From: Acholeplasma sp.
Lineage (GTDB): Bacteria > Bacillota_I > Bacilli_A > Acholeplasmatales > UBA5453
NCBI GenBank assembly: GCA_036677365.1
Contig: JAVBWN010000014.1
Location: 32,001-96,000, forward strand
Reading direction: 5' to 3'
Length of the DNA: 64,000 bases
Shown here: positions 1 to 64,000 of the stretch, piece by piece
How the letters are laid out: every line of letters starts with the position of its first letter
How positions within the stretch are numbered: position 1 is the first letter of the stretch
The notes under the pieces: generated by a model
What the model was told of the DNA's origin: nothing
Databases searched by the model: none
The model's input: only the letters and a program-made list of their open reading frames with translations
Translations under genes and position numbers: made by a program

Positions 1-762
1 GAGTTGAAGTGCTCTATCAAACTCTACCAGTGTACTTGAACCATGGCAAACATAATATGAACCGCCTTCTTTTAGGACTTCTCTCATGTTCCTAAAAACT
101 TTTACTAAGAATGCTAAGAAATCATCCGATGGCATATTATCATTTTTAATTCTTCTATTATCGAATTGTTCATTACCATCTCCTTTAGCCCCAACATCAA
201 CATTGTAAGGAGGATCTGTTAGTACCAAATCAATTTGCTTTCCATCAACAAGACGTTTGATATCTTCTTCCTTCGCTGAGTCTCCACAGGTTAATCGATG
301 ATTACCTAAAATATAGATATCTCCAATTTGTGAGTAAGGTGTCTCCGGTATATGTTCATTTGGGTCAAAATCATCTTCAAAAACCTCATTAGGTTCAACA
401 TCGGATTCAAATCCAAAAAGTGACATATCTAGTCCATCGATGTTTTCTAATTCTAGTTTCAATTTTTCTAAATCCCATGATGCAATTTCTCCAACTTTAT
501 TGTCGGCCAAACGAAATGCTTTAACCTGTTGTGGTGTTAAGTCATTGGCAACAATACAAGGAACTTCTTCCAGTCCTAATGAGATTGCTGCTTTAAACCT
601 AGTATGCCCAGCGATAATAATATTGTTTCCATCGACAATGATAGGAACTTTGAATCCAAACTCTTTGATGGAGTTTGCTACTGCATCAACAGCTGCAGTA
701 TTATCCCTGGGATTATTCTCGTATTCCTTTAAATCACTTATCTTCTTGTTTATTAGTTGCAT
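1..762 (-). CDS. ParB-like N-terminal domain fused to N6/N4 DNA methyltransferase, phage type (runs off the window edge)
   Basis: Not in the ORF track; my translation from ATG 762 (GGAG RBS upstream): MQLINKKISDLKEYENNPRDN...EFGFKVPIIVD...IIAGHTR...AFRLADNKVGE...HRLTCGDS...DLVLTDPPYNV. Confidence 0.88.
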   Translation of the reverse strand, partial: MQLINKKISDLKEYENNPRDNTAAVDAVANSIKEFGFKVPIIVDGNNIIIAGHTRFKAAISLGLEEVPCIVANDLTPQQVKAFRLADNKVGEIASWDLEKLKLELENIDGLDMSLFGFESDVEPNEVFEDDFDPNEHIPETPYSQIGDIYILGNHRLTCGDSAKEEDIKRLVDGKQIDLVLTDPPYNVDVGAKGDGNEQFDNRRIKNDNMPSDDFLAFLVKVFRNMREVLKEGGSYYVCHGSSTLVEFDRALQL

Positions 763-1243
763 TGATATCTCCTATTTCCATTGGTTTCCAATCATTTTCT
801 TTTTGTCGTTCTAGAACCTTTTGTTCTGACAGCTCTAGTTCATACTTCTTTTCACTATATTCCTTACCAAAATTGATGATCAGTAAATATCGTGCAACTC
901 CCATATCACCAAGAATCGTTCTTGTTTGTTTAATCACTTTCTTTTTTGTCCCAGTTGGTGTTTGTTCAATGATTTGGTCTTCATTCACAATAGTGAATCC
1001 CATCGCACGTTCAAACATCTTCTCAAGAAGTGATTTTTTTAACATGTTTCTTCCGTCTTCGTAAGATTTCTCAACATCCTTATATTTCTTTCTAAGAGAA
1101 TACAATGTGTTTTCTGAAACTCCTAATTCAGTTGCAATGACACCCATACCACATGATCTACTCGCTAGTTCTTTGATGAGTTTTAGTTTTGATTGTAAGA
1201 CACCATCATTTTTCCATGTTTGATAATTATCCTTTCTCATCAT
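734..1243 (-). CDS. Phage HTH protein, terminase small subunit-like
   Basis: N-terminal HTH (IATELGVSENTLYSLRKKY) followed by ERAMGF...KKVIKQTR...GD, a pattern typical of putative small terminases; precedes the ParB-methylase. Confidence 0.6.
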   Translation of the reverse strand: MMRKDNYQTWKNDGVLQSKLKLIKELASRSCGMGVIATELGVSENTLYSLRKKYKDVEKSYEDGRNMLKKSLLEKMFERAMGFTIVNEDQIIEQTPTGTKKKVIKQTRTILGDMGVARYLLIINFGKEYSEKKYELELSEQKVLERQKENDWKPMEIGDINATNKQEDK

Positions 1244-1472
1244 CAGTCCTCACTTCTTCATCTGATTCTTGAGGAACTACGACTATTTCTCGCACTGCTT
1301 GTGCAGTAGGTGTATAACCAGCTCACGTGCATTTTACCGCATCAATGATAATCTGCTAGGTTGGCTCAGAGCATAAAAAAACCAATCATCTCTGATCAGT
1401 TTTGTGCTTACTATTTGAATTGTCACTAATTATATGACTTACAAATGTGCAAGATTCTATATAACTACTATT

Positions 1473-1961
1473 TTATCTAAGTTTGTCGTAAGCTTCTGTT
1501 TTCATCCATTTGGAGTACTCATATGCTTCTAAAACGGCAATTGTCGTAAATAGCAATAGCGATAAAATGATAAAAAAAGTATATGTTTGCCTAAGTGAAC
1601 TTGTAGAATCTGCTAATCTCAAGTATGTTTGAGTCGCATCTTTAACTTCTAAAAGTGTTCTTGTTCCAACATAAGAGATAGATAACTCTTGGCCGTTTTC
1701 AACATTTTCTAAAAAATCATCATAATCAAATGCATGCTGGTAATGGGTCTCAATCTCATACGTTTTGCCATCAGAATCCTTCAGAAGGTAGTATGATGAA
1801 TCATCATTAATAAACCTAATGGAGTCAAATATGATCGAAATAGACTTTGAATTATTCAGTTGATGAATGCCATTTAGTGAACCAATGAGCATACCAATCG
1901 GTAATAACAAAATAGCGATATAGATTACGATTCGTATTGCGATAGCTTTGTTCCTTGTCAT
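1473..1961 (-). CDS. Hypothetical membrane protein with two terminal transmembrane helices
   Basis: Hydrophobic N- and C-terminal segments around a soluble domain; GGTGAGG RBS. Confidence 0.7.
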   Translation of the reverse strand: MTRNKAIAIRIVIYIAILLLPIGMLIGSLNGIHQLNNSKSISIIFDSIRFINDDSSYYLLKDSDGKTYEIETHYQHAFDYDDFLENVENGQELSISYVGTRTLLEVKDATQTYLRLADSTSSLRQTYTFFIILSLLLFTTIAVLEAYEYSKWMKTEAYDKLR

Positions 1962-2076
1962 ATTTAAACCTCACCTTAAACACTTTAATAAGTCCAATTT
2001 GTTATGGTTTTTGCTTTTTTGTGAATTACTTGATTTTACCACTAAATGGCTATTCAGTAACCACAGTGTTATATGT

Positions 2077-2115
2077 TTTTCCTATTTGAGACTTCATAAA
2101 CTGGTGTTATTGAAT
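2077..2115. repeat. Cassette-boundary repeat core, copy A (accessory TTACTTGATT motif at 2026)
   Basis: ttttcctatttgagacttcataaactggtgttattgaat; 32/39 identical to copy D at 12598. Confidence 0.9.
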
Positions 2116-2186
2116 GGATGATAAAACCAAAATAGTTATATTAGATAACTTGTACGTTGACTTAATTATCTGTATGATCTCAATCA

Positions 2187-2528
2187 TTATTCATTCTTAG
2201 ATTTTAACGTTTTTAGTTCAAGTTCAACATCTCTTAAGTATTCGTCACGATGGTAGTCTCTTAAACTATTAAACTTTTTATTAATCTCACTAAATTTATG
2301 AGTTGTGTCACGATCAAAAACTTTATGATAACTTTTATCTAGGATAAGTTCTAAAAATCTACTGTCATAACTTGGTTTGCCATCATTCTCATTGAAACGA
2401 CCTTTGATATAACCTATTGGTTGTATAAATGCTTCTTCCGGACTGAATGAGTTACATTCATAATCAAACTTGTTATTAATCCTTCTTTCTAGTGTTTTTA
2501 CCATCTGCTTTGTAATAATATATTTCAT
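2187..2528 (-). CDS. Hypothetical protein (113 aa)
   Basis: ORF with strong AGGAGGA RBS; no family recognised. Confidence 0.7.
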   Translation of the reverse strand: MKYIITKQMVKTLERRINNKFDYECNSFSPEEAFIQPIGYIKGRFNENDGKPSYDSRFLELILDKSYHKVFDRDTTHKFSEINKKFNSLRDYHRDEYLRDVELELKTLKSKNE

Positions 2529-2677
2529 CTTAATTCCTCCTTATTTGATTTTTTTTAATACCCTTTGAGATTCTATTTAATGTTAAGGTATGCTTGGATT
2601 TTAATTGAGGAAATACCATGTTGACAAAGAAGTTCTCTAATTGCTCCATTCCAACCCTTAAAGTGGAAAATCAATAC

Positions 2678-3868
2678 CTAAAAAGTATATCTATGATGAA
2701 TGGGAAGGTTCTTTATGTATTTAAAATATATGTTTTTCAATATTTTACTTGCCTCAATATTGCTCTTGCTTAGTAATCTAGTAAAATCAGTAATTGTTTT
2801 TTTTGCAATGGGAACATCTTGGTAAATCGGGCGATAATAATCTCCACCTTCATATTCTCCTGTTGATTCCCTTCTACCATTAATCACTACGTCGGCGGTC
2901 ACAAAAAAACATTCAGCAAATTCTTTATAATTAGTAATTACATCATAATAGTCTGTATTATGAATTAAACTTTTCAGTTTTCGAATTACTGATTTTGGGT
3001 TAAAATCGAATACTCCAGATTTATTATAAAAACCTAATATTGTGTAAGAAAGTTCACTCGCCATTTCTCTAAAGATAGTTTTATTTTCATCTGTAATAGT
3101 AGTTTCAAAAACGTTATAAACATCTTCCAAAATGTCGTTAAAATTTTGATACCTCGAATCTACCTTATACTCACACATTTTAGAAACAATAGTGTCTAGA
3201 AATTCTGTATGTTCATCAAGGTGTAATTTGCTAATTATGTTTTGAAATATGTGTCCCAAATAGTAAATATCTGTTCTCATACTATAGTTGTTTTCCTTAT
3301 TAATCACTTCCTCTGGTTCAGATGCTGGCCAATTTAAAATAAGTGAACTGTTAGTTCCGCCAAAATCAATGTTAGTTTTACTATAACCAAAGTCAATTAA
3401 CTTAACTTGCCCATTTTCACTTACGAGAATATTCTTGTTCCTTAAATCTCTATGAATTATTCTATTTTTTTCTAAATGTTTAAAGCCTTCAATACACTGC
3501 ACAAAAATGCTCATTACCTGAGATGGATTAGTATTTAAATAACTGAAAATATCGTTTCCATCTATGTGTTCCATTAATATAAATCCAGTGGTATCACTTG
3601 TATCCGAAAATACAAAATGAGAAAAAATCCTAACAACATTCTCATGATAAGATGTGTACATTGATTTCAACTCTTCATTGAATCTCCCCTTTGATTCATC
3701 ATCATTAATCGGAACTGCTTTGCAAACAAAATTCATTTTTAAAGTATAATCATATAAAAGAGCAACCTCTCCCTGACCGCCACTTCCGATATAACCTATA
3801 AAAGTAAATCTATTTTTCCATTTTGAATTGACTAAAGACTCAATTGTCATAGAATATATCATCTCCAT
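2678..3868 (-). CDS. Hanks-type Ser/Thr protein kinase with unrecognised C-terminal domain
   Basis: GSGGQGEV P-loop, VCK lysine, IIHRDLRNKNIL catalytic loop, KLIDFG, DIYYLG. Confidence 0.9.
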   Translation of the reverse strand: MEMIYSMTIESLVNSKWKNRFTFIGYIGSGGQGEVALLYDYTLKMNFVCKAVPINDDESKGRFNEELKSMYTSYHENVVRIFSHFVFSDTSDTTGFILMEHIDGNDIFSYLNTNPSQVMSIFVQCIEGFKHLEKNRIIHRDLRNKNILVSENGQVKLIDFGYSKTNIDFGGTNSSLILNWPASEPEEVINKENNYSMRTDIYYLGHIFQNIISKLHLDEHTEFLDTIVSKMCEYKVDSRYQNFNDILEDVYNVFETTITDENKTIFREMASELSYTILGFYNKSGVFDFNPKSVIRKLKSLIHNTDYYDVITNYKEFAECFFVTADVVINGRRESTGEYEGGDYYRPIYQDVPIAKKTITDFTRLLSKSNIEASKILKNIYFKYIKNLPIHHRYTF

Positions 3869-3885
3869 TTTCTTTAAATAATAAA

Positions 3886-3976
3886 TTACTCGATTTATGC
3901 GCTATTTGAATGTCTTGTATCTAAAAATCAATATCTCAATCTTCCATTCTTGACGAGGAAACTTGTTTCATCGATT
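3886..3976. repeat. Degenerate cassette-boundary repeat, copy F
   Basis: Exact TTACTCGATT motif at 3886 followed about 55 bp later by a weak core match tcttccattcttgacgaggaaacttgtttcatcgatt. Confidence 0.45.
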
Positions 3977-4055
3977 CAATTGATATCAAATCGTCATTTT
4001 TTACTATTTAACTTAATCTCTGTAAAATTACCAAATCTATTTCAAAATCATCACA

Positions 4056-6086
4056 TTAGAGAGGTCTTAAATCCTTATCTATTACACCTAGTTCTATGAA
4101 TACCTCATCAAGTTTTTTCAACGTTTCAAATGTAAAATCCGTTGATTTAATCGCCTTACCAACCAGGTTTTCATTAACCTTCTTATTCCTAATATATTTT
4201 ACTCTATCCTCACCATGCAATAATCCTTCTAATGATTTTTCTTCAGAATCACCACCGACCAATACCTTTTGCTTAGAATCGATTTCATTCAAAATACTAA
4301 ATTTTGTCTTCGTGTCTGCATCTAAAATAATTTTGAACATTGTTTTTGAATCTTTAAGAAATTTATATAAAATTTTTGCGTTACCAGCACCTTCTAGACT
4401 GTAAATGAAGTATTTTGATAAATCAACTTTCCTTATTTTCATGTATGTTTCAAATAGAGTCTTATCACTTTTTCCTTCTACGAGTAGGTAAGTAATATTC
4501 TTATTTAGAATTAATTCTTTATAGCTATTTATTCCTATCTCGTTGATTACAGATATCGAATCGCTTATTGTTATTTGCTTAACAACTGATCCACTATCAT
4601 CAATATCAACAAAATAATAATTTTCTAGATTGTTAGGAATCATATCAATACTATTGGTGCAATAGATTACTTTATTTGTTTTTGAAAGTTCAATTAAGTC
4701 CATCAAAATTTGTTTTTGTGCATCAGGATGTAAAAATGACGCTGGTTCATCAATGATTATAATGTCATCTTTATCCATAGAATTCTTGAGAAAAATGTAT
4801 GACAGATACCATCTTCTACCTAAGCTAGTTGACTCCAATGGGATGTCAACACCATTTTTTTCTTTAATTTTATAAACAAAAGATCTGTTGTCTTCAGATA
4901 TAATTGCTGTTAATGAAAGAATTCTGTCTTTATCAAAAAGTGGAACGATTGTTGCAAGATATTTATCAATTTGATTCTTCAATTGCTTCTTTCGGCTATC
5001 AGTAATATTACTCAAATCTTTAATATCTTCGTTTTGTTGTAAAATGCCATTTTTCTTTAAATAGTTCGATACACACTTATAGATTACATTATTGCCATCA
5101 GTTCTTCTATTATAATAATCATTCGTTGTTTGAAACAACAAAGTACTTTCATTATCTAAATATAGTGCATCATAATCAATACTAGATTTTATTAAATTTA
5201 AAAAAGTGTTGTATTTTTTATCTTTCTTATCATTCTCATCATAATAATTGTTTAATCGATTATTAAACAAACGATGGATTTTTTGAACAATCCTATTAAA
5301 CTCATCAAGTGCTTTAGTAGCATTATCATAGTAATCCTTTAATTCACTATTTATTCTATCAATAGTCTTATCATACTCATCATAATTTATATCTGTAAAA
5401 GTCGCTAAAAGCGGATCAATATAAAGTGATTCTTTGCTTAAAAACCTAAGGTTGGGTACATTTATATATGGCAGTGATTGTACTTCATCATAATCAATAT
5501 TGATCTTACCCTTCTTAAAGTTATCTGACATAAACCTCTCAAGCGTATTAACAATTGTTTCCATTTTTGTTTTCGAGTCATCACTGCTACGTTCAAATCC
5601 ATAGAAATTTGTAGCGCTAACAATGTCTATACGACTGCTAGTTTTATTTTTCTTTGAAAGTTCTTCTATGGTAATTTCACTTAATTTCTTATAATAACAT
5701 TCAAAGTTTTCTACTATTTTATTTTTAAGACCTCTTAACTGATTTTCCCATTTTGAGATAGATAACTCATGTATTTTGGCTTTTACTCTAGTGGCTCTGA
5801 AATCACGATAACTTGATTCCACCTCGACAATTCTCATATCTTTATCAAACTCAACTTCATCTGAGAAGTTCTTGATTTCATCATCATTCAATTCATAAAT
5901 CAATTTGTAATTTGCTCTTTCATTGTGATGTTGATCAACTGAAAAAAACTGTTTAATCGCTCGTAGAATATTAGTTTTCCCACTACCATTCTTTCCAACG
6001 AAACAAAGAAGATTTTGCGAAAAATCTATCTCAATCGGTTTTCTAATGGATTTGTATTGACTGATTATCATCTTCTTTAATTTCAT
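4056..6086 (-). CDS. OLD-family ATP-dependent nuclease (ABC-type ATPase plus TOPRIM)
   Basis: Walker A GKNGSGKT, coiled-coil insert, signature-like SLGRRW, Walker B IIIDEPASFLHP, TOPRIM LLVEGKSD...LDAD. Confidence 0.85.
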   Translation of the reverse strand: MKLKKMIISQYKSIRKPIEIDFSQNLLCFVGKNGSGKTNILRAIKQFFSVDQHHNERANYKLIYELNDDEIKNFSDEVEFDKDMRIVEVESSYRDFRATRVKAKIHELSISKWENQLRGLKNKIVENFECYYKKLSEITIEELSKKNKTSSRIDIVSATNFYGFERSSDDSKTKMETIVNTLERFMSDNFKKGKINIDYDEVQSLPYINVPNLRFLSKESLYIDPLLATFTDINYDEYDKTIDRINSELKDYYDNATKALDEFNRIVQKIHRLFNNRLNNYYDENDKKDKKYNTFLNLIKSSIDYDALYLDNESTLLFQTTNDYYNRRTDGNNVIYKCVSNYLKKNGILQQNEDIKDLSNITDSRKKQLKNQIDKYLATIVPLFDKDRILSLTAIISEDNRSFVYKIKEKNGVDIPLESTSLGRRWYLSYIFLKNSMDKDDIIIIDEPASFLHPDAQKQILMDLIELSKTNKVIYCTNSIDMIPNNLENYYFVDIDDSGSVVKQITISDSISVINEIGINSYKELILNKNITYLLVEGKSDKTLFETYMKIRKVDLSKYFIYSLEGAGNAKILYKFLKDSKTMFKIILDADTKTKFSILNEIDSKQKVLVGGDSEEKSLEGLLHGEDRVKYIRNKKVNENLVGKAIKSTDFTFETLKKLDEVFIELGVIDKDLRPL

Positions 6087-6222
6087 ATTACACCTTCTTG
6101 ATTGTTTCTTACTTGCAACTAGATGCTGATTTTCTTTTTATAATATATGTGTAAGTATAGTGCATTCTTAAATACACGGATTCATCACTAAAAGTTTATC
6201 GTACAGCCATTAAGATATATCT

Positions 6223-6261
6223 TTTTCTCATTTGAGACATCATAAACAGTGATTATTGCAT
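6223..6261. repeat. Cassette-boundary repeat core, copy E
   Basis: ttttctcatttgagacatcataaacagtgattattgcat; separated by 3 bp from the stop codon of 6265..7020. Confidence 0.9.
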
Positions 6262-6264
6262 TCA

Positions 6265-7020
6265 TTATTTCTTAGAAATTATCAGGAATCTATGTTCGGT
6301 TGATTCAATATAACCAACTTCTTTAATTCTTTTATCTAAATCAATAAACTTATCAAAATGTCTTTCTACTGAAAAATCAATAAATTCCCAACTGATGATT
6401 TTAGCAAAATAAGCGATAGCTCCCAAATCAAAGAATTTTATTTTAGGGTAATACTCTTGTTGATCAATGACTTTAAATCCTTTATTTATTAAGCGTTGAA
6501 CTGATTTTTCAAGTGTCATTTCTGGAAATTGATCCGTATGGTTGTCATCAAAAAAAGTAGCAAGATCTTTGTTATTAAATGCACCAATTTGCTGCGTAAT
6601 AAAGATACCACCTTTTTTTAAAACACGATATACCTCATTTTCATCATATGATTCATGTCTATTAACGACCATATCAAAATGATTTGATGGAATGTTAGTC
6701 AATTGATTATTTTCTGTAATTGGGTAAACTTTAATCCCTTTAGGTGCTAGTATTTCTTGACATAGTTTAATATTAGGTTCATAAGCTTCTGTCACAGATG
6801 TTAATTGGTGTGGATGATTGAGTGTTAATAAGAACTCGCCACCACCTGTTCCCATATCAAGTAATGTATCTGTTGGGTTTAAATATTTTAAAAGGATTTT
6901 CTTGTAATCCCAAGGTAGTATTTCGTTTTCCCATCTATTATTCAAATAAGAAAAATCCCATCCCTTAAATGTATGTTCTTCTTCTTTAATTAAATACTTT
7001 TTTAGTTCGTTGTTGTACAT
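6265..7020 (-). CDS. Class I SAM-dependent methyltransferase
   Basis: FKGWDFSYL...LPWDY N-terminus, LLDMGTGGGE motif I, FDMVVNRH, VLKKGGIFITQQ. Confidence 0.88.
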   Translation of the reverse strand: MYNNELKKYLIKEEEHTFKGWDFSYLNNRWENEILPWDYKKILLKYLNPTDTLLDMGTGGGEFLLTLNHPHQLTSVTEAYEPNIKLCQEILAPKGIKVYPITENNQLTNIPSNHFDMVVNRHESYDENEVYRVLKKGGIFITQQIGAFNNKDLATFFDDNHTDQFPEMTLEKSVQRLINKGFKVIDQQEYYPKIKFFDLGAIAYFAKIISWEFIDFSVERHFDKFIDLDKRIKEVGYIESTEHRFLIISKK

Positions 7021-7038
7021 ATGTTTGCTTCCTTATCA

Positions 7039-7130
7039 ATTTGCTCATATTTACTCGATTCTACCTATCTATTACCTATACAAGTATATCATTTTCCACT
7101 TTAAGACCTCATAAACCACTATTATTGAAT
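7039..7130. repeat. Cassette-boundary repeat, copy B (full ~90 bp unit, core 7092-7130)
   Basis: Core ttttccactttaagacctcataaaccactattattgaat lies 3 bp from the stop of 7134..8288; 7039-7076 matches 8289-8326 at 31/38. Confidence 0.9.
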
Positions 7131-7133
7131 TGA

Positions 7134-8288
7134 TTATCTGTAGGTATATTTGAGATATAAATCACCTAATTTTGCTTTTTTAATCATTACTCTTTTTGGT
7201 AATTCTGGTCTTGATAATGCTAATGTACCAATTATAATCTGACGATAGTTTTCGTAAATATCAACAAACGCATCCAGAATTTCATAAACCTTAGGGATAT
7301 TTACAGTTATTTCTGATTGTATAGTATTGTCTTTAAACACGATGGTTGGTGAATATGTAGTTATATGGAAATTCTCTTTATTTCTCTTGATTGAAAAGAT
7401 TTTTAATTCATCTTTATAGCAATTCGAAATTGCATCTAACTTATCCGAAAATTGTTTCTTTTTTAACCTAACATTAACAAGTGCTGTAATCTTGATAATA
7501 TATGAAAATGCTGATGAATGTCTCTCATCTGATTTAGTCATAAATAATTCACGGATTCTTGATATAAGCATTGTCAATATTTCATCTTGCATTATAATAA
7601 TATCAGCAGCTTCAATATGTGACTTTTCAGATGTTTTTTGTCTAAATTGATATTTTTTATTATTTTTAGAATATCTCAACAACTCTCTAGATAGTCTTAT
7701 TGTTGCACCTACATACCAATCTATAGAATTAAAGTGTTCTAAAAAAAACTCTAGTAACCTTTCTTTTTTGTAAAATGTAACCAATGGTTTCACATCATCG
7801 GCGATGGTATTTAGGTTTTCATTTCTATTTCTTAATCTCTTGTTTAATTCAGAAGTAAAAACAATTACATGTGAATAATGACTGCTTATATCTATCTCTG
7901 AATATTGCCACATCCCATTAATAATAAACTCAGATAAATCTACAGATAATAAAAGTAAGTAGACTTCATTTTCTCTTATAATAGTCGATTTTCGAAGAAT
8001 CTCTAGTACTTCTGAACGTTCTAAATTGTGCCATTCAATCCTAAGAACTTCAGAAATTCTTTCTTTAACCTGAGAATAATTATCAGAAAAGTCAAACAAG
8101 AAATATCCATCATTAATCATATGATTTATTGAATTGAAAAATGCTAACTCATCAAGTGAAGAACATAATTCCGTAATTTTGCCAAATAAGAGTGAACGGA
8201 AATTTGGATCCATATTTATTCTTGGATTTATCAATTTTTCTAATCCTTGTCCATTTATAGTTCTATTCATCCTAATCACCTTTTCCAT
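7134..8288 (-). CDS. Hypothetical protein (384 aa), no family recognised
   Basis: Long ORF bounded by repeat copies B and C. Confidence 0.75.
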   Translation of the reverse strand: MEKVIRMNRTINGQGLEKLINPRINMDPNFRSLLFGKITELCSSLDELAFFNSINHMINDGYFLFDFSDNYSQVKERISEVLRIEWHNLERSEVLEILRKSTIIRENEVYLLLLSVDLSEFIINGMWQYSEIDISSHYSHVIVFTSELNKRLRNRNENLNTIADDVKPLVTFYKKERLLEFFLEHFNSIDWYVGATIRLSRELLRYSKNNKKYQFRQKTSEKSHIEAADIIIMQDEILTMLISRIRELFMTKSDERHSSAFSYIIKITALVNVRLKKKQFSDKLDAISNCYKDELKIFSIKRNKENFHITTYSPTIVFKDNTIQSEITVNIPKVYEILDAFVDIYENYRQIIIGTLALSRPELPKRVMIKKAKLGDLYLKYTYR

Positions 8289-8377
8289 ATTTGCTCACTT
8301 TAACTTGATTTAAACTATCTATTACCCTTGTTGGACTACCATTGCTTACTCATGAGTTCATAAACCATTAATCAAGG
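8289..8377. repeat. Cassette-boundary repeat, copy C (conserved left part, degenerate core retaining TCATAAAC)
   Basis: atttgctcactttaacttgatttaaactatctattacc matches copy B; TCATAAACCA at 8358 sits at nearly the same spacing as in B; abuts the stop of 8378..8782. Confidence 0.75.
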
Positions 8378-8782
8378 TTAATCAATAGATTCAAGAGTAA
8401 ACCACTCATTACCCGTTTTGAACTTGAATACAACTTCTTTTTCATCTTGGTATCTGCTTGTCAAATATGGTCCGTACTTAGCATTTATAAAGTCTACAAA
8501 CGAAAAAATATCGAAGCAATCAACTGGTTCTCTACTTATTAAGAAATATTTGTATCCTTTATCTCTTCTTTTATTAACAAAATATATAACATCTTCTTTT
8601 GAAGAACATGCACTCACGAACTTGTTTCTTAATATTTTTGGAAACACTTTATTTTTGACTGCTCTGAAGATATATGTCTTTTTCCTAAATTCGGGAAAAT
8701 CATGATACAATGATTCAAGCATTTTTCTATGCTGGTCGGTCGGATAGTTAGAACCAAGATATTCATTTAGATTTCTCGTCAA
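8378..8782 (-). CDS. Putative ADP-ribosyltransferase, R-S-E clade; true start may be ATA at 8836
   Basis: Motifs in the expected order: YIFRA, FVSACSS, YQDEKEVVF. Frame is open upstream to an AGAGGA RBS at 8843-8848. Confidence 0.6.
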   Translation of the reverse strand: MTRNLNEYLGSNYPTDQHRKMLESLYHDFPEFRKKTYIFRAVKNKVFPKILRNKFVSACSSKEDVIYFVNKRRDKGYKYFLISREPVDCFDIFSFVDFINAKYGPYLTSRYQDEKEVVFKFKTGNEWFTLESID

Positions 8783-8914
8783 AACCAGTAGTCCAAGACC
8801 AACAAAGTAAGCATCATAATCAAAAGTATTGTCTATAATAATTCCTCTTTTCTATTCAGAATACTGTATATAACCTTATTACCTAGATATTAGATTTTTC
8901 ATTTTCTGTTGTGT

Positions 8915-8948
8915 AAAAAAAGGGGTCATTATTAACTCTAATACCCCT
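8915..8948 (-). terminator. Intrinsic terminator of the R-M operon
   Basis: Minus strand aggggt...acccct stem followed by a T-run, just after the stop at 8956. Confidence 0.6.
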
Positions 8949-8955
8949 AATTCAT

Positions 8956-9564
8956 TCATAATATTGATAAATAATACCACTTATCATCTAATAATTTGTC
9001 TCTAACATCCTTTGAAAGAGCAACAGATCTATCCGCGTTTGTTCTTTCATCATCTTGCTTAACAGTAATTAAATCAACAGTTTGAATATCCGAGATGAAA
9101 TCTGAGAGTAGCTCGATTTTTGCTTTTTGTGTCAAACTTACAAGACTTAATTCCTTCACCTTATTATTTATTAAACTTAATATATGTTTGTTGGAGGGAT
9201 TATGATCAAAGTGAAAAAATTTTCCAGAAAGCTCTCGCTGTATTGACCCTTTCGAGTTGCTAGAAAACATTGCCCAGTTTCTATCAAGTGTTTTTTTCAA
9301 TATACCTACCCTATCTTCTTCAATGGTAAAGGGTATATTTTTATTCCCTAATTCGATCAACGCTGAACCGCTAATCCTGCTTCGTACAAATCTAGTACTT
9401 AATTTCATCCACGAACCACATAAAGTCGAGTTACCACCTCCACCTTTAAGTAGCTCCATCAAAAATAAATCATCATATTTAGCATTAAATATCTGAAAAT
9501 AAAAAACAGCAGTATTTCTAATCCATACATCCCTAGACATATTACTTGAAATAGTTTTCCCCAT
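8956..9564 (-). CDS. Hypothetical protein coupled to the R-M operon, possible His-Me-finger-like nuclease
   Basis: Start overlaps the upstream stop; FHFDHNP...DLITVKQDD resembles EHxxP...ITxxED HNH variants (weak). Confidence 0.55.
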   Translation of the reverse strand: MGKTISSNMSRDVWIRNTAVFYFQIFNAKYDDLFLMELLKGGGGNSTLCGSWMKLSTRFVRSRISGSALIELGNKNIPFTIEEDRVGILKKTLDRNWAMFSSNSKGSIQRELSGKFFHFDHNPSNKHILSLINNKVKELSLVSLTQKAKIELLSDFISDIQTVDLITVKQDDERTNADRSVALSKDVRDKLLDDKWYYLSIL

Positions 9565-10727
9565 TAATTTAACTCCTTATGTATACTTGATAATCTTGAC
9601 TTATTTAAAACAGTGTATACATGCATGGATATAGTCGGTTTCTTTTGACGAACTTTAGAAAACTCAAATGTAACATAACCTGCACTAATCTTAACATCGT
9701 TAATTTTAAGAAAGTATAAACTGTTAATGTCATACCGAGTAATTTTCGTCATTCCTCTTCCCTTTTTCTCATTGCTAGCATTATAAAGCATGGAAACCAT
9801 AACCCCATCAAATTTAGCACCTTGTGCATTTAAAACTAGTTTCAAATTATCAGGAGTGAAAACTGGATAATTATTTCTTCCAGCCATCCTAATTTCTGAA
9901 CCGGAAATATCAATGTTATCAAGCAAATGGGTAGAAGGTAAAGCGAAGATTTTACTGGAGTCTTGTAACAAATATAAATCTAGTTTCTTGGTTCTATATG
10001 TCGCAGATACCAATTCATCGGCAGTATCTTTATCAATTTCATTTCCGATTTTATAATTTGATCCGGCCATTTTATAAACATCTGTTACAGTATTGAATTT
10101 TTCTATGTACTTTAAAAATCCTGGTAACTCAGTCTTGATTTTTTCTGAAGGGATGAGCTTTCCATCTTCTTTGTAATCTAAATCATACTCTCCCATTTTG
10201 GCTTTTGAATCTTTAATCTCTAATCTAATTCTATAACCTTCATTAACGAATATTGCATCAATAGAGGATGAATCTCCATATTGAAGCAAAACTACACCAG
10301 ATTTTGAACCATGGTAAATATATCGTGGGAACTGACCTTCAAGTTCTCCACCTTTTGCTTTAATCAATGAAGTCAAAAGATGTGTAGGCACATTATCACG
10401 ATTATCGTCAGCATCAATAAAATATTCTAATTCTAACAGGTTTGCAACTGTCTGTATAACAAAGCATTCATTTAATATAGCAGGTTGTAATGCTTGCTGC
10501 TTTGAAAATTGCTTAGCAAACTCTGCTTGTGCAGCATTTGATACCTCCAGTGTTTTTTTTAATGATGATAATTCATTGATAAATGAATCGTAATCTGAAT
10601 ACAGTTGGAAATTTTCCTTATAAAAAACGTCTAATTTTCTAATGTTTGATTTAGAAGCCACTAACTTAGTTAACTTCCCATCATTATATATTTTGTTGAA
10701 TAGTAGAACTAACGCTTTATTCGTCAT
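9564..10727 (-). CDS. Putative type II restriction endonuclease, PD-(D/E)XK fold
   Basis: Overlaps the methylase stop; E...SIDAIF...RLEIKD catalytic-like motif. Confidence 0.6.
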   Translation of the reverse strand: MTNKALVLLFNKIYNDGKLTKLVASKSNIRKLDVFYKENFQLYSDYDSFINELSSLKKTLEVSNAAQAEFAKQFSKQQALQPAILNECFVIQTVANLLELEYFIDADDNRDNVPTHLLTSLIKAKGGELEGQFPRYIYHGSKSGVVLLQYGDSSSIDAIFVNEGYRIRLEIKDSKAKMGEYDLDYKEDGKLIPSEKIKTELPGFLKYIEKFNTVTDVYKMAGSNYKIGNEIDKDTADELVSATYRTKKLDLYLLQDSSKIFALPSTHLLDNIDISGSEIRMAGRNNYPVFTPDNLKLVLNAQGAKFDGVMVSMLYNASNEKKGRGMTKITRYDINSLYFLKINDVKISAGYVTFEFSKVRQKKPTISMHVYTVLNKSRLSSIHKELN

Positions 10728-12276
10728 GGCTCACCTCATAGTTTTTATGAAGTAGTTCCATGTCTTTCGCATACTTAGGAAACAATACCTCATTTATTTT
10801 GAGTCGATATTCTTCAGGGAACTTAATACTCTCTTGTTGTTCTCCTGCGTTTAATTTGTATGAAACATAGTCAGATTCCTTATCAATCATTGAAGCAATT
10901 GTATCTTCAATTTCTATTATTTTTTCAAACAATTCCTCATGATATGGTATAGAATAAAGTATTCGTTTCGAAAAGAGAATACCGCCATCTGAGAAACGCC
11001 ACCACATGTATGCGTAACTTGAGTTTAACAAAGAATATAACAAATCAAACGAAGCTTCATTCTTAGCATATATTATGAAGTATCCTTTTCTGTTTAAGGA
11101 TTTTTTACTAGCAAGTGTAAAATATCTTGCCGAAGTAGAGACGTACAACTTATAATCATTACTTTGAAGTAATGGCTCAAATTGAATAAGATCAGACAAG
11201 TATTTCACATCACCATGACTAATCTCATTTACCATTGGTTCAAGTTCTCTAAATGCTTTAATTGGTCGATCTAGCATTTGGACATTGGATCCTAATTTAC
11301 TTCTTAAAAACTCCAAATTTATAACTTCAAATCTTTGATCAGTTCTAAATCTAATAAGGTGTGTCAATTTAAACCCATTATGACCATTTCTCTTTAAGGA
11401 TGTAATTGAAGCTCTAACACCATTTGCTGAGTTTGTGTTAAATATACCATGCTTTTTTCCACTAAATAACGTTCCTGGAACATTATCAAATGAAAATATC
11501 TCACCATAGAAATTATCTGATAGTTTTGATCTAAGTTTTGAGAATTTAGCAGCAACAAGATACGACTGGGGAGATACTATAACTGCATTTTCACAATAAT
11601 TGATAATCTTGTTCATAAATGCCGCATACAAGTCCTTTGCTTGAAGTAATACATCGTCCACATTCCATGACTTATTAAATTGCTTAATCAATGCATATGG
11701 TGGATTAGTTATCACAGATACTCCTGCTGGAAGTGACACTCTTTTATCTAGGAAATCTGCATGTACAACATTTATTTTATGTGAGACTTCAACTTCGAGT
11801 AAAATATCTATCTTTTTCAAACATATATTTAACGCAATACCATCAGCGTCATATAGATATAATTTACCATCCATAATAAAATCAATCGGATCGATTCCTT
11901 TTGTATCTTTAAGCATACTTAGAACCTGTATGATTAGGTTTCCTGTACCACAACCAACATCTGCTATTGTTAGGATTTTGTTTTCTAATAATAACCTAGA
12001 CATGACAAGACTAACATCTTTTGGTGTATAGTATTTCCCCATATCCTTTTTCGAAATTTTATTTGTGTGTGCTAGTCCAATTTCATACAGTTCTCCGAGG
12101 TTATCAAAATCTAAGAGGACATTTTTGGACAACTCTACGATTCGTTTATCAGTTAGAAAACTTAGTATAACTTCCCAAGTTTTTGTCAATCCAATTTCAT
12201 CTATCATTTTCAAATAGTGGTCGATAGTAAAGGTGTTGATATTTATTTTTTGATTTGGTTTGACTGTTTTGCTCAT
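10717..12276 (-). CDS. N6-adenine DNA methyltransferase, gamma class
   Basis: GKYYTP, DVGCGTGNL motif I, ITNPPY motif IV, LLNSSY in the C-terminal TRD region. Confidence 0.9.
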   Translation of the reverse strand: MSKTVKPNQKININTFTIDHYLKMIDEIGLTKTWEVILSFLTDKRIVELSKNVLLDFDNLGELYEIGLAHTNKISKKDMGKYYTPKDVSLVMSRLLLENKILTIADVGCGTGNLIIQVLSMLKDTKGIDPIDFIMDGKLYLYDADGIALNICLKKIDILLEVEVSHKINVVHADFLDKRVSLPAGVSVITNPPYALIKQFNKSWNVDDVLLQAKDLYAAFMNKIINYCENAVIVSPQSYLVAAKFSKLRSKLSDNFYGEIFSFDNVPGTLFSGKKHGIFNTNSANGVRASITSLKRNGHNGFKLTHLIRFRTDQRFEVINLEFLRSKLGSNVQMLDRPIKAFRELEPMVNEISHGDVKYLSDLIQFEPLLQSNDYKLYVSTSARYFTLASKKSLNRKGYFIIYAKNEASFDLLYSLLNSSYAYMWWRFSDGGILFSKRILYSIPYHEELFEKIIEIEDTIASMIDKESDYVSYKLNAGEQQESIKFPEEYRLKINEVLFPKYAKDMELLHKNYEVSHDE

Positions 12277-12542
12277 ATTAAACCCACCTTCCCTTTATAA
12301 TCTTTACATTTAATTCATTATCATTTAGCCAACTTTTATTACAACAATATAAGTAGAATATATATAATTATATATATGCTGTCATCAATTAGATTTTATC
12401 ACAGAACCGTAGAATTTGCTATTTTTGTGTTCGAGTGTAATCGCTTAAACTATCAATGCACTATTCGAAACATAATCATGAGAATTCCGAATTCTAAAAT
12501 CTGTAAATGAACATACTCAATAATTACATTAATTTTTATATT

Positions 12543-12636
12543 CTACTCGATTTTTCCACTATTTACCACTCTTTCAACTAGTTGAAAAGGGTATCGATTT
12601 TCCTATTTAAGACATCATAAACATGCATTATTGATT
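12543..12636. repeat. Cassette-boundary repeat, copy D (core 12598-12636)
   Basis: ctactcgatttttccacta, then a 16 bp palindrome tttcaactagttgaaa, then core ttttcctatttaagacatcataaacatgcattattgatt. Confidence 0.9.
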
Positions 12637-12741
12637 AGATAAATTGTATCACAAAAGCCCTTGTAATTCTACCTTTAATTAAAATTAAAGCACCTTAAAG
12701 TTTATGATCACTCATCTTCATCAGAGACATCAATATTCAAC

Positions 12742-13242
12742 TTATTCAATATTCGGATACATTTCATAGTAACTATCAACGAAATCTTCAATATTTTTGA
12801 ATTCGTTAATAAACTTTTCATAGAGTTCTAAGGCGAATCCTTCTGCTTGTTGTTCTAATAGGTGTGTACCCCATTTATCACTTGAATCATCGTAGTTTTC
12901 GGCTTTAAATTCATGAATCATTTGAGTCATTTCATCCTCTGTGAATAGGTTATTTTTAACTCCCATACCATATCCAATCACAGCTGAGTATTGAACTGAA
13001 TGAAATGTTTCATGGAATGCACATTTGATGATTCTATCAGTCTGTGCAGTTCTAAGCCATTCACGATTGTACCGAATAACAAACATTTCCTTTTCGAAAA
13101 GACCTGAGTGATTGATTGACTTAAACATATCTCCATCGTTAATGAACACCCATAGTGCATCATCTACTTTCAAAAATTTTCTGGCAAAGTTGGTTGCTGC
13201 TATAACGAGTTTTTCATTTAAACTCCCATCACAATTATTCAT
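12742..13242 (-). CDS. HExxH zinc metallopeptidase-like protein (ImmA/IrrE-like)
   Basis: AFHETFHSVQ plus downstream EQQAEGFA; own TATAAT and GGAGG RBS. Confidence 0.65.
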   Translation of the reverse strand: MNNCDGSLNEKLVIAATNFARKFLKVDDALWVFINDGDMFKSINHSGLFEKEMFVIRYNREWLRTAQTDRIIKCAFHETFHSVQYSAVIGYGMGVKNNLFTEDEMTQMIHEFKAENYDDSSDKWGTHLLEQQAEGFALELYEKFINEFKNIEDFVDSYYEMYPNIE

Positions 13243-13401
13243 GTAATCACTCCTCCAATTACAGATGATTATACTACATGTTTTACTGAATTCAATTAAA
13301 ACTCATACGTTTTTATTCTCCAAAAATAATGTTTATAAAAGTCACTCTTAAAATCGGTTTTATCATAGATAAGTCATCACATTTGATAAAATATTTACTA
13401 C

Positions 13402-14487
13402 TCATCTGACAGAACACTTCTTATCAAATGTTTGTCTTAACTGCATCATTTCTTCGTTGTAACGTGCCAGGTAGTGTTCTTTACAATAGAGTTGTTGTTT
13501 CACTTCATCAATCGGAAACATCGCAATCGATTCTTTCTTTAGTTTTGCCTGGATTGTCTCATTTAATTTTAAGAGTTCTTTGAGCTCAGATGAGTTACTC
13601 CATTCAATACTTCGTTGATTCTTCTTGATTGCATTTGTTAAATACCCTAGTTTGTTATTGATCTTTGATTTATCTGTTTGGGATAGTTTTCTAAACTGGA
13701 ATAGAAAGTACTGAACGTGTTTCTTCAGTTCATCAAACTCATACGTTGTTTTTAAATAATTATCAAAGAAAGCATTCGTAGCTAATAGATTATCCATATC
13801 TCCTTCTTCAAGGTATTTAGAGTATACCAAGTATTTTGTTAATATATGAGACTTTGAAAACTCTTCATGCCACTGATTGGTTTTCAAATTTTCTAAAAAA
13901 TCATTGATTATTGATTCACTTGAAAAAGTGACTTTATCATATTTATCATATTTATCATTTCTATCATTTTGATCGATTGATTTGATATCTATTTTATTAT
14001 CTCTATACTCTATACTCTTATCTCTTAACTCTGGGGGGAAATTTCCGTGGACAATAGCGTGGACTTTTTCCACGCTATTGTCCATCAATTGTTTTTCCTT
14101 TTGCTTTCGTTTTACTTCTGCCCAACCGGTTTCTGAACCGACTAGTTTATCAAATCCTGTTATGCAAATAATGTTTGATTCATCTTCGTAAAGCAAACCT
14201 AGTTTCATCAACATATCTATCGCAACTCGAATGGTATCAATCTTAAAGAACATGAGTTCCTGGGTAATAGTTGTTAAATCATATATTAGTTCCATCTCAT
14301 TTACTTTTTGGATGAGTCTTCCATTGGAGTTGATTGATAACATGATAAGGTAAACATATATGCTAAAATACCAACCACCATCTGGTTGGCGCATTAGCAG
14401 CTTCATTTCCTTAGATTGCATCAGGTCCTGGCGGAGTTTGATCCAATAATATATTTCATTTCTTTTATCATTTCTCATAGATACCAC
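13402..14487 (-). CDS. Phage replication initiator with replisome organiser N-terminal domain
   Basis: YYWIKLRQDLMQSKEMKLLMRQPDG...YL...LVGSET; central low-complexity repeat linker. Confidence 0.85.
   Translation of the reverse strand: MVSMRNDKRNEIYYWIKLRQDLMQSKEMKLLMRQPDGGWYFSIYVYLIMLSINSNGRLIQKVNEMELIYDLTTITQELMFFKIDTIRVAIDMLMKLGLLYEDESNIICITGFDKLVGSETGWAEVKRKQKEKQLMDNSVEKVHAIVHGNFPPELRDKSIEYRDNKIDIKSIDQNDRNDKYDKYDKVTFSSESIINDFLENLKTNQWHEEFSKSHILTKYLVYSKYLEEGDMDNLLATNAFFDNYLKTTYEFDELKKHVQYFLFQFRKLSQTDKSKINNKLGYLTNAIKKNQRSIEWSNSSELKELLKLNETIQAKLKKESIAMFPIDEVKQQLYCKEHYLARYNEEMMQLRQTFDKKCSVR
14048..14084. repeat. Perfect 16 bp inverted repeat inside the rep gene, candidate phage origin
   Basis: tggacaatagcgtgga-ctttt-tccacgctattgtcca, next to tttatcat tandem repeats at about 13933-13968. 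Confidence 0.75.
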
Positions 14488-14513
14488 CTTGAACCAAATT
14501 GATTAATACACGA

Positions 14514-15668
14514 TTAAACACCATGTTTGAATAATTCCTTAAATATTTCACAAAGCACATCGATGACGATACCATTACCAGCAAATGTGTACAGTCTAGC
14601 ATCTGAGAACTTATCTATAATTAAGTCGATTCTATCATCTGTCCAACCCATCAATCTTAATGATTCTCTTGGTGTGATACGTCGTATCATTAAGGCTTTA
14701 TCTCTTTCGACAATAACTCCTAAATCACTGACTGTCCTTTTTATAGTTTGAATCTTTCCTTTTTGGACACACCCACGCTTTTGATGTGGACGGTTAATAT
14801 AGATGCCATCACCTAAATAAGCCTCCTTATAGCCCTTTAGCGTTGCTTCTGGAACGATAACGTAATTGTCTGTTGGTGTTGATCCTTTTCTTGTTGTAAT
14901 GGTAAATGCGTATCTACTCTTAGCGGTGTCATGTGGTTTAAACCTATTGCCTCTAATGAAACCATTTCTATCTGTTGGATCCGTGCAATATAGCAAGAAT
15001 GCTTCGCTTATGAAATACTTCTCATCTACTACTGGCTCAAGATAATCGATAAGATTTTTCTCAAGTGGAAATGCATTTGGAAATTCAAACTCAAAACTTG
15101 GATTCAATATAGAAACCAGGAATACTCGGTTTCTTGTTTGTGGTATACCATAATCTTTAGCATTTAGCTGTTTCCAGTAATTCTTATATCCTAATGCTTC
15201 TAAAAACCCTAACCACTCATTAAAACTATGAATGAATTTCTTAGATACAAGCATAGGTACATTTTCCATAAATAGATACTTTGGCAATTCATTTAATTCT
15301 TTTGACTTCATCAGTAATCTTTCAACTTCCCAAAGCAGCGATGATGCTGTATTTGAATTTCGATCCATTCCTTTCATTGAGCCTGCTAACGATATATCCG
15401 TACATGGAGCTGAATAGCACCATAAATCTGCTTGCGGAAGTCTTTCAACATTCGCAATATCCCCATAGTTTGGTATATTACCATGAAGGATTTTATGTGC
15501 TTCAATAGCATACTTATTTATTTCTGAAATACCCATCAGTTCGTGTTCAACGTTGTTTCTTCTCAAAGCTTCTGCATATCCACCAATGCCAGAAAAAAGT
15601 TCAACAACAGTCAAGTTTTGGATTCGCTTAAAAACAGGTGAATAATCACCATTTTTTATTGTATTCAT
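14514..15668 (-). CDS. dcm: DNA (cytosine-5)-methyltransferase, orphan phage type
   Basis: ELFSGIGG, SAPC, ENV, PQTRNRVF and terminal AGNGI motifs. Confidence 0.92.
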   Translation of the reverse strand: MNTIKNGDYSPVFKRIQNLTVVELFSGIGGYAEALRRNNVEHELMGISEINKYAIEAHKILHGNIPNYGDIANVERLPQADLWCYSAPCTDISLAGSMKGMDRNSNTASSLLWEVERLLMKSKELNELPKYLFMENVPMLVSKKFIHSFNEWLGFLEALGYKNYWKQLNAKDYGIPQTRNRVFLVSILNPSFEFEFPNAFPLEKNLIDYLEPVVDEKYFISEAFLLYCTDPTDRNGFIRGNRFKPHDTAKSRYAFTITTRKGSTPTDNYVIVPEATLKGYKEAYLGDGIYINRPHQKRGCVQKGKIQTIKRTVSDLGVIVERDKALMIRRITPRESLRLMGWTDDRIDLIIDKFSDARLYTFAGNGIVIDVLCEIFKELFKHGV

Positions 15669-15682
15669 AGATGTAATTTCCC

Positions 15683-15886
15683 CTATTTATTTTTTAATGT
15701 ATCGATTGGTTTTTCTTTGACTTTAATCTCTTTTAATGTTAAAAACTTTTCTAGAGATTCTTCAGTTACCCTTAACTGATTCCCAAGTCTAATTGCTTTT
15801 AATTCTCCAGTGGCGATATACTTATTAATGGTTTTACGTGAGACGGACAACATCTCACATACTTCAAATACGCTATATATTTTCAT
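15683..15886 (-). CDS. Excisionase-family HTH protein
   Basis: YSVFEVCEMLSVSRKTINKYIATGELKAIRLGNQLRV. Confidence 0.85.
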   Translation of the reverse strand: MKIYSVFEVCEMLSVSRKTINKYIATGELKAIRLGNQLRVTEESLEKFLTLKEIKVKEKPIDTLKNK

Positions 15887-16626
15887 GATCTTTTAGTTTT
15901 CCCATTTGCTTTCTCCAAAATTTCGTTGATATATCGGATACCTTTATCCGAGACAACGATTTGTGTTGTTTTCTTTTCTTTGTCTCCGATTTGGCTAATC
16001 CATGTGAAGTATCTGAAGCAACCATTCTCCACTAGACTTGCGGTTGGACGACAAAACTCATCAATGGCACCACTTTGCCTAAGATGACCTAATAATTGAG
16101 TATATGTAGTTTTGTACTTAAGTTTTTCATGCACTCTACGTAACGGAACCATCGAAGTGTTATCTGTAAACTCAAAGTAGAGCTTAGCACCTTCTTTTAA
16201 TTCTTCGAGTTGACCTTCTAAGACATTGATCTTTCTGGTTTTTTTCTCGAAACTAGATATCAATTCATCTTGTTCTTCTTGTGGTAAAATCATCCCTTTA
16301 GTATAACCACAGTAGGAAGTCTTCATATCGCTAATAATTGTTAGGATTGATTTTGCATAGTACTCTGCATCTTTTAACTTGGAGAAGTTTTTTATGACTT
16401 CAATATCCTCTTCGGCTACACCAGCTAATTTTTTAACATTTGCACCAAACTTAACATCAAAATAGTTAAGATTTCCCCTATACTTCTCAGGCAAATCTTT
16501 GATTTCCACATCAAATAATTTTTTCATATCATTGAGTTCAATAAAATAACAATGTAGTTTTTCGCTAAATATGATTCGTACGGTTTTGCCATTATAAACC
16601 GTGACCGTGAATACTTTATTTTTCAT
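15883..16626 (-). CDS. Phage antirepressor-like protein with KilAC-type C-terminus
   Basis: C-terminal LLGHLRQSG...PT..LVENGCF...TTQIVVSDKGIRYI; start set at ATG 16626 after an AGGAAGG RBS. Confidence 0.7.
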   Translation of the reverse strand: MKNKVFTVTVYNGKTVRIIFSEKLHCYFIELNDMKKLFDVEIKDLPEKYRGNLNYFDVKFGANVKKLAGVAEEDIEVIKNFSKLKDAEYYAKSILTIISDMKTSYCGYTKGMILPQEEQDELISSFEKKTRKINVLEGQLEELKEGAKLYFEFTDNTSMVPLRRVHEKLKYKTTYTQLLGHLRQSGAIDEFCRPTASLVENGCFRYFTWISQIGDKEKKTTQIVVSDKGIRYINEILEKANGKTKRS

Positions 16627-17560
16627 GTCTACCTTCCTTTTTGGTCTTAAGTATTGCATTTGAGACTAGTTCATTTGTACCTGATTTCATTTTTTCTACT
16701 AAATGTGAGTAAATCTGTGTGCTTGTAATGCTGGAATGTCTTAGAGATTCTTTAACTTCCAATATGGATGCGCCTTGGATAAGGGATAGTGTGGCAAATG
16801 AATGCCTAGTTGAGTGAGCAGAGAATGCTCTACTATCTAGACCTATGGAACGAAAAGCATCTTTAACCATAGTCCTAATAACAGCTGTCTTCATACGAAT
16901 CTCTTGACCGCTACGACGGTATGTTGTAAATAGTGGATTATTGCGGTCGTCTAAATTGGTATTATCTCTAGTTTCTAGATAGGCAAGTAGTATTTCGTAA
17001 ACATCATCTGTAAGTTTAACAAAATTATCCTTGTCATCTCTACCTTTTCCTTGGATGTATAAAACATAACCATTACCTATGACATCAATATCTTCAATGT
17101 CAGCTCGTTCCACTTCAATTGCTCTCAATCCTGTTGTAAAAAGTAATGCGAGAATAGCTAGATTCCGTTTCCCTTTAACTGTGTTGACTTTTTTTCGAGC
17201 ATTATGAATCACTTTTCTTATATCTTCCTCAGTTAATGGTTGTCTTTTATAAGTTGTTGCTACTTTTACACCTTTAACTGCATAAGTGATATCATCATCA
17301 ATTCCGTTTAATTTTAGATATCTATAAAATCCACGAAGAACAACAAGTGATTTTTGGATAGATGATGAAGATAACTTCTTTTTAACTAGATAATCCTTAT
17401 ACGCTAGAATCACATTCCTATTTGGGTTAGTTATGTTATACGTTTCTAGATAATCTTGATAAGCATGAAGTGACTTTCGATATGATTCCTTAGATATCTC
17501 TTTTAAGTCTAGGAACGAGATGTACTCTGAAATTTTCTCATTTAGATCATAGTTCATCAT
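16616..17560 (-). CDS. Tyrosine recombinase, XerC/D-like (314 aa)
   Basis: TGLRAIE (R), GKG (K), HSTRH (HxxR), LRHSSITSTQIY (H, Y); short N-terminal core-binding domain. Confidence 0.92.
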   Translation of the reverse strand: MMNYDLNEKISEYISFLDLKEISKESYRKSLHAYQDYLETYNITNPNRNVILAYKDYLVKKKLSSSSIQKSLVVLRGFYRYLKLNGIDDDITYAVKGVKVATTYKRQPLTEEDIRKVIHNARKKVNTVKGKRNLAILALLFTTGLRAIEVERADIEDIDVIGNGYVLYIQGKGRDDKDNFVKLTDDVYEILLAYLETRDNTNLDDRNNPLFTTYRRSGQEIRMKTAVIRTMVKDAFRSIGLDSRAFSAHSTRHSFATLSLIQGASILEVKESLRHSSITSTQIYSHLVEKMKSGTNELVSNAILKTKKEGRHEK

Positions 17561-17852
17561 CCATCACCCATCTACTTTCTCTTCTTATACCTAAATTTCT
17601 TCGCTCTTTTTGATATTCGAGTTCTCCTTTACAGAGGGTTTCAAAGTCTGTATTTAGGATGTTTGCTAAATCATTTAAGAACACAACATCCATCCGATGA
17701 CCTTTAATACCTTGTTCGATTTGGTAGTAATATGGTTTTGACAACAACATATTATTTGTAACCTCATAAATCGATAATTTTGCATTTTTTCGTAACTCAT
17801 ACAAATACATCCTTAAGTGGGGTCTTTGTTTTGCTTTATTGGTTTCATTCAC
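17547..17852 (-). CDS. Cro-like XRE HTH regulator
   Basis: YLYELRKNAKLSIYEV...YYYQIEQG; GTG at 17852 after an AGGAGG RBS; divergent from the repressor. Confidence 0.75.
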   Translation of the reverse strand: MNETNKAKQRPHLRMYLYELRKNAKLSIYEVTNNMLLSKPYYYQIEQGIKGHRMDVVFLNDLANILNTDFETLCKGELEYQKERRNLGIRRESRWVMDDEL

Positions 17853-17932
17853 AACACATCTCCTCCTGGTTGTGATAATTCTAACAAGCAAATAAAGAAT
17901 TCCTTGATGTAGGAAAAACAAGGATTTTAAAC

Positions 17933-18083
17933 TTTACTAATTGTAAATATTCTCTACTGATATTATATGTATTTTTATGCACAGTATATTTATTATATAT
18001 TTTTGTCACTGAAAATGCTTTTATAATTATCAAAATGTTTTATTTCAAGTTTACTTAATGTAAAATTGTTGTTATGATATAAT
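17933..18083. promoter_or_regulatory. Lysogeny switch region with two TTTAC-N5-GTAAA palindromes and an extended -10
   Basis: tttactaattgtaaa at 17933-17947, tttacttaatgtaaa at 18050-18064, TGATATAAT at 18075-18083. Confidence 0.6.
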
Positions 18084-18096
18084 AAAGGTAGGTGAG

Positions 18097-18759
18097 GTGA
18101 ACTTAATGAATAATTCTTTGAACCAGGTTGTTGGTAAGAACATAAAGTCATTGCGTACATATGCAAATATTACTCAGTCAAAATTAGCTGATGTTTTAAA
18201 AGTATCTGTAGCTACAATTTCTCTATATGAAAAAGGAGAGCGTTCGGTTCCACTTGAACATTTAGCAACTCTTTCCAGAGTATTCAATGTGAAGATTGAT
18301 GAGTTATGTTCAATTTCTATATTTGATCAACACCATGAGAACGAAGTCTTCTTTGAACATTTCAAAATAGGCACTTCTACTATTTATACGTTTGGAGAGT
18401 CACGTATATCTAATCCACATTCAATGTATTTCACCATAGAAGATTCTAATGGTGACACATTAGTTTTTCTGAGATCTTCTGAGGTAACTGAGGGAGTCAT
18501 GTTGGTATCTGAAAGTCAAATTATGAGCACATTAGAAAGAATCGATATTGACGATCTAAAGAACAAGCGACTCTTCTTAACTACGATTTCAACGTACGAA
18601 AGACAAGATGGTAGAGAATCAGTTTACACATACACCGATCATAATGGTAAGAACATGATAATGAAGAATAGAGCTATGTTTATTTACTATGGTTATTTGA
18701 TTGCTCGGATCAAGCATCTAGCAAAAACTGAAGAGTTTTTCTTCGAAATTAAATCTTGA
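18097..18759 (+). CDS. CI-like XRE-family repressor
   Basis: IKSLRTYANITQSKLADVLKVSVATISLYEKGER HTH; divergent from the Cro-like gene. Confidence 0.85.
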   Translation: MNLMNNSLNQVVGKNIKSLRTYANITQSKLADVLKVSVATISLYEKGERSVPLEHLATLSRVFNVKIDELCSISIFDQHHENEVFFEHFKIGTSTIYTFGESRISNPHSMYFTIEDSNGDTLVFLRSSEVTEGVMLVSESQIMSTLERIDIDDLKNKRLFLTTISTYERQDGRESVYTYTDHNGKNMIMKNRAMFIYYGYLIARIKHLAKTEEFFFEIKS

Positions 18760-18769
18760 TATGTATGCT

Positions 18770-18797
18770 GTGAGCCACCCCATCGGCTCACTTTTTA
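18770..18797 (+). terminator. Intrinsic terminator after the repressor
   Basis: gtgagcc-accccatc-ggctcac followed by ttttt. Confidence 0.75.
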
Positions 18798-18869
18798 TTT
18801 GATAAAATATACTTGGGTTAGTTACACGTTAGAATTGCATTCCTAAATCTAATTTAGGAGTTTTTTTAT

Positions 18870-19097
18870 ATGAACAGCTATAATATTTTGAAATCAGCAC
18901 TTTATGAATCAATCGTTTTATCTTTGTTAAAACGAAACATTTTATCGCTTGATGAAGCCATCGGTTGCTTAAATGCGATAGATAAAGACATAAAGTCAAC
19001 GAATGACTTGAATAAAGAAATGATTATGGTAAAACAAAAAAGACCTACCAATTGTAGTATTGGTAAGTCAGACTTGGAGGATTGTAATCATGAATAA
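18870..19097 (+). CDS. Small hypothetical protein leading the recombinase operon
   Basis: AGGAG RBS; overlaps the start of the first recombinase. Confidence 0.55.
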   Translation: MNSYNILKSALYESIVLSLLKRNILSLDEAIGCLNAIDKDIKSTNDLNKEMIMVKQKRPTNCSIGKSDLEDCNHE

Positions 19098-20706
19098 AGT
19101 AATTAATGTTATTCGACCAATACAAGCACACACACCAGGAGAAAATGGCGGTGTGTTTAAGCGCAAAAGAGTTGCTGCTTATGCCAGGGTATCTACAGAT
19201 TATGAAGACCAACTAAACTCATATAAAGCACAATGTGATGAGTACACGAAAATTATTACTTCAAACTCAAATTATACATTCGCAGGCTTATTTGCAGATC
19301 AAGGATTATCTGGTACTCAAGCTAAGAAAAGACCAGAGTTTATGAAGATGATTGAATGTGCAAAGAATGGTGAAATCGATTTAATCTTAACCAAATCAAT
19401 TTCACGATTTGGACGTAATACGGTTGATGTCATCACTTATATTAGAGAACTCAGAGAAATCAATGTTGAGATATATTTTGAAAAAGAAAACATTTCTTCT
19501 CTTGATCCAAAAATTGACTTTATGCTTACCATTTTATCATCAATTGCTCAAGAGGAATCAAGAGCAATTTCAACAAACGTTAAGTGGGCATACGACAAAA
19601 AATTCAAGAATGGGATTGTAGATCCAAGACGCTTTTTTGGTTATGAAGTTGTTGATGGTAAACAGGTCATCAAGGAAGACGAAGCAGTTGTAGTTAGACA
19701 AATTTTTACCTTGGCTTTAAAGAGATACAACGTCAATGATATCGTTAAAACATTAAATGTTGCGGGTATTAAAACACTAAAAGGTACCACTTGGAAGTAT
19801 GGTTCAATTCGTAGTATTTTACAAAATGAAAAGTACTGTGGTGATGCTCTTTTAAGGAAAACAGTCTGCATTGATTACTTGACAAGGAAGACCGTCCAAA
19901 ACAACAACATTGCTGATAAGTATTACGTCTCTAACAATCATGAACCAATCATTGATAAGGAAACATTTGATTCAGTTCAGTTGTTGCTTAAGGATAAATC
20001 CGATGTCGTTAGAAATTTGAACAAGACCACCAAATATCCTCTTACAGGCATTCTTTACTGCCCTAAGTGTGGTAGAACCTTAAAACGACAACAAGTCAAT
20101 CGTGGGGCAAACATGACGGTTGTATTAAACTGTAATCATTCCTATGGGAATGACCACATCTGTAAGAGTGGTTCTCCTAAATATGACCTAGTCGTCAATG
20201 CAGCAATAGATTCTATTCATGAAATCTATGCAAGTGATCAAGTCTTATCAAATCTCTTTGATGTGTTTGATAATAATGTTGCTTTAAATGATTTACGAGC
20301 AGAGTTGAATGCGTTAAAAGAATCAAACAAGCATCTTCACTCACTTCATCATGATGATCCTAGCAATAACGATATCATCAATCAAATTCTTCATAATGAC
20401 ACCAAGATTGAAACTCTTCAGAAAGAGCTCATCAGCAATTTGTCTTCTTCTGTTAGACTTGACTACATCAAATCAATTGTGAAAAATGAGCAAATGGAGA
20501 TTGACTCTATCAAGTTCAAAGATATCTATTCCCTGGTTTTAGCTGATGAACATAAAATCACATTTGTCATTTCGCCAACGAAACCCATGAACGCACTCGT
20601 TGATGATATTCCAACTCTACTTGAACTTGAATCCATTCTAAGCAAAATGTACATCTCTAAAGATGAACAAAGCGGTATTTTTTACGAGGTTAAGATATAT
20701 GAATAA
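19090..20706 (+). CDS. Large serine recombinase with zinc ribbon
   Basis: AAYARVST, DQGLSGT...RPEF, TKSISRFGRN, ILQNEKYCG, HEPII, CPKCG...C...C. Confidence 0.92.
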   Translation: MNKVINVIRPIQAHTPGENGGVFKRKRVAAYARVSTDYEDQLNSYKAQCDEYTKIITSNSNYTFAGLFADQGLSGTQAKKRPEFMKMIECAKNGEIDLILTKSISRFGRNTVDVITYIRELREINVEIYFEKENISSLDPKIDFMLTILSSIAQEESRAISTNVKWAYDKKFKNGIVDPRRFFGYEVVDGKQVIKEDEAVVVRQIFTLALKRYNVNDIVKTLNVAGIKTLKGTTWKYGSIRSILQNEKYCGDALLRKTVCIDYLTRKTVQNNNIADKYYVSNNHEPIIDKETFDSVQLLLKDKSDVVRNLNKTTKYPLTGILYCPKCGRTLKRQQVNRGANMTVVLNCNHSYGNDHICKSGSPKYDLVVNAAIDSIHEIYASDQVLSNLFDVFDNNVALNDLRAELNALKESNKHLHSLHHDDPSNNDIINQILHNDTKIETLQKELISNLSSSVRLDYIKSIVKNEQMEIDSIKFKDIYSLVLADEHKITFVISPTKPMNALVDDIPTLLELESILSKMYISKDEQSGIFYEVKIYE

Positions 20707-22171
20707 TGTTGATGTCATCAAAGTCATTCAAAAACCAGGTGTTAAGAAAAGAGTGGTTGGTTATGCGAGAGTATCTACTTCTGATGAACATCAAGATAGT
20801 TCATTTCGTGTTCAGTTAGACGAACTAGAAAAATACATTAGAGATAATCCATCTTATGAATTTATCGGAATGTTCAAAGATAGAAAAAGTGGAACGACCA
20901 CCAAACATCGAAACGAATTTAATGTAATGATTGATTTAGCAAGTGCTGGTGAAATTGATGTCATCATCACGAAATCAATAACCAGGTTCGCTCGTAATAT
21001 TCTAGATACTATATTACTTGTTAGAAGTTTGAAACTGAATAACGTTGAGATAATTTTTCAAAAAGAGAACATATCTTCACTAGATCCACAAATGGAATTC
21101 GTTTTATCTGTATTAGCAATGCACGCTGAAGAGGAATCGAAAAACAATTCAGAAAACACAAAATGGAGCATCAAGCGGAAAATACATAATGGTGGCAATC
21201 TTACAAGTCATATTTATGGATATAGGATAAAAGGGGAAATCTGGGAGGTTTTCGAACCAGAGGCTAGAATAGTTCGCATGTTATTTGACATGTATCTAAA
21301 TAATGTATCTTACAAAATGATGATAGAAAAACTTCATCAATTAAAGATAAAAACATTTACAGGTAAAGACAAATGGCACCAAGGAACCATTGAGCAAATG
21401 TTGCAAAACGAAAAGTATGCAGGACATATGGCATTAGGAAAAACATATATTGTCGATGGTACATCTCTTAGGACAAAACGCATAAATCAAGATGAGCATT
21501 TTGTCTTCAATCATCATACTCCAATCATCTCTCCAGAAACATTTAATGCCGCCATGAATCTTCGTTCAAAGCGAACTAGAAACGAATTACTACATTATGT
21601 ACCTGCTTTAGAAAGAGTCACTCCATTCTATCAATTTGTTTATTCTGCAGAAAATCAAAGATATCTAAAATATGTCGTAGAAAGACCTAAAGGTAAATAT
21701 GAAATTCCCACGTTGTTCTGTTATAACCAGGATAAAGCAAATAGAGTGATGATAACAGTAAATAATTTATTTCTTCTACTCAATGATTCCTTGAATAACA
21801 CTAAACATAAAATTGGAGATACTACATCAATGATTAGCGATTACATCACATCATGTATCCAAGAAATAGATACCGAGTTGACCACTTCTGCAGTTTATAG
21901 AATTGAAAATCTATCAAAACGCACTTTACTTTTACAAAGCAAAAAGAAGTTACCAAGTTACATTCGTGGCATTAAGGCTTTCAAGAAAGCTGATTCAATA
22001 GAGGATATGAAGAAATATATTAGATTGGTTAGGATCAATGATTATAATAGTTATAGCATTTACCTAAATGTATTGAGCGGTAATGAAAGTGAATATCATC
22101 TTTTCGATTCTGAAATGAGTCTAAAACTTAAATACAGCATCCAAAATGTAAAATACTCAGTTTACATTTGA
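20699..22171 (+). CDS. Second large serine recombinase, zinc ribbon degenerate
   Basis: VGYARVST, KSITRFARN, LQNEKYAG, HTPII; no CxxC in the C-terminal region. Confidence 0.9.
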   Translation: MNNVDVIKVIQKPGVKKRVVGYARVSTSDEHQDSSFRVQLDELEKYIRDNPSYEFIGMFKDRKSGTTTKHRNEFNVMIDLASAGEIDVIITKSITRFARNILDTILLVRSLKLNNVEIIFQKENISSLDPQMEFVLSVLAMHAEEESKNNSENTKWSIKRKIHNGGNLTSHIYGYRIKGEIWEVFEPEARIVRMLFDMYLNNVSYKMMIEKLHQLKIKTFTGKDKWHQGTIEQMLQNEKYAGHMALGKTYIVDGTSLRTKRINQDEHFVFNHHTPIISPETFNAAMNLRSKRTRNELLHYVPALERVTPFYQFVYSAENQRYLKYVVERPKGKYEIPTLFCYNQDKANRVMITVNNLFLLLNDSLNNTKHKIGDTTSMISDYITSCIQEIDTELTTSAVYRIENLSKRTLLLQSKKKLPSYIRGIKAFKKADSIEDMKKYIRLVRINDYNSYSIYLNVLSGNESEYHLFDSEMSLKLKYSIQNVKYSVYI

Positions 22172-22257
22172 AGTTCGGATTCGTGTTATGTCCGTCTCAA
22201 ATACTGGTTCAAACTCGTGTCACCTATTCTTTTTTAGATATAAACATTTCAATCAGC

Positions 22258-22300
22258 AGTCTACCAATCAATTAGCAGTTTTCTCGGTAGACTCTTTTTT
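22258..22300 (+). terminator. Terminator of the recombinase operon
   Basis: agtctacc...ggtagact stem followed by a T-run; faces the tRNA terminator (atgccc/gggcat) at about 22305-22327. Confidence 0.55.
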
Positions 22301-22374
22301 ATACAAAAAAATGCCCAATAAGGGCATAAATTTGTGAAATTAGCTCGTTTTTTCGAACCAATTCAAGATTAGTT

Positions 22375-22448
22375 TGGAGGCCCCGACCGGATTTGAACCG
22401 ACGATCAGGCAGTTGCAGTGCCGTGCCTTACCACTTGGCTACAGGGCC
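22375..22448 (-). tRNA. tRNA-Cys (GCA)
   Basis: Minus strand GGCCCTGTAGCCAAGTGGTAAGGCACGGCACTGCAACTGCCTGATCGTCGGTTCAAATCCGGTCGGGGCCTCCA; 74 nt cloverleaf with encoded CCA. Confidence 0.95.
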
Positions 22449-22496
22449 ATTTAAACGTGCTATTACATTATAAACGGTAAATAGCACGTTTGTCAA

Positions 22497-24452
22497 TTAG
22501 GTGTTTAGTGTTAAGTTTGTAAAACGATTTCTTGGTTGTGGGGTATGTGAAGATAGTATGGTATTTGTGGTATCAAAACTGCTGTAAACAGACTTTTGAA
22601 GTTGTAGTTCAGCCAGTACCATATCTCTTAATAATGTACCATCAAAGTTCGGATTAGACCCGTAGATGAATGGGTTATCGGTCTTATCAAAGATATAATC
22701 GTTGGTAGCGACTTTATACAATGTACCTGGAACAAACTCAGTTACAGTGGTACTATAGGCATCACTCGAACGATTGATAAAGTTTTGAATGACAGCGCCA
22801 TCTAAATACACGGTTTTAATGGTGTTATCGAATGGGAATATTTTATATAGTTTACCTAAAGTAATCGATTCATTGCTTGCCATCGAATCTCTGGTGCCAC
22901 CATAGTTATGGAAAGCGATGTCTGCGTTGGTCACTTGTCTCATCAAATCGGCTAACCAGTCCGATAAAGTGGATGATGGGATATAACGCGCTGCTTTGAT
23001 GATTTCTGTGTTGAATAACACATCGGTTTCTGCCTTATAACCATCGATCAATGCTTTCACTGCAGGATCTGGTGTATTTAATGCTGAATGGGTTTTGACA
23101 TTATTTGCGGTGATGGTGTTGCTATTTAAATCGATGCGGATATTACCGACATATTTACCATTCGAACTGCTTTGGATGATGGTGGTAGAACCGATGGTTT
23201 GAACATACCTCGAATGGGAGTGGGCATTGAAAATGATGTCCACTTTTTTATTGCCTGTGAATTGGGAAACTTGTGAATTGATGTTGCCGGAATCGTGCGA
23301 TAAGACAAATACATAATCGACATCTTCTTCTGTTCTTAAATATTCTGCGTAGTATTCGATGATCGAAACTGGGGATGCGAAGACGTAACCTGTGATTTTA
23401 CTTTGAGCAATCGAGGATTCTAGTCCATAACCCATCGTGCCAATGATACCAATCTTGATGTCACCTCGTTGGATGATGGTATACGGTTCTAAGTGTTCAA
23501 TCATGGTTTCGGTGGATTCATAATACACATTCGCACCTAAGAGTGGGAAAGTAGCTTCCCCATTGCTGGTATCACCATCAAAATAATTGGTGATGACATC
23601 GATGCCCCAGTCGAACTCGTGGTTACCTAAAACCATCGCGTCAAATCCCATGGCATTCATGATTTCTAAGGTTGAACGACCTAAGTAATAATTGGATAGT
23701 GCTGAGCCTTGGAACATATCCCCACCACCGAGTAAAATAACACCATCTGGGTTATTGGTACGGTGGAAATTGACGTAATTGGCGATGTAGGCTAAGCCCA
23801 AGTCATCGGTCCCTTTTTCAATCGAACCGTGCAAGTCATTTAAATAGAGAATATCGATATAATTGAGTTCAATGGGGTCTTTAGACCATTCAGCCACCAG
23901 CGTGATGTCTTGTGTGATTGGGGTGTTAAAGTTGAATACTGCGCCATTGATGGTATCGATACGCCATAAAACAAAGGTATAGCCAATACGGGTTGGGTCA
24001 TTGGGTGTCGGCACTTTTTTGCTTTCTTCCACTTGGGCTGGATTGACCAATGAACCCCCATTGGAATCAAAAGTAACCGTATAATAAACAGTCGCGTCTA
24101 ATTTCAATACTTTCACATTGAAGTTTCTTGAAAATTGATAACCTTCTAAAGATAACATCACTGTTAATGTTACAACGCGGTCACCAGCTTCAAAACTGGG
24201 TCTGGTGACAACCCCTAGATTAGAAATCACTTCAGGTGTATTGGATTGCCAGGAAAGCTCGATGGTCTTTTCCTTGTAGGTTAAAGTGGATGGAAGTGTT
24301 AAATGCGTATCGGTTACACTGGGTTGAGAAAGACTTGCGGATGCTTCTAATAAGAATGCATTGTAGTCGAATGGTTCGGTGTTATTTTCCACACAAGCCA
24401 CCAGTGAAAACCCAAGAAATGCTGTTAAAACCAGTAATAAAACTTTTTTCAT
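22497..24452 (-). CDS. Lipoprotein 5'-nucleotidase/metallophosphatase with Ig-like and InlB B-repeat domains
   Basis: Lipobox LVAC; YTVTFDSNGGS repeat; NDLHG, GGDMFQG, LGNHEFD, HSH; C-terminal HNYGGTR...IFPFDN. Confidence 0.88.
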   Translation of the reverse strand: MKKVLLLVLTAFLGFSLVACVENNTEPFDYNAFLLEASASLSQPSVTDTHLTLPSTLTYKEKTIELSWQSNTPEVISNLGVVTRPSFEAGDRVVTLTVMLSLEGYQFSRNFNVKVLKLDATVYYTVTFDSNGGSLVNPAQVEESKKVPTPNDPTRIGYTFVLWRIDTINGAVFNFNTPITQDITLVAEWSKDPIELNYIDILYLNDLHGSIEKGTDDLGLAYIANYVNFHRTNNPDGVILLGGGDMFQGSALSNYYLGRSTLEIMNAMGFDAMVLGNHEFDWGIDVITNYFDGDTSNGEATFPLLGANVYYESTETMIEHLEPYTIIQRGDIKIGIIGTMGYGLESSIAQSKITGYVFASPVSIIEYYAEYLRTEEDVDYVFVLSHDSGNINSQVSQFTGNKKVDIIFNAHSHSRYVQTIGSTTIIQSSSNGKYVGNIRIDLNSNTITANNVKTHSALNTPDPAVKALIDGYKAETDVLFNTEIIKAARYIPSSTLSDWLADLMRQVTNADIAFHNYGGTRDSMASNESITLGKLYKIFPFDNTIKTVYLDGAVIQNFINRSSDAYSTTVTEFVPGTLYKVATNDYIFDKTDNPFIYGSNPNFDGTLLRDMVLAELQLQKSVYSSFDTTNTILSSHTPQPRNRFTNLTLNT

Positions 24453-24536
24453 ATGACAAAACTCCTTATACATTAGCATTTTATTATAGCACGAAAACGC
24501 ATTCAAAAAAAGTAAGAATATTTAAGGACAATCGGG

Positions 24537-24601
24537 TTGACAAAGAAAATACTTCGGATTATAATAAAGTTGAATTAGCACTCATTATTATAGAGTGCCA
24601 A
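24537..24601 (+). promoter_or_regulatory. Sigma-A promoter and CIRCE (HrcA operator) of clpB
   Basis: TTGACA(24537)-17 bp-TATAAT(24560); TTAGCACTC-N9-GAGTGCCAA at 24575-24601. Confidence 0.93.
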
Positions 24602-24618
24602 AATTAGGAGTTGATACT

Positions 24619-26730
24619 ATGATGCCACAAATGGAAAACTACGATAAAGACCCGAATTTATTGGAAAAGTTTGGACGTAATATCGTTGAAGAAGTGAAAA
24701 AAGGTAAAATCGACCCTGTGATTGGACGTGAAGATGAAATCCGTCGAATGATCAAGATTTTATCGAGAAAAACCAAAAATAACCCTGTTTTGATTGGTGA
24801 ACCCGGGGTCGGTAAAACCGCAATCGTCGAAGGTCTCGCAAGACGCATTGTCGATAAAGATGTGCCGCTGGGTTTACAAAATAAAACGATTTATGAACTT
24901 GACTTGGCTGCGTTGGTGGCTGGGGCTAAATTTCGTGGTGAATTTGAAGAAAGACTGAAGGCGGTTTTGAATAAGATCAAAACTTCTGATGGCGACATCA
25001 TTTTATTCATCGATGAAATCCATACCATTGTCGGTGCCGGTCGTGCCGATGGGGCGATGGACGCTTCGAATATGTTAAAACCGATGCTTGCGCGCGGTGA
25101 ACTCCACTGCATAGGAGCTACCACACTCAATGAATACCGTAAATACATCGAAAAAGACACCGCCTTAGAAAGACGTTTTCAAAAGATCCAAATCGATGAA
25201 CCCACCGTACTAGATACCATTTCAATCTTAAGAGGCCTCAAAGACCGCTTTGAAGCCCACCACGGGGTTCATATTTCTGATAACGCGATTGTTTCTGCGG
25301 CTACCCTCTCTAACCGCTACATCACTGACCGCTTCTTACCCGATAAAGCAATCGATTTGATCGATGAAGCGTGTGCCTCCATCCGTATGGAAATCGACTC
25401 GATGCCGGTTGAACTCGACAGCGTGATGCGTAAAATCATGCAGCTAGAAATCGAAAAGAGCGCTTTATCGAAGGAATCCGATGCGTTATCGAAAGAACGT
25501 TTGAAAAAAATTGAGGATGAACTCATCGAACAACGCACCACGGAAAAGAAATATAAATCCCAATGGGAAAAAGAAAAATCTGAACTTCAAGCGGTGAAAC
25601 AGCTCAAACAAGATTTGGAAAACTTGAAGAATCAACTTCAGAATGCATTTAACCAATCCGATTACAGTACGGCCGCTGAACTTCAATATTCGAAAATTCC
25701 AAAACTCGAAAAACAAATTGAAGAGAAAACCAACAACACCCAAGAACGGATGATTTCAGAAGTCGTCACTGAAGATAACATCGCTGAAATCATTTCGAAA
25801 TGGACCCACATCCCTGTGGAAAAACTCGTTCAAGCCGATCGAGATAAATTACTACATTTGAAAGAACAGATGTCTTTACGCGTCATCGGTCAAGACCACG
25901 CACTCAAGCTCATCAGTGACGCGATTATCCGTCAACGTGCCGGGATTAAAGATGCGAATAAACCGATTGGTTCATTCATGTTCTTAGGACCTACCGGTGT
26001 GGGTAAAACCGAGGTAGCGCGAAGTTTGGCCGAAAATCTCTTTGACGATGAATCCCACATCGTTAGAATCGATATGTCTGAATACATGGAAAGACACAGC
26101 GTTTCTCGTTTGGTGGGTGCGCCACCAGGGTATGTGGGTTACGATGAAGGTGGCCAACTCACCGAAGCCGTTAGACGTAAACCCTATTCCATTGTTTTAT
26201 TTGATGAAATTGAAAAAGCCCACCCAGAAGTATTCAATATCCTCTTACAAATTCTTGACGATGGCCGTTTGACCGATAACCAAGGCAGAACGGTGGATTT
26301 TAAAAACACGATCATCATCATGACTTCTAACTTGGGTAGTGAATTCTTATTAAAGGATTTGGATAAAGGTAAAAACGAAGTGATGAACCTCGTGAAAGAA
26401 ACGTTTAAGCCAGAATTTTTAAACCGTATCGATGAAATCATCATTTTCAACCCACTCGGTTTCAACGTTCAAATCAAGATCGTCGATAAGATGTTATCGG
26501 ATTTACAAAAACGTTTAATGGATAAAGACATCAAAGTGTTATTCACAGAAGACTTAAAAAAATATATCTTAAAACATGGCTATTCGATGGAATATGGTGC
26601 GAGACCGATCAAACGTTTCATCTCCAAAGAACTTGAAACGTTCATCGCGATTCGTATCATTGAAGGCTTCATACAACCACACCAAGCTTATTCGGTGTCT
26701 GTGGTAGACGAACAATTAACCATAGCGTAA
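24619..26730 (+). CDS. clpB: ClpB chaperone lacking the N-terminal domain
   Basis: Two AAA+ modules ([16 protein letters not shown]), middle coiled coil, GAPPGYVGY. Confidence 0.93.
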
Positions 26731-26731
26731 T

Positions 26732-26772
26732 AAAAAAAACTGACCTCATTTGGATATGAGCGTCAGTTTTTA
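26732..26772. terminator. Bidirectional terminator between clpB and the GH13 gene
   Basis: A-run, ctgac...gtcag stem, T-run between convergent genes. Confidence 0.7.
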
Positions 26773-26778
26773 TTATGT

Positions 26779-28269
26779 TTATACGCGTTTGTATGGGGTA
26801 TAACTCTTTTCAGGTTGTGTCTTTGGTTTCAGTAACACAAACGATTTAGGTGCTAATTTGACTTGTAAGAGGCCAGCGATTAAGGATACTTGATCGATTT
26901 GACCTAAGATAACTTCAAACTTCGAATAATTCATTAATGAAGAATCTGGCACCAAGATGAATTCTTCTACTGCTACCTCAGTTGGATTGATTAAGATCAA
27001 GATTGTATCTGAAACATCATCGGTATGTCTTTCATAAGCAATCAGTTTGGATGAAATTAGTGGTAAGTAATCACCCACCATCAACGCTTTTTCTTGTTTA
27101 TGGACTTGAATCAATTGTTTGATCCAAACGAGTCTTGGGTTATCTTCTTTATATAAAGACCAATCCATTGGCGCACGGTTTTCTGGGTCATTCCCACCCG
27201 TCATACCAAGTTCTGAACCATAATATAGATTGGGTGACCCAGGGAATGTAAATTGAATCACTTCGGCGAGTCTTTGGTCTTTCTCATTCAAACGGTGGTT
27301 TAATCTCACCGTATCGTGGTTATCTAAGATGTTCCAAGATTTGAGTAACCCATCGATTCCACAATCTACAACCATCTTTTCTAACAAAGCATTGACTTCT
27401 TTCGGTGTAAATTTGTTTTCAACTGCGTGGAATGTAATTTCTCTTAAGGTGAAGTTCATCACACCATCCATGGCGTTTAACCAACGCTTTGGATAGTTCC
27501 AAGTCTCACCAACCACGAGGGCGGTTTCTTTTTCTTGGTGGGCATGGTTGGTTAAATCTTTTAGAATGTCATAGCCAATATCAAAAGCAACATCAAGCCT
27601 AAACCCATCGACCCCTTGTTTTAAGTAACTACGAATCACAGAGGACTCTTTTTTATAAATGTAGTCTTTCACCGCTTCATTTTCGAGATTGAGTTCAGGC
27701 AAGCTTTTCGCATCCGCCCAAAGTCTCACACCTTCTGGGTATTGTGCTCCAAAATAGAACCATGAACGATAGGGGGAATGTTCGTCCAACGCGCTTTGAA
27801 AATACGGTGAGTTCACACCCATGTGATTGAATACACCATCTAAAATTAAGCGCTGTCCTTGATTATGAAGCGCATCCGCTATTGCTTTTAAATCGTGGTG
27901 GTCCCCATATTCAGGTGATATCTTTAAATAATCCGAAGCGTCGTATTTGTGGTTGGATAAGGAATCAAAGATGGGATTGAGGTAAAGCATGTCGATGTCT
28001 AATGCTTTGAGGTAATCGAGCTTTTTCATTAAACTCTTGAGGTCGCCACCCCAAAACTCCAGTTCATGACTCCAGTACTTCGCATCCGGCATGAAGTGCC
28101 CACCTTTGGGTAAGGTATCCCAAGTTTTAAGGGAACGCGGGTAAGCGTATAAGTGTTTCTTCCCTTCTAAATTAGACGCAGGGACAAATCGGTCGACGAT
28201 GACTTGATAGACGATTCTCCCCATGTTTGGGTTTTTCAGTCTTTCATCGTATAGCCAAGGTTTTCTCAT
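26779..28269 (-). CDS. GH13 alpha-amylase family glycosidase (neopullulanase/cyclomaltodextrinase-like)
   Basis: NHKYD, LDGVFNH, GFRLDVA, GETW, NHD, YYGSELG. Confidence 0.9.
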   Translation of the reverse strand: MRKPWLYDERLKNPNMGRIVYQVIVDRFVPASNLEGKKHLYAYPRSLKTWDTLPKGGHFMPDAKYWSHELEFWGGDLKSLMKKLDYLKALDIDMLYLNPIFDSLSNHKYDASDYLKISPEYGDHHDLKAIADALHNQGQRLILDGVFNHMGVNSPYFQSALDEHSPYRSWFYFGAQYPEGVRLWADAKSLPELNLENEAVKDYIYKKESSVIRSYLKQGVDGFRLDVAFDIGYDILKDLTNHAHQEKETALVVGETWNYPKRWLNAMDGVMNFTLREITFHAVENKFTPKEVNALLEKMVVDCGIDGLLKSWNILDNHDTVRLNHRLNEKDQRLAEVIQFTFPGSPNLYYGSELGMTGGNDPENRAPMDWSLYKEDNPRLVWIKQLIQVHKQEKALMVGDYLPLISSKLIAYERHTDDVSDTILILINPTEVAVEEFILVPDSSLMNYSKFEVILGQIDQVSLIAGLLQVKLAPKSFVLLKPKTQPEKSYTPYKRV

Positions 28270-28355
28270 AATACACCTTCTTTCGGTTATAGATTATACC
28301 ATCATTTGGATGGTTTTTTCCTCAGTGTTGGTTGAAACCCGATAAAAATCACAGA

Positions 28356-28967
28356 TCAAGACTTCAATTTGAGTGTATCAAAGAGGTATTGTTTGAGCTT
28401 AATAAAGCCAAGCCCAAACAACACCAATAATGGTAACATGACCACCAAATTCGTGACTAAAAATGACACAATCCCTTGGTTGGGATCCATGAACGGGTAA
28501 GGGTAATAGCTTGTAAATATACCGGTGATTTGAAACGTTATGAAGTATAAAAACGGGTGTAATAACAGCACATAAATCGATTGGACTTTAGGTCGATCTA
28601 AAACGAATATAAAATACAAAATCACGTATAAAATCGGTACGATGGTGTGGGTAACGAGCATGATGAATAGCTGTACTTCTGAAAATCCCACCACCAACTC
28701 ACGCAATAACAGATTATAAACAATACCTGTCAGTACGATGTCTAGCAGAGCGATGAGGGCGATTTTAGGAAACCATTTGGACTTGTCCCAGCCAAAGACC
28801 ATCAAAAAAGTCACGATGAAAACCAATAAGTTACTTTGATTGGTGAAATAACGGATGTTGTTTAGACCAAATTCCACGTAACTATAAAAAGTCCCGTACA
28901 TCGAAAAACCAAAAGCCAACATTAAAAGTATGAATTTAAATGAATATATGAAATAAGGTTTTAACAT
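28356..28967 (-). CDS. Pr6Pr-family membrane protein
   Basis: YFTNQSN, HTIVP, YYPYPFMD motifs. Confidence 0.75.
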   Translation of the reverse strand: MLKPYFIYSFKFILLMLAFGFSMYGTFYSYVEFGLNNIRYFTNQSNLLVFIVTFLMVFGWDKSKWFPKIALIALLDIVLTGIVYNLLLRELVVGFSEVQLFIMLVTHTIVPILYVILYFIFVLDRPKVQSIYVLLLHPFLYFITFQITGIFTSYYPYPFMDPNQGIVSFLVTNLVVMLPLLVLFGLGFIKLKQYLFDTLKLKS

Positions 28968-29033
28968 GAAAACACCCCTTTACACCATTATACTAGAAAA
29001 AAAACACCTTGAGTTATACCCAAGGTGGAAATA

Positions 29034-29585
29034 CTAAAATAAGTATAAAGTCATACCCAACACCGCACTGATGAGCACCAAATGGATCGGTGTGAGTTTT
29101 TTATAGAAGGATAACCCTAAGACAACAACAAAGATGATCAAGGCGATATAATCAAAATCCACACTAACAAAATAATCGCCTAGAATGCTATGAAGTAAGA
29201 CCGATAACCCCGCAGATAATATTAAACCCAAAATCACCGGTTTTAAGAATTTTAAGATGGTTTGAACCGGTTTGGTTTTAATGAATTTGTCCGAAAAATA
29301 CGCAATCAACAAAATGATGATAAAGCTTGGGAGTACTACCCCTAAGGTAGCGAATACCGAACCCCATACCCCATAGGTATGATACCCAGCGAAGGTTGCC
29401 ATATTGACAGCGAATGGCCCTGGGGTGGATTCTGCGATGCCGATGAACTGATTGACTTGGTCAATCGTTAAATAGCCACCATTGACCATTTCCTGGCGAA
29501 TGAGTGGAATCATCGCGTAACCCCCACCAAAGGTGAATAAACCGATTTTAAAGAAGATTAAAAAGAGTTCTAATAGTTCAATCAT
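29034..29585 (-). CDS. chrA: Short-chain chromate transporter subunit
   Basis: FTFGGGYAM, ESTPGP, LPSF. Confidence 0.88.
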   Translation of the reverse strand: MIELLELFLIFFKIGLFTFGGGYAMIPLIRQEMVNGGYLTIDQVNQFIGIAESTPGPFAVNMATFAGYHTYGVWGSVFATLGVVLPSFIIILLIAYFSDKFIKTKPVQTILKFLKPVILGLILSAGLSVLLHSILGDYFVSVDFDYIALIIFVVVLGLSFYKKLTPIHLVLISAVLGMTLYLF

Positions 29586-30136
29586 GCTTGCATTCTCCTT
29601 TCAATCGCGGTGTAGATCAAAGCGAATACCGCAGTCAAAATCAGCAATAAAACGACACTGAAATTGGTAAAGAAAGATACCACGAACGCAATCACCAACA
29701 ATACCCCGTTGATGAGGTTGATTTTAACTTTTTTAGAGAGTTTGAATAACGCATGAAAAATGAGTACAGGCACACCAGCCCCAATCCCAGCTAAAGCATT
29801 TTGGAGTGTGGTATTATCTGAGAATGCTTGTAAGAATAAAGATACCAATAAAATCACGATGAAGCTCGGTAACACGACACCTAGGGTTGCGAACAATGAC
29901 CCTAAAAACTTCGCTTTATGGTACCCAATATATGTCGCCCCATTGATGGCAAATGGCCCTGGGGTGGCTTCACTGATAGTGATGAGTTCTAACATGGTAT
30001 CTTCATCGATCCATTTCTTTTTTTCAACGATATCTTTTTGCATGACCCCAATCATCGCGTATCCCCCACCAAAGGTGAATAAGCCAATCTTGAAGAAGGT
30101 GCTGAAGATATCTAAATACATTTTTAGTTTAGTCAT
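29582..30136 (-). CDS. chrA: Short-chain chromate transporter subunit
   Basis: FTFGGGYAM, EATPGP, LPSF; overlaps its paralog. Confidence 0.88.
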   Translation of the reverse strand: MTKLKMYLDIFSTFFKIGLFTFGGGYAMIGVMQKDIVEKKKWIDEDTMLELITISEATPGPFAINGATYIGYHKAKFLGSLFATLGVVLPSFIVILLVSLFLQAFSDNTTLQNALAGIGAGVPVLIFHALFKLSKKVKINLINGVLLVIAFVVSFFTNFSVVLLLILTAVFALIYTAIERRMQA

Positions 30137-30203
30137 AAAAAATACCTCGAAGTTTATTATACGCTTTTATGTCATTTTGTCAAAAAAAGAAGCGAATCGC
30201 TTC

Positions 30204-30596
30204 TCAATTGGCTTTGTCTTCTTTGAATAGATGATACGCATCGACAAATGGGATGAATAGGGGTGGTAACATCGCAGCTGTCGTTAAATTGGTCACCGTC
30301 GCACGTAAATAAGGATACAAGATATGAACCGCATCCTTCTTTAAGAATTCAATGATGTCTGCTTCCGATTCTTTCTCAAACTCAAAGACACCGCGTAAAG
30401 CGATGGTCATATTGAGTGGGTATTGGACATCTAAGGTGTCTTTGACCAAAAAGATCAGTTCAGTGAAAAAGACATTATCCGCCAACTTCCCTGTGTTTCT
30501 TGTGATGTGGTGGTTCAATTGATAGGTGCCACTCACATTCTTATTGACCAAATCCAATTTGGATATGACGATATTCATTCTTTTATAGGCGAGCAT
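30204..30596 (-). CDS. SecB-like chaperone
   Basis: LRGVFEF...AVHILYPYLRATVTNLT...PPLFIP. Confidence 0.75.
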   Translation of the reverse strand: MLAYKRMNIVISKLDLVNKNVSGTYQLNHHITRNTGKLADNVFFTELIFLVKDTLDVQYPLNMTIALRGVFEFEKESEADIIEFLKKDAVHILYPYLRATVTNLTTAAMLPPLFIPFVDAYHLFKEDKAN

Positions 30597-30654
30597 GGTA
30601 TCAACTCCTACTATCATTATATTATAAAAAAGAAAAACCCCGAAGGGTTTATCG

Positions 30655-31890
30655 TTAAATCACAAAGTTTCCGTTTTTAAAGACCACGACTTCTTGACCA
30701 TCGTGCTTAATGCCCACAATCGACATGTCGGCTGAACCAAACATGAAGTCAACATGAATTAAAGACTTGTTATAGCCTTTCTTTTCAAGTTCTTCAATTG
30801 GGGTATTTAAACCGCCTTGAATGTTCATTGGGTAGGCTCTACCTAACGCCATATGGCATGACGCATTTTCATCGTATAAGGTATTTAAGAATAATAAGTT
30901 GGTATTGGAAATTGGGGAATCATAGCTGATCAATGCAATCTCACCAATGTATCTGGAGTTTTCATCGGTATTGAGGAGTTCTTCTAAAGCCTTCTTTTCT
31001 TTTTTCGCATCAAATTCAACGACTTTACCGTCTTTGAAAATCAAATAGAAGTCTTCAATAAGTGTCCCTTGATAGTTGAGTGGTTTGGTTGCAACCACTT
31101 TACCAGAGGTTGCCCATTTGAGCGGCATCGTGAATGTTTCTTCGGTTGGGATGTTTGGATTGAAATAAACACCTGTGGTGGCGTGTTCTCCGCCACCCGA
31201 CCACACGTGGTTTTCAACCAAACCAACGACCAAGTCGGTACCTAGGCTGTTTTTAAAACGCAATTCTTTGAAGTTTAAGTCATTTAAGACTTTGTTGTGT
31301 TTGTGTAAGACATCGTTGTGTGCAGCCCAATTTTCAATTGGGTCAGAGTCTTCATAGACACGGCACGCATTGAAAATCGCGTCCCATAAAGCTTCGGTTG
31401 CTGCTTCACCTTTTAGATTTGGGAATACCGCTTCTGCCCATACTGGGTTCGATGCTGCAACAATCGTCCATTGACCTTTGTTGCCCATGGTGTATTCTCT
31501 TAAGAATGGTAAGGCTTTTTGTGTGCTGGTGAGGGCTTTGGCCATCTTCGTAGCGTCTACCCCTTCATTGACACCAATCACAGGTGAAATGACGTTTAAG
31601 AAGCACGCACCATTGTCTACATAGTATTGGTTGGTTTCAATGATGTAGTTCGGTACTTCTTCTAACGTTTCGACACTTTGGTAATCGTAAGCAAGTCTGG
31701 TGAGGTATTCATCGGACCATTGTACAATGACTTTCTTCGCGCCACATGCATAAGCTTCTTTAACAATCAAACGGGTGAGTTCTTTGGTTTCTGTGGTTGC
31801 ACGAACAACGACCAATTGGTCTTTTTGAACATTCACACCGACTTGACAAGCGAGTTTGGCGTATTTTTCTAATAATGATAGTTTTGGCAT
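30655..31890 (-). CDS. Aminopeptidase, M29 family (PepS/AmpS type)
   Basis: PNIPTEETFT, GEIAL, DENASCHMALG, SLIHVDFM. Confidence 0.92.
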   Translation of the reverse strand: MPKLSLLEKYAKLACQVGVNVQKDQLVVVRATTETKELTRLIVKEAYACGAKKVIVQWSDEYLTRLAYDYQSVETLEEVPNYIIETNQYYVDNGACFLNVISPVIGVNEGVDATKMAKALTSTQKALPFLREYTMGNKGQWTIVAASNPVWAEAVFPNLKGEAATEALWDAIFNACRVYEDSDPIENWAAHNDVLHKHNKVLNDLNFKELRFKNSLGTDLVVGLVENHVWSGGGEHATTGVYFNPNIPTEETFTMPLKWATSGKVVATKPLNYQGTLIEDFYLIFKDGKVVEFDAKKEKKALEELLNTDENSRYIGEIALISYDSPISNTNLLFLNTLYDENASCHMALGRAYPMNIQGGLNTPIEELEKKGYNKSLIHVDFMFGSADMSIVGIKHDGQEVVVFKNGNFVI

Positions 31891-31960
31891 AATTTTTTTC
31901 TCTCCTTGTTGCTAATTATAACACAAATAGACAAAAAACAAATAGTATGTTAAAATATAT

Positions 31961-31991
31961 TTGACATTAACGTAACGTAAAGGTTTATACT
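31961..31991 (+). promoter_or_regulatory. MerR-type promoter with 19 bp spacer and dyad operator
   Basis: TTGACA-19 bp-TATACT; imperfect dyad acattaacgt-a-acgtaaaggt. Confidence 0.8.
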
Positions 31992-32009
31992 GTAATTGGT
32001 GGTGAAAAT

Positions 32010-32765
32010 ATGAGATATACATTGGATGATGTTTCAAAAATGACAGGACTCTCCAAACGGGCTTTACGCTTTTACGAAGAAAAAGGGCTCATTTCTTCCA
32101 AAAGAAACCAGGCGAATTACCGCCTCTACGATTCAGCCGATTTGGACCGAATTCAAACGATTTTATTCCTAACGGCGTTCGATATTGACCTACAAACGAT
32201 CAAGGGGATTCTAGATGACCCAAAAGCCGATTTGTTATCCTTATATGAAACGCATTTAGGAGCACTATATGAAAAAAGAGAAAAGCTCGATTTGATCATT
32301 TCCAACCTCACACTCACCATCGATGCGAAAAGGCGGGATGAAGTCATGAAAGATTCAGACAAGTTTAAAGGATTCAAACAAGACCTCCTTGAAAAAAACG
32401 ATCAGTCTTACAAACAAGAGGTCATTGAGAAGTATGGCGAAGAAGCCTATCAAAAAAGTAGAAAAGCATTTTCTAACATGAGTGAAGCCGATTTTGAACG
32501 CTTTGGTCAATTAGAAAAGAAACTCTTTGAAGCGCTAGAAAAAGCTTCAAATAGTACAGGTGAAACCAAAACGATCCATATGCATGAAGCCTATACACAC
32601 CATAAAGATTGGCTTTCGATGGCGTGGGGGTATTATGACCAAACGGCTCATTTAAACATCTGTCAAATGTATTTGGATGATGAGCGATTTAAAAAGCATT
32701 ACGACGACGTAAAACCTGGTTTTGCACAACTGCTTTATGATTCAGTAAAGAAATCCATCGCTTGA
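32010..32765 (+). CDS. MerR-family regulator with TipAS domain (Mta/TipA-like)
   Basis: N-terminal MerR HTH (ALRFYEEKGLI...NYRLY); C-terminal MYLDDERFKKHYD. Confidence 0.88.
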   Translation: MRYTLDDVSKMTGLSKRALRFYEEKGLISSKRNQANYRLYDSADLDRIQTILFLTAFDIDLQTIKGILDDPKADLLSLYETHLGALYEKREKLDLIISNLTLTIDAKRRDEVMKDSDKFKGFKQDLLEKNDQSYKQEVIEKYGEEAYQKSRKAFSNMSEADFERFGQLEKKLFEALEKASNSTGETKTIHMHEAYTHHKDWLSMAWGYYDQTAHLNICQMYLDDERFKKHYDDVKPGFAQLLYDSVKKSIA

Positions 32766-32826
32766 TGGATTTTTTTCTTATACATGACCCTTCAATTATG
32801 ATAAAATAAACTGGGGTGAGTAAACG

Positions 32827-33408
32827 ATGAGTAAACCCATTGAATGTAAAAAGTGTGGTAAGTTGAATAAGGCTGACGCACCGGTCTGTTGGTCGTGTGG
32901 TTCGGATATTCAACCGAAACTGACGCCTAAAGAAGCCATCCATGAAGAAATTAAATACCGCCATGAAGTATTACATAAAAGACATGTGAGACGTTTTTGG
33001 ATCTTTACCTTCATCGCCATCTTGGTGACCTTTGGATTTGTCATGGTCAATAGCATTTATGGGGTCATGCGTGATGTGGACCCAAACGACTATGTGTCAT
33101 CGGTTCAAATTTATACTGTCGATGATAAGACCTACATTGACATTGAAATTGAAGGTATCAACATGAACCAAACGTCATTACGAATCAAATCCATCATACT
33201 TTCTAATGAAGATAACACATTGGAAATTAGTGGAAATAAAGACATCGAATGGGATGTCATCTATGCTTATGGTATCTTCCGTGCCCGATTGATCATCTCT
33301 ACACCTGTGGCTGAACTCGACGTCTACGATACCGTAAAAGTCAAATTTTCTTATATGTTTTTCAGCAGTATCCTACCTGTTCCACAAGAAAACCTCTATT
33401 TTGAATAA
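32827..33408 (+). CDS. Zinc-ribbon membrane-anchored hypothetical protein
   Basis: CKKC...CWSC followed by one transmembrane segment. Confidence 0.7.
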   Translation: MSKPIECKKCGKLNKADAPVCWSCGSDIQPKLTPKEAIHEEIKYRHEVLHKRHVRRFWIFTFIAILVTFGFVMVNSIYGVMRDVDPNDYVSSVQIYTVDDKTYIDIEIEGINMNQTSLRIKSIILSNEDNTLEISGNKDIEWDVIYAYGIFRARLIISTPVAELDVYDTVKVKFSYMFFSSILPVPQENLYFE

Positions 33409-33417
33409 AAAAGCACA

Positions 33418-35058
33418 TTAATTTTGTGCTTTTTTCTTTAGTAAGTTGTGATCTAATAAGTCTGCTGTATTGGGTCTGGCGTAATAAAAGCCTTGTAAGT
33501 AATCCGACCCATGTTGAATGGTCGCTTCTTGTTCGTATTGTTCTTCAATGCCTTCACAAACCACTTTGAGGTTCAATTCATGGGCGACATCGATCATGAA
33601 TTTTAATAAGGGTACGACATGGTCTTTCGATTGAATGTTTCTGATAAAACTACGGTCAATTTTAATGATATCGATCGGTAGTCTTTGTAAGTAGGTTAAT
33701 GAGGAGTAGCCTGTACCAAAGTCATCTAACGCCACGGAGAATCCCATCTTCTTTAATGCGAGTAAGGTGGTAATCGATTCATCGATGTGGGTAAGGACCG
33801 CCGATTCTGTGATTTCTAGAATCAATCGTGATGGGTCACCATTGAATTTTTCCAACAATACTTGGATGTCACTTAAGAAGTTTGGGTCATTGAGGACTCT
33901 CGCAGATAGGTTGATCGAAACCACCAAATCGATGCCCATGTGGTCCCATAGTTGCAATTGTCGAATCGATTCTTTGATGACAAAATAGGTAATTTCTTTG
34001 ATGTGTCCGGTTTTTTCAGAGATTTCAATGAAATCAAGGGGTGGGATATTCCCTTTAATCGGGTTATGCCAACGGATTAAGGCTTCTACTTTAGAGGCTT
34101 TACCGGTATCGGATTTAACAATGGGTTGATAATACACTTTGAATTCTTTGTTTCTAACCGCCTGATACAACAAATTGGATATTTCAATTTGTTTTTTCAT
34201 GTCATGGTGATAACGTTCATCGTAAATCACCATTTGGTTTTTACCTAAAGATTTCGCTTTACCTAAGGCTAAGTCGACATTGGATAGTAACATTTGTGTG
34301 GTATTACCATCTTGTGGGTAGGTACAAACACCTACCGAAACAGTGATGAAAAACTCTTCGTGGTCTAATATGAATGAACGTTTCAAGCGGTTGAAGCTAT
34401 TTCTGATGATTTCAAGCATTTTTTCTTTACTGCTGAAATTTTTAAGTAATAGGATAAAGCCATCGCCACCGATACGACCCACCAAATGGGGTAAGTTGGC
34501 GTTCAATTTCAATTCATTTGAAATGAGTAAGATGAGTTCATCACCCACCGTGTGGCCTTTAATTTCATTGATGTTGGAAAAATCATCGATGTCTAAATAC
34601 ACAATACCCAATAATTCATTGGGGTGTTGTTCGATGTGTTCATCGATCTTTTTAATGAGCATGTTTCTGGTATATAAGCCTGTTAATGAATCATAGTAAG
34701 CCATTTGTTCCAACTCATGTTCGAGTTCTTTCATGGTTTGGTTGGTTTGTTTTAATTCCAACATCGTTTCATTTAGATGATTCATGATGTTGTAGTAGGT
34801 ATCCATGCGTCTTTTAACGATGACATAAAAGATATACGCTGTCACAGCGACATAAAACAGACCCTTAACCAACTGGAGTTCTTCAACCCTTTGTGGGTCT
34901 TGAACGAGGAGTTTAAGTGCCATGTCTGAAAAGAAAATCCATAAAATACCCAACACCAAGTAAAACCCGATGATTTGTAAAGAGCTGCTCAGTGGGGTGG
35001 TTTTAAAGGCTTGTTCAAACGGTGTCAATTGTTTTCGCATGTCTTTGTCATTCTCCAT
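33418..35058 (-). CDS. Membrane GGDEF-EAL protein, probable c-di-GMP phosphodiesterase
   Basis: Two TM helices, DSLTGL, RIGGDGF (degenerate), VEALIRW, EITE, DDFGTGYSSL, QGFYY. Confidence 0.9.
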   Translation of the reverse strand: MENDKDMRKQLTPFEQAFKTTPLSSSLQIIGFYLVLGILWIFFSDMALKLLVQDPQRVEELQLVKGLFYVAVTAYIFYVIVKRRMDTYYNIMNHLNETMLELKQTNQTMKELEHELEQMAYYDSLTGLYTRNMLIKKIDEHIEQHPNELLGIVYLDIDDFSNINEIKGHTVGDELILLISNELKLNANLPHLVGRIGGDGFILLLKNFSSKEKMLEIIRNSFNRLKRSFILDHEEFFITVSVGVCTYPQDGNTTQMLLSNVDLALGKAKSLGKNQMVIYDERYHHDMKKQIEISNLLYQAVRNKEFKVYYQPIVKSDTGKASKVEALIRWHNPIKGNIPPLDFIEISEKTGHIKEITYFVIKESIRQLQLWDHMGIDLVVSINLSARVLNDPNFLSDIQVLLEKFNGDPSRLILEITESAVLTHIDESITTLLALKKMGFSVALDDFGTGYSSLTYLQRLPIDIIKIDRSFIRNIQSKDHVVPLLKFMIDVAHELNLKVVCEGIEEQYEQEATIQHGSDYLQGFYYARPNTADLLDHNLLKKKAQN

Positions 35059-35201
35059 GGGGATGTCCGCCTTATAGTTATATTATACCCATATATATAA
35101 AAATCTATATCTTTTTGATTACTTTTTTTCTTATTTTTTGAAATAAAAATGAAAAACAGTCGAACATGAACCGCCCCCTGTCAAGTAGACAGTGAAAATA
35201 A

Positions 35202-36029
35202 TTAAACAATTGATTCAATTTTTAAGGCCTGATTCCGAAATTCCATCGGAGTTAAGCCTTTTAGTTTTTCTTGGTACCTTTGTTCATTGTAAAACTGGAT
35301 GTATTGTTCAATAGCTATTTTGAGTTGATTGATGTCATGAAATTGACTTAAATAGTACATTTCGGATTTAAGTGTTCCCCAGAAACTCTCCATTGGTCCA
35401 TTATCAATACACCTACCAACTCTAGACATACTGACTGTCATGCTTCTAGAAGTGAGTTTCTTTTGAAACCCTTTATTCGTGTATTGAAACCCTCGATCAC
35501 TATGAACCATCGGTTTGGCTTCCGGATTAAGTTGGAATGCTTTCTCGAAGGTTTCATTTACCAGTTGGTTGTTATTGGATATCCCCATCTTGTAACTGAT
35601 GATACTGGTATCACATAAATCGATGATGGCACTCAAGTAGAGTTTTGTTGTAGTCCCTATCACCTTGAACTCAGTAACATCCGTTAACCATTTCTCATTA
35701 GGATTATTAGCCTCAAATTGTCTGTTCAAGACATTCTCCGCCGTTATCTCTGGTCTAACCTGAATATAGCCTTTACGCTTTCTACGGATGACTGAGGACA
35801 CACCTATTTTACTCATTAATCGTCTTATTCGTTTCTCATTATAGTTCGTTTGATTACGCTTATTAATCCATAGGGTCATCCGTCTATAGCCTAAGATACC
35901 TTTAAACTCATCGTGATATTCTAGGATCATTTGTGATAACTCGTGATTAATTTTCTCTTCATTTGTTTCTTCATGCTTTAACCATTTATAATAGCTACTT
36001 CGTGTAATCAAAAGGATTTCACATAACAC
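35202..36029 (-). CDS. IS3 transposase OrfB (DDE integrase core)
   Basis: WLTDVTE, HSDRGFQY, DNGPMESFWG; the -1 frame stays open back to the A7 tract at 36131-36137. Confidence 0.92.
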   Translation of the reverse strand: MLCEILLITRSSYYKWLKHEETNEEKINHELSQMILEYHDEFKGILGYRRMTLWINKRNQTNYNEKRIRRLMSKIGVSSVIRRKRKGYIQVRPEITAENVLNRQFEANNPNEKWLTDVTEFKVIGTTTKLYLSAIIDLCDTSIISYKMGISNNNQLVNETFEKAFQLNPEAKPMVHSDRGFQYTNKGFQKKLTSRSMTVSMSRVGRCIDNGPMESFWGTLKSEMYYLSQFHDINQLKIAIEQYIQFYNEQRYQEKLKGLTPMEFRNQALKIESIV

Positions 36030-36064
36030 GAAAACAGGATAGTTTTTCTCCTCATGAAGCCCTT

Positions 36065-36784
36065 TTATTGTTTTGTATTTGGCTTCTTGGCGGACCTTGT
36101 TAAAATATCCCTCCTTTCGATCTCCTGGAATTTTTTTATGACTTCAGCCTCCATCTCTAGACGTTCATTCTTTCGTCTTAGAAGCTCAACTTCACGTTTT
36201 AGTTTCTCAATTTCACTCAAACTCTCAACAGGCTTTCTCTTGCCTCGTTCATCCTTTAAACCTGCTTCACCTTCTAAGTTGTATTTCCTGACCCAGTTAT
36301 ACACCTGTGAATAAGCTGTCTCAAACTTCTCCGCTGCGAGTTTATATTCGTTGTTATGTTCGATTGTCCACTTCACGATCTCTAACTTTTCTTCATAACT
36401 CACTTTTCTTGATTTCGCCATATAGACAGTCCCCTTTGGATCATATGCTTTGATCTCGTTATGTCTATTATACTTGGAAACCCAACTCTTAATCACGGCG
36501 TTTGATGTAATTCCATATTGCTTTGCTAACTCTAGATATGAACCTTCTCCATTGACATACGCTCTTATTACCTCGGTTTTGAATGGTTTGGTGTATGAAC
36601 GGTTTCTTGGTTTATCCTCAAATGCTATTCCCCCCATCGATTCATAGTTTCTAATCCATTGTCTAATACTGTTTACATTACACCTTAATTCCTGTGCGAT
36701 TTTTAGTATGGATTTGTTCCCTGATTGATATGCTTTGATTGCTTTGATTTTTGTTTCTTTACTGAATCTTGTTCTTCTTGACAT
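36065..36784 (-). CDS. IS3 transposase OrfA (tandem HTH domains)
   Basis: Three HTH-like repeats and a C-terminal leucine-zipper-like segment. Confidence 0.9.
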   Translation of the reverse strand: MSRRTRFSKETKIKAIKAYQSGNKSILKIAQELRCNVNSIRQWIRNYESMGGIAFEDKPRNRSYTKPFKTEVIRAYVNGEGSYLELAKQYGITSNAVIKSWVSKYNRHNEIKAYDPKGTVYMAKSRKVSYEEKLEIVKWTIEHNNEYKLAAEKFETAYSQVYNWVRKYNLEGEAGLKDERGKRKPVESLSEIEKLKREVELLRRKNERLEMEAEVIKKFQEIERRDILTRSAKKPNTKQ

Positions 36785-36881
36785 AAAGAAAAATCCCCTC
36801 TCTGTATACTTCTACAAACTTTAATTATTTGTAGTGTCTACTTTAAGGGGATCATATCACAATGAACTGTTTTTTTGTGGT

Positions 36882-37556
36882 CTATTTTAATAAAAATGAA
36901 TCAAATGAGTCTTCTTCAGCTTGAGGTTGTTCTTCAACCACTTCAGGGGTCTTATTACCACCACTGATTTGTAGATAAAACTCAGCATTGGTGAGTGAAA
37001 AATAAGGTGCTACCCAGATCAATGCGATTCCAAATGTGATGACACATAATATAAACCATCCGATAAATGAAAGCCAAAGTATAAATAAATCCATCTTATA
37101 GCCTTTCATCATTTCCTGTGAACGGTCTAATGCTTCCGTAAGGCTGATGTTTGGGTTTTCAGCTAAAAGGTAAGGCGCCATCGCATACGCAAATATTTTA
37201 ATGATACCAGGAATGATGAATAATAACAACCAAAGTAAAATGAAAATGCCGGTTAAATATGCCAAAAGAATGCTTTTGACAAAACTCTCTTTGAATCCAT
37301 CAAACATAACATCAAACTCTGGATTTAATGATTTTGAAAAAAGAATAAAATACTTCATCAAACCAATTTGCAATGGTGCAGTTACAATCGTTGTAATCAA
37401 ACTTGCGTATAGCATGTCCTTTGTAATATACGTCATAATGCTGTTTATGACAATGTAAACCAACGCTACCGCAATCGGACCTCCCCAGTTACCGGAAAGT
37501 TTTCCCCAGGCCAATTGTCTAAAATCACTACTGTTCATGTTTAAGTCCTCCTGCAA
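36882..37556 (-). CDS. DUF975-family membrane protein
   Basis: LLLFIIPGIIKIFAYAM...SQEMMKGYKMDLFIL.LSFIGW. Confidence 0.85.
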   Translation of the reverse strand: MQEDLNMNSSDFRQLAWGKLSGNWGGPIAVALVYIVINSIMTYITKDMLYASLITTIVTAPLQIGLMKYFILFSKSLNPEFDVMFDGFKESFVKSILLAYLTGIFILLWLLLFIIPGIIKIFAYAMAPYLLAENPNISLTEALDRSQEMMKGYKMDLFILWLSFIGWFILCVITFGIALIWVAPYFSLTNAEFYLQISGGNKTPEVVEEQPQAEEDSFDSFLLK

Positions 37557-37628
37557 TCAATTTTAACACAAACTATATGAAAAAAACACACCCAATTTAG
37601 TGTGTTTTTAAGTGGCTCTAAAATATTC

Positions 37629-38225
37629 CTATTTTTGGAACTTCGCTTCAACGATATCCCAGTTGATGACTGAGAAGAATGCAGCGACATAATCTGGACG
37701 TCTGTTTTGATAGTTTAGGTAATAAGCGTGTTCCCAAACGTCTAAGCCTAAGATTGGTGTACCTTCAGCGAGTGGGGTATCTTGGTTTGGTGTAGAAGTG
37801 ACTACCAAACCTTTAGGGGTTTTAACCAACCATGCCCAACCAGAACCGAAACGGGTCTTAGCGGCATTACCAAACGCTTCTTTAAACGCGTCAAATGATC
37901 CAAATGCGGCATTGATGGCTTCTAACAATGCACCTTTTGGTGCTTTTGCGCCACCTGGGGTTAAGATTTCCCAGAATAGCGTGTGGTTGAAATGTCCGCC
38001 TGCATTGTTTCTAAGTGCCATACGGATATCTTCAGGGACTAAGTTGAGGTCTTTTAAGAATACCTCAAGTGGTAAATTAAATTCAGGGTGTTTTTCCAAG
38101 GCAGCATTCGCGTTGGTGACATACGCATTGTGGTGTTTGGAATAATGGATTTCCATTGTTCTTGCATCAATGACTGGTTCTAATGCTTCATAAGCATAAC
38201 CTAATTTAGGTAATTCAAATTTCAT
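37629..38225 (-). CDS. sodA: Superoxide dismutase, Mn-type signature
   Basis: [36 protein letters not shown]. Confidence 0.93.
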
Positions 38226-38356
38226 AGTTATAAATCCTCCTTCAACACTAACATTGTACTCCAAAATCTTATTTAAAACAAACCAAATGCTTATTTATAA
38301 AACCATGATTATTTGAAAAATGGAAACGTTGTGCTATAATAAGCCATGGCAAGTAG

Positions 38357-39748
38357 GTGCATTTTATGTCATTCTCAAAACGTATTAAACGATTTTTATT
38401 TGTAACCCCAGCAAGAACCATCTTTACGATTTATTTGATTACCATATTGGTCGGTGGGTTTTTGTTATGGTTACCAATCTCACAGAACCCGGGTGTTCAA
38501 TTATCATTCATTGACGCCTTATTCATTTCATTATCACAAATTTCATCCACAGGTTTGAGTCCTGTGTCACAGCGTGATACCTTCAATATTTTAGGTGGGA
38601 TCATATCCATTTTAATTCTAGAAATCGGTGCCGTTGGAATCATGATGTTGGTGGCGTCTTACTGGGTCATCATCGGTAAGAAGATTTCCTTAAAAGAACG
38701 TAGCTTAATCGCGTCCGAACAAAACCAATTCACAGTCAAAGGCATCATCAAATTGATCACGAACGCGATGATTGCGGTTGGTGTGATTCAGATCATCTAC
38801 ATCATCATCATGACAATATATATTTATACAGTTCAACCTTTCCAAGCCTCATTTGGCGAATCTTTATTCCAAGCCACGTACCTTGCGGTCGCGGGATTTG
38901 CGAACGCTGGATTTGACTTCCTACCAGGTAATCAAAGCTTCATGGTTTTTAATGGGTACTATTTACCACAAATCCTCACCATGATCATTATTTTTACCGG
39001 TGGTGTTGGGTTTTGGCCACTCGCTGAAGTTGTATTATTCATCAAAAACAAGTTACATAAAAAACCATACCGTATGACATTTATTTCCAAAATGTTGATT
39101 GTCAGTCACTTCATCCTGTGGATGGGTTCAGCGCTTATTTACTTCATTATGGAATACGAACATTCGATGAGAGGCAATCCACCTCTAGATATTTTAATGA
39201 ATGTGCTATTCATGTCGAATAATGCCCGAAGTGCTGGTTTTTACAATACAAATGTAACCAATTGGGCAGAAGCGACGCGATTATTCTTTTCCATGTTGAT
39301 GTTTATTGGTGCCGCACCTAACTCATCGGGTGGTGGGATTCGTATGACCACATTCTTCTTATTGACGGCGGGTTTAGTCTCTTTTGGAAGACACCGTAAA
39401 CAAGTGTTCTTTGCAGGTAAAGCCATCAAAGATCAAGCGGTTAAAAAAGCGTATATGGTATTTGCACTCGCGATTGTCCTCGTGATGCTTTCAACGATGT
39501 TCATTTCAATCATCGAACCGAACAGGTGGACCATCATGGAGATAGGGTTTGAGGTATCCTCTGCGTTTGGAACCGTTGGGTTGTCCTTAGGATTGATTCC
39601 ACACATTGGTACCTACTCAAAACTCATCATCATGCTCAATATGTTCGTCGGACGTATTGGTATCTTGACCGCGGTTGCGATGCTAGAAAATAAAAAGGAG
39701 ACAACAAACGTTGTCACCTATGTCGAAATGGACATGCTCGTTGGTTAG
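38357..39748 (+). CDS. ktrB: KtrB/TrkH potassium uptake membrane subunit
   Basis: Four pore-loop motifs (SSTGL, NAGF, RSAGF, GTVGLSLG) and GGGIR. Confidence 0.85.
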   Translation: MHFMSFSKRIKRFLFVTPARTIFTIYLITILVGGFLLWLPISQNPGVQLSFIDALFISLSQISSTGLSPVSQRDTFNILGGIISILILEIGAVGIMMLVASYWVIIGKKISLKERSLIASEQNQFTVKGIIKLITNAMIAVGVIQIIYIIIMTIYIYTVQPFQASFGESLFQATYLAVAGFANAGFDFLPGNQSFMVFNGYYLPQILTMIIIFTGGVGFWPLAEVVLFIKNKLHKKPYRMTFISKMLIVSHFILWMGSALIYFIMEYEHSMRGNPPLDILMNVLFMSNNARSAGFYNTNVTNWAEATRLFFSMLMFIGAAPNSSGGGIRMTTFFLLTAGLVSFGRHRKQVFFAGKAIKDQAVKKAYMVFALAIVLVMLSTMFISIIEPNRWTIMEIGFEVSSAFGTVGLSLGLIPHIGTYSKLIIMLNMFVGRIGILTAVAMLENKKETTNVVTYVEMDMLVG

Positions 39749-41286
39749 AGCGATTTAATCTTAGTTTCATCGATATCAATATACATGGTCTTCTGGTTGG
39801 TATAAGTCACATTGTACCCAGGGAGACCTTTTATTTTTTTGATGTATCGAACTTTGGTATAATCCACAGGGATTGAAGAAGAAGCTCTTTGTGGGCTATG
39901 GTAGGCAGCAAGCATCGCACACAGTCTTAAAGATTGTTCATGGAATGCACCCCTTAAAATGATGTGTGCCCCAGGGCCATGTTGGACATGAAACCATACA
40001 TCGTTGGGTTGAGCGAAGACGTTGGTTAAGTAGTTGTTTTGTTCTGCTGTTTTACCAATAAAAATCTCAAAATCAGCCATTTTGTAAGTCAATAGCACGG
40101 GTTTTGTCGGTTTTTTCTTTGGATTGATTTTAAGTTTGATCAATCCAATGTCCCCAAGTTCTTTTTTGATATCATCTAAATCACTTGAAGCCAAATAAGG
40201 CAGCTCAAGCTTCAAGTTTTCATAATATTGAAGGTAATCTTTGGCCAACTGAACTTGATGTTCAATCGGTTCAAGGGCTTTTTTGGCTTTATGGTATTTT
40301 TGAAACAACGCTTGCGCATTCTCGTTCAATGTCTTTTGATGGTCAAGGTTAAGTTCACCGAGTTTGGATACTTTTTGATTCAAATCGCTTGCGAGTAAGT
40401 AAATGGACTCGGCTTGTGCCTTGTATGTTTCAAAACCCAAATTCTCATTTAAATCGGCGTATAAATGGTTGAGTTTAAGTTCTAAACGTTTGATTTCTTT
40501 ATCGATCAGCTTTTCAATATCGACGTATTTTGGGGTGTCATTTTGATAGAACGCTTCTAACAATAAGGATAAGCTGGCATAGGTTTGATGTGGGATTGAA
40601 GGGTTCGGATTGAAAGGGTAAAATTGCTTTTTCGGCTCCAATACAAGGGTGGGTACACACTGAATCGACAGTGGATTTTGCTTATGTTCTACAAAATAGA
40701 GTGCAGTATCTAACGAAAAACCCATAAAAGTGTTCATAAATGTTTTTGGGCTATCGATTTGACATAAATAAGCGTAGTCTTCTTTTGTGTATAATTTCTT
40801 TTCAGAAGGGAAGAATGTGAACTCACTTTTATTGAGGATGCTGCGCTTATCGATGGAAAACTGTTTGTAATAAGCATCGACAACCAAGTTGTTTTCAAGT
40901 AGGATCAAATTCGTGGTTCGCCCCATGGTTTCATAAACCAGTTGATAATATTGATAACCAAATATGGCATCTAATTTTTGGAACTCAAAGACCATGACAC
41001 GGTCCATCAAATGTTGGTAAATGCGCGTGATTTCGGCATTTTCCAACAATCGTCTCATCGCGTTTAATAGGTTAGAAGGAAACTCCCCATAAGGACCGTT
41101 GTCTGATAATCTAACGTGACTTTTGTTTGGATTTAATTCGAAAATGAGGAAATGCTCGCCTTTTTGATAATAGCTCAAAACAAACGTATCTTTCGACGTC
41201 TGGCGGACTTTCTTGATTCGAACCCCAGTCAAGGCTTGTTTGAACTCTTGGGTTAAATGATGCATGAAATACCCATCTAGTGGCAT
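39745..41286 (-). CDS. rqcH: NFACT/FbpA family ribosome quality control protein
   Basis: MPLDG start, ETMGR..NLIL, GKTAEQN, WFHVQHGPGAH, VDYT. Confidence 0.85.
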   Translation of the reverse strand: MPLDGYFMHHLTQEFKQALTGVRIKKVRQTSKDTFVLSYYQKGEHFLIFELNPNKSHVRLSDNGPYGEFPSNLLNAMRRLLENAEITRIYQHLMDRVMVFEFQKLDAIFGYQYYQLVYETMGRTTNLILLENNLVVDAYYKQFSIDKRSILNKSEFTFFPSEKKLYTKEDYAYLCQIDSPKTFMNTFMGFSLDTALYFVEHKQNPLSIQCVPTLVLEPKKQFYPFNPNPSIPHQTYASLSLLLEAFYQNDTPKYVDIEKLIDKEIKRLELKLNHLYADLNENLGFETYKAQAESIYLLASDLNQKVSKLGELNLDHQKTLNENAQALFQKYHKAKKALEPIEHQVQLAKDYLQYYENLKLELPYLASSDLDDIKKELGDIGLIKLKINPKKKPTKPVLLTYKMADFEIFIGKTAEQNNYLTNVFAQPNDVWFHVQHGPGAHIILRGAFHEQSLRLCAMLAAYHSPQRASSSIPVDYTKVRYIKKIKGLPGYNVTYTNQKTMYIDIDETKIKSL

Positions 41287-41439
41287 AGAATCACCCCTAA
41301 TTAGTATAACACAGATTGTTTTTTTCAGTTCCTCAAAATGTAAACGTATACTTGCATAAAAACGTGTAATGGCTTTACTATTATGAAATAATCGTGTATA
41401 ATTTATGAAAGTAAGTGTAAATGAGAAAGGTGGGGTACT

Positions 41440-42060
41440 GTGAAGTTAAACGATCGTGGTCTGCTTATCGTCATCTCCGGTCCATCCGGTGTCGGTAAGG
41501 GCACAGTGAGAAAAGCCCTCTTTGAAATGAAAAATCATGACCTCATTTACTCCGTGTCGATGACGACCAGGGCCCCTCGTCCGGGTGAGGTAGATGGGGT
41601 AGATTACTATTTCGTCACCAAAGAAGAATTCTTAAAACGCATCTCTGAAGGTAAGTTTTTAGAATGGGCAGAATTTGTGGGTAACTATTATGGTACACCC
41701 CTTGATAAAGTCGAAGAACAACTCGATTTGGGTAAAGAAGTCGTCCTTGAAATTGAAGTCGAAGGGGCACTCCAAGTCAGACAAAAATCCAAAGACGCGG
41801 TATTTATTTTCATCGTTCCACCAGGTAAAAAAGCACTCTATGACCGCTTGATTAAACGGGGGACTGACTCACCAGAAATGATTAAAAAACGCATGGAAAA
41901 AGCCGATCGCGAGTTCGTGTTGGCACATAAATATGACTACATCGTGGTAAACGATGATGTCAATAACGCTGCCGACAGAATCATGGCGATCATTCGTGCA
42001 GAACATGCGAGAACTGAACGTACGATTCATGCGTACATGAAAATGCTCAAGGAGGATTAA
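41440..42060 (+). CDS. gmk: Guanylate kinase
   Basis: SGPSGVGKGT, TTRAPRPGEVDGVDY, YYGT. Confidence 0.96.
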   Translation: MKLNDRGLLIVISGPSGVGKGTVRKALFEMKNHDLIYSVSMTTRAPRPGEVDGVDYYFVTKEEFLKRISEGKFLEWAEFVGNYYGTPLDKVEEQLDLGKEVVLEIEVEGALQVRQKSKDAVFIFIVPPGKKALYDRLIKRGTDSPEMIKKRMEKADREFVLAHKYDYIVVNDDVNNAADRIMAIIRAEHARTERTIHAYMKMLKED

Positions 42061-42064
42061 TGGT

Positions 42065-42298
42065 ATGATTGAACACAAAAACGGGATGAGATATCCATCG
42101 ATTGACGCCTTATTAGAAAAGGTGGACTCCAAATACAAATTGGCGTATATTTCAGCCAAAAGAGCGAAATCCATTCAAGAAGATAACGACCATTCATCGA
42201 TTGATAAGCCGTTATGCAAAAAGCCAGTGGGAATCGCATTAGAAGAAATTTTACAAGACAAAATTCAAGTGGAATTCGTAGACAAAGTAGCCGAATAA
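42065..42298 (+). CDS. rpoZ: RNA polymerase omega subunit
   Basis: YPSIDALLEKVDSKYKL...AKRA...KPVGIALEEI; directly after gmk. Confidence 0.93.
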   Translation: MIEHKNGMRYPSIDALLEKVDSKYKLAYISAKRAKSIQEDNDHSSIDKPLCKKPVGIALEEILQDKIQVEFVDKVAE

Positions 42299-42336
42299 TG
42301 GCTACTTTTCTTTTTTTATGTTAAAATAACACCGAG

Positions 42337-44121
42337 GTGTTACCATTGGATTTGATTAAAGAAAAGCTCAAAACATTGCCGGAATCCCCGGGGTGTTATT
42401 TGATGCTCAATGCGAAAAATGAAATCATCTATGTCGGTAAGGCGAAAAATCTCAAAAATCGCGTCAGAAGCTATTTTACCGGTTCTCATAACCTAAAGAC
42501 AACGAAGCTCGTCAGCGAGATCGTGGATTTTAATTATGTCCAAACGAATACGGAACGTGAATCCCTCATTTTAGAACTTCACCTCATCAAAGAGAACTTA
42601 CCTCGATATAACATCAAACTGGTGGATGACGCGACGTATCCGTTTATCACCATCACCAATGAAAAAGACCCGAGATTGATTGTTGAAAGAGAATCTACCA
42701 AAGCTTTAGGTAAACGTTTCGGACCCTATCCGAATGTCTATAAAGCCAGAGACACCGTGAAGCTACTAAATAAGATATACCCTTTACGTAAATGTGAAAA
42801 AATGCCCAAAAAGGCCTGTTTATACTATCACTTAAACCAATGCCTCGCGCCGTGTATCCAAAAAGAACCGATTGACTATAAACCGATCATCCAAGAAATC
42901 ACTGCGTTTTTAAAAGGGGATACCAAAAAAGTGGTTCAAGATTTAAAAACGCAAATGTATCAAGCCTCCGATGCTTTACAATTTGAACAGGCGTTGGAAT
43001 ACAAGGAAATGATCGATTCCATTGAGTTTACAACCGAAAAACAACTCATCAGCCTAAACGATTTCCAAGATCGTGATTTTATCGCTTTCCATGGTGACCA
43101 TGAGGATGTTTCGATTCAAATCCTCAAAATGCGTGCGGGTAAAATCATCGATGTCAAATCTGAAATTTTTAGCTATGTGGGGTCCATTCAAGACGCTGTG
43201 AATGAGTATGTTTTACAAAGTTATGAAGATAAAACCAAGTGGCCAGATGAACTGCTGTTTTCAGAACTATTTTTGATGGCTGATTTAGAGATGATGTTTG
43301 GAAAGAAAGCACAAATCCCTAAAATTGGCGACAAGAAAAAACTGGTGGATATGGCGTTTAAAAATGCAAAGTATGATTTCGAAAATTACCGTTATTTAAA
43401 CCGCATTCAATCGGAAAAAACCAAAGAAGCAGAAGATGCATTCAAAACACTCATTGGCTTAGAAGATATTGAACACATTGAAATATTTGATAACGCTCAT
43501 TTATTTGGCGATGCCAGTGTTTCAGCGATGGTTGTCTTCAAATCTGGAAAACCATCGAAATCAGATTATCGAAAATACCACATCAAACAAGCCGCTAAAA
43601 TGGATGATTATGGGGCGATGCGTGAAGTCATCTACCGTAGGTATCAAAAAGCGTTGTTAGAAAATACCAAACTACCGGATTTGATCATCATTGATGGCGG
43701 TAAGGGCCAAGTGGGTGTCGCTTTAGACACCATCGAATCTTTGGGTCTTTCTATCCCGATGATTGGTTTAAAGAAAAACGATAAACACCAACTCGAAGCG
43801 ATTGTGTATCAAAATGCCATTTATCCACTCGATAAATCCAGTTATCTGTATACCTACTTAGGTAAAATGAGCAATGAAGTGCACCGTTTCGCAATCTCAT
43901 TTCATAAACAAACACGCGCCAAAGCATTGATTCGAAGTCAACTCGATGGTATCATAGGAATTGGTGAAAAGCGTAAAACAAAACTTTTAGAAACCTTTGT
44001 TACGATTGACGCGATGAAACAAGGCGACATCGAAACGTATAAAAACATCGGTATCAATGAAACATTGCGTGAGCGAATCATCACCCACTTAACGTTATTA
44101 GAAAAGAAGGCAACTGAATGA
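42337..44121 (+). CDS. uvrC: Excinuclease ABC subunit C
   Basis: GIY-YIG (PGCY...IIYVGKAKNL), IEIFDNAH, IDGGKGQ, HRFAI, HhH. Confidence 0.95.
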   Translation: MLPLDLIKEKLKTLPESPGCYLMLNAKNEIIYVGKAKNLKNRVRSYFTGSHNLKTTKLVSEIVDFNYVQTNTERESLILELHLIKENLPRYNIKLVDDATYPFITITNEKDPRLIVERESTKALGKRFGPYPNVYKARDTVKLLNKIYPLRKCEKMPKKACLYYHLNQCLAPCIQKEPIDYKPIIQEITAFLKGDTKKVVQDLKTQMYQASDALQFEQALEYKEMIDSIEFTTEKQLISLNDFQDRDFIAFHGDHEDVSIQILKMRAGKIIDVKSEIFSYVGSIQDAVNEYVLQSYEDKTKWPDELLFSELFLMADLEMMFGKKAQIPKIGDKKKLVDMAFKNAKYDFENYRYLNRIQSEKTKEAEDAFKTLIGLEDIEHIEIFDNAHLFGDASVSAMVVFKSGKPSKSDYRKYHIKQAAKMDDYGAMREVIYRRYQKALLENTKLPDLIIIDGGKGQVGVALDTIESLGLSIPMIGLKKNDKHQLEAIVYQNAIYPLDKSSYLYTYLGKMSNEVHRFAISFHKQTRAKALIRSQLDGIIGIGEKRKTKLLETFVTIDAMKQGDIETYKNIGINETLRERIITHLTLLEKKATE

Positions 44122-44957
44122 AACGAGTCATTCATCAAATCAACGAAACCCACCACTATTTCACTTGTATCGTCGATGGTAAAGAAGAAGCTTACTATTT
44201 GACCAAAGCCCAAGCGAAAAAGTTTTTTGATTATTTAGATCAAGGCTATATCGTTGATTTTGAGTTATACAATAAAAGAAAAATCATTTTTGGCCGTTAT
44301 GCTTGGCAAGTCGCTTATTTCAGTTCGATTGAACGACCTAGCTACCGTGTAAATAAGATGCTGTATGATTTAAGTCACATCCGACATCAAATGAAATCGA
44401 TCCTACAAGGGTTTGGTTATTTGTTGTTTTTAGATTTAGAAATGACGATGCCACCCTATTATAAAGGCCCATTTGAAGCAGAAATCATTCAGGCTGGGTA
44501 CATCCTAAGAAGTCCTTTGGGTGAGATTGTTCAACAAGGGTCGATGTACATAAAACCAACCAAATATAAAAAGATTTCTCCACGCACCGAAAAATTCTTA
44601 AAACTCGACCAAAACTATTATGATTTAGCCATCGATTACCATATCTTTTATACCCAATTGCGTGATATGATAGACATGTATGGTCCAAAAATCATCGTTT
44701 GGGGAAAAAATGACATGCTCGCTTTAAAAGCGTCCTATGTCATCAATGAAGTTGAACCCTTGGCCGATACCAGTGCATTTGTTAATCTCTTACAAATCCA
44801 CAAAACCTATTACAACCTTTCCGATGATTTAGGTCTATTCAAAGCCTATGAAATCTATTATCACGATACCTATCATCAAACCCATGACGCCTTAGACGAC
44901 GCCAAAGTGACATTAATGGTATATGAAGCTTTACTCAAAGAAATGAAGGGGGCTTAA
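44118..44957 (+). CDS. DEDDh 3'-5' exonuclease, KapD-like, with N-terminal extension
   Basis: LFLDLEMT, WGKND, HDALDDA. Confidence 0.78.
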   Translation: MKRVIHQINETHHYFTCIVDGKEEAYYLTKAQAKKFFDYLDQGYIVDFELYNKRKIIFGRYAWQVAYFSSIERPSYRVNKMLYDLSHIRHQMKSILQGFGYLLFLDLEMTMPPYYKGPFEAEIIQAGYILRSPLGEIVQQGSMYIKPTKYKKISPRTEKFLKLDQNYYDLAIDYHIFYTQLRDMIDMYGPKIIVWGKNDMLALKASYVINEVEPLADTSAFVNLLQIHKTYYNLSDDLGLFKAYEIYYHDTYHQTHDALDDAKVTLMVYEALLKEMKGA

Positions 44958-44959
44958 CC

Positions 44960-45664
44960 ATGAACTTTTACAACAATTTCGCGATGTATTATGACAAAAT
45001 ATTCCCACGTAACCCTAAAGTGATTCAATTCATGGATCGCGCCTTTAAACAAGGTCATATCCTCGATGTGGCGTGTGGTACGGGTGAATATTCGGTCTCC
45101 TTAGCCCATTTGAATTATCAAGTCACCGGTTTAGATTTATCTGAGCAGATGATTCAATATGCCCAAGCGAAAGCCGTCAATGAAAAAGTCAAAGTCAACT
45201 TTCGTGTTCAAAATATGCTGGATTTACAAGACCAATCGATGTATGAAGGCATCATTTGTATCGGTAACTCCTTAGTCCACCTCGATTCTGAAAAAGAAAT
45301 CAATCAAGCCTTACATAATATGTATCAAGCCCTCAAACCCCATGGTTCAGTGATCATCCAAGTCATCAACTACGATTTGATCTTAGAAAAAAAGTTACCG
45401 GGATTATCGACGGTCACGAACCAAGAATACTCATTTTATCGAAACTATGAGTTTGATGGCAGTAAAATTCACTTTAAAACCAGACTTACCGATGGCTTAA
45501 GGGTCTTTGTTGATGAAACGTTACTATTCCCACTCAAACACCAATCTTTGATGGCATTATTGACTCAAGCAGGGTTCAAAGACATCAAAACGGTGGGCGG
45601 ATTCTCACACGATTCATTCGATTTAAAACAAGACATCACCTATGTCGTCACAGCGAAAAAATAA
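44960..45664 (+). CDS. Class I SAM-dependent methyltransferase
   Basis: ILDVACGTG, GLDLSEQM, CIGNSLVH, LKPHG. Confidence 0.88.
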   Translation: MNFYNNFAMYYDKIFPRNPKVIQFMDRAFKQGHILDVACGTGEYSVSLAHLNYQVTGLDLSEQMIQYAQAKAVNEKVKVNFRVQNMLDLQDQSMYEGIICIGNSLVHLDSEKEINQALHNMYQALKPHGSVIIQVINYDLILEKKLPGLSTVTNQEYSFYRNYEFDGSKIHFKTRLTDGLRVFVDETLLFPLKHQSLMALLTQAGFKDIKTVGGFSHDSFDLKQDITYVVTAKK

Positions 45665-45687
45665 AAAAGGGCTCGGCCCTTTTTCTT

Positions 45688-47391
45688 TTATTCGATTGCT
45701 GGTTTTTGAGTTAGCGACATGATGATCGGGATGAGCATCGGTTTACGTTGAGTCAAGTTTTTGACGTATTCCGATACTTGGTCGACAATGGCTTGTTTTA
45801 ACAATGTTTCTGTGAATTGTTTGCGAGAAAACTCAGTATTAAGCACTTCTTTGGCTTTCGCTGCGATGCCGTTGGTTATTTCTTCGTTGCCTTTCATATA
45901 GATGAAACCACGAGAAATGACGGTGGGGTCTGTGAGCAATTTACGGTTGACTGGGTCAATGGTTAAGACAATCGACAACAACCCATCTTCGGACAACAAT
46001 TTACGTTCTTTAATGATGGCACTACCAATGTCACCAATACCGGTACCATCGATATAGATATCGCCTGCTTGAACACGGCCAGCATAACGGATGGTTTCAC
46101 TGTTTAAAGCAGCGACATCCCCATTGTCCATGATGAGCACATGATTGGGTTCAACACCAAGCTGTACAGCGAGTTCTTTATGGTGTTTGAGCATACGGTG
46201 TTCACCGTGCATTGGAATGAAGTATTTCGGACGAATCAAGGATAACATCAATTTCAAATCGGGTTGATTGCCATGGCCTGAAGTATGGGTATCGGCGACC
46301 GGGCCATTGATGATGACAGATACATCCCTACGGTATAATTGGTCAATCGTTTTATTGACCGATTCTTGATTCCCCGGGATTGGTGAACTCGAGAAGATGA
46401 CCGTATCGCCAGGCTGGGTTTTGATTTGACGGTGGGTCCCATTCGCGATTCTTGATAAAGCGGCTAAAGGTTCCCCTTGAGAACCTGTACATAAAATGGT
46501 CACTTCATTGGCTTTGAAATTGTTGATTTCATCGGCTGTAACAATGACCCCCTTAGGGGCTTTGATGTACCCTGTTTGTTGACCAATTTCCATCGCACGT
46601 TCCATCGAACGCCCAAAAACAGCCAACTTACGGTTATTCTTATAAGACGCTTCGACGATTTGTTGCATACGATACATATTGGATGCGAAAGTCGCGATGA
46701 TGATGCGTCCAGTCAATTTCGAAAATATTTCATTGATGGCGTTACCGACGGTACGTTCTGAGGGGGTCAAACCATCGCGTTCAGCGTTGGTTGAATCCGA
46801 TAATAAACACAGAACACCTTCATTGCCGATGGCTGCGAGTTTTTCATATTCTGCCGCAGGACCCACAGGGGTGTAATCGATTTTGAAGTCCCCGGTATGG
46901 AACAAGATGCCTTGTTTGGTTCTAAAGACAAACCCAAACATGTCGGGTATGGAGTGATTCAAACGGATGAATGACAATTCTACATTGCCAAAATTGTAGG
47001 TATGGTGGGATTTGAATTCTATGATGGTAGGTGGTTTAACATCTTTATGTTCGAGAATTTTATGTTCAATGAAATCTACAGCGATGCCCGCAGCGTATAC
47101 TTTGGGTATTTTGACCTGTTTCAATAAATAAGGGATACCACCGATGTGGTCTTCATGACCATGGGTCACGAATAAACCGACAATACGATCTTGGTTATCG
47201 ATCAAATATTGATAATCAGGAATGACATAATCGATGCCTAACAATGAATCGTCTGGGAATAAAATCCCAGCGTCCACCACAAAAATCTTATCTTCAATTT
47301 CATACACATACGTGTTTTTACCGACCTCACCGAGGCCACCTAAGGCAAAAATGCCAATTTCGCCGTCTTTAAGCAGCGTGTTTTTACTCAT
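45688..47391 (-). CDS. rnj: Ribonuclease J
   Basis: LGGLGEVGKN, THGHEDHIG, HTGDFK, TGSQGEP, HTSGH, PMHGEHR. Confidence 0.95.
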   Translation of the reverse strand: MSKNTLLKDGEIGIFALGGLGEVGKNTYVYEIEDKIFVVDAGILFPDDSLLGIDYVIPDYQYLIDNQDRIVGLFVTHGHEDHIGGIPYLLKQVKIPKVYAAGIAVDFIEHKILEHKDVKPPTIIEFKSHHTYNFGNVELSFIRLNHSIPDMFGFVFRTKQGILFHTGDFKIDYTPVGPAAEYEKLAAIGNEGVLCLLSDSTNAERDGLTPSERTVGNAINEIFSKLTGRIIIATFASNMYRMQQIVEASYKNNRKLAVFGRSMERAMEIGQQTGYIKAPKGVIVTADEINNFKANEVTILCTGSQGEPLAALSRIANGTHRQIKTQPGDTVIFSSSPIPGNQESVNKTIDQLYRRDVSVIINGPVADTHTSGHGNQPDLKLMLSLIRPKYFIPMHGEHRMLKHHKELAVQLGVEPNHVLIMDNGDVAALNSETIRYAGRVQAGDIYIDGTGIGDIGSAIIKERKLLSEDGLLSIVLTIDPVNRKLLTDPTVISRGFIYMKGNEEITNGIAAKAKEVLNTEFSRKQFTETLLKQAIVDQVSEYVKNLTQRKPMLIPIIMSLTQKPAIE

Positions 47392-47505
47392 ATTAAAATC
47401 CTCCTTTTCAGGATATCGCAGTAGTTTAAATACATTTTACATGAAATGAACTTAAATTCATAGTCTAATGCACAAAATAATGGTAAAATGATGCAGGTGA
47501 TAAAG

Positions 47506-48282
47506 ATGAAGACTGCATTATTTTTTGATGTGGATGGAACGATGTTCGATAATGAACGTCAATTGATCCACCCATCCACACGTTATTTAATAGAAACCTT
47601 AGCCAAAGACGACAGATACATTTTAGGTCTCGCAACGGGTCGAAGTTTGGAACAACTCGATGCGATCAAAGAGATCAGAGACCTCTTTAAAGTAAAAATT
47701 GTCATCAATGGGGCGGTATCCTACATTCAAAATGAATTTGTTTATGGTAGACCGATTGATGTAACAGATTGTGAAGCGGTACTAAAATACGCCAATAGTA
47801 TCCATACAGGCATAGGATTTATTGGTAAAGACAGACACTGTGTAACGATGAACAATGAAACGGTGAGAGAAGCCTTAAGAGACTTTTCAATGGCGATGCC
47901 ACCGGTAAATCCGTTGTTTTATTTGGAAGAACCGGTCTATCAAATCTGGGTATTTTCAGACAACCGTGCTTTGATCGATAAGTTCAAACAAAAATTCAAA
48001 CATTTAAGAATTTTCAATTGGCACAAAGATGGGGCGGATATCGTTCACCCTGAGGTCTCTAAAGGGGACGCCATCACCCACGTGAAATCGTTATTGGGCG
48101 TCGATAAAGTCATCGCGTTTGGTGATGGTGAAAACGACGTCGAAATGATTCAAATCGCCGACATTGGGGTAGCGATGGGCAACACCAGAAGTGAGGCATT
48201 AAAAAAAGGCGCGACGATGATCGCACCTCGAATCGACGAAGATGGGTTGTTTCAAGCGGCTAAAACATTGAATCTACTTTAG
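47506..48282 (+). CDS. Cof-type HAD hydrolase
   Basis: FFDVDGT, ATGR, SKG, FGDGENDVEM. Confidence 0.9.
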   Translation: MKTALFFDVDGTMFDNERQLIHPSTRYLIETLAKDDRYILGLATGRSLEQLDAIKEIRDLFKVKIVINGAVSYIQNEFVYGRPIDVTDCEAVLKYANSIHTGIGFIGKDRHCVTMNNETVREALRDFSMAMPPVNPLFYLEEPVYQIWVFSDNRALIDKFKQKFKHLRIFNWHKDGADIVHPEVSKGDAITHVKSLLGVDKVIAFGDGENDVEMIQIADIGVAMGNTRSEALKKGATMIAPRIDEDGLFQAAKTLNLL

Positions 48283-48762
48283 TGCCCGTTTAATCCCTGC
48301 GATGATTTCCGGTAAGATTTCATTGGGGACATACATCGATATATCGGCGTTATAGGCTACCAACTCTTTAATGGCAGAAGATGAAACGTACGTATGTTTA
48401 TAAGATGGAAACAAAATGACCGTTTCGATGTTGGGATTTAAGTTACGGTTAAAATGGTATAACGCAATCTCGTTTTCGAAATCTTTCATATTACGCAACC
48501 CACGAATCAGTGTGGTTGCTTTATTTTTTTCTGCGAATCTGACGACCAAGTCATTGGTTTTAGATACATAAATGTTGGGGACTTGCGCGGTCACTTTTTT
48601 AATCATTTCGACGCGTTCATTGGGGGTAAAAATGGGGTGTTTTTCACTGTTTTCAGTGACCAACACATACAAAGTTTCAAATTGTTTTGCAGCCCTCAAC
48701 ATGATGTCAAGGTGACCTAAAGTAATGGGGTCAAAGGAACCTGCGTATACAGCATTGCTCAT
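48274..48762 (-). CDS. coaD: Phosphopantetheine adenylyltransferase
   Basis: YAGSFDPITLGHLD, IRGLR...DFENE, VSSSAIKE. Confidence 0.95.
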   Translation of the reverse strand: MSNAVYAGSFDPITLGHLDIMLRAAKQFETLYVLVTENSEKHPIFTPNERVEMIKKVTAQVPNIYVSKTNDLVVRFAEKNKATTLIRGLRNMKDFENEIALYHFNRNLNPNIETVILFPSYKHTYVSSSAIKELVAYNADISMYVPNEILPEIIAGIKRALK

Positions 48763-48846
48763 GGTATCACTCTCTTTTATTTTTAGTATACCATATTTCA
48801 AATAGTGATTTTCAAAAAACGTTCGATGTGATAAAATAGCCATGAG

Positions 48847-49254
48847 GTGTTTCACATGCATGCATACAAACGAAGTGTTGTTTTACAATTAGGTGTATTC
48901 GGATTTTTCTTTTTCTATGGGTTAGATAATATTTTATTCACGTTGATGGAAAGAACCGTCCCAGTCATCATCGGTGAGTTGGTCATCACATTGATCCTCA
49001 TAGGTGTTTTTCTATACTTTTATTATAAGACCCCAAAAGAAGTGGTCTATGTGGTCAAGAAAGCAGCCATGGATAAAATCAAGTATGTATTATATACAGT
49101 CGCGTTTTCTTTATTGATCAGCATTGTTTTCAGCGGATTTCAAGCGATTGAAGGTTTAGAACTCTACGCTGAAATCATCACTGGGGCGATCACCAGTTTG
49201 GCAGGTCTATATGGGGTTTACGTGGGTTTAGAAATCATTCAACAAAACAAATAA
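48847..49254 (+). CDS. Hypothetical membrane protein with four TM helices
   Basis: Four hydrophobic segments; GAGGTG RBS. Confidence 0.7.
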   Translation: MFHMHAYKRSVVLQLGVFGFFFFYGLDNILFTLMERTVPVIIGELVITLILIGVFLYFYYKTPKEVVYVVKKAAMDKIKYVLYTVAFSLLISIVFSGFQAIEGLELYAEIITGAITSLAGLYGVYVGLEIIQQNK

Positions 49255-49296
49255 GCATCCAGCGATGGGTGTTTTTTTTCACATAAAAACAAAATG

Positions 49297-49347
49297 GTTG
49301 ACTGCTCAACTACATGTGCGTATAATAGAGTCAGTTGATGACTCAAC
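49297..49347 (+). promoter_or_regulatory. ABC operon promoter with two GTTGA-N4-TCAAC operators (probably MarR)
   Basis: TTGACT(49298)-17 bp-TATAAT(49321); palindromes at 49297-49310 and 49334-49347. Confidence 0.75.
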
Positions 49348-49366
49348 CATAAAAAAGGAGACACTT

Positions 49367-51145
49367 ATGCTCAAATTATTCAAGTACTTTAAATGGTGGT
49401 ATTACCCACTCATATTGCTCATTCTTGGGCTCACATTGATTCAAGTTGAACTCGATTTAGATTTGATTGACTACATGCGTGAAATCATCACCTTGGTAGG
49501 CAAAGCGAACATCACCGGGGAATCACAAACCACAGCGATTTTAAATCAAGGGTTGGAGATGCTTGGAATCTCACTCGTATCGATTTTGATCACCATCGTC
49601 ATTTATTACATCTCAGCCCGCATTGGCGCGAATTTCGTCAAGCATTTGAGAAAACAACTCTATGACAGAATTCATGATTTTTCACTCGAAGAAATCAACC
49701 AATTTCAAACCAGCTCATTGATCACGCGTTCTACCAATGACATCACTCAAGTTCAAATGGTGGTCATTGTATTGTTACGCTTGGCTTTTGCTGCACCGAT
49801 CATGGCGGTGCGTGCGATTCAAAAGATTGTGGATATCGATTTAACCTTATCGATGCCGATAGCGATCGCCATCATCGTCATTATTTTAATGATTTCAGTC
49901 ATTTTCATTTTTGTTACACCGTTATTTTCAAAAGTTCAAAACCTCACCGATGATTTAAACCAAGTCACGAGAGAAAACCTCACAGGATTAAGGGTTGTCC
50001 GTGCGCACAACGCTGAAGGTTATGAACATTCAAAATTCAAGAAGGTCAATAATGAACTCACCCGCATGAATCTATACGTCAACCGTGCGATGCAAATGAT
50101 GATGCCAGGGATGATGCTTGTCATGAATGGGGTATCGCTTGCAGTCACATGGATTGCAGCCATACTCATTCAAAATCAAGATTTAGGGGCGAATCCACTC
50201 GAAGGGATTGCCATCCAGTCACAATTTTCAATCTATGGTATCCGCATACTGTTTGCGTTCATGACACTCACGATGCTATTCATCATGGTGCCTAGAGGGG
50301 CCGTGTCTGGCAGAAGAATTTACGAAGTTTTAAAGACAACACCCAAAATCAAAGACCCAGAACAACCCAAAGAGATGCCATCCGATCAAGCAGTGGAAGT
50401 CGAATTCAACAATGTTTGTTTTAAATACCCACTCGCCAAAGAATGTGTATTAGAAAACATCTCATTCAAAGCCAAAGCAGGACAAACGGTTGCGTTCATT
50501 GGTTCCACAGGCAGTGGTAAATCCACCATCATCAACTTGATACCCAGATTTTACGACGTGACCAGTGGTTCGATAACCCTCAATGGGGTCGATATCCGTG
50601 AAATTAGACAAAAAGATTTACTGAACTACATCGGCTACATCCCACAAAAAGGCTTGTTATTCTCGGGTACCATTGAATCCAATTTGAAAATTGGTAAAGT
50701 GGATGCGACAGAAGAAGAGATGATTCAGGCGTTAAAAACCGCCCAAGCTTATGATTTTGTCATGGAAAAAGAAAACCAACTCCAAGCAGAAGTAGCCCAA
50801 GGGGGTAAAAACTTCTCTGGGGGACAAAGACAACGTTTGTGTATTGCAAGAGCCATCATCAAACAACCTAAGATTTATATTTTTGATGATTCTTTCTCTG
50901 CTTTGGATTATCAAACCGACCGCAAATTGCGTGGTGCTTTGAAAGAACAAACGAAATCTGCCATCAACTTCATCGTTGCCCAACGTATCGGTACCATCAT
51001 GAATGCCGATCAAATCATCGTGCTCGACCAAGGCAAAGCGGTGGGCATTGGCACACATAAATCCTTATTAAGTACCAACAAAGTATACCAAGAAATGGCG
51101 TACTCACAACTATCGAAGGAGGAACTCGAAGATGCAAGCCTCTAA
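49367..51145 (+). CDS. ABC exporter, fused permease/ATPase subunit 1
   Basis: SLITRSTND, GSTGSGKST, FSGGQRQR, degenerate IFDDSFSALD. Confidence 0.92.
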   Translation: MLKLFKYFKWWYYPLILLILGLTLIQVELDLDLIDYMREIITLVGKANITGESQTTAILNQGLEMLGISLVSILITIVIYYISARIGANFVKHLRKQLYDRIHDFSLEEINQFQTSSLITRSTNDITQVQMVVIVLLRLAFAAPIMAVRAIQKIVDIDLTLSMPIAIAIIVIILMISVIFIFVTPLFSKVQNLTDDLNQVTRENLTGLRVVRAHNAEGYEHSKFKKVNNELTRMNLYVNRAMQMMMPGMMLVMNGVSLAVTWIAAILIQNQDLGANPLEGIAIQSQFSIYGIRILFAFMTLTMLFIMVPRGAVSGRRIYEVLKTTPKIKDPEQPKEMPSDQAVEVEFNNVCFKYPLAKECVLENISFKAKAGQTVAFIGSTGSGKSTIINLIPRFYDVTSGSITLNGVDIREIRQKDLLNYIGYIPQKGLLFSGTIESNLKIGKVDATEEEMIQALKTAQAYDFVMEKENQLQAEVAQGGKNFSGGQRQRLCIARAIIKQPKIYIFDDSFSALDYQTDRKLRGALKEQTKSAINFIVAQRIGTIMNADQIIVLDQGKAVGIGTHKSLLSTNKVYQEMAYSQLSKEELEDASL

Positions 51146-53003
51146 TAAAAAGACTGCGCCAGCGATGGGTCCAGGACACGGCCCTGGCAGCATGTCGCGT
51201 TTCATGGGTCAAAAACCGAAGAACTTCAAACAATCGATGAAAAAACTCATCAAGCATTTGAAGCCATTTTATCGTCCAATCATCATTTCACTCATCCTCG
51301 CAGCCGCTTCCACGGTATTCAACATCTTTGGTCCTAGAATGATCGGGGATATGATCAACGCCGTCAGTGATGGCGTCAGTATGGCAGGTCCGGGTAGTTT
51401 CATTGTCGACATCGATTTTGAACTGGTCAACCGTTTAGGGTTCATCTTGATTGGTCTCTATGTGACCAGTTATGTCTTCAACATCGCTCAATCATTCTTA
51501 CTCACCAAAGTAACACAACGATTGAACCAATCGCTAAGAAACGACATTTCACTCAAAATCAACCGTATGCCATTATCGTATTTTGATTCGAGAAGTTATG
51601 GCGATGTCTTATCGGTGGTCACCAACGATATCGATACCATCAGTAACTCATTAAATCAAGCCGTCACAGCGATGATTACCTCAGTCACGTCAATGATTGG
51701 GATCCTCATCATGATGCTCACCATTTCGTGGCAATTGACTTTGGTGACGTTAGCCTTATTACCCCTATCCATCCTCGCGATTAAAATCATCATGGGCAAT
51801 GCACGAAAATACTTCAGAGCTCAACAAAAAACATTGGGTGCACTCAATGGACACATTGAAGAGATGTACAGTGGTCACCAATTGATTAAAGTATTCAACG
51901 CCAAACAAAACATTGAAGGCGAATTCAATGTGAACAATGAAGGTCTTGAATCGAGTGCGTATAAATCCCAATTCTTATCGGGATTGATGATGCCTGTGAT
52001 GGGCTTCATTGGCAACTTATCGTATATTTCTGTGGCTGTGTTTGGGGGGTATTTGGCCGCGACGAGACAACTTGAGGTAGGTTATATTTTATCGATGATT
52101 CAATACAACCGCCGTTTTACCAACCCGATGGACCAAATTGCTCAATCCCTCACCCAACTTCAAAGTGCGGCTGCGGCAGCAGAACGTGTCTTTGAATTCT
52201 TAGAAGAAAAAGAAATGGCCAACGAACAAGCCTTAGAAAGCGCTGTTTTGAAACCGGCTGGGAACATTGAATTTAAACACGTCAAGTTTGGATATACACC
52301 GGATCGTGTCATCATCAAAGATTTCAATTTAAGCGCGAAATCTGGACAAAAAATCGCGATTGTTGGACCTACCGGGGCGGGTAAGACCACCTTGGTAAAC
52401 CTCCTCATGAAGTTCTATGAAATTCAAGAAGGGGACATCATCATCGATGGCCAATCGATCCATGATTTAAGACGCGAAGCGGTCCACCATCAGTTCGGAA
52501 TGGTTTTACAAGATGCCTGGTTATTCACAGGAACGATTTATGATAACCTGCGCTATGGTAATCCGAAAGCAACCAGGGAAGAAGTCAAGCAAGCGGCCAT
52601 CACCGCCAACATCGACCACTTCATTGAATCCCTACCTGGTGGGTATGATTATGTCATGACCGAGGAATCTGGGATTTCGTCGGGTCAAAGACAGCTCTTA
52701 ACGATTGCGAGAGCCATGGTCACGAATGCACCAATGTTGATTTTAGATGAAGCAACCTCTTCAGTCGATACCCGTACTGAAATGCTCATTCAAAAAGCGA
52801 TGGATACCTTGATGAGTAACCGCACATCCTTTGTCATTGCACACCGATTATCGACCATCAAAAACGCCGATACCATCTTAGTCATGAATGAAGGCGACAT
52901 CATTGAGAGTGGGTCACACGATGAACTCATGTTGAAAGCGGGTTTCTATGCGAAACTCTATCAATCACAATTCGACAGGAAGAACCAATATGCAACCGAA
53001 TAA
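51132..53003 (+). CDS. ABC exporter, fused permease/ATPase subunit 2
   Basis: GPTGAGKTT, SSGQRQLL, ILDEATSSVD, IAHRLST. Confidence 0.92.
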   Translation: MQASNKKTAPAMGPGHGPGSMSRFMGQKPKNFKQSMKKLIKHLKPFYRPIIISLILAAASTVFNIFGPRMIGDMINAVSDGVSMAGPGSFIVDIDFELVNRLGFILIGLYVTSYVFNIAQSFLLTKVTQRLNQSLRNDISLKINRMPLSYFDSRSYGDVLSVVTNDIDTISNSLNQAVTAMITSVTSMIGILIMMLTISWQLTLVTLALLPLSILAIKIIMGNARKYFRAQQKTLGALNGHIEEMYSGHQLIKVFNAKQNIEGEFNVNNEGLESSAYKSQFLSGLMMPVMGFIGNLSYISVAVFGGYLAATRQLEVGYILSMIQYNRRFTNPMDQIAQSLTQLQSAAAAAERVFEFLEEKEMANEQALESAVLKPAGNIEFKHVKFGYTPDRVIIKDFNLSAKSGQKIAIVGPTGAGKTTLVNLLMKFYEIQEGDIIIDGQSIHDLRREAVHHQFGMVLQDAWLFTGTIYDNLRYGNPKATREEVKQAAITANIDHFIESLPGGYDYVMTEESGISSGQRQLLTIARAMVTNAPMLILDEATSSVDTRTEMLIQKAMDTLMSNRTSFVIAHRLSTIKNADTILVMNEGDIIESGSHDELMLKAGFYAKLYQSQFDRKNQYATE

Positions 53004-53418
53004 CGATAAAGAAGTGGTCAAATTACCTTTGATATTGGGAAAAATTATGAAGAAACTCCACAGTTTCGCTGACCCCATCCTAGAAAAGTACAATCTCTCT
53101 AGAATCCATGTCCATTATTTGGTCGCCTTATCCGATTGTACAAAATCCATTTCAGCGAAAGAGTTATCTGAAAAGTTATCGGTCGATAAAGCCAACACAT
53201 CGAGGGCCATCAACGAACTACTTGAACGTGGTTTTGTGGAAAAAGAAACCGAAGATCAAAAATCATTTCCGCTCCGTTTAACAGCACAAGGCATCCAAGT
53301 GGCGAAAGATTTAAAAGAACACAATGCCAAAGAAATGATGGCACTGCTTTCCGTCTTAAGCCCAGAAGAAAAGGCTCAAATGAAGTCCATTTTAACCAAA
53401 ATTTCAGAAAGTATATAA
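52990..53418 (+). CDS. MarR-family transcriptional regulator
   Basis: KELSEKLSVDKANTSRAINELLERGFV...LTAQG. Confidence 0.88.
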   Translation: MQPNNDKEVVKLPLILGKIMKKLHSFADPILEKYNLSRIHVHYLVALSDCTKSISAKELSEKLSVDKANTSRAINELLERGFVEKETEDQKSFPLRLTAQGIQVAKDLKEHNAKEMMALLSVLSPEEKAQMKSILTKISESI

Positions 53419-53457
53419 AAAAATCGCCTTAGACACAAAAGTCTGAGGCGATTTTCA

Positions 53458-53841
53458 TTATAACTGAGTTTGGCAATTGGCACAGTAACCATACACCGTT
53501 AAATCATGACTGGTGATTTTGAAATGATGTTTTAGAGCGTCTTCATCCGCGACCCCATGAAAATGACAATCCATTTCGATCATCTTGTGGCACTTTAGAC
53601 AAACCATATAATGTTTGTGTTCAGAAGAAGCCAGTTTATAGTAAGCTGTATTGTCTAAGAATGTTTTTTCAACCAAATGGTATTGTAAAAACGTGTCCAT
53701 GATACGGTAAACCGTGGATAGATTCATCGAACCCAAAGGTTGTTTCGCATAAATCATTTCCGCCGATAATGGGGCTTTTTGTTTTTGCATAAAGTGCAAC
53801 AATTGTTGACGCTGTTTCGTCATTTTTAACACATCAGTCAC
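53458..53841 (-). CDS. zur: Fur-family regulator, probably Zur
   Basis: TKQR, STVYR, HKHYMVCLKC, GYCANC; last gene of the metal ABC operon. Confidence 0.8.
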   Translation of the reverse strand: MTDVLKMTKQRQQLLHFMQKQKAPLSAEMIYAKQPLGSMNLSTVYRIMDTFLQYHLVEKTFLDNTAYYKLASSEHKHYMVCLKCHKMIEMDCHFHGVADEDALKHHFKITSHDLTVYGYCANCQTQL

Positions 53842-54643
53842 GACCTTTCAATTTGGTAAATCCGAACAATGACATGAATAGTATACCATGAACAACGATG
53901 ATGGTCGACCCTGCAGGAATTCCCAGTAAATGGGCAAAAATAATGCCTAGGATGGAAACAACCGCATTGATCATTAATCCACGAATCACCATTTGTTTGA
54001 AGCTTCTTGAAATCATTTGAGACGATACCGCTGGGAAAATAATAAACGCGGATATCAATAAAGTACCGATGGTTTTAACCCCAATCACGATGATGATGGC
54101 GGTTAAGATGGCCAAAGCATAATCGTAATAGGCAATTTTAATGCCTGAAAATTTCGCGTAGTTGTCATCGAATGTGATGGAGAATAATTTTGAATACCCA
54201 GTAATGATGAATAGGGAAGTCAAGATTAAAACAGAAAACGATACCCAAATATCCAGCCATGTGGTAGAGAAGATTGACCCGACCAACATCGATTCAACCG
54301 ACCGATTGAAACCACTGGAGGTGGAAATGAGGATGAGACCGATCGCGAAGGAGAATGAAGAAACCAAACCAATCGCGGTATCGCCTTCAACCAACTTGTT
54401 GCGCATCAACCATTTGATGATGATGGCAGCGATGATGACGAAAGGAATCGCAATCCATATGGGTTCTTGTGCAAACAATACCCCAATAATGATCCCTGTA
54501 AAGCTGATGTGTGCTAACCCATCGCCAATCAAGGATTGGTTTTTAGAGACCAAAAAGCTCGATATGAAGCCTGTAGATAAGGCGAGTGTCAAACCAATTA
54601 AGATGGCACGAATCATGAAAGGCCATAAAAGAAAATCAAACAT
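53834..54643 (-). CDS. znuB: Zn/Mn ABC transporter permease
   Basis: GDGLAH, DTAIG, TIGTLLISAF. Confidence 0.87.
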   Translation of the reverse strand: MFDFLLWPFMIRAILIGLTLALSTGFISSFLVSKNQSLIGDGLAHISFTGIIIGVLFAQEPIWIAIPFVIIAAIIIKWLMRNKLVEGDTAIGLVSSFSFAIGLILISTSSGFNRSVESMLVGSIFSTTWLDIWVSFSVLILTSLFIITGYSKLFSITFDDNYAKFSGIKIAYYDYALAILTAIIIVIGVKTIGTLLISAFIIFPAVSSQMISRSFKQMVIRGLMINAVVSILGIIFAHLLGIPAGSTIIVVHGILFMSLFGFTKLKGRD

Positions 54644-55295
54644 GGTGATGGTGACCTCCTTTTTTATGACCCAAGAGTTGGTACTGTTCAAAAGTACCAA
54701 AGAATTTAACAACTTGATCCAATTCTAAAATCCTCGAACCATGGCGTAATCCGTCACTCAAATCGTGGGTGACGTGGATGATGGTCATCCCTTGGTCGTT
54801 GAGCTTTTCGATGTAAGCATAAAAGAATTTTCGGAATTCAGGGTCGAGTGCTGAGGTTGGTTCATCCAAAATCAATACATCTGGATTCGATAATAAGGCA
54901 CGGATGATGTACACCCTTTGTTGTTCTCCACCCGATAATTTATTCATCGGTTGATATATAAAATCGAGCATCCCCATATCCGATAATAGCTTTTTAATGG
55001 CTTCATCGGTTGGTTTTTTAGCATTCGATAATTTCAATACTTCATACACATTCGCTGGAATTTGTGCACTTTGAGATAAATGCTGTGGCAAGTAGCCAAA
55101 AACCACAGGGGCGATGGTAATCTTGCCCTGTGATGGTTTTTGTAAATTGGTCAATAGTTTAATTAAAGTGGTTTTGCCTGAACCATTGGGTCCAATGATG
55201 TTCAAGTAGTCGCCTTTGTTCACATAAAAATCAATATCGGATAAAACAACGGAATTACCATATTCAACTTTTACGTGTTCGGCAGAAATAATCAT
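54636..55295 (-). CDS. znuC: Zn/Mn ABC transporter ATPase
   Basis: GPNGSGKT, LSGGEQQR, LDEP, His-rich tail. Confidence 0.87.
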   Translation of the reverse strand: MIISAEHVKVEYGNSVVLSDIDFYVNKGDYLNIIGPNGSGKTTLIKLLTNLQKPSQGKITIAPVVFGYLPQHLSQSAQIPANVYEVLKLSNAKKPTDEAIKKLLSDMGMLDFIYQPMNKLSGGEQQRVYIIRALLSNPDVLILDEPTSALDPEFRKFFYAYIEKLNDQGMTIIHVTHDLSDGLRHGSRILELDQVVKFFGTFEQYQLLGHKKGGHHHHV

Positions 55296-55296
55296 G

Positions 55297-56229
55297 TTAT
55301 AAAACCCCATCCGTGAAATTCAGTTTGATATTGTTCAAATTCTCAGTCCACAATTCAACCAAAGTGGTTTTGGCTTTGAATTGGTCCTTAGAAACGTTAT
55401 GCATACTATGTAGTGGCATCAATACTATATCATAATTATACGCGGATTTTAAGTCATTTTTGATGGTATTCGCTACGCTCATCGATTCGAATGGGTCATA
55501 ATAAACATAACTTACCCCTGAACTACGAATCGCTTGAATCATTTGTGCAATTTGTGCAGAGGTTGGGTCTGCATCCGGGCTAAACGATTCGGTTAGGCTT
55601 ATGATGTTCAAATCGAATTCCTCATTCAACGAACTGAATACGTTATGACCAATGAAATAAATGGGTCTCGATGATGGGTTTTCAATGGTTAAGAATTGAG
55701 TGCGAATGTCTTTGAGCTGATTTTTCAATACCTCAGCATTCGCTGTATAAATGGCCTCATTTTCAGGATCAATTTGGATAATACTTTGAAGTACAGCTTC
55801 CACCATATGTATTTGTGTGTGTACGGATACCCAATAATGTACATCGTGTTCGTGTTCGTCATGATCATCTTCATGAACTTCACCTGGATGTGCTGCTTCA
55901 TGGATTTCTTCAGTTAAGGCTTCTAAATCCACAGCGATCACATCACTATCTAAGATGTCTACTGCCCAAGTTTCTAATTCAATTGATGCATAAATAAATA
56001 GCTTGGCTTGATTGATTTGAATGACTTGTTTAGATGTGGGTTCAAAATCATGGGCTTCCACCCCTGGCGAAAGGATCATGGTATAAGTCAAATCTTGGTC
56101 GCCGACAATGGTTCTGACCATGTCATACTGAGGGTATAAGGTCACGACAATATCATAGGTTTTGGTTTGGCATGCACTGAGGATCAGTGTAGCGAGTAAT
56201 GCTGGTAAAACGATGAAAATTTTCTTCAT
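55297..56229 (-). CDS. znuA: Zinc ABC transporter substrate-binding lipoprotein
   Basis: Lipobox LSAC, EAHDFEP, His/Asp/Glu-rich loop, DVHYW. Confidence 0.88.
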   Translation of the reverse strand: MKKIFIVLPALLATLILSACQTKTYDIVVTLYPQYDMVRTIVGDQDLTYTMILSPGVEAHDFEPTSKQVIQINQAKLFIYASIELETWAVDILDSDVIAVDLEALTEEIHEAAHPGEVHEDDHDEHEHDVHYWVSVHTQIHMVEAVLQSIIQIDPENEAIYTANAEVLKNQLKDIRTQFLTIENPSSRPIYFIGHNVFSSLNEEFDLNIISLTESFSPDADPTSAQIAQMIQAIRSSGVSYVYYDPFESMSVANTIKNDLKSAYNYDIVLMPLHSMHNVSKDQFKAKTTLVELWTENLNNIKLNFTDGVL

Positions 56230-56282
56230 GGTTGATAGACTCCTTTTTTCACAATACCCATTATAGCACTTCTGTTTTCAAT

Positions 56283-56297
56283 TGCAAATAGTTTGCA
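56283..56297. promoter_or_regulatory. Palindromic candidate Zur operator upstream of znuA
   Basis: TGCAAA-tag-TTTGCA, upstream of a minus-strand TATAAT at about 56260-56265. Confidence 0.55.
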
Positions 56298-56372
56298 TTT
56301 GCATTTTCGATGATTTTACAACTTTTATTTGATATGGCGGGCTATATTATGATATAATATGAGCCGTAAAGG

Positions 56373-56394
56373 TGAGTGGATTAGGTTCCACTCA
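56373..56394 (+). promoter_or_regulatory. rimP leader hairpin
   Basis: tgagtgga-ttaggt-tccactca between TATAAT and the rimP start. Confidence 0.55.
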
Positions 56395-56423
56395 TTTTAT
56401 TAGTCAAAAGTAGGTGAGTAAAT

Positions 56424-56864
56424 ATGGACTTAAAGAAACTCGAAATCATCATCATCGACATTCTAAATCAACACGAATTATCCTTGTATAGTTTAAAAAC
56501 AAAAAAGGAATTTGGAGAAATGATTTTAGAAATTTTGGTCGATGGGGCAGATTTATCTTCTGACCACTTGGGTCTGGTCAACAGCGCACTCAGTGCAGCC
56601 TTGACAGAAGATATATTTGATCCTAATTATTATCTAGAGGTATCCTCACCCGGGGCTGAACGTCCACTGCGAGATGCATCGGAAGTGGAAAAAGCCATTG
56701 GAAAATATGTGCACATCGAAACACCTGAATTGAATAGTGATGGCTATTTATTGGATTTCAAAGACGGCATCATCACTTTCCAAATCAATTTAAAGGGTAG
56801 ACTAAAAAAATTAGAAATCCCGTATACAACCGTTAAATCCATGCGTTTAGCGATCAAGTTTTAG
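56424..56864 (+). CDS. rimP: Ribosome maturation factor RimP
   Basis: YYLEVSSPGAERPL; first gene of the nusA operon. Confidence 0.93.
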   Translation: MDLKKLEIIIIDILNQHELSLYSLKTKKEFGEMILEILVDGADLSSDHLGLVNSALSAALTEDIFDPNYYLEVSSPGAERPLRDASEVEKAIGKYVHIETPELNSDGYLLDFKDGIITFQINLKGRLKKLEIPYTTVKSMRLAIKF

Positions 56865-56880
56865 GAGGAATGAAACGAAA

Positions 56881-57957
56881 ATGGTAAGCAAAGAGTTTTT
56901 TAGATTATTAGAAGTCATCGCAGAAGAACGTGGTATCTCTGTAGAACTCATTACAGATGCGTTTGTTAAAGGGATGATTGTGGCATTTAAAAAGAGTAAA
57001 GGCCACACCTCTTGTCGTGTTGAAATCAATCCAGATAAGAATGAAATCTTGGTATTTGAACAACATTTGGTTGTCCCAGATGAAGGGTATGACTTAGAAG
57101 CCGACCCGACATTAAAACAAATGAAACTCAGTGAAGCGAAACAGCGCAAAAATAGAATTAAAGTCGGGGATATTTTAGAAGAATCCATCAACCCGAAAGA
57201 ATTCTCTCAAACTGCTGTTGTCAACTTAAAGAATGTATTGAATCAAAACTTGAAGAACATTGAAAAGGAAAATGTCTATCAATTCTTCAAGGAAAAAGAA
57301 AAAGAAATGGTGATTGCGAAAGTCATCGGTGAAGATGAAGAATACTACCGATTAGACTTAGGCAAAGAACTCACCACCTTATTGCCAAAAAGAGAAGCAC
57401 TACCTACCGATAAGTTTGTTGTTGGTGAATCGATCAAAGTGTATATCGCCAGTGTTGAAATGAAAACCAAGGGACCAAAAGTCTTGGTCACTCGACTCGA
57501 TAAGAGCTTGGTAACAAGACTATTTGAAAACCTCATTCCTGAAGTGAAATCGGGTGTGGTTGAAATTATGGGCATCGCGAGAGACCCAGGTGATAGAACC
57601 AAAGTCGGTGTCATGTCCAATGACAAGAATGTCGATGCCATCGGTGCCTGCATCGGTGAAGAATCTTCAAGAATCAGAGAAATCGTTCGAGCACTATCTG
57701 GCGAAAAAGTCGACTTATTCTTGTGGAGTACCAATGAACGTGATTTGATTGCCAATTCATTACAACCCGCTGAGGTTTTAGCAGTCACCCAAATCAACCC
57801 AATCAAACGTACGGCTTTAGCCATTGTTAAAGACGATAAATTATCGCTTGCGATTGGTAAAGGTGGACAAAACGTTAAATTGGCTGTTCAAGCAATCAAC
57901 TGGAAGATTGACATCAAGAGTGCATCTATGGCAGAAGCTGAAGGGATTCTATTCTAA
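56881..57957 (+). CDS. nusA: Transcription factor NusA
   Basis: S1 and KH domains; ARDPGDRTKV, GACIG, LSLAIGKGGQNVKLA. Confidence 0.95.
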   Translation: MVSKEFFRLLEVIAEERGISVELITDAFVKGMIVAFKKSKGHTSCRVEINPDKNEILVFEQHLVVPDEGYDLEADPTLKQMKLSEAKQRKNRIKVGDILEESINPKEFSQTAVVNLKNVLNQNLKNIEKENVYQFFKEKEKEMVIAKVIGEDEEYYRLDLGKELTTLLPKREALPTDKFVVGESIKVYIASVEMKTKGPKVLVTRLDKSLVTRLFENLIPEVKSGVVEIMGIARDPGDRTKVGVMSNDKNVDAIGACIGEESSRIREIVRALSGEKVDLFLWSTNERDLIANSLQPAEVLAVTQINPIKRTALAIVKDDKLSLAIGKGGQNVKLAVQAINWKIDIKSASMAEAEGILF

Positions 57958-57969
57958 CGGAGGTTTCGC

Positions 57970-58239
57970 ATGAAAGAAAAAAAAGTACCGATGCGCACAT
58001 GCGTCGTGACCAAAGAAGTTAGACCGAAAAAAGACCTCATCCGCGTGGTCGCTACCCAAGAGGGTGACGTTTCAGTGGATGTTAAAGGCAAAGCCAATGG
58101 ACGTGGGGCTTATTTGATCCTTTCCAAAGAAGTGATTGAAAAAGCAAGAAAATCCAAGGCTTTAGATAAGAAATTAGAAGTAACTGTCCCCGATGCCATT
58201 TACGATACATTGTTATCGTTACTAGACAACCATGCCTAA
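57970..58239 (+). CDS. ylxR: YlxR (RnpM) family RNA-binding protein
   Basis: PMRTCVVT...KKDLIRVV...GRGAYL. Confidence 0.92.
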   Translation: MKEKKVPMRTCVVTKEVRPKKDLIRVVATQEGDVSVDVKGKANGRGAYLILSKEVIEKARKSKALDKKLEVTVPDAIYDTLLSLLDNHA

Positions 58240-58510
58240 CCGTTTGGGTTTAGCGCAGGTCGCTGGCAAGGTCAAAGCGGGCACAGATTTTACAGTCGAG
58301 GCGATTCGTTCAAAACAGGCTAAACTCGTTTTTCTTGCGTCTGATGCGTCAGACAACACAAAAAAAAGGGTATTAGATAAAGCCAGTTTTTATGCGGTGC
58401 CCGTACTGGAAATATTTGATACGGCGACGCTATCGAAAGCGGTTGGTAGAACCAACATCAAAGCGCTAGCGATCACCGATCAAGGGTTTGCCAATATGTT
58501 TAAAAAATAG
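58232..58510 (+). CDS. ylxQ: L7Ae-family protein YlxQ
   Basis: LGLAQVAGK...LVFLASDAS...LSKAVG...AITDQGFA. Confidence 0.9.
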
Positions 58511-58524
58511 AAGGAAGTGATGAT

Positions 58525-60351
58525 ATGAACAAACGTCCTAATTCAAAGAAAAATGAATCTAGAACGTCCAACATACCAAGGAGAGACGCCAACGTCGTTC
58601 GTGGTAAAACGATTATTTACAAGCCAAACATGAAAGTATCTGAAGTGGCTGAAGGGTTAGGCATTTCGAATGCTGAAATCATTAAGAAACTCATGATGCT
58701 GGGTGTGATGACCTCTGTCAACCAATCGATTGACCGTGATACCATTGAACTCATCTCTGAAGATATGGGATTTAAAATTCAAGACGAAGTAATCACAGAT
58801 ATTACCCGTTTTGATGAAATGAAGTTTGAAGATAGACCTGAAGATTTGGTGAAGCGTGCACCAATCGTGACCATCATGGGTCACGTTGACCACGGTAAAA
58901 CCACGTTATTAGATACCATCCGTCACACCCGCGTGGTCGCAGGTGAAGCCGGTGGGATTACCCAACACATCGGGGCGTATCAAGTCGAAAGAAATGGTGA
59001 AAAAATCACCTTCATCGATACCCCAGGACACGCCGCATTTACTGAGATGCGTGCCCGTGGTGCGAAAGTTACCGACGTGTGTATTTTAGTGGTTGCTGCC
59101 GATGATGGTGTCATGCCACAAACAATAGAAGCACTCGAACATGCGAAAGCCGCACAAGTACCCATCGTGGTTGCAGTCAATAAAATGGATAAACCACAAG
59201 CCAACCCAGATTTGGTCATGACTGAATTATCCAATCTCGGATTGATTCCGGAAGCCTGGGGTGGGAATACCCCATTTGTTGAAGTCTCTGCATTAAAAGG
59301 CAAAGGCATCGACACCCTACTGGATGTCATCCAATTGGTATCTGAAATTGAAGATTTAAAAGCCAACCCTAACCGTCTTGCCAGTGGTACTGTCATTGAA
59401 GCTAGACTCGATAAAGGTAGAGGGATTGTCACAACTGTGATTGTCACCAATGGTACATTAAAAGTCGGCGATAACGTCGTTGCTGGTAATACCTATGGTA
59501 AGATTCGTACCATGAATGACGATACCAAACGTCGTTTTGATGAAGCGATACCAGGACAACCTGTGGAAATCACCGGTTTATATGACATGCCAGAAGCTGG
59601 AGACATCTTCGTTGCTTTAAGCGATGAACGTCAAGCAAGACAAATCGCTGAAGAACGTCAAGCAAGACAACGCGAAGGTGAAATGGCCAAACAAAAGAAA
59701 GCTTCCTTGAAGTCCATGATGGACCAAGCAGAAGCTGAACAAAAAGAATTGGTATTGATCATCAAAGGCGACACCCAAGGTTCGATTGAAGCCTTAAAGG
59801 GGTCTCTTGAAAAACTCAATATTGAAGGACTACACGTCAACGTCATCCGTTCATCGGTTGGTGCCATCACCGAAAGCGACGTATCCCTAGCAAGCGCATC
59901 CAACGCCATCATCATTGGTTTCAATGTGAGACCAACCACCGTGGTCAGAGAGTTTGCGAAAGGTCAAGGCGTAGAAATCAGACTATACAACATCATCTAT
60001 AAAGCCATTGAAGATATTGAAGCTGCATTGACAGGTATGCTCGCACCTGAATATGAAGAAGTCGTCACAGGCCAAGCAGAAGTCCGTAGCGTATTTAAGA
60101 TTTCTAAAGTTGGTGCGGTGGCAGGTTGTTATGTGACCGATGGTGTCATCGAACGTAATTCTTTGGTGAGAATTATTCGTGATGGCATTGTTGTATATGA
60201 AGGCAAAATGGCATCATTAAAGCGTTTTAAAGACGATGCTAAAGAAGTCAAGGCTGGATATGAATGTGGTATTTCTATCGAAAACTTTAACGATATCAAA
60301 GAAGGCGACATCATGGAAGCCTCAATTGAAAAAGAAGTGGAGCGTGGATAA
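58525..60351 (+). CDS. infB: Translation initiation factor IF-2
   Basis: [31 protein letters not shown]. Confidence 0.97.
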
Positions 60352-60353
60352 TT

Positions 60354-60698
60354 ATGTCAAGCATTTCCATCGAAAGATTGAATTCATTATTTTTAAGAGA
60401 ACTCGCTGTCATCATCAACCGTGAAAATAAATCCGATGTGGTCAGTTATTACAACTTAACTGAAGTCCGCATTACCAGAGATTTGTCATTCGCTACGGTA
60501 TTTTATACCATCTTAAATGATGACCCAGAAGTCATTAAAGTGGCTCAAGCGAACTTAGATAAGATCAACAAACAAGTCAGAAAAGAGTTGGCGGTCAAAG
60601 TCAACAATTTGAGAAAGATGCCTGAATTGGTCTTTAAGTACGACGAAGCCCTCGCCTATGGCAACAAGATTGATAAAATCCTTAAATCCATTGAATAG
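60354..60698 (+). CDS. rbfA: Ribosome-binding factor A
   Basis: TEVRITRDLSFATVF...LRKMPELVFKYD; follows infB. Confidence 0.92.
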   Translation: MSSISIERLNSLFLRELAVIINRENKSDVVSYYNLTEVRITRDLSFATVFYTILNDDPEVIKVAQANLDKINKQVRKELAVKVNNLRKMPELVFKYDEALAYGNKIDKILKSIE

Positions 60699-60825
60699 GA
60701 CCCATTTGGGTCCTTTTTGTTATAAAAACCCGCTCTTTTTTCACGATATAAAAAAATTCAAAAAAATTCTAAATCTGTATTGAAAATTCAAAAAATGGTG
60801 TATAATATAAGTAAGGAGGGGTATT

Positions 60826-61209
60826 ATGGCAATAGAATGGATTATGCCGAAGGACACTTTAGGCACTGTTACCTTCTATGACTCGAACATCACATTGAAC
60901 AAAGTGGCAGCATCTTATTTCATCGATGCATTTAAAGTCATTGTAGGCATTGACAGAGAAAAAAGACGTGTCGTGATTAAAAATTTAAGCAAAGAAGAAG
61001 CCACTCGAGGCGATGTTAATAAAAACCATTTACTGGATGTCGCCATTAAAAAGAGCTATGGCAGAATCAGTAGCAAAAAGGTCGTGAGCGATATTTCGAC
61101 CGTCACCAATTTTAGTTTTACCAAAGATACGAACTACAAATATCGCGCTAAGTGGAATGCCACAGAAAAGTTACTCGTAATCGAGCTCGATGAGGAGGTT
61201 AGGGGTTAA
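60826..61209 (+). CDS. Hypothetical protein
   Basis: Promoter TTGAAA...TATAAT and AGGAGG RBS; coupled to the NfeD-like gene. Confidence 0.7.
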   Translation: MAIEWIMPKDTLGTVTFYDSNITLNKVAASYFIDAFKVIVGIDREKRRVVIKNLSKEEATRGDVNKNHLLDVAIKKSYGRISSKKVVSDISTVTNFSFTKDTNYKYRAKWNATEKLLVIELDEEVRG

Positions 61210-61664
61210 TGGAATTCATCAATGAATATTTAATGATTATTATTTGGGCAGTGGTGTTGGTGGGAACCATCCTCATTGAATTTGAAACATCAGACTTGGT
61301 AACCATTTGGTTCTCAGTCGGTGCGATTGGCGCGTTGATCGCCGCCGCTTTAGGTATGAATTTTGTCGGACAAATCGCAATTTTCATCGTTGTATCATTC
61401 ATCTTACTCATTTTAACTCGACCATTGACAAAACGTTTTATGGACAAAGAAGTGGTGAAAACCAATGCTGACCGTATGGTGGGCATGCATGGTGTCGTCA
61501 CCACCGAAATTCCATTTGATGGTAAAGGTGAAATCAAAGTATCCTCGCAAATTTGGACAGCCTTTTCTACTAGAAAAGATGCCATTCCAGTCGGTACTAG
61601 AGTCGTGATTTTGGATATCGTCGGTAACAAATTACTCGTCGATATTCTTAAAGAAGAAATATAA
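61209..61664 (+). CDS. NfeD-like protein
   Basis: N-terminal TM helices with a C-terminal OB fold (GEIKV...WTA...IPVGTRVVI); adjacent to an SPFH gene. Confidence 0.85.
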   Translation: MEFINEYLMIIIWAVVLVGTILIEFETSDLVTIWFSVGAIGALIAAALGMNFVGQIAIFIVVSFILLILTRPLTKRFMDKEVVKTNADRMVGMHGVVTTEIPFDGKGEIKVSSQIWTAFSTRKDAIPVGTRVVILDIVGNKLLVDILKEEI

Positions 61665-61675
61665 AAAAAGAAAGG

Positions 61676-62623
61676 ATGATTTATATGTTTAATGTATTAG
61701 CAACACAACCGGGTACGATTGCGTTAGTCATTCTACTCATCGTTTTACTGCTTGCTGTGATTATTGCCCTTTCGAGTATTCGAATCGTTCGCCAAACTCA
61801 AGCATTGGTTATTGAAAGATTGGGTCGTTATTATACGACATGGAACACCGGCATTCACTGGTTGGTTCCATTCATTGATCGAGTTTCAAAAGTAGTCACT
61901 TTAAAAGAAATCGTCAATGACTATGCACCACAACCCGTCATTACTAGAGATAACGTTACGATGCAAATCGATACCGTTGTGTATTATCAAATCACTGACC
62001 CTAAAGCGTTTGCGTATGGGGTGGATAATCCGAACCGCGCACTAGAAACGTTGTCAGCCACCACATTGCGTAACATCATTGGTGCGATTGACCTAGATGA
62101 AGCCCTCACCAGCCGTGAACTCATCAATAGCAAAATGCGCATCATTTTAGATGAAGCGACAGACCCGTGGGGTATCAAAGTCATTCGTGTCGAATTGAAG
62201 AACATCATTCCACCAAAAGACATCCGTGAAGCAATGGAAAAACAAATGAGAGCTGAACGTGAAAAACGTCAATCGATTTTGATTGCTGAAGGGGAAAAAC
62301 AATCCGCCATCTTAAAAGCTGAAGGGTTCAAAGAATCTCAAATCCTAGAAGCACAAGCGAGAAAAGAAGCAGCCATCTTAAAAGCTCAAGGGGAAGCTGA
62401 AGCCATCCTTAAAGTTCAAGAAGCAACCGCAAAAGGGATTGAAATGATCAAGAAATCTGGTGCAGACCAAGCCGTATTGACCATGAAAGCCTATGAAGCG
62501 TTGGTTGAAGTATCGAAAGGTCAAGCAACCAAACTCATCATCCCATCGGACCTTCAAGGACTTGCTGGATTGGTTACATCCGCTAGAGAAATGTTTTCAG
62601 AAGACAAGAAAACCAGTAAGTAA
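61676..62623 (+). CDS. SPFH/band 7 (stomatin-like) protein
   Basis: VIERLGRY, QPVITRDNV, WGIKVIRVELKNI, QMRAEREKR. Confidence 0.92.
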   Translation: MIYMFNVLATQPGTIALVILLIVLLLAVIIALSSIRIVRQTQALVIERLGRYYTTWNTGIHWLVPFIDRVSKVVTLKEIVNDYAPQPVITRDNVTMQIDTVVYYQITDPKAFAYGVDNPNRALETLSATTLRNIIGAIDLDEALTSRELINSKMRIILDEATDPWGIKVIRVELKNIIPPKDIREAMEKQMRAEREKRQSILIAEGEKQSAILKAEGFKESQILEAQARKEAAILKAQGEAEAILKVQEATAKGIEMIKKSGADQAVLTMKAYEALVEVSKGQATKLIIPSDLQGLAGLVTSAREMFSEDKKTSK

Positions 62624-62704
62624 ATCATAGAGCAGGCCTAAAAACCTGCTTTTTTTTCGTCTGATGGGGGATCAATTATGTTATAATTTGATGTAGGTGA
62701 TACT

Positions 62705-64000
62705 GTGATTGCAGAAGTGATGCTGGATTTAAAAACCAATCAAATTCAATCTGCTTATGACTATCTCATCCCCAACGATTTAGAGGGATTTTTAGTCGTT
62801 GGGATGCGTGTGGTCGTGCCCTTTGGTAACACAACCCGTGTCGGTTTAATTACAGACATTAAATCCAGTTCAACCGAAGCCACCAAAACCATTATTGAAC
62901 CCTTTGATTTGGATCCGTTCATCGATAAAGAACAACTCCATTTGATTGACTACTTAGAAAAACAAGCGTTGATTCCAAAACACTTGGCATATTATGAAGT
63001 CATCCCCAATGTGCTACAAATAGAATACAAGAAAACCATCCATGTGATTAAAAGAGAGGCTTTAAAACGACCATTATCCGAGCTTTTAACTGAAGACCAT
63101 ATGGTATTCAAAAAAACATGGATGAAACACTATAGCGCATTTAAAACAGCTGAATCGAAGAAAATCATCCACATTGAAACCACCTACGAACAAAAAAAAT
63201 CGATCCAAATGGTATCCACTTACATAGCAACAGATTTTAAACCAAAAACGCCTAAACAACAAGCGCTTTGGATGTTTTTATCGTCAGAACGAACCCTTGA
63301 AGAGGTCACAGCAGAAGGTTACACAAAAGCCATGCTGAAGACACTGGTTGAACAATCGTCTGTAATGACCAAAACCATCGAAAAAGTGTCCACACACAAA
63401 TCATGGATTGCCAAAGACCCTAAAATATTAACCATGGCACAAAATCAAGCCATAGAAGATATCGCTCAATCCTTCCAGAACTATCAAAGACACTTGTTAA
63501 AAGGGGTATCAGCATCTGGTAAAACCGAGGTATTTTTACAGTTGTGTCTGAAGTTGCAAAAAAAGGAACAACAAGCCCTGATCATTACTTTAGATGAGGC
63601 ATTGGTCACACAAATGGCAGAATATATATCGCCCTATTTAAGTGTATCCACCATCCATTCGGGTTTGACAGAGCAACAAAAATTAGATGCCTATCGTGCG
63701 GTTCAATTGGGCATTTCTCAAGTCTTGATCACCACACCTCTTGGCTTATTTACCCCGTTTAAATCGTTGGGTTTGATCATTGCTGATGAAGCACAAGACC
63801 GCATCTATTTAGACTTCGCCAAAAAGGTGCATGGCTTAGATGTTTTGGTTGAACGTGCTAAGTACCACAAAGTACCATTGGTATATGCATCTGCCACCCC
63901 ACCAGTACACCTTCTATATGACGCACAGATGGGTAAGCTCCACTGGATTGAACTGTCTGAGAAAGTCTATCAAACCGAGGATGAAGTGATTATCGTCGAT
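62705..64000 (+). CDS. priA: Primosomal protein N' (runs off the window edge)
   Basis: My translation from GTG 62705: MIAEVMLD...YDYLIP...GMRVVVPFG; LLKGVSASGKTEVF Walker A; SATP. Confidence 0.85.
   Translation, partial: MIAEVMLDLKTNQIQSAYDYLIPNDLEGFLVVGMRVVVPFGNTTRVGLITDIKSSSTEATKTIIEPFDLDPFIDKEQLHLIDYLEKQALIPKHLAYYEVIPNVLQIEYKKTIHVIKREALKRPLSELLTEDHMVFKKTWMKHYSAFKTAESKKIIHIETTYEQKKSIQMVSTYIATDFKPKTPKQQALWMFLSSERTLEEVTAEGYTKAMLKTLVEQSSVMTKTIEKVSTHKSWIAKDPKILTMAQNQAIEDIAQSFQNYQRHLLKGVSASGKTEVFLQLCLKLQKKEQQALIITLDEALVTQMAEYISPYLSVSTIHSGLTEQQKLDAYRAVQLGISQVLITTPLGLFTPFKSLGLIIADEAQDRIYLDFAKKVHGLDVLVERAKYHKVPLVYASATPPVHLLYDAQMGKLHWIELSEKVYQTEDEVIIVD

Follow-up and report, generated by a model that had tools for sequence, protein, structure and literature searches.

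Gene content of the prophage region

The window, that is, the whole stretch of DNA analysed, comprises 64,000 nt of contig JAVBWN010000014.1 of Acholeplasma sp. (GCA_036677365.1), and all coordinates are positions in it. The late module begins with a terminase small subunit-like gene (734..1243, minus strand; phrog_309, E=5e-14), and a separate regulatory-type box (1360..1376, minus) lies at the head of the late operon, with a second copy at 18763-18779 (plus). Genes encoding a phage replication initiator (13402..14487, minus; PF09681), an excisionase-family HTH protein (15683..15886, minus; TIGR01764, E=1e-11; phrog_66), and a Xer-like tyrosine recombinase without an arm-binding domain (16616..17560, minus) were also identified, the last two in one operon. 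Two large serine recombinases (19060..22171, plus) beside tRNA-Cys (22375-22448) are probably the prophage integrase pair. In an Rfam scan of positions 1-23000, there was no match except the tRNA.

Every cargo ORF from 2187 to 12276 lies on the minus strand, as stated in the preliminary description of this DNA. The outermost module (1382-2100) carries a 162-aa predicted membrane protein (1473..1961, minus) with no family match, a homologue of which sits between two sites in L076; in sequencing run X4, 2758 different bases occupy its place. In runs X4, X15, and X17, the cargo has its outer border at 1381, abutting the 1360..1376 box. A three-gene module (2187..6086, minus) encodes a 113-aa unknown protein, a Ser/Thr kinase (2678-3868), and an OLD-like ATPase-TOPRIM protein (4056-6086) based on Pfam, with a PD-T4-6 match in PADLOC and AriA/Old similarity. 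A single-gene module (864 bp centre to centre) encodes a SAM-dependent methyltransferase (6265..7020, minus); over its full length it matches the AGTGA-CACTA module of L076 at 94.7% identity, although the neighbours there differ. The proximal block (7134..12276, minus) includes unknown proteins of 384, 134, and 202 aa, an N6 DNA methyltransferase (10717-12276, minus; MTase_II, E=3.7e-45), and a 387-aa predicted restriction endonuclease (9564-10727, minus), for which R-HINP1I in 14-25% of look-alike Atlas clusters is a weak lead and a single-sequence AlphaFold model was uninformative (pLDDT 38). Pieces of the 7080-13600 block were found at ~99% in runs X7, X15, and X17, starting at the CACTA site, to the left of which absent cover is uninformative; two listed run joints with 20-21-base sides were left out.

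Anatomy of the repeated element

Four 39-bp cores (2077, 6223, 7092, and 12598) have 27 of 39 positions invariant, as first described. The core pattern gave four matches against a mean of 0.00 in 100 shuffles, and these were the only cores in the whole 1.97-Mb genome (scores of 50-53; next best, 17). The cores form the conserved end of an asymmetric site of ~105 bp. All sites lie on the minus strand: the distal site (2016..2119; core 2077-2115) with the centre CTGGTG (plus strand, 2101-2106), the site at 6165..6266 (core 6223-6261) with CAGTGA (6247-6252), the commonest class (27 of 131 copies), the site at 7032..7135 (core 7092-7130) with CCACTA (7116-7121), and the proximal site (12536..12641; core 12598-12636) with CATGCA (12622-12627) and a class-specific palindrome inside its long arm. 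Among the partial copies proposed earlier, that at 8280..8368 (centre CCATTA) is a genuine decayed site that has lost its short arm (nhmmer E=6e-6), and a 68% homologue of the gene on its right follows an intact site in G006. The other two (3886-3976 and 8862-8907) were rejected, with no nhmmer match at E<=50; position 3887 carries only a single TACTCGATT word.

On the gene strand, the short arm ATTCAATAA directly follows the preceding stop (a stop-like triplet occurs at the site in 109/131 copies) and is succeeded by the 6-bp centre, the second arm TTTATGA, and an extension with ~60 bp of phased repeats, in which a -10-like hexamer is often present. The variable part, originally taken as a 7-bp spacer, fits a length of 6 bp (C/T + N5) better; it differs in every copy within the window, as claimed, but recurs in classes across relatives. 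A second motif, TACTYGATT, had been noted to the left of CATAAAC; it was found at three cores (68, 58, and 72 bp away) but not at 6223, and is one among several TTTAC(T/C)-like repeats with a phasing of ~10-11 bp. The short palindrome described between the motifs is clear at 12598 but not at the other three cores. Every site lies directly upstream of a gene, and a -10-like hexamer occurs at a fixed place in 55/129 sites, which suggests a second, regulatory reason for conservation of the element. Scanning of the four sites revealed no sigma-70 excess, no -35 consensus, and no terminator.

Module exchange among related prophages

From related prophages and metagenomes, 131 distinct site copies were collected; two-mismatch matches in G045, G028, and G059 did not hold up as sites. 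Identity with G005 stops at 2126, just right of the distal core, and resumes at 12551. Complete modules are common to relatives from centre to centre (864/864, 883/883, 663/663, 1155/1155, and 691/691). In 14 independent pairs sharing the left side, the long arm was retained (0.89-0.92) and identity was gone after position 36-39, and in nine pairs sharing the right side, the long arms were at background (0.47-0.76 vs 0.49-0.72) with 0.93+ right of the centre. The centre was identical in 11/14 and 5/9 of these pairs, respectively, compared with 606/6105 of all non-proximal pairs. In four mismatched pairs, the centre was inherited from either side, and in two cases with differing centres the crossover lay within <=9 bp right of the centre. 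The long arm of the proximal site remains with the backbone to about -40. These sequence comparisons show that a module spans centre to centre, bringing along its own upstream long arm and, at its downstream end, the short arm of the next site. Relatives have exchanged such modules, and the crossovers lie within core positions 18-36, in most cases at sites that share a centre. The earlier proposal of cassette junctions with breakpoints at the core and largely defence cargo is supported by comparison, and so is a connection to the recombinase at 16616-17560 and its homologues.

All 39 arrays were single-orientation (0/39 with sites on both strands). The central 6 bp are non-random, forming recurring classes whose order along an array is fixed: centre order agreed in 75/79 pairs (null mean 0.70, maximum 0.835 in 5000 shuffles), and the same centre twice in one array was depleted (4/133 vs 12.5 expected), with order and spacer statistics inflated by shared ancestry. 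The array of G029 has a different centre order, and L125, L115, L123, and L126 repeat a centre. G082, found via its recombinase alone, carries an array of four sites that follow the usual order. An identical centre also provides the longest perfect match (19 bp), which would favour homologous recombination as well.

Recombinase and its co-occurring sites

The SAM-like domain of the tyrosine recombinase (16616..17560), the candidate enzyme, begins at residue 8-21, and the protein scores below the XerC, XerD, XerS, and XerA cut-offs. The residues R146, K172, H249, R252, H275, and Y284 were invariant in 33/33 homologues, although serine recombinases cover integration. The proximal site lies 4 kb away from the gene, past rep.

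The site search covered 55 elements with recombinase homologues, 43 of them with a candidate pair. Intergenic RTAA-N5-GT sites forming a matched pair (>=19/30) were found on the gene strand in 18/43 elements and on the opposite strand in 0/26 (maximum 18); the 25/43 scored elements with no pair >=19 were mostly short contigs or had 30-42% identical recombinases. The arm type tracks the recombinase clade across host families, while single hosts hold several arm types, and at least seven arm types were each paired with a distinct clade. The ATAA-N6 geometry is kept across families otherwise unrelated in sequence. In two-site families, cargo ends ~10 bp or less from ATAA in most differing-cargo pairs, and the upstream cargo border has no site. 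Arm similarity correlated with the recombinase (0.44), Xis (0.47), and Cro (0.32-0.44), and the partial r was 0.31 for the recombinase vs 0.23 and 0.21 for Xis and Cro (18 elements), values to be read with the shared descent of all three proteins in kin elements and a tree from a quick, unfinished search. G029, L157, and L211 were left out of this covariation test since their sites escaped the pattern. G082 pairs a GTGAAC-type-site recombinase with a window-type array; it is the one exception among recombinases <=50% identical, for which no downstream window-type site was otherwise found. Among INPHARED phages, recombinases were only <=32% identical (best 25 of 75), and a viral collection gave one recombinase locus and zero motif matches.

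Proposed mechanism and alternative explanations

Defence hotspots in prophages are known, and their turnover without self-deletion is mostly unexplained. In engineered cassette exchange (RMCE) with heterospecific lox/FRT sites, direct sites with unlike spacers allow replacement and not deletion, and the window may hold a natural, multi-slot version of this principle. Each ~105-bp element would be a double-stranded tyrosine-recombinase site with the 6-bp centre as overlap. If the Xer-like recombinase requires overlap homology, a gene flanked by neighbouring sites with unlike centres could not be deleted by them. When two phage genomes (a prophage and a superinfecting or induced phage) share a cell, they would cross at a same-address site, and a further crossover at a different matched site, or homologous recombination of the backbone, would complete a slot-for-slot swap. 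The excisionase-family protein (15683-15886), a candidate binder of the phased long-arm repeats, might act as an architectural factor. Occasional unlike-centre crossovers and integration of two-slot circles could carry genes to new slots, the outcome being a combinatorial library of defence or fitness genes, R-M among them. The sharp breakpoints, same-centre matching, fixed order, single orientation, and recombinase-arm pairing make such spacer-matched exchange between phage genomes, one slot at a time and on the lines of pdif cointegrate shuffling, a reasonably probable explanation, weakened by the about equal correlation of the arm with Xis and Cro and by the ancestry that inflates the statistics.

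The earlier comparison with pdif holds for the logic of matching spacers but not for membership. In the available text of two reports (PMC11705084, PMC13141974), the tested rule is ATAA-centre-TTAT with spacer-matched cointegration: on Acinetobacter plasmids, identical or near-identical centres lead to inter-replicon exchange, and unlike centres block excision. Modules between multiple Xer-type sites, variable 6-bp centres, and matched-centre exchange, here 11/14 and 5/9 vs about 10% by comparison, are shared with pdif as described there. However, pdif in that text has XerC plus XerD arms, alternating orientation, host XerCD/FtsK, and plasmids of a single genus; the present sites are all direct, lie in Bacilli prophages in a fixed address order, bear a ~60-bp phased extension, and have one ATAA/TTAT arm only, which is element-specific and tracks a single element-encoded recombinase. 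Whether this constitutes a third gene-cassette system beside integrons and pdif, belonging to temperate phages of wall-less Bacilli, with its own recombinase, an excisionase-like partner, ordered incompatible addresses that programme slot swaps of defence and resistance-like genes between phage genomes, and orthogonal recombinase-site pairs per phage clade, is in our view evenly balanced. No description of such a system was found in the literature searched, which covered few subscription papers.

Alternatively, the elements might be mobile regulatory cassettes like PeSLs, each a promoter or operator bound by a dimeric phage regulator, in which case modules would reassort by homologous recombination wherever the shared match is longest and centres would record only slot ancestry; we regard this as unlikely, though deserving of attention. 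The available text on this precedent in T4-type phages (PMC2839356) describes a consensus sigma-70 promoter and stem-loop terminator with no known dedicated recombinase, and likewise a repeated intergenic element, with a possible promoter, in a phage variable region where genes are exchanged. The -10-like hexamer at a fixed offset, the position immediately upstream of a gene, and the covariation of the arm with Cro and Xis, nearly as good as with the recombinase, are consistent with this view. Nevertheless, crossovers fall within a ~19-bp window though the long arms are unlike, the two differing-centre cases point the same way, and the Xer-type geometry persists across otherwise unrelated families. 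Compared with PeSLs as that text presents them, the elements form a dyad whose centres fall into classes and which co-varies with a tyrosine recombinase, and scanning of the four sites showed no terminator or sigma-70 excess. A different box is already present at the head of the late and integrase operons, and the regulatory explanation leaves an intact spare recombinase without a target.

The Int-Xis systems of Tn916/Tn1549 and CTnDOT accept centres that differ and mobilise the element as a whole. Similar excision and integration of single-module circles, with the excisionase binding the phased repeats, seems improbable for the present sites. The likenesses comprise a tyrosine recombinase and an excisionase-family gene in the same operon, a variable short centre, and one-sided phased repeats, and the centres inherited from either side, the repeated centres of four arrays, and the occurrence of related genes in different slots agree with circle integration. 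However, free insertion would scramble the order, yet order is kept in 75/79 pairs with mostly matched centres, and the recombinase has no arm-binding domain and the sites are internal, not element ends. No circle or skipped-module joint was seen in contigs of four runs, a weak point as contigs cannot show circles.

It is very doubtful that these are true pdif-type sites read by the host chromosomal Xer system, despite the Xer-like ATAA/TTAT inner arm, spacer-matched exchange, and arrays stranded in chromosomes far from the phage recombinase. Arm type varies among the elements of one host and is common to several host families, orientation does not alternate, and no similar site was found elsewhere in the 37-contig assembly of G000 (core score 15.5 vs 31-33). 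Half-genome core-like words in the complete genomes G058, G044, and G037 scored 4.7, 4.7, and 12.3, were coding-like, and were rejected as chromosomal dif sites.

Finally, an integron or CALIN whose attC sites are atypical is already contradicted and scarcely credible, and integron-like capture as first suggested is not supported: tandem same-strand cassettes of variable content (39/39 arrays), a site right after the stop, a conserved AAC/GTT, defence- or resistance-like cargo, and enzyme-less stranded arrays are indeed integron-like, but in folding of eight strands neither orientation formed an attC hairpin (z -1.35 to +1.53), conservation is in sequence and not structure, the recombinase reaches 75.6 bits against the TIGR02249 (IntI) cut-off of 265 with a match confined to residues 223-294, and modules mostly keep their slot in a fixed order with no attI-like single entry next to the recombinase. 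In the available text of an IntegronFinder survey (PMC9024848), complete integrons are nearly absent from Firmicutes.

Cargo repertoire and potential uses

With boundaries, a matching rule, and a candidate enzyme all identified, the question can be reduced to a plasmid assay. If the exchange reading is true, the arm types together with the natural incompatible centres would be ready orthogonal cassette-exchange tools. The arrays contain 74 delimited modules, which are candidates for new defence systems, and many of their genes belong to no known family. The genes between sites are exchangeable modules of R-M, Abi-like, DRT-like, and resistance-like types, and the proximal slot usually holds R-M. 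In digester and landfill communities, resistance-like cargo (lnu-like, APH, and GNAT) occupies these same slots.

Site architecture and distribution

The repeated element is real and belongs to neither the integron nor the pdif family; on balance, the sequence comparisons favor exchange of modules at sites whose spacers resemble addresses, with a phage-encoded Xer-like recombinase as the probable driver. The four 39-bp cores of the preliminary description (2077, 6223, 7092, and 12598) were borne out, with 27 of 39 positions invariant, and are the only ones in the genome (G000). The degenerate copies proposed beside them held up in part, since 8280-8368 is a significant, decayed match, whereas 3886 and 8862 are not significant. 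Pattern searches hit 10 of 61 related genomes, some by chance, together with 16 stretches in genome_contigs and 52 in metagenome_contigs, and iterated profiles yielded 125, later 131, distinct sites. Named records with the same motif were Acholeplasmataceae, Paracholeplasma, and Acholeplasma.

Site conservation extends from about -58 to +45 relative to the core start. Within this span, words resembling TTTAC recur at -51, -41, -19, and +1, and a G is conserved at -28, -7, +14, and +36. The order on the gene strand is a stop codon, ATTCAATAA, five free bases plus G/A, TTTATGA, a phased extension (the long arm), and the next ribosome site. The spacer, earlier described as 7 bp and different in every copy, is indeed variable, and we read this centre as 6 bp because core position 25 co-varies with the five free bases (T in all three GGTAA sites). 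A -10-like hexamer in 55 of 129 long arms suggests that many modules (the DNA from one centre to the next) may bring their own promoter. At G000:C18:6048-6102 (minus strand), part of a long arm was matched weakly (E=0.045), with no core present.

Recurrent centres among the 131 sites were CAGTGA (27), CCACTA (20), CTGTAG (9), CACTGA (8), CGTACA (8), and CATGCA (7). In the 39 arrays, all sites of an array share a single orientation, and centre classes follow the order TGTAG/TGGTG, GCTAA/CCTAA/GGTAA, AGTGA/ACTGA, CACTA, and ATGCA/GTACA. Class pairs agreed with this order in 75 of 79 cases (shuffled mean 0.70, maximum 0.835), and identical centres inside one array numbered 4 of 133 versus 12.5 expected, both figures being inflated by shared descent. 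Exceptions to the address pattern were five loci (L111, L115, L123, L125, and L126) and genome G029.

Module boundaries and breakpoints

Genome G005 carries the same prophage at 93-98% identity with wholly different cargo, identity with the window ending at 2126 and returning at 12551. In one contig of sequencing run X4, which may share its source with the window yet differs from it, 1382-2077 is swapped for 2758 other bases, rejoining at the core. For sites other than the proximal ones, 14 independent pairs flanked by the same left neighbour have the long arm in common and diverge after position 36-39; in nine pairs flanked by the same right neighbour, long arms are at background, and agreement starts at the centre and continues to the right. 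The two sites have identical centres in 11/14 and 5/9 of these pairs, respectively, compared with 606/6105 of all non-proximal pairs. The centre-matching rule has exceptions, because four pairs have clearly unlike centres (in two, the centre was inherited with the left side; the other two have a common left neighbour and differ). The common long arm reaches further out in seven pairs of proximal sites (12536..12641 in the window), which falls outside the simple model. Several of the 74 centre-to-centre modules are common end to end to different elements; one such case is the window's 864-bp methyltransferase module, which recurs in L076. Taken together, the comparisons show discrete modules, crossovers that fall in the core, centres that match and keep an order, and element-specific arms.

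Assemblies end at sites in L064, L068, L071, L077, and many metagenome contigs; in one MAG, four contigs carry a site close to an end. Such breaks would be expected were module content variable within the population.

Prophage context and recombinase

The left 22 kb of the window (G000:C14:32001-96000) covers the right-hand portion of a prophage, with terminase, portal, and capsid homologues left of the window. Its order is two large serine recombinases adjoining tRNA-Cys, cI/Cro-like genes, the tyrosine recombinase (16616-17560, minus strand), an antirepressor gene, an excisionase-family gene (Xis, 15683-15886), a DNA methylase, rep, and the cargo, beyond which lie terminase-small-like and ParB-methylase genes. 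The backbone includes a mosaic patch (12709-13277): in run X4, dozens of differences are confined to a 166-aa gene.

The recombinase resembles XerA/XerC/XerD, passes no curated cut-off, and has no arm-binding domain; six catalytic residues are kept in 33/33 homologues. Homologues occurred in 28/201 genomes of the order, 24/172 of one family, and 23/399 of the class, counts made at different thresholds. Arms are clade-specific (TTTATGA, TGAACAG, TGAACGG, TGATT, TATCAGG/TATGTGG, TAACTGG, and TTAACGG) and track the recombinase tree even where host families differ. A single host can have elements with different arms, such as both G000 prophages. Across 35 hand-chosen first sites, Spearman correlations between arm and protein identity were 0.47 for Xis, 0.44 for the recombinase, 0.32 for Cro, 0.20 for cI and rep, 0.18 for the antirepressor, and 0.03 for the ParB-methylase; the highest partial r was that of the recombinase (0.31, 18 elements). 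These correlations locate site specificity in the recombinase-Xis-Cro operon rather than in the host, without singling out the recombinase.

Intergenic RTAA-N5-GT sites were searched de novo in 55 elements with a recombinase homologue. Of the 43 scorable elements, 18 gave matched pairs (19-29/30) on the gene strand; on the opposite strand, no score exceeded 18/30 in 26 elements. In two-site families, about 48 bp separate an excisionase-like gene from the first site downstream of it, and the second site follows restriction-modification cargo; paired centres are mostly one base apart, and the upstream cargo border lacks a site. Most pairs with different cargo return to identity within about 10 bp of the site 2 ATAA, except for one pair at 18 bp and two pairs with a common adjacent gene.

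The recombinase of the second G000 prophage is 39% identical, and this prophage has a site pair of its own at G000:C25:57722 and 66659 (centres TGCTT and TCCTT), flanking rep and restriction-modification cargo. The same site geometry recurs in short satellite-like elements (L145, L147, L193, L216, and L226), which combine recombinase, Xis, rep, terS-like, and cargo genes. L193 contains three sites, all with centre TCTAT; in L145 and L226, the recombinase is preceded by a near-perfect palindromic site. The hosts of L153, L155, L212, and L230 belong to three families in two orders, yet their recombinases are near-identical, which points to a broad host range of these phages. Recombinase matches at G082:C2:192151-193053 and in G219:C80 each have two internal TAA stops; G082 also bears a window-type array, and G219 has both recombinase types.

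Proposed mechanism and comparison with known systems

We propose that the phage enzyme would recombine sites of coexisting phage genomes, requiring overlap homology; recombination at another matched site, or homology in the backbone, would then complete the exchange. A 17-bp box (≤3 mismatches), distinct from the cassette sites, heads the late operon (1360-1376, minus strand) and the serine-recombinase operon (18763-18779, plus strand). The outer cargo border at 1381 adjoins it, which fits a site-plus-backbone double crossover. Since this separate box abuts 1381 and also precedes the serine-recombinase operon, the sites need not be read as a late operator. The main rival to recombinase-driven exchange is PeSL-type homologous shuffling (PMC2839356). 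In pdif shuffling, spacer identity governs cointegrate formation (PMC11705084 and PMC13141974); the likeness lies in this working logic of spacer-matched shuffling, and membership was rejected because site orientation and arms do not fit. Integron membership was rejected on attC and IntI (PMC9024848), the recombinase not being IntI. No account of this system was found in the literature searched. Tn916/CTnDOT and lox-based cassette exchange are further comparison systems.

Cargo genes

Among 80 cargo proteins scanned for defence types, the proximal slot usually held restriction-modification genes, and other slots held Abi-, DRT-, Tmn-, and Gabija-B-like genes and many of no known type. The cargo also included lnu-like, APH, GNAT, and GyrI-like genes, all below curated resistance cut-offs; resistance-like modules (lincosamide nucleotidyltransferase-like, APH-like, and GNAT) were located at L102:130-669, the L138:8077 region, L099:1760-2671, and L105:9460-9990. 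CALIN-like stranded sites or arrays, chromosomal or transposase-rich, occurred in L019, L023, L073, L097, L110, L116, L124, and L126; the sequence retrieved around them contained no recombinase. One lnu-like module is 99.7% identical between two elements, and the 384-aa protein at 7134-8288 of the window gave a weak HEPN_AbiU2/RteC-type lead (below 0.9).

Follow-up and report, generated by a model that had tools for sequence, protein, structure and literature searches.

The repeat that punctuates the variable gene array of an Acholeplasma sp. prophage has, in our estimate from its sequence and context, about an even chance of being a portable cis-regulatory module of the promoter or leader type that doubles as a recombination hotspot; it does not look like a recombination site of the integron type. 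Comparison with related prophages shows that cargo has been exchanged between copies. The initial annotation had proposed an integron- or pdif-like system that captures genes. Its description is confirmed in part, as the repeat is real and the degenerate copies and the dyad hold only partly, and its interpretation is likewise partly supported: the junctions and the confinement stand, the site-specific capture mechanism does not.

The repeat and the array it punctuates

In the window, by which we mean the whole 64-kb stretch analyzed, the 39-nt consensus has exactly four matches on both strands with up to three mismatches allowed (2077, 6223, 7092 and 12598 in plus-strand coordinates, each with zero mismatches), and none in any of 100 dinucleotide-preserving shuffles. 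An independent repeat search of positions 1–18000 returned the same four copies as the largest direct-repeat family (D1, 43 nt, members 77–81% identical to the reference copy), bearing out the four cores first described. Twenty-seven positions are invariant among the copies, the rest of which are 59–76% identical, and we count this as selection, in favor of a regulatory module. Read in gene orientation, the element, about 60–110 nt long, begins with an A/T-rich block, AATTAAT; its core is TTCAATAAT-N4-GTTTATGA-N-GTCT-YAAAT-RRG-AAAA. Purine-rich boxes occupy the next 70 nt or so, before a ribosome site and a start codon.

All copies lie on the minus strand. Element A (12546–12653; core 12598–12636, G0 of GTTTATGA at 12622) carries an inserted hairpin, boxes and a predicted extended -10 promoter, TGTGATACAAT, at 12643–12653; it adjoins the backbone gene p166, and cargo starts after about +72. 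Element B (7021–7130; G0 at 7116; profile E 1.5e-20) is the whole gap between the p384 stop codon (-20 to -18) and the start codon of a 251-aa methyltransferase, 96 nt past G0. Element C (6160–6261; G0 at 6247), matched by consensus and profile, stands between the stop codon of that methyltransferase (-20 to -18) and an OLD-family gene starting 161 nt past G0, and is 91% identical over 55 nt to a Paracholeplasma vituli copy, pv_12699. Element D (2013–2115; G0 at 2101) lies upstream of p162, a 2-TM protein. The second motif of the initial annotation, TACTYGATT, is also borne out: it occurs at 2027, 3887, 7052 and 12544 and once elsewhere (49077), five times against 1.88 expected, a count reached in one of 100 shuffles, and lies 58–72 nt to the left of CATAAAC in copies D, B and A. 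The degenerate copy placed at 8289–8377 is marginal. This element E (8279–8377, minus strand) retains GTTTATGA and has 3' boxes 82% identical to those of B (38 nt, family D6), with a full-length profile E of 0.02. The copy claimed at 3886–3976 (minus strand) consists of the TACTCGATT box only (AAATCGAGTA, 3887–3895 on the plus strand), and nothing is detectable at about 8862–8907; both profiles miss both sites at E<=10.

In line with the first description, every gene between 1 and 17921 is on the minus strand, the Pfam families are unrelated, and the array sits between replication and packaging genes, namely the replisome organiser (13402–14487) and the small terminase subunit (734–1243; phrog_309, 5e-14), the right backbone border. 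The conserved left border gene of the hotspot is p166, an HExxH protein (12742–13242) whose identity in P. vituli and the related loci M7 and M8 is 55–93%. Cargo unit 1 (8956–12276) encodes a type II N6 DNA methyltransferase (10717–12276) and proteins of 387 and 202 aa, and is closed by an intrinsic terminator at 8915–8947. Cargo unit 2 (2187–8782) comprises p134, p384, the SAM methyltransferase (6265–7020), an OLD/AAA_15-TOPRIM nuclease (4056–6086), a PD-T4-6-like Ser/Thr kinase (2678–3868) and p113. The gene p162 (1473–1961), which encodes two predicted membrane helices and forms with its own terminator (1375–1402) the segment 1375–1961, behaves as cargo, because backbone homology with M7 and A. 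oculi starts only past this terminator (window positions 1431 and 1403).

Cargo exchange and the position of the breaks

The repeats are indeed junctions of unrelated, mostly defense-type genes in a prophage, and the cargo between the same repeats differs among relatives, as the initial annotation had anticipated. The P. vituli prophage is 93–98% identical to that of the window, and its A-to-D cargo is wholly replaced (14.1 kb against 10.4 kb in the window), with homology stopping at 12551 on the element A side and resuming at 2126 on the element D side. Ten of the 14 distinct homology-block ends fall within 80 nt of an element; the other four lie away from elements and count against a regulatory module that is also a hotspot, and the A-right and D-left ends could simply be backbone ends. 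The expectation that cargo changes exactly at the core holds at the level of the element and fails at that of the nucleotide, since the ends fall at either edge, at no single nucleotide, and the breaks spread from -28 to +77 around the core. In three independent downstream-shared pairs the left edge falls at the same place, -13/-14, as it also would if a precise crossover took place within the invariant TTCAATAAT block; the right-hand breaks lie at +13, +45, +52 and +57 to +77.

Such junctions could also arise if the core were the crossover site of a tyrosine or other conservative recombinase moving gene cassettes, with the boxes as accessory arms like those of cer/psi and res. The block ends at elements and the shared -13/-14 edges would fit such an enzyme, as would a pseudo-dyad whose outer bases are TCA...TGA and whose centre varies, phased boxes arrayed on one side, and the 251-aa methyltransferase, which in two genomes has elements on either side but different neighbors. 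Conservative recombinases, however, require matching crossover regions. No two copies of a genome have the same 5 nt ahead of GTTTATGA (none shared among 21 copies in six genomes), and exchange by tyrosine or serine recombinases would thus be blocked. The imperfect dyad described earlier is weak: comparison of its two consensus arms, TTCAATAAT against GTTTATGAN as reverse complement, gives agreement at five of eight comparable profile positions, and in place of its 7-bp spacer there is a variable centre of 4–5 nt with no defined spacer. An attC-like route would lack a hairpin or conserved pairing, judging by folds, RNAalifold and covariation, and the variable right-hand breaks (+13 to +77) also speak against a fixed crossover.

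The prophage does encode an Xer-like tyrosine recombinase in its early operon (16616–17560, minus strand), which had been suggested as the cassette enzyme. Yet this protein is generic by score, reaching 76 bits against an integron-integrase cut-off of 265 and 134 bits against a XerD cut-off of 330, and no homologue (E<1e-6) was found in the examined DNA of any related locus, which extended 6–9 kb upstream of the arrays in M8, A. oculi and L005. The last of these is a chromosomal island with three copies of the element, and none of its 23 called ORFs over 20 kb, all put through Pfam (10 with matches), is a recombinase or phage gene. No dedicated partner gene is thus seen, L005 being without any recombinase in these 20 kb and M8 and A. 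oculi without a homologue of the tyrosine recombinase in the DNA examined, which counts for the regulatory module. We consider site-specific cassette movement the least probable of the readings weighed here.

Distribution and possible regulatory features of the element

In a scan of one genome per species, the element is almost confined to Acholeplasmataceae. The motif proved restricted to arrays of this kind, all motif-complete matches lying in prophage or defense-island contexts, and it was not found before housekeeping genes; the window's 42 kb of host DNA contains none. At other loci the element is again multi-copy and co-oriented with the genes, and it separates restriction, Abi, OLD, kinase, GmrSD and reverse-transcriptase genes. 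Within a locus, every copy is on the same strand, in direct orientation; the upstream neighbor points the same way in 27 of 28 cases and the downstream one in 22 of 25, the exceptions (three downstream, one upstream) being IS transposase genes. By automatic gene call, the start codon lies 77–110 nt past G0 in 10 of 22 copies, or in 12 after addition of a missed 209-aa ORF (+103, M7) and its 96% identical P. vituli copy. Both the single-strand co-orientation and the start-codon distance count for a regulatory module.

The TTCAATAAT-N4-GTTTATGA-N-GTCT segment holds two -10-like hexamers, with A2/T6 at -10 to -5 (AATAAT) in 16 of 24 copies and at +3 to +8 (TATGAT) in 13 of 24, and A-type copies have a conserved extended -10 (TGnTACAAT) that ends 7 nt before the left edge of the core. 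A conserved -35 was not found, as no more than five of the 24 copies match 4/6 at a suitable spacing from either -10 candidate; a generic promoter scan of the region gave 102 hits against 107 expected, not above shuffles; and a terminator-like hairpin precedes only one of 29 copies. These three observations count against a promoter role, and a sigma-70 -10 box does not explain the most conserved G/C positions of the profile (G0, G6, G9, C11, G20 and C32). Given the single upstream terminator, most copies appear to lie within a polycistronic unit, where a promoter would not be strictly needed.

For the same reason most copies are probably transcribed through, and the element might act at the RNA level, as a linear, unstructured intercistronic motif that directs RNase cleavage, stabilizes 5' ends or serves the next cistron by recruiting ribosomes or an antiterminator. 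Its fixed distance to the start codon, its purine-rich, unstructured sense strand, the predicted transcript start of A-type copies at the left edge of the core, and one compensatory change (TACC/GGTA to CACC/GGTG) flanking the A-type hairpin agree with this. On the other hand, there is no Rfam match, RNAalifold finds zero pairs in 24 copies, and covariation in the candidate helices does not exceed that of column shuffles (pair 13–18 is under the shuffled mean; 30–43 and 32–41 are marginal, P about 0.04–0.05). DNA folds of the copies have z-scores between -1.1 and +2.0; for copy B, 197 of 200 shuffles are more structured. This absence of structure counts for a regulatory module; helical phasing at 21 nt would be unexpected for RNA, and we find an RNA element improbable, more so than the protein-binding array discussed next.

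The leader boxes, of the type RRG-W-AAAT, occur at +18 (21 of 24 copies), +39 (8 of 24), +60 (14 of 24) and +70 (10 of 24), multiples of about 10.5 nt. Their 21/21/10-nt spacing fits an array of DNA-bound protein, but might just as well have arisen from a 21-nt tandem duplication. Core and boxes might therefore form an operator or roadblock array on which a phage or host protein silences or times the cargo, recombination being incidental. Along with the phasing, the bipartite core, whose half-sites are spaced by about one helical turn and whose centre is not conserved, the strict co-orientation with transcription, and the conservation of sequence rather than structure point in this direction. 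However, the cI/Cro operators of the prophage, TTTAC-N5-GTAAA, occur exactly only at 17933 and 18050 and are absent from all elements at <=1 mismatch, no regulator gene within 10 kb is common to all loci, and the spacings of A-type copies (36, 10–11 and 12–13 nt) break the phasing of box 1 to the others. We regard an operator array as unlikely.

Known systems and a proposed portable leader

The closest parallel may be the promoter-early stem-loops (PeSLs) of T4-type phages, described as 'mobile regulatory cassettes' (Arbiol et al. 2010, PMC2839356) that combine a strong sigma-70 promoter with a terminator stem-loop (also Comeau et al. 2014, PMC4122927). As these accounts present them, PeSLs are likewise short, conserved, co-oriented intergenic motifs among non-essential genes of a hyperplastic genome part; they mark the ends of insertions, deletions and replacements between close relatives, and recombination from motif to motif exchanges genes without a dedicated recombinase. 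The element described here differs in having a terminator-like hairpin in one of 29 copies and at best a -10-only promoter, in its long leader with boxes, in its largely recognizable defense cargo, and in residing in a temperate phage of wall-less Bacillota, whereas PeSLs are described from virulent T4-type phages.

Integron cassettes (attC, IntI) share the unrelated, co-oriented genes, the recurring element between them and the cargo that varies among relatives. Here, however, there is no hairpin-forming imperfect inverted repeat, no IntI by the score given above and no identified attI/Pc platform, the break points are not fixed, and the element belongs to the downstream gene, while attC belongs to the upstream one. 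The pdif/dif sites resemble the core in their CATAA...TTAT-like arms, short variable centre and modules between sites. On Acinetobacter plasmids, such XerC/XerD sites flank resistance modules and alternate in orientation, whereas all sites here are direct, their arms form a poor dyad, and about 70 nt of further one-sided conserved sequence has no pdif counterpart. We rejected membership of either class on the lack of a hairpin, the weak dyad, the direct copies and the tie to the downstream gene; with the variable centres, scattered breaks and generic recombinase, the proposed capture system is not upheld.

Mycobacteriophage stoperators and start-associated sequences, 13–17 bp motifs for which we know of no association with cargo swapping, are similarly asymmetric and repeated in short intergenic gaps, with transcription and near gene starts. 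Stoperators are repressor operators, whereas the operator motif here differs from the element and is absent from it. The defense hotspots of P2/P4 prophages and satellites, defined by flanking genes, also occupy a fixed place between backbone genes (here p166 and the small terminase) and hold diverse, rapidly exchanged defense systems; unlike the array described here, they are not known to contain a shared element repeated at internal junctions.

We therefore return to the portable regulatory module, which would stand before cargo genes or operons. Its setting is a variable hotspot in a family of Acholeplasmataceae prophages and in islands that derive from such prophages. Host machinery would begin or resume expression of every foreign gene at the module, which may act as a -10-only promoter, a leader or both; a DNA-binding protein bound to the phased boxes might adjust this step, and any gene put behind the module would be expressed. 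In agreement with such a role, the element type goes with the downstream and not the upstream gene: B-type copies accompany the 251-aa methyltransferase both in the window and in A. oculi, those of the pv_12699/M7_10012 type the 209/280-aa genes, and D-type copies p162. Since one block is repeated at numerous junctions and in numerous phages, copies recombine with one another and cargo is thereby swapped, inserted or deleted, presumably by a homologous or short-homology route with no site-specific step. Same-type copies are 90–100% identical across genomes over 55–115 nt, whereas copies inside one genome have exact runs of just 7–17 nt in common, a combination that would permit exchange from phage to phage and limit self-deletion.

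A repeat confined to one strand of a low-G+C prophage

The initial annotation described four 39-nt cores in the window, and these were recovered as exact consensus matches at 2077, 6223, 7092 and 12598 (plus strand), with none further at up to three mismatches and none in 100 shuffles. An independent repeat search ranked the four cores as the largest direct-repeat family of positions 1-18000. A second motif, TACTYGATT, was likewise present at 2027, 3887, 7052 and 12544; the window total is five against 1.9 expected, and one of 100 shuffles reached five. The degenerate copies that had been added to these were retained only in part. The one at 8289-8377 (copy E) is marginal, with a full-length profile E-value of 0.02 and a 38-nt stretch that shares 82% identity with the 3' part of copy B, whereas those at 3886-3976 and about 8862-8907 were detected by neither profile.

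A position profile of 24 non-redundant copies, read in gene orientation (the minus strand of the window) with the G of GTTTATGA as position 0, reveals the blocks AATTAAT (-23 to -17), TTCAATAAT (-13 to -5, then four variable bases), GTTTATGA (0 to 7, then one variable base), GTCT (9 to 12), YAAAT, RRG and AAAA (up to +24), T-NN-TATAC-YT (up to +34) and T-RRGTA (38 to 43). Boxes of the form DRG-[ATG]-A-W-W stand at +18 in 21 of the 24 copies, at +39 in eight, at +60 in 14 and at +70 in ten. Their spacings along the element are 21, 21 and 10 nt, and the last box corresponds to the TACTYGATT motif. By automatic gene calling, a start codon lies 77-110 nt past position 0 in 10 of 22 copies, a count that rises to 12 of 22 when one missed ORF and its Paracholeplasma vituli homologue are added. 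Copies B, C and E (minus strand) begin directly after the upstream stop codon and reach the next start codon, and in 5 of 27 copies it is the conserved TAA at -20 to -18 that terminates the upstream gene. A conserved mini-ORF from the ATG inside GTTTATGA (positions +4 to +15) was rejected; it is three codons long (ATG-NNN-TCT-TAA) in copies of the T type and 14-23 codons long in those of the C type. Lacking a ribosome site, the ORF probably has no meaning, unless transcripts begin just upstream. Between copy A and the methyltransferase start, the ~270 nt at 12277-12545 (minus strand) contain no sense-strand ORF of 20 aa or more, and they gave no Rfam match and no counterpart in the related loci.

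Scanning species-representative genomes (one per species) with the exact 18-base pattern CAATAA-N5-GTTTATGA-N-GTCT yielded 22 loci, and the rest of the consensus continues in 14 of them. By record title, ten of the 14 belong to Acholeplasmataceae (P. vituli, Acholeplasma oculi and several MAGs), and the others lie in a 'Bacillota' MAG (two loci), a 'Bacilli' MAG and a 'Staphylococcaceae' MAG. The remaining eight, from unrelated taxa, were discarded as chance hits, in which only the searched bases match (profile E = 0.005-0.5). Profile searches of the relatives' DNA found 29-30 copies in the window and 11 contigs, several per contig and always on one strand; since 24 of these copies went into the profile, their own scores are circular. 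As the initial annotation had anticipated, hits are confined to arrays, with no copy in the 42 kb of host DNA in the window, and none was found in the packaging and structural part of P. vituli or A. oculi. Neighbouring genes, called in the related loci by simple ORF picking, are co-oriented with the element in 27 of 28 cases upstream and 22 of 25 downstream, the exceptions being IS transposase genes. IS elements (rve, IS21 IstA/IstB and DDE transposases) lie directly behind elements in two MAGs, at 10221-10886 of locus L012 and at 3725-5996 and 6766-8601 of L015. Several MAG contigs end in an element or within ~100 nt of one (L006 4-61; L021 9289-9350; L001 108-186; L016, that is M8 18244-18310), as expected if assembly breaks at the repeat or at a junction with population-variable cargo. 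In the related MAG locus M7 (L007 15206-16600), only pieces of the terminase and ParB-methylase genes can be matched to the window; this prophage is decaying, yet all three of its elements are intact. The phage collection provided no near match to window 1-22400, no distant match to the gap after copy A, and only chance-level matches of 28-34 nt to 6087-7175. A protein search with the replisome organiser reached distant phages only (<40% identity), and the sole match in the plasmid collection was the ParB-methylase gene.

The left 22 kb of the window form a low-G+C island (28-35%, against 36-45% elsewhere in the window). On its plus strand are a cI-like repressor gene (18097-18759) and, at the prophage end adjoining a tRNA (22378-22448, minus strand), two overlapping tandem large serine recombinase genes (19060-22171). 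The best NCBIfam matches of these recombinases are CcrB/CcrA, far under the cut-offs, and the pair is probably the integration module. The lytic genes all lie on the minus strand, in the order HTH protein, Xer-like tyrosine recombinase (16616-17560), antirepressor-like protein, HTH_17 protein, C5 methylase, replisome organiser (13402-14487), p166, ~10 kb of unrelated genes, p162, small terminase (734-1243) and ParB-methylase. The Xer-like gene sits within the early lytic operon of this prophage, which already has serine integrases; dimer resolution and a second integration system are possible roles. The palindrome TTTAC-N5-GTAAA occurs as two exact copies in the cI/cro gap (17933-17947 and 18050-18064) and nowhere else in the window in exact form, and the two are likely repressor operators. 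A 17-pair inverted repeat at 14047-14085, within the replisome-organiser gene, is a plausible replication origin.

The cargo of the window comprises a type II N6 methyltransferase with two partners that have no assigned role, an OLD/AAA_15-TOPRIM protein, a PD-T4-6-like Ser/Thr kinase and a SAM methyltransferase, and intrinsic terminators at 8915-8947 and 1375-1402 divide this stretch into two transcription units. The p166 gene (12742-13242, minus strand), whose product has an invariant HETFH motif, forms the left border of the hotspot and is conserved there in four genomes. In a search for linked regulators, neither p166 nor p162 had a match in Pfam, PHROG, NCBIfam or PADLOC. p166 also has no sequence relative in the PDB, and its AlphaFold model (mean pLDDT 74.5) has no PDB fold match at E<=0.001; the best matches (best E=0.55) are small metallopeptidases, a weak and non-significant similarity. 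As a late activator, p162 was rejected; its sequence is that of a predicted two-helix membrane protein.

Cargo turnover and its break points

In the relatives, the cargo between elements is overwhelmingly of defence type: type I, II and III restriction-modification, GmrSD, Abi_2, a reverse transcriptase, AAA_15/AAA_21 ATPases, a kinase, SMEK, DUF4365 and Schlafen-like proteins. In A. oculi (L020 5574-8307), the interval from the p162 homologue to the terminase contains, behind an element, the genes of an ArsR-type regulator and a P-type metal ATPase, indicating that the hotspot carries non-defence cargo too. The P. vituli prophage is 93% identical to the window over 15404-12551 and 98% over 2126-1. 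Between these homologous flanks, 14.1 kb of other genes stand in place of the window's 10.4 kb, and the sole common piece is 55 nt at copy C. The gene of a 251-aa methyltransferase is found together with its B-type element in the window and in A. oculi, with different neighbours in each, and the homology extends from ~28 nt before one element to ~41 nt after the next.

After redundant comparisons had been collapsed, 14 distinct homology-block ends could be counted in the hotspots. Four are away from elements, at the 3' ends of a 280-aa gene and of an HsdR gene and, twice, at the p162 terminator region. The initial annotation had named changes exactly at the core as support for its reading; the other ten ends fall within 80 nt of an element, but the breaks do not share one nucleotide and scatter from -28 to +77. 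Where the downstream side is shared, homology starts at -13/-14 (three cases) or -28; where the upstream side is shared, it ends at +13, +45, +52 or +57 to +77. An integron cassette, in contrast, has its boundary at one nucleotide (G/TT). Because -13 to +12 is nearly invariant, a crossover anywhere within it would give the observed pattern. The block ends to the right of copy A and to the left of copy D may simply be where the backbone stops. Between genomes, copies of the same type reach 90-100% identity over 55-115 nt, whereas copies within one genome have exact runs of only 7-17 nt in common, which favours exchange between phages over self-deletion. These comparisons show that cargo is exchanged at the element module.

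Site-specific recombination or gene expression

The initial annotation interpreted the repeats as junctions of an integron- or pdif-like cassette array, with the tyrosine recombinase at 16616-17560 as its enzyme. Membership of either system is contradicted by the fold, the enzyme, the position of the site relative to the cassette, the boundary, the dyad and the site orientation. An attC site forms a hairpin in single-stranded DNA from an imperfect inverted repeat (R''-L''/L'-R'). An attC-like fold is excluded here: RNAalifold found no pairs in the 24 copies, and as DNA the four window copies are, on either strand, no more stable than shuffles (z -1.1 to +2.0). No IntI-type recombinase was found next to the array: the 16616-17560 product reaches 75.6 bits on TIGR02249, where the cut-off is 265, matches in its C-terminal part only, and is far under the XerC, XerD and IntI cut-offs. 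Its gene belongs to the early operon and is ~4 kb away from copy A. The suggested co-occurrence with its homologues failed as well: for M8, A. oculi and L005, the 6-9 kb that precede the arrays contain none at E<1e-6; this search is not informative for P. vituli and M7, the contigs of which end too early. Three elements lie in L005, a chromosomal island flanked by ordinary host genes; Pfam was run on every one of its 23 called ORFs, and none is a recombinase or phage gene.

The arrangement of site and gene also differs. In integrons, the site belongs to the 3' end of the cassette ORF and cassettes are promoterless, whereas here the element type goes together with the downstream gene (three pairs), and the element behind a shared upstream gene diverges past +13. 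A pdif/Xer site is a 28-bp sequence with two 11-bp dyad arms and a 6-bp centre, and modules are flanked by oppositely oriented sites; here, in contrast, conservation is asymmetric, reaching +43 and beyond, and all copies in every locus lie on one strand. The imperfect dyad that had been described is weak, its arms agreeing at five of eight positions, and the variable centre is 4-5 nt and not a 7-bp spacer. The five bases before GTTTATGA are in no case shared among the copies of any genome (21 copies, 6 genomes). For tyrosine recombinases the overlap regions must be identical, and for serine integrases the central dinucleotides, so that copies of one array could hardly recombine conservatively. 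Serine-recombinase att sites were rejected on the same ground, namely that the central bases differ between copies.

A site-specific cassette system truly operating at the elements has a low probability. One such system, which we consider unlikely, would be a 'promoter-first' cassette system of Acholeplasmataceae phages, not previously described, in which a cassette would consist of one element and the gene or genes behind it. The left edges at -13/-14 coincide, and they do so within the invariant TTCAATAAT block. Excision and insertion would occur at a defined point in this block, through an unrecognised recombinase or a host enzyme, with the phased boxes as accessory sites, and defence genes would in this way be brought into prophages and chromosomal islands.

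We also considered that the element might act as a structured RNA, an operator or a promoter. An Rfam E-value scan of 1-22500 returned the tRNA at 22378-22448 and chance-level matches, none of them at the element. Small candidate helices (UCUY/RRGA, TAC/GTA) are conserved in sequence and pair no better than column shuffles, and individual MFE folds of the copies have no common shape. An additional hairpin is present in A-type copies, where the genomes differ by a single compensatory change, and the copy B leader is unusually unstructured, 197 of 200 shuffles folding at least as well. A prophage repressor operator of the stoperator type was rejected, TTTAC-N5-GTAAA with up to one mismatch being absent from the elements. 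Two -10-like hexamers are conserved, in 16 and 13 of the 24 copies, and a -35 is present in at most five of 24. A predicted extended -10 promoter ends 7 nt before the core in A-type copies, and a generic promoter scan gave no excess (102 found against 107 in shuffles). A terminator-like hairpin occurs within 110 nt upstream in one of 29 copies, and none lies within +20 to +130; a PeSL-like terminator-plus-promoter architecture was rejected on this count.

Judged from sequence, the element is most likely a cis-regulatory expression module used by host machinery. This reading is suggested by the strict orientation, the fixed start-codon distance, the linkage to the downstream gene and the lack of structure, as well as by the two -10-like hexamers, the extended -10 of A-type copies and the independence from any linked gene. 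Given the missing -35, the near absence of upstream terminators and the phased boxes, the core may act as a promoter, as a control site to which a protein binds, or as a linear signal in RNA.

Comparison with the PeSLs of T4-type phages

Among described systems, the PeSL of T4-type phages comes closest: conserved promoter-terminator motifs in hyperplastic regions, which mediate modular shuffling and form mini-circles (PMC2839356, PMC4122927). Like the PeSLs, the element is conserved, intergenic, co-oriented with genes and clustered in a variable region, and indels or replacements between close relatives end at the motifs, as do ten of the 14 block ends here. In contrast to the PeSL, with its strong sigma-70 promoter and terminator stem-loop, the element lacks the terminator, and any promoter in it would not be of canonical form. 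It further differs in its long box-bearing leader, in its occurrence in temperate phages and islands of Acholeplasmataceae, and in flanking recognisable defence systems. Among the papers listed on Acholeplasma prophages (defence, intergenic) and on Paracholeplasma, titles and abstract openings mention no such element.

Prophage defence hotspots are usually defined by their flanking genes alone, and how new systems enter and are expressed is mostly unexplained. Here, a concrete sequence module marks the junctions in at least 12 contigs of Acholeplasmataceae and related Bacillota. If the element is indeed a plug-in expression leader that doubles as the exchange point, it would explain both the turnover and the expression of cargo in a little-studied phage group. 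It would also offer a simple way to locate unknown defence genes by sequence, several of the cargo proteins having no family. The PeSL principle would then extend from virulent T4-type phages to the temperate phages of wall-less bacteria.

Follow-up and report, generated by a model that had tools for sequence, protein, structure and literature searches.

Cre of phage P1 closes terminally redundant injected DNA and resolves replication multimers. In the Cre/loxP system a single phage tyrosine recombinase without an arm-binding domain acts with sites made of short inverted arms around an asymmetric centre, and in laboratory lox variants it is the sequence of this centre that decides pairing. Xer1-type recombinases of Mycoplasma participate in surface-protein switching, in which DNA inversion between opposed sites moves a promoter, and in pdif modules neighboring sites occur in alternating orientation.

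In the portions of the literature cited here, dif-like sites of Acinetobacter plasmids bracket accessory modules that differ between related replicons (PMC6449649, PMC5790767, PMC13141974) and parts of integrons are described in phages (PMC9892861). For phage SPbeta, the cited sections describe MrpR as a protein of tyrosine-recombinase fold that binds a 15-bp repeated intergenic element, derived from nine ChAP-seq peaks, and in which crucial Arg/His residues are replaced by serine, valine and asparagine; excision of SPbeta remains dependent on the serine recombinase SprA (PMC10516654).

The rapid exchange of defence and accessory genes among temperate phages still calls for an explanation, and it is addressed here with a prophage of Acholeplasma sp. 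contained in part in the window (the whole stretch of 64,000 nucleotides that was analysed). The prophage encodes a tyrosine recombinase of 314 aa. On the basis of sequence comparisons, the chances are about even that this is an active phage-borne enzyme of the Cre/Xer type, not an integrase, and that the dif-like cores within the phage are its most likely substrates, which would allow cassettes to be swapped.

Each of the described systems shares some features with this locus. Like Cre/loxP, it comprises a single phage-encoded enzyme without an arm-binding domain and inverted-arm sites with a distinct centre as predicted targets; in contrast to Cre/loxP, 2–6 natural sites per genome, each with its own centre, stand at cassette boundaries, and the protein is Xer-like, not Cre-like, by sequence. 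As in pdif modules, several dif-like sites with ATAA...TTAT half-sites bracket accessory modules; however, the replicon is a temperate phage, the cargo consists of defence genes, the element has its own recombinase and presumably does not rely on host XerC/XerD, and all sites lie on one strand whereas those of pdif modules alternate. The array also looks like a phage version of the integron, with mostly promoterless cassettes of one orientation, each bounded by a site, a promoter-like box before the first site and a tyrosine recombinase nearby. It differs from integrons in that the protein is not IntI, the cores are of the double-strand type with no predicted hairpin, the recombinase is encoded 4 kb away in a lytic operon and the sites have a fixed order and distinct centres. 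With SPbeta, as described in the cited sections, it shares the combination of serine integration, a recombinase-fold protein and short intergenic repeats; MrpR is portrayed there as a repressor that has lost catalytic residues, whereas the present enzyme retains a complete and conserved set and its repeats coincide with points of exchange. The likeness to Xer1 lies in a Xer-like enzyme of a Mollicutes-related lineage with a short site before each gene of a cluster, but all sites here are direct and no inversion was seen.

The recombinase and its place in the prophage

The host prophage (about 46 kb) is inserted at tRNA-Cys and the recombinase is the second gene of its early operon (Table 1). 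Its ORF shares 14 nt with the HTH ORF located upstream and 44 nt with the putative antirepressor ORF located downstream. The first-pass annotation had described these overlaps as being with a Cro-like gene and an antirepressor; the overlaps are confirmed, but both names are weak, with Pfam scores below the cut-off (HTH_19 on the Cro-like ORF, 21.2 bits against 30.2; ANT on the putative antirepressor, 20 bits against 25.3). The true start of the Cro-like gene is probably an internal ATG near 17810.

Table 1. Coordinates of the prophage features discussed in the text (positions in the window).
Feature	Position	Strand	Basis or remarks
Site 4: core centre CACCAG (core 2094-2113) + tail	2011..2122	-	followed by orf162, small terminase subunit gene
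Cassette slot 3: OLD/Gabija-like ATPase-TOPRIM (676 aa), Ser/Thr kinase (396 aa), 113-aa ORF	2187..6086	-	
Site 3: core centre TCACTG (core 6240-6259) + tail	6157..6268	-	
Cassette slot 2: single methyltransferase gene (251 aa)	6265..7020	-	
Site 2: core centre TAGTGG (core 7109-7128) + tail	7026..7137	-	
Cassette slot 1: type II methylase (519 aa), then ORFs 387, 202, 134, 384 aa	7134..12276	-	
Decayed fifth copy	8315..8368	-	right arm + tail retained, left arm + centre shortened
Site 1: core TCAATAA-TGCATG-TTTATGA (12615-12634) + tail	12532..12643	-	after backbone gene orf166
Excisionase-family HTH_17 (Xis-like) protein, 67 aa	15683..15886	-	kept beside recombinase in relatives
Putative antirepressor	15883..16659	-	weak KilAC/ANT match below cut-off
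Xer-like tyrosine recombinase, 314 aa	16616..17560	-	ATG start; Pfam, alignment, PDB, NCBIfam
Cro-like HTH gene, first of early operon	17547..17921	-	weak HTH matches; opposite CI-like gene
CI-like repressor (HTH_3)	18097..18759	+	Pfam
Large serine recombinase 1	19060..20706	+	domain match
Large serine recombinase 2	20663..22171	+	domain match
Right copy of prophage-bounding direct repeat, 82 nt, 85% identical	22298..22379	.	
tRNA-Cys at prophage end	22375..22448	-	Rfam

The recombinase had been annotated from the letters alone as an intact Xer-like enzyme with the signature R-K-HxxR-H-Y, without an N-terminal arm-binding domain and without the insertion typical of IntI, a description that holds in every part. 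The six residues (R146, K172, H249, R252, H275, and Y284) are invariant in an alignment of 17 homologues (38–100% identity), which points to selection for catalysis. Pfam recognizes a SAM-like domain (Phage_int_SAM_1, residues 21–84, 37.5 bits against a cut-off of 22.3) and a catalytic domain (Phage_integrase, PF00589, residues 109–288, 77 bits against 27.1), and no third domain beyond these. The protein is Xer-like in the Pfam, Protein Data Bank and NCBIfam comparisons and falls below the NCBIfam cut-offs for the chromosomal Xer equivalogs (XerD, 133.6 against 329.6; XerC, 128.6 against 335.15) and for archaeal XerA (126.8 against 220). Among annotated phage records, none of the 75 with a match exceeds 33% identity, and the PHROGs label is "integrase," nothing further.

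Two familiar assignments were rejected. The gene is not taken as a housekeeping XerC/XerD acting at a single chromosomal dif, as it is prophage-borne, two other genes of the host are better candidates, matching PF00589 with 185.7 and 149.5 bits, and there is a separate dif-like site in the host genome. The integron integrase IntI was discarded on the score of TIGR02249, a model which includes the IntI-specific extra segment (75.6 bits against a cut-off of 265); the alignment of IntI4 to the recombinase is confined to the C-terminal ~70 residues.

It is very unlikely that the enzyme is the integrase of the prophage, recombining in the ordinary way the duplicated ends beside tRNA-Cys. An 82-nt direct repeat, identical over a continuous 15 nt (the exact stretch), does delimit the prophage; it spans the tRNA-Cys terminator region and ~4–5 nt of the tRNA 3' end, and its left copy lies outside the window (contig C14, 8020-8101). 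End repeats of this length are more typical of tyrosine integrases, an excisionase-family gene is found two genes downstream, and the 8-mer CAATTCAA is common to the exact stretch of the end repeat and the left flank of the cores. However, CAATTCAA and GTTT are 5 nt apart at the end repeat but 8 nt apart in the cores, and the two have unlike right arms. Moreover, two large serine recombinases are, as had been claimed, encoded directly at the prophage end, where they adjoin tRNA-Cys, and they precede the recombinase in 28 of 29 related loci. They stand, together with the CI-like and Cro-like genes, between the recombinase and the end, at a distance measured as about 4.8 kb (about 5 kb in the first-pass annotation); this distance, a position in the early lytic operon and the lack of an N-terminal arm-binding domain also led to rejection of a Lambda-type integrase. 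A duplication of the tRNA-Cys 3' part at the left end, recombined by this enzyme, had been named beforehand as the mark of an ordinary integrase: a duplicate of 82 nt and 85% identity is present there, but it copies the stretch just downstream of tRNA-Cys and adjoins the serine recombinases.

Repeat sites and replacement of cassettes

A whole-genome profile search yields four strong copies of the repeat (E 5e-15 to 4e-12) and a weak one (E 0.029), all five confined to the prophage on contig C14. The 24-nt pattern matches four times in the window, where 0.11 matches would be expected, and none of 100 shuffles gave as many. A copy of this window type consists of a dif-like core, TCAATAA-YNNNNG-TTTATGA, in which inverted arms are laid out 7-6-7 around a 6-nt Y-NNNN-G centre, and a tail of ~65–85 nt; in 38 aligned copies AATAA...GTTTATGA is invariant or nearly so around the variable centre. 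The comparison supports a resemblance of these repeats to the likely host dif (ATAA-TGTATA-TTATG, on contig C15), with the layout of tyrosine-recombinase core sites. The four intact cores share one orientation and occupy the region that separates the replication genes from the gene of the small terminase subunit, where each of them is a cassette boundary, and the repeat copies stand between defence-gene cassettes.

Other explanations for the nature of the repeat were considered. A structured RNA was rejected, as Rfam gave tRNA only in positions 1-24000 and RNAalifold predicted a consensus structure of 0 pairs for 32 copies; attC-like imperfect hairpins were likewise rejected, none being predicted for these 32 copies with RNA energy parameters standing in for single-stranded DNA. 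A sigma-70 scan, which discriminates weakly in AT-rich DNA, gave 102 promoter-like sites against 107 expected, and the same scan found no terminators in the cassette region.

Cassette boundaries can be compared in a near-identical phage from the public run X8. A 10,348-nt DNA contig of this run matches window positions 1222-2115 and 7109-13689 and has 2,872 other letters in place of the 4,993 of the window (2116-7108); the only homology island within the replaced stretch is 6216-6258, and every edge of homology coincides with a core, that of site 4, 3, or 2. A second X8 contig spans the recombinase gene with four differences. Slot 2 provides a further example, as the genome G120 has a 96% identical cassette between cores of identical centres (TAGTGG, TCACTG). 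Identity amounts to 93–100% in most 30-nt segments from ~7060 to ~6281 (83–90% in three) and drops to background (~0.6) outside both cores. Additional flank-switch pairs were found among relatives. An ungapped flank comparison, crude and indel-sensitive, served as a pointer only. Taken from such alignments, the replacement of cassettes exactly at cores in natural variants is supported, and homologous recombination at the ~110-nt conserved elements could be a source of breakpoints there.

The centres within an array differ and keep their order. Among 37 typed centres of 12 arrays no centre is repeated within an array (3.9 repeats expected; 73 of 20,000 shuffles as low), and the 12 arrays show no order conflict (6.7 expected; 1 of 20,000 shuffles as low), although these shuffle tests overstate independence because the arrays are related by descent. 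In two pairs the same downstream cassette occurs behind differing centres (TAGTGG and TTAGGG, GTAGCG and CTACAG), so that strict centre matching cannot be the whole story.

The protein might instead bind the cores as a regulator without any role as a recombinase, like MrpR (YopR) of SPbeta, a reading to which we give little credence. The precedent of a recombinase-fold repressor acting on a repeated element in a serine-integrating phage speaks for it, and each cassette is headed by a core when followed in the direction of transcription. Nevertheless, in the sections cited MrpR is without the crucial Arg/His residues (PMC10516654), whereas the catalytic residues of the present enzyme are conserved throughout its homologues, and a pure operator role leaves the cassette edges on the cores unexplained.

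Enzyme and site types among related elements

The gene order serine recombinase(s), (CI), Cro, tyrosine recombinase, Xis-like protein is kept in 28 of 29 related loci. Where the recombinase is at least 50% identical, a window-type core is present downstream in five of seven evaluable loci. More distant relatives have a second class of core, TTACCGATAA-TGCTTG-TGAACGGTAA, which is missed by the window-type profile and has a 10-6-10 layout with complementary bases at 8 of 10 mirrored positions, the outer six bases forming a perfect inverted repeat. This second class is found downstream of the recombinase in 35 of 50 loci at 36–49.9% identity (with an offset of +700 to +1000 nt in 34 of these, about 950 nt after the gene), in 0 of 55 loci below 36% identity and never on the opposite strand among the loci compared. 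Genome-wide, a loose form of the second-class pattern matches at about the rate of a reversed control, and its matches are credible only because of their position and extended sequence. The remaining 15 mid-range loci have no recognisable site, and a generalised regex and TGAAC-centred inspection of siteless loci gave no third site type. Both classes meet in the host genome under study, in which a second prophage (contig C25) encodes a 39% identical paralogue and has two second-class sites, one of them 956 nt after the gene.

A survey of 301 genomes of the order includes 23 recombinase-positive ones, of which 16 match one of the two site patterns exactly, one more has a variant, and 6–7 have no recognisable site. 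With the strict window-type pattern alone co-occurrence is weak (five genomes have both, eight the pattern alone and 18 the recombinase alone, n = 301; "pattern alone" denotes the absence of a recombinase homologue at E<=1e-50, in 8 of 13 window-type genomes), and it improves after the second site class is recognised. Sites without recombinase are in part decayed remnants: G284 begins inside a truncated replication gene, and G130 and G088 retain serine-recombinase fragments only. However, G120 and G253 have intact serine-recombinase pairs with five and two sites, respectively, and no tyrosine recombinase.

The joint occurrence of recombinase clade and core type across relatives is supported by these comparisons; the same co-distribution fits equally well the serine recombinases, Cro, CI, or the Xis-like protein, all of which are encoded in the same loci. 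The co-occurrence of homologues and repeat that had been proposed as a check is thus found only in a wider sense, in that homologues do occur without the window-type repeat but most of those carry a related one. Similarly, the claim that the enzyme acts on the repeats gains from the comparative evidence of clade/core co-distribution and of cassette edges on cores, and loses from sites in elements without the enzyme and from the siteless mid-range loci. The cassette-recombinase reading of the gene is partly supported.

These distributions also bear on the idea, which we consider improbable, that the tyrosine recombinase has another target and is unrelated to the cores, and that the cores are used by a serine recombinase, by the Xis-like protein or, in the manner of the Acinetobacter pdif modules, by XerC/XerD of the host, or are conserved boundary and leader sequences at which homologous recombination occurs. 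It agrees with the sites and intact serine-recombinase pairs of G120 and G253 (L163), with L154, a 4.3-kb viral contig arranged as L163, and with the non-specific co-distribution that follows from the co-occurrence of all the backbone genes. In addition, the host itself encodes XerC/XerD candidates and contains a dif-like site whose inner arms resemble those of the cores, and the TGTGATACAAT box before site 1 and the RNA contigs over sites 2 and 4 mark transcribed leaders. On the other hand, large serine recombinases act on unlike attP and attB sites, not on identical short sites, and ATAA...TTAT half-sites are of the Xer type. The arms are constant across very divergent phages in which tails and flanks are wholly different, and homologous recombination needs no such arms; moreover, core class tracks recombinase clade within one host genome.

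A model for slot-for-slot exchange

If the cores are the substrates of the recombinase, the enzyme would bind and cut them, and matching centres would be required for pairing. As each core of a genome has its own centre, only equivalent cores on two copies of the genome would be expected to exchange productively; the partner could be a sister copy or a relative that is either co-infecting or resident. Such exchange would swap the cassette enclosed by two cores and retain gene order. The recombinase would be made on induction, because its gene follows the Cro-like gene. In its widest form, which we put forward tentatively and regard as possible but clearly less probable than recombinase activity on the cores as such, the system would be a natural recombinase-mediated cassette exchange, in which a lytic-cycle Xer-like enzyme works on ordered, mutually incompatible dif-like sites. 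A resident prophage and an incoming relative could then trade defence cassettes slot for slot, the genome being neither deleted nor scrambled, and the two core classes with their own clades would form separate coexisting networks.

Alternatively, the enzyme may do housekeeping as Cre/loxP does in P1, closing terminally redundant injected DNA or resolving replication multimers, with cassette swapping as a by-product. This would involve several sites of differing centre near the packaging start, each recombining only with its own duplicate, and is in our estimation rather unlikely. Of 29 related loci, 28 retain the recombinase as a core gene, cassette array or not; L016 and L093, for instance, run from replication genes to the small terminase subunit gene with two sites only; sites cluster directly upstream of that gene; no Erf/RecT-type recombinase was recognised among the scanned early genes; and a position in the early operon suits a need right after injection. 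Nevertheless, the sites are on the wrong side of the packaging start if packaging follows the direction of the late genes, and the cores which flank even single-gene cassettes are left unexplained.

Should cassette exchange by the recombinase be true, mosaicism at module boundaries in this lineage would have a dedicated enzymatic cause instead of chance homologous or illegitimate recombination, and a third natural cassette system, phage-borne and with ordered, apparently incompatible sites, would stand beside integrons and pdif modules. The system is small (one 314-aa protein and 26-nt cores), which makes direct testing possible, and it is a possible source of new orthogonal recombinase/site sets for genetic engineering.

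With regard to transcription of the array, an extended -10-like TGTGATACAAT box is located directly upstream of site 1 and kept in relatives. Contigs from an RNA library (run X15) span sites 2 and 4, so that these elements also lie in transcribed leaders. The X15 contigs leave uncovered positions 12674-20000 (the early operon including the recombinase) and 1-1334, an absence which carries no weight on expression, and the longest of them ends at 12611, within site 1.

Core sites and cassette exchange

Four matches to the 24-nt pattern of the prophage repeat were observed against 0.11 expected, and they lie in the gaps that separate blocks of accessory genes (one with a type II methylase and its partner ORFs, one with a single 251-aa methyltransferase gene, and one in which a Ser/Thr kinase accompanies an OLD/Gabija-like ATPase-TOPRIM). 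The gene-sense sequence of each copy is (a)ATTCAATAA-YNNNNG-TTTATGA-n-GyCTyAAA, and a tail of ~65–85 nt comes after it; the core arms form an imperfect inverted pair (TCAATAA/TCATAAA) and the centers are all distinct (TGCATG, TAGTGG, TCACTG, and CACCAG). A perfectly symmetric site, TCATAAA-TAGTGG-TTTATGA, occurs ~100 nt upstream of the methyltransferase gene in a related locus (L159, contig C7 of genome G120) and thereby identifies the mirroring arm bases. A genome-wide profile search returned zero copies of this window-type core outside the C14 prophage; within the prophage it found a decayed fifth copy with right arm and tail intact but left arm and center shortened, which may be a fossil fusing two former cassettes. 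No consensus RNA structure was found across 32 copies from this prophage and related elements, nor any match of the repeat in Rfam.

Contigs of four public sequencing runs were compared with window positions 1–20000. In the DNA run X8, one 10,348-nt contig matches 1222–2115 and 7109–13689 with few differences, and in between 2,872 other letters replace 4,993 of the window, the sole island of match being 6216–6258; the edges at 2115, 6216, 6258, and 7109 coincide with the cores of sites 4, 3, and 2. Pieces from run X9 span 2072–2112 and start at 7109, and the RNA library X15 has all four edges. A second X8 contig spans 15505–20000, a stretch that contains the recombinase gene, and shows 4 differences from the window. 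Because the X8 contigs match the backbone and the recombinase and differ between cores, the variant phage carries essentially the same enzyme and backbone with different cassettes in two slots. At its loose end at 7109 a TAGTGG center is joined to an other-class tail.

The 251-aa methyltransferase cassette is common to the window and G120, flanked in both by the same centers (TAGTGG and TCACTG); identity from ~7060 to ~6281 is 93–100% in most 30-nt windows, with three at 83–90%, and just outside the two cores it is at background (~0.6). At site 3, G120 matches the window upstream and not downstream, and at site 4 a genome of the same genus (G015) has an identical sequence starting at the core and an unrelated one upstream. 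Where the recombinase is 83% identical to that of the window (L153), the backbone is syntenic to orf166, the gene ahead of site 1, and other genes follow that site. The sequence comparisons point to the cores as the place of exchange. Two pairs were found in which one downstream cassette stands behind different centers; exchange thus sometimes involves unlike centers, or cassettes can also insert as units.

We give about even chances to the reading that the recombinase is an active Cre/Xer-type enzyme whose substrates are these internal cores: recombination between equivalent cores on two genome copies would reassort the cassettes slot by slot. Action on the repeats, as the first-pass annotation had proposed, is partly supported by several independent comparative lines, but the same cassette behind different centers and the sites without the enzyme weigh against it. 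In its sites the system works most like Cre/lox or Xer/dif, and in its genome organization most like pdif modules or integrons; searches of the open-access full-text literature found no description of it. Selection could instead have favored the same chemistry for closing circles or resolving multimers, as in phage P1, leaving cassette exchange a side effect; we regard this as unlikely.

Features of the prophage, its host genome and a related locus (window coordinates unless a contig or locus is named)
Feature	Position	Strand	Remarks
Tyrosine recombinase ORF	16616–17560	-	intact, 314 aa, ATG start
Strong copy, site 1	12598–12640	-	24-nt pattern match
Strong copy, site 2	7092–7134	-	24-nt pattern match at 7104–7127
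Strong copy, site 3	6223–6265	-	24-nt pattern match at 6235–6258
Strong copy, site 4	2077–2119	-	24-nt pattern match at 2089–2112
Decayed fifth copy	8315–8368		between 134-aa and 384-aa ORFs; whole-genome profile search
Extended -10-like box	12643–12653		TGTGATACAAT, 11 nt upstream of ATAA of the site 1 core
Candidate defense system	2678–7020		three neighboring cassette genes
Prophage end repeat	C14 8020–8101 and C14 54298–54379 (window 22298–22379)	direct	82 nt, 85% identity
TGGTAA(G/A)-type words	C14 8150–8275	opposite phage genes	four, just inside left prophage end
Likely chromosomal dif	C15 near 3038	-	...ATAA-TGTATA-TTATGTAAACC (tacctATAA-TGTATA-TTATGTAAacc)
Second prophage	C25 55883–66683		same genome
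Single-gene cassette	L163 7556–8059	-	between TCACTG and CTACAG sites; same element in L156, L154

The tyrosine recombinase and its prophage

Pfam assigns residues 21–84 of the recombinase to a SAM-like core-binding domain and residues 109–288 to a catalytic domain, with no further domain, and all of 17 aligned homologs (38–100% identity) share R146, K172, H249, R252, H275, and Y284; together with the ORF, this bears out the earlier description of an intact Xer-like recombinase with its catalytic residues and without an arm-binding domain. By sequence, the closest proteins of solved structure are E. coli XerD, XerH, and archaeal enzymes of the XerA type, and the alignment to IntI4 is confined to the last ~70 residues. 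Since its scores against the NCBIfam XerD, XerC, XerA, and integron integrase models all lie far under the cut-offs, the protein is Xer-like in build yet a member of none of these families; tests of membership likewise place the system outside XerC/XerD, XerA, IntI, lambda-type integrases, and MrpR. A role as a regulator like MrpR is highly improbable given that the catalytic set is intact (compare MrpR in PMC10516654).

The genome (1.97 Mb in 37 contigs) shows a G+C dip to ~0.28–0.35 at ~8,000–54,000 of contig C14, from which the window is taken (32001–96000), with flanks at ~0.39. Read on the minus strand, the element starts with two large serine recombinases and a CI-like gene on the opposite strand, the former being the boundary pair already noticed at first pass, followed by the Cro-like gene, the tyrosine recombinase and an ANT-like ORF, by an excisionase-family HTH gene, a C5 methylase and a replisome organizer, and by orf166, ~11 kb of accessory genes, a small terminase subunit gene and a ParB-methylase; the remaining ORFs, up to ~8,300 of C14, are taken to be putative late genes. 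The recombinase ORF does overlap its neighbors (by 14 nt the upstream HTH ORF and by 44 nt the downstream ORF), but their names, Cro-like and antirepressor, come from weak matches and position.

The repeat at the prophage ends, which includes a 15-nt exact stretch, is the terminator region directly downstream of tRNA-Cys plus ~4–5 nt of the tRNA 3' end, so that the tRNA retains a terminator after integration. For integration by a serine recombinase a repeat of 82 nt is unusually long. The reading as an ordinary integrase has only a very slight chance in view of where the gene lies, which domains it encodes and the serine recombinases that sit at the element end. The TGGTAA(G/A) words at the left end resemble GGTAAATAGTGGAAAA words in the cassette-site tails, and the two may be candidate binding sites of a shared accessory protein. 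The host encodes its own XerC/XerD candidates, and its likely dif has the same inner half-sites as the phage cores, with 6 nt between ATAA and TTAT vs. 7 nt in the phage.

Recombinase relatives and core classes

A protein search returned 39 cluster representatives at 74–100% identity, below which values drop to ~50–54% (including Acholeplasma-named records) and then to a long tail at 34–42%. The order serine recombinase(s), (CI), Cro, tyrosine recombinase, (ANT), Xis-like gene is kept in 28 of the 29 loci examined (33–90% identity to the window's recombinase); the recombinase is thus a core gene of this phage lineage, always adjoining serine recombinases.

Among 2.9 million viral contigs, window-type cores turned up in 4, of which three also carry a homolog and the fourth is a 4.3-kb fragment. 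Phages with more distant homologs have a second-class core of 10-6-10 layout, typically TTACCGATAA-TGCTTG-TGAACGGTAA, whose outer six bases are a perfect inverted repeat and which shares with the window type the ATAA inner left arm and the Y-NNNN-G center format. Counting loci with at least 1.1 kb available downstream of the recombinase gene, some of them one phage in two collections, a window-type core lies downstream in 5 of 7 at identities of at least 50% (both misses have less than 1.5 kb downstream), 0 of 50 at 36–49.9% and 1 of 55 below 36%; the corresponding second-class counts are 0, 35 (34 of them at +700 to +1000 nt, with no recognizable site in the other 15 loci) and 0, and no second-class core lies on the opposite strand in evaluable loci. 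The gene-proximal second-class site directly follows the Xis-like gene and has TGCTTG as its center across numerous divergent contexts; at the distal site the center is TACTTG or TCCTTG. Near full-length loci of at least 36% identity comprise 48 distinct recombinase sequences including the window's, and in a quick tree the window-type core is found in two clades only and the second class occupies the rest.

The C14 and C25 prophages are an internal control for core class vs. recombinase: the latter has a 39% identical paralog and two second-class sites (TGCTTG 956 nt after the gene, TCCTTG ~9 kb further), and within this genome window-type sites are restricted to the former. Among 301 sampled genomes of the order, 23 have a homolog at E ≤ 1e-50, 16 of them with an exact match to either core pattern and a 17th (G029, locus L013) with a variant. 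As the loose second-class pattern matched all genomes about as often as a reversed control, its matches count only with agreeing position and extended sequence, which is the case at 11 loci in 10 genomes, with the site 954–984 nt from the gene end.

Co-occurrence of homologs and motif, proposed earlier as a check, holds in that core type follows recombinase identity, but 8 of 13 genomes with the window-type pattern are without a homolog at E ≤ 1e-50. In a remnant in G284 (L157, contig C25) host metabolic genes run into a truncated replication gene, and in G130 and G088 (L160–L162) only serine-recombinase fragments of 80–128 aa are left; these loci have lost the early region and keep intact window-type sites in cassette arrays. 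G120 and G253 have an intact serine-recombinase pair, 5 and 2 sites, respectively, and no tyrosine recombinase. All backbone genes co-occur with the sites, and co-distribution alone therefore cannot name the enzyme. Homologous recombination may also take place inside the ~110-nt conserved elements. Another protein or homologous recombination could work at the cores and the enzyme have another target; we consider this rather improbable.

Center order and observations on the array

Across 12 arrays with 37 typed sites, repeated centers within an array numbered 0 vs. 3.9 expected (73 of 20,000 shuffles as low) and conflicts in center order 0 vs. 6.7 expected (1 of 20,000 as low), counts that describe a pattern and are not probabilities since the arrays share ancestry. 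The order runs from TGCATG or TGTACG through TAGTGG, TCACTG, and one of TTAGGG, TTAGCG, or TTACTG to CTACAG; CACCAG (three arrays) and GTAGCG (one array) are each last in their own arrays and were never observed together. Second-class sites behave in the same manner.

The candidate defense system consists of matches to models of a single system, the methylation-associated defense system: the 251-aa methyltransferase matches mad2, the OLD-like ATPase mad3, and the kinase mad6 as well as PD-T4-6 models. These genes are spread over two adjacent slots. In L163, a 13.4-kb contig with no tyrosine recombinase, two intact serine recombinases and an RNase III-like gene stand ahead of the single-gene cassette, whose 167-aa product belongs to the aminoglycoside-2''-adenylyltransferase family (PF10706, 82.6 bits).

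In relatives the -10-like box ahead of site 1 reads TGTATAAT, TGGTACAAT, or TGGTATAAT. Contigs of the RNA library cross sites 2 and 4 into variant cassettes, and the array may be a single transcription unit starting at site 1.
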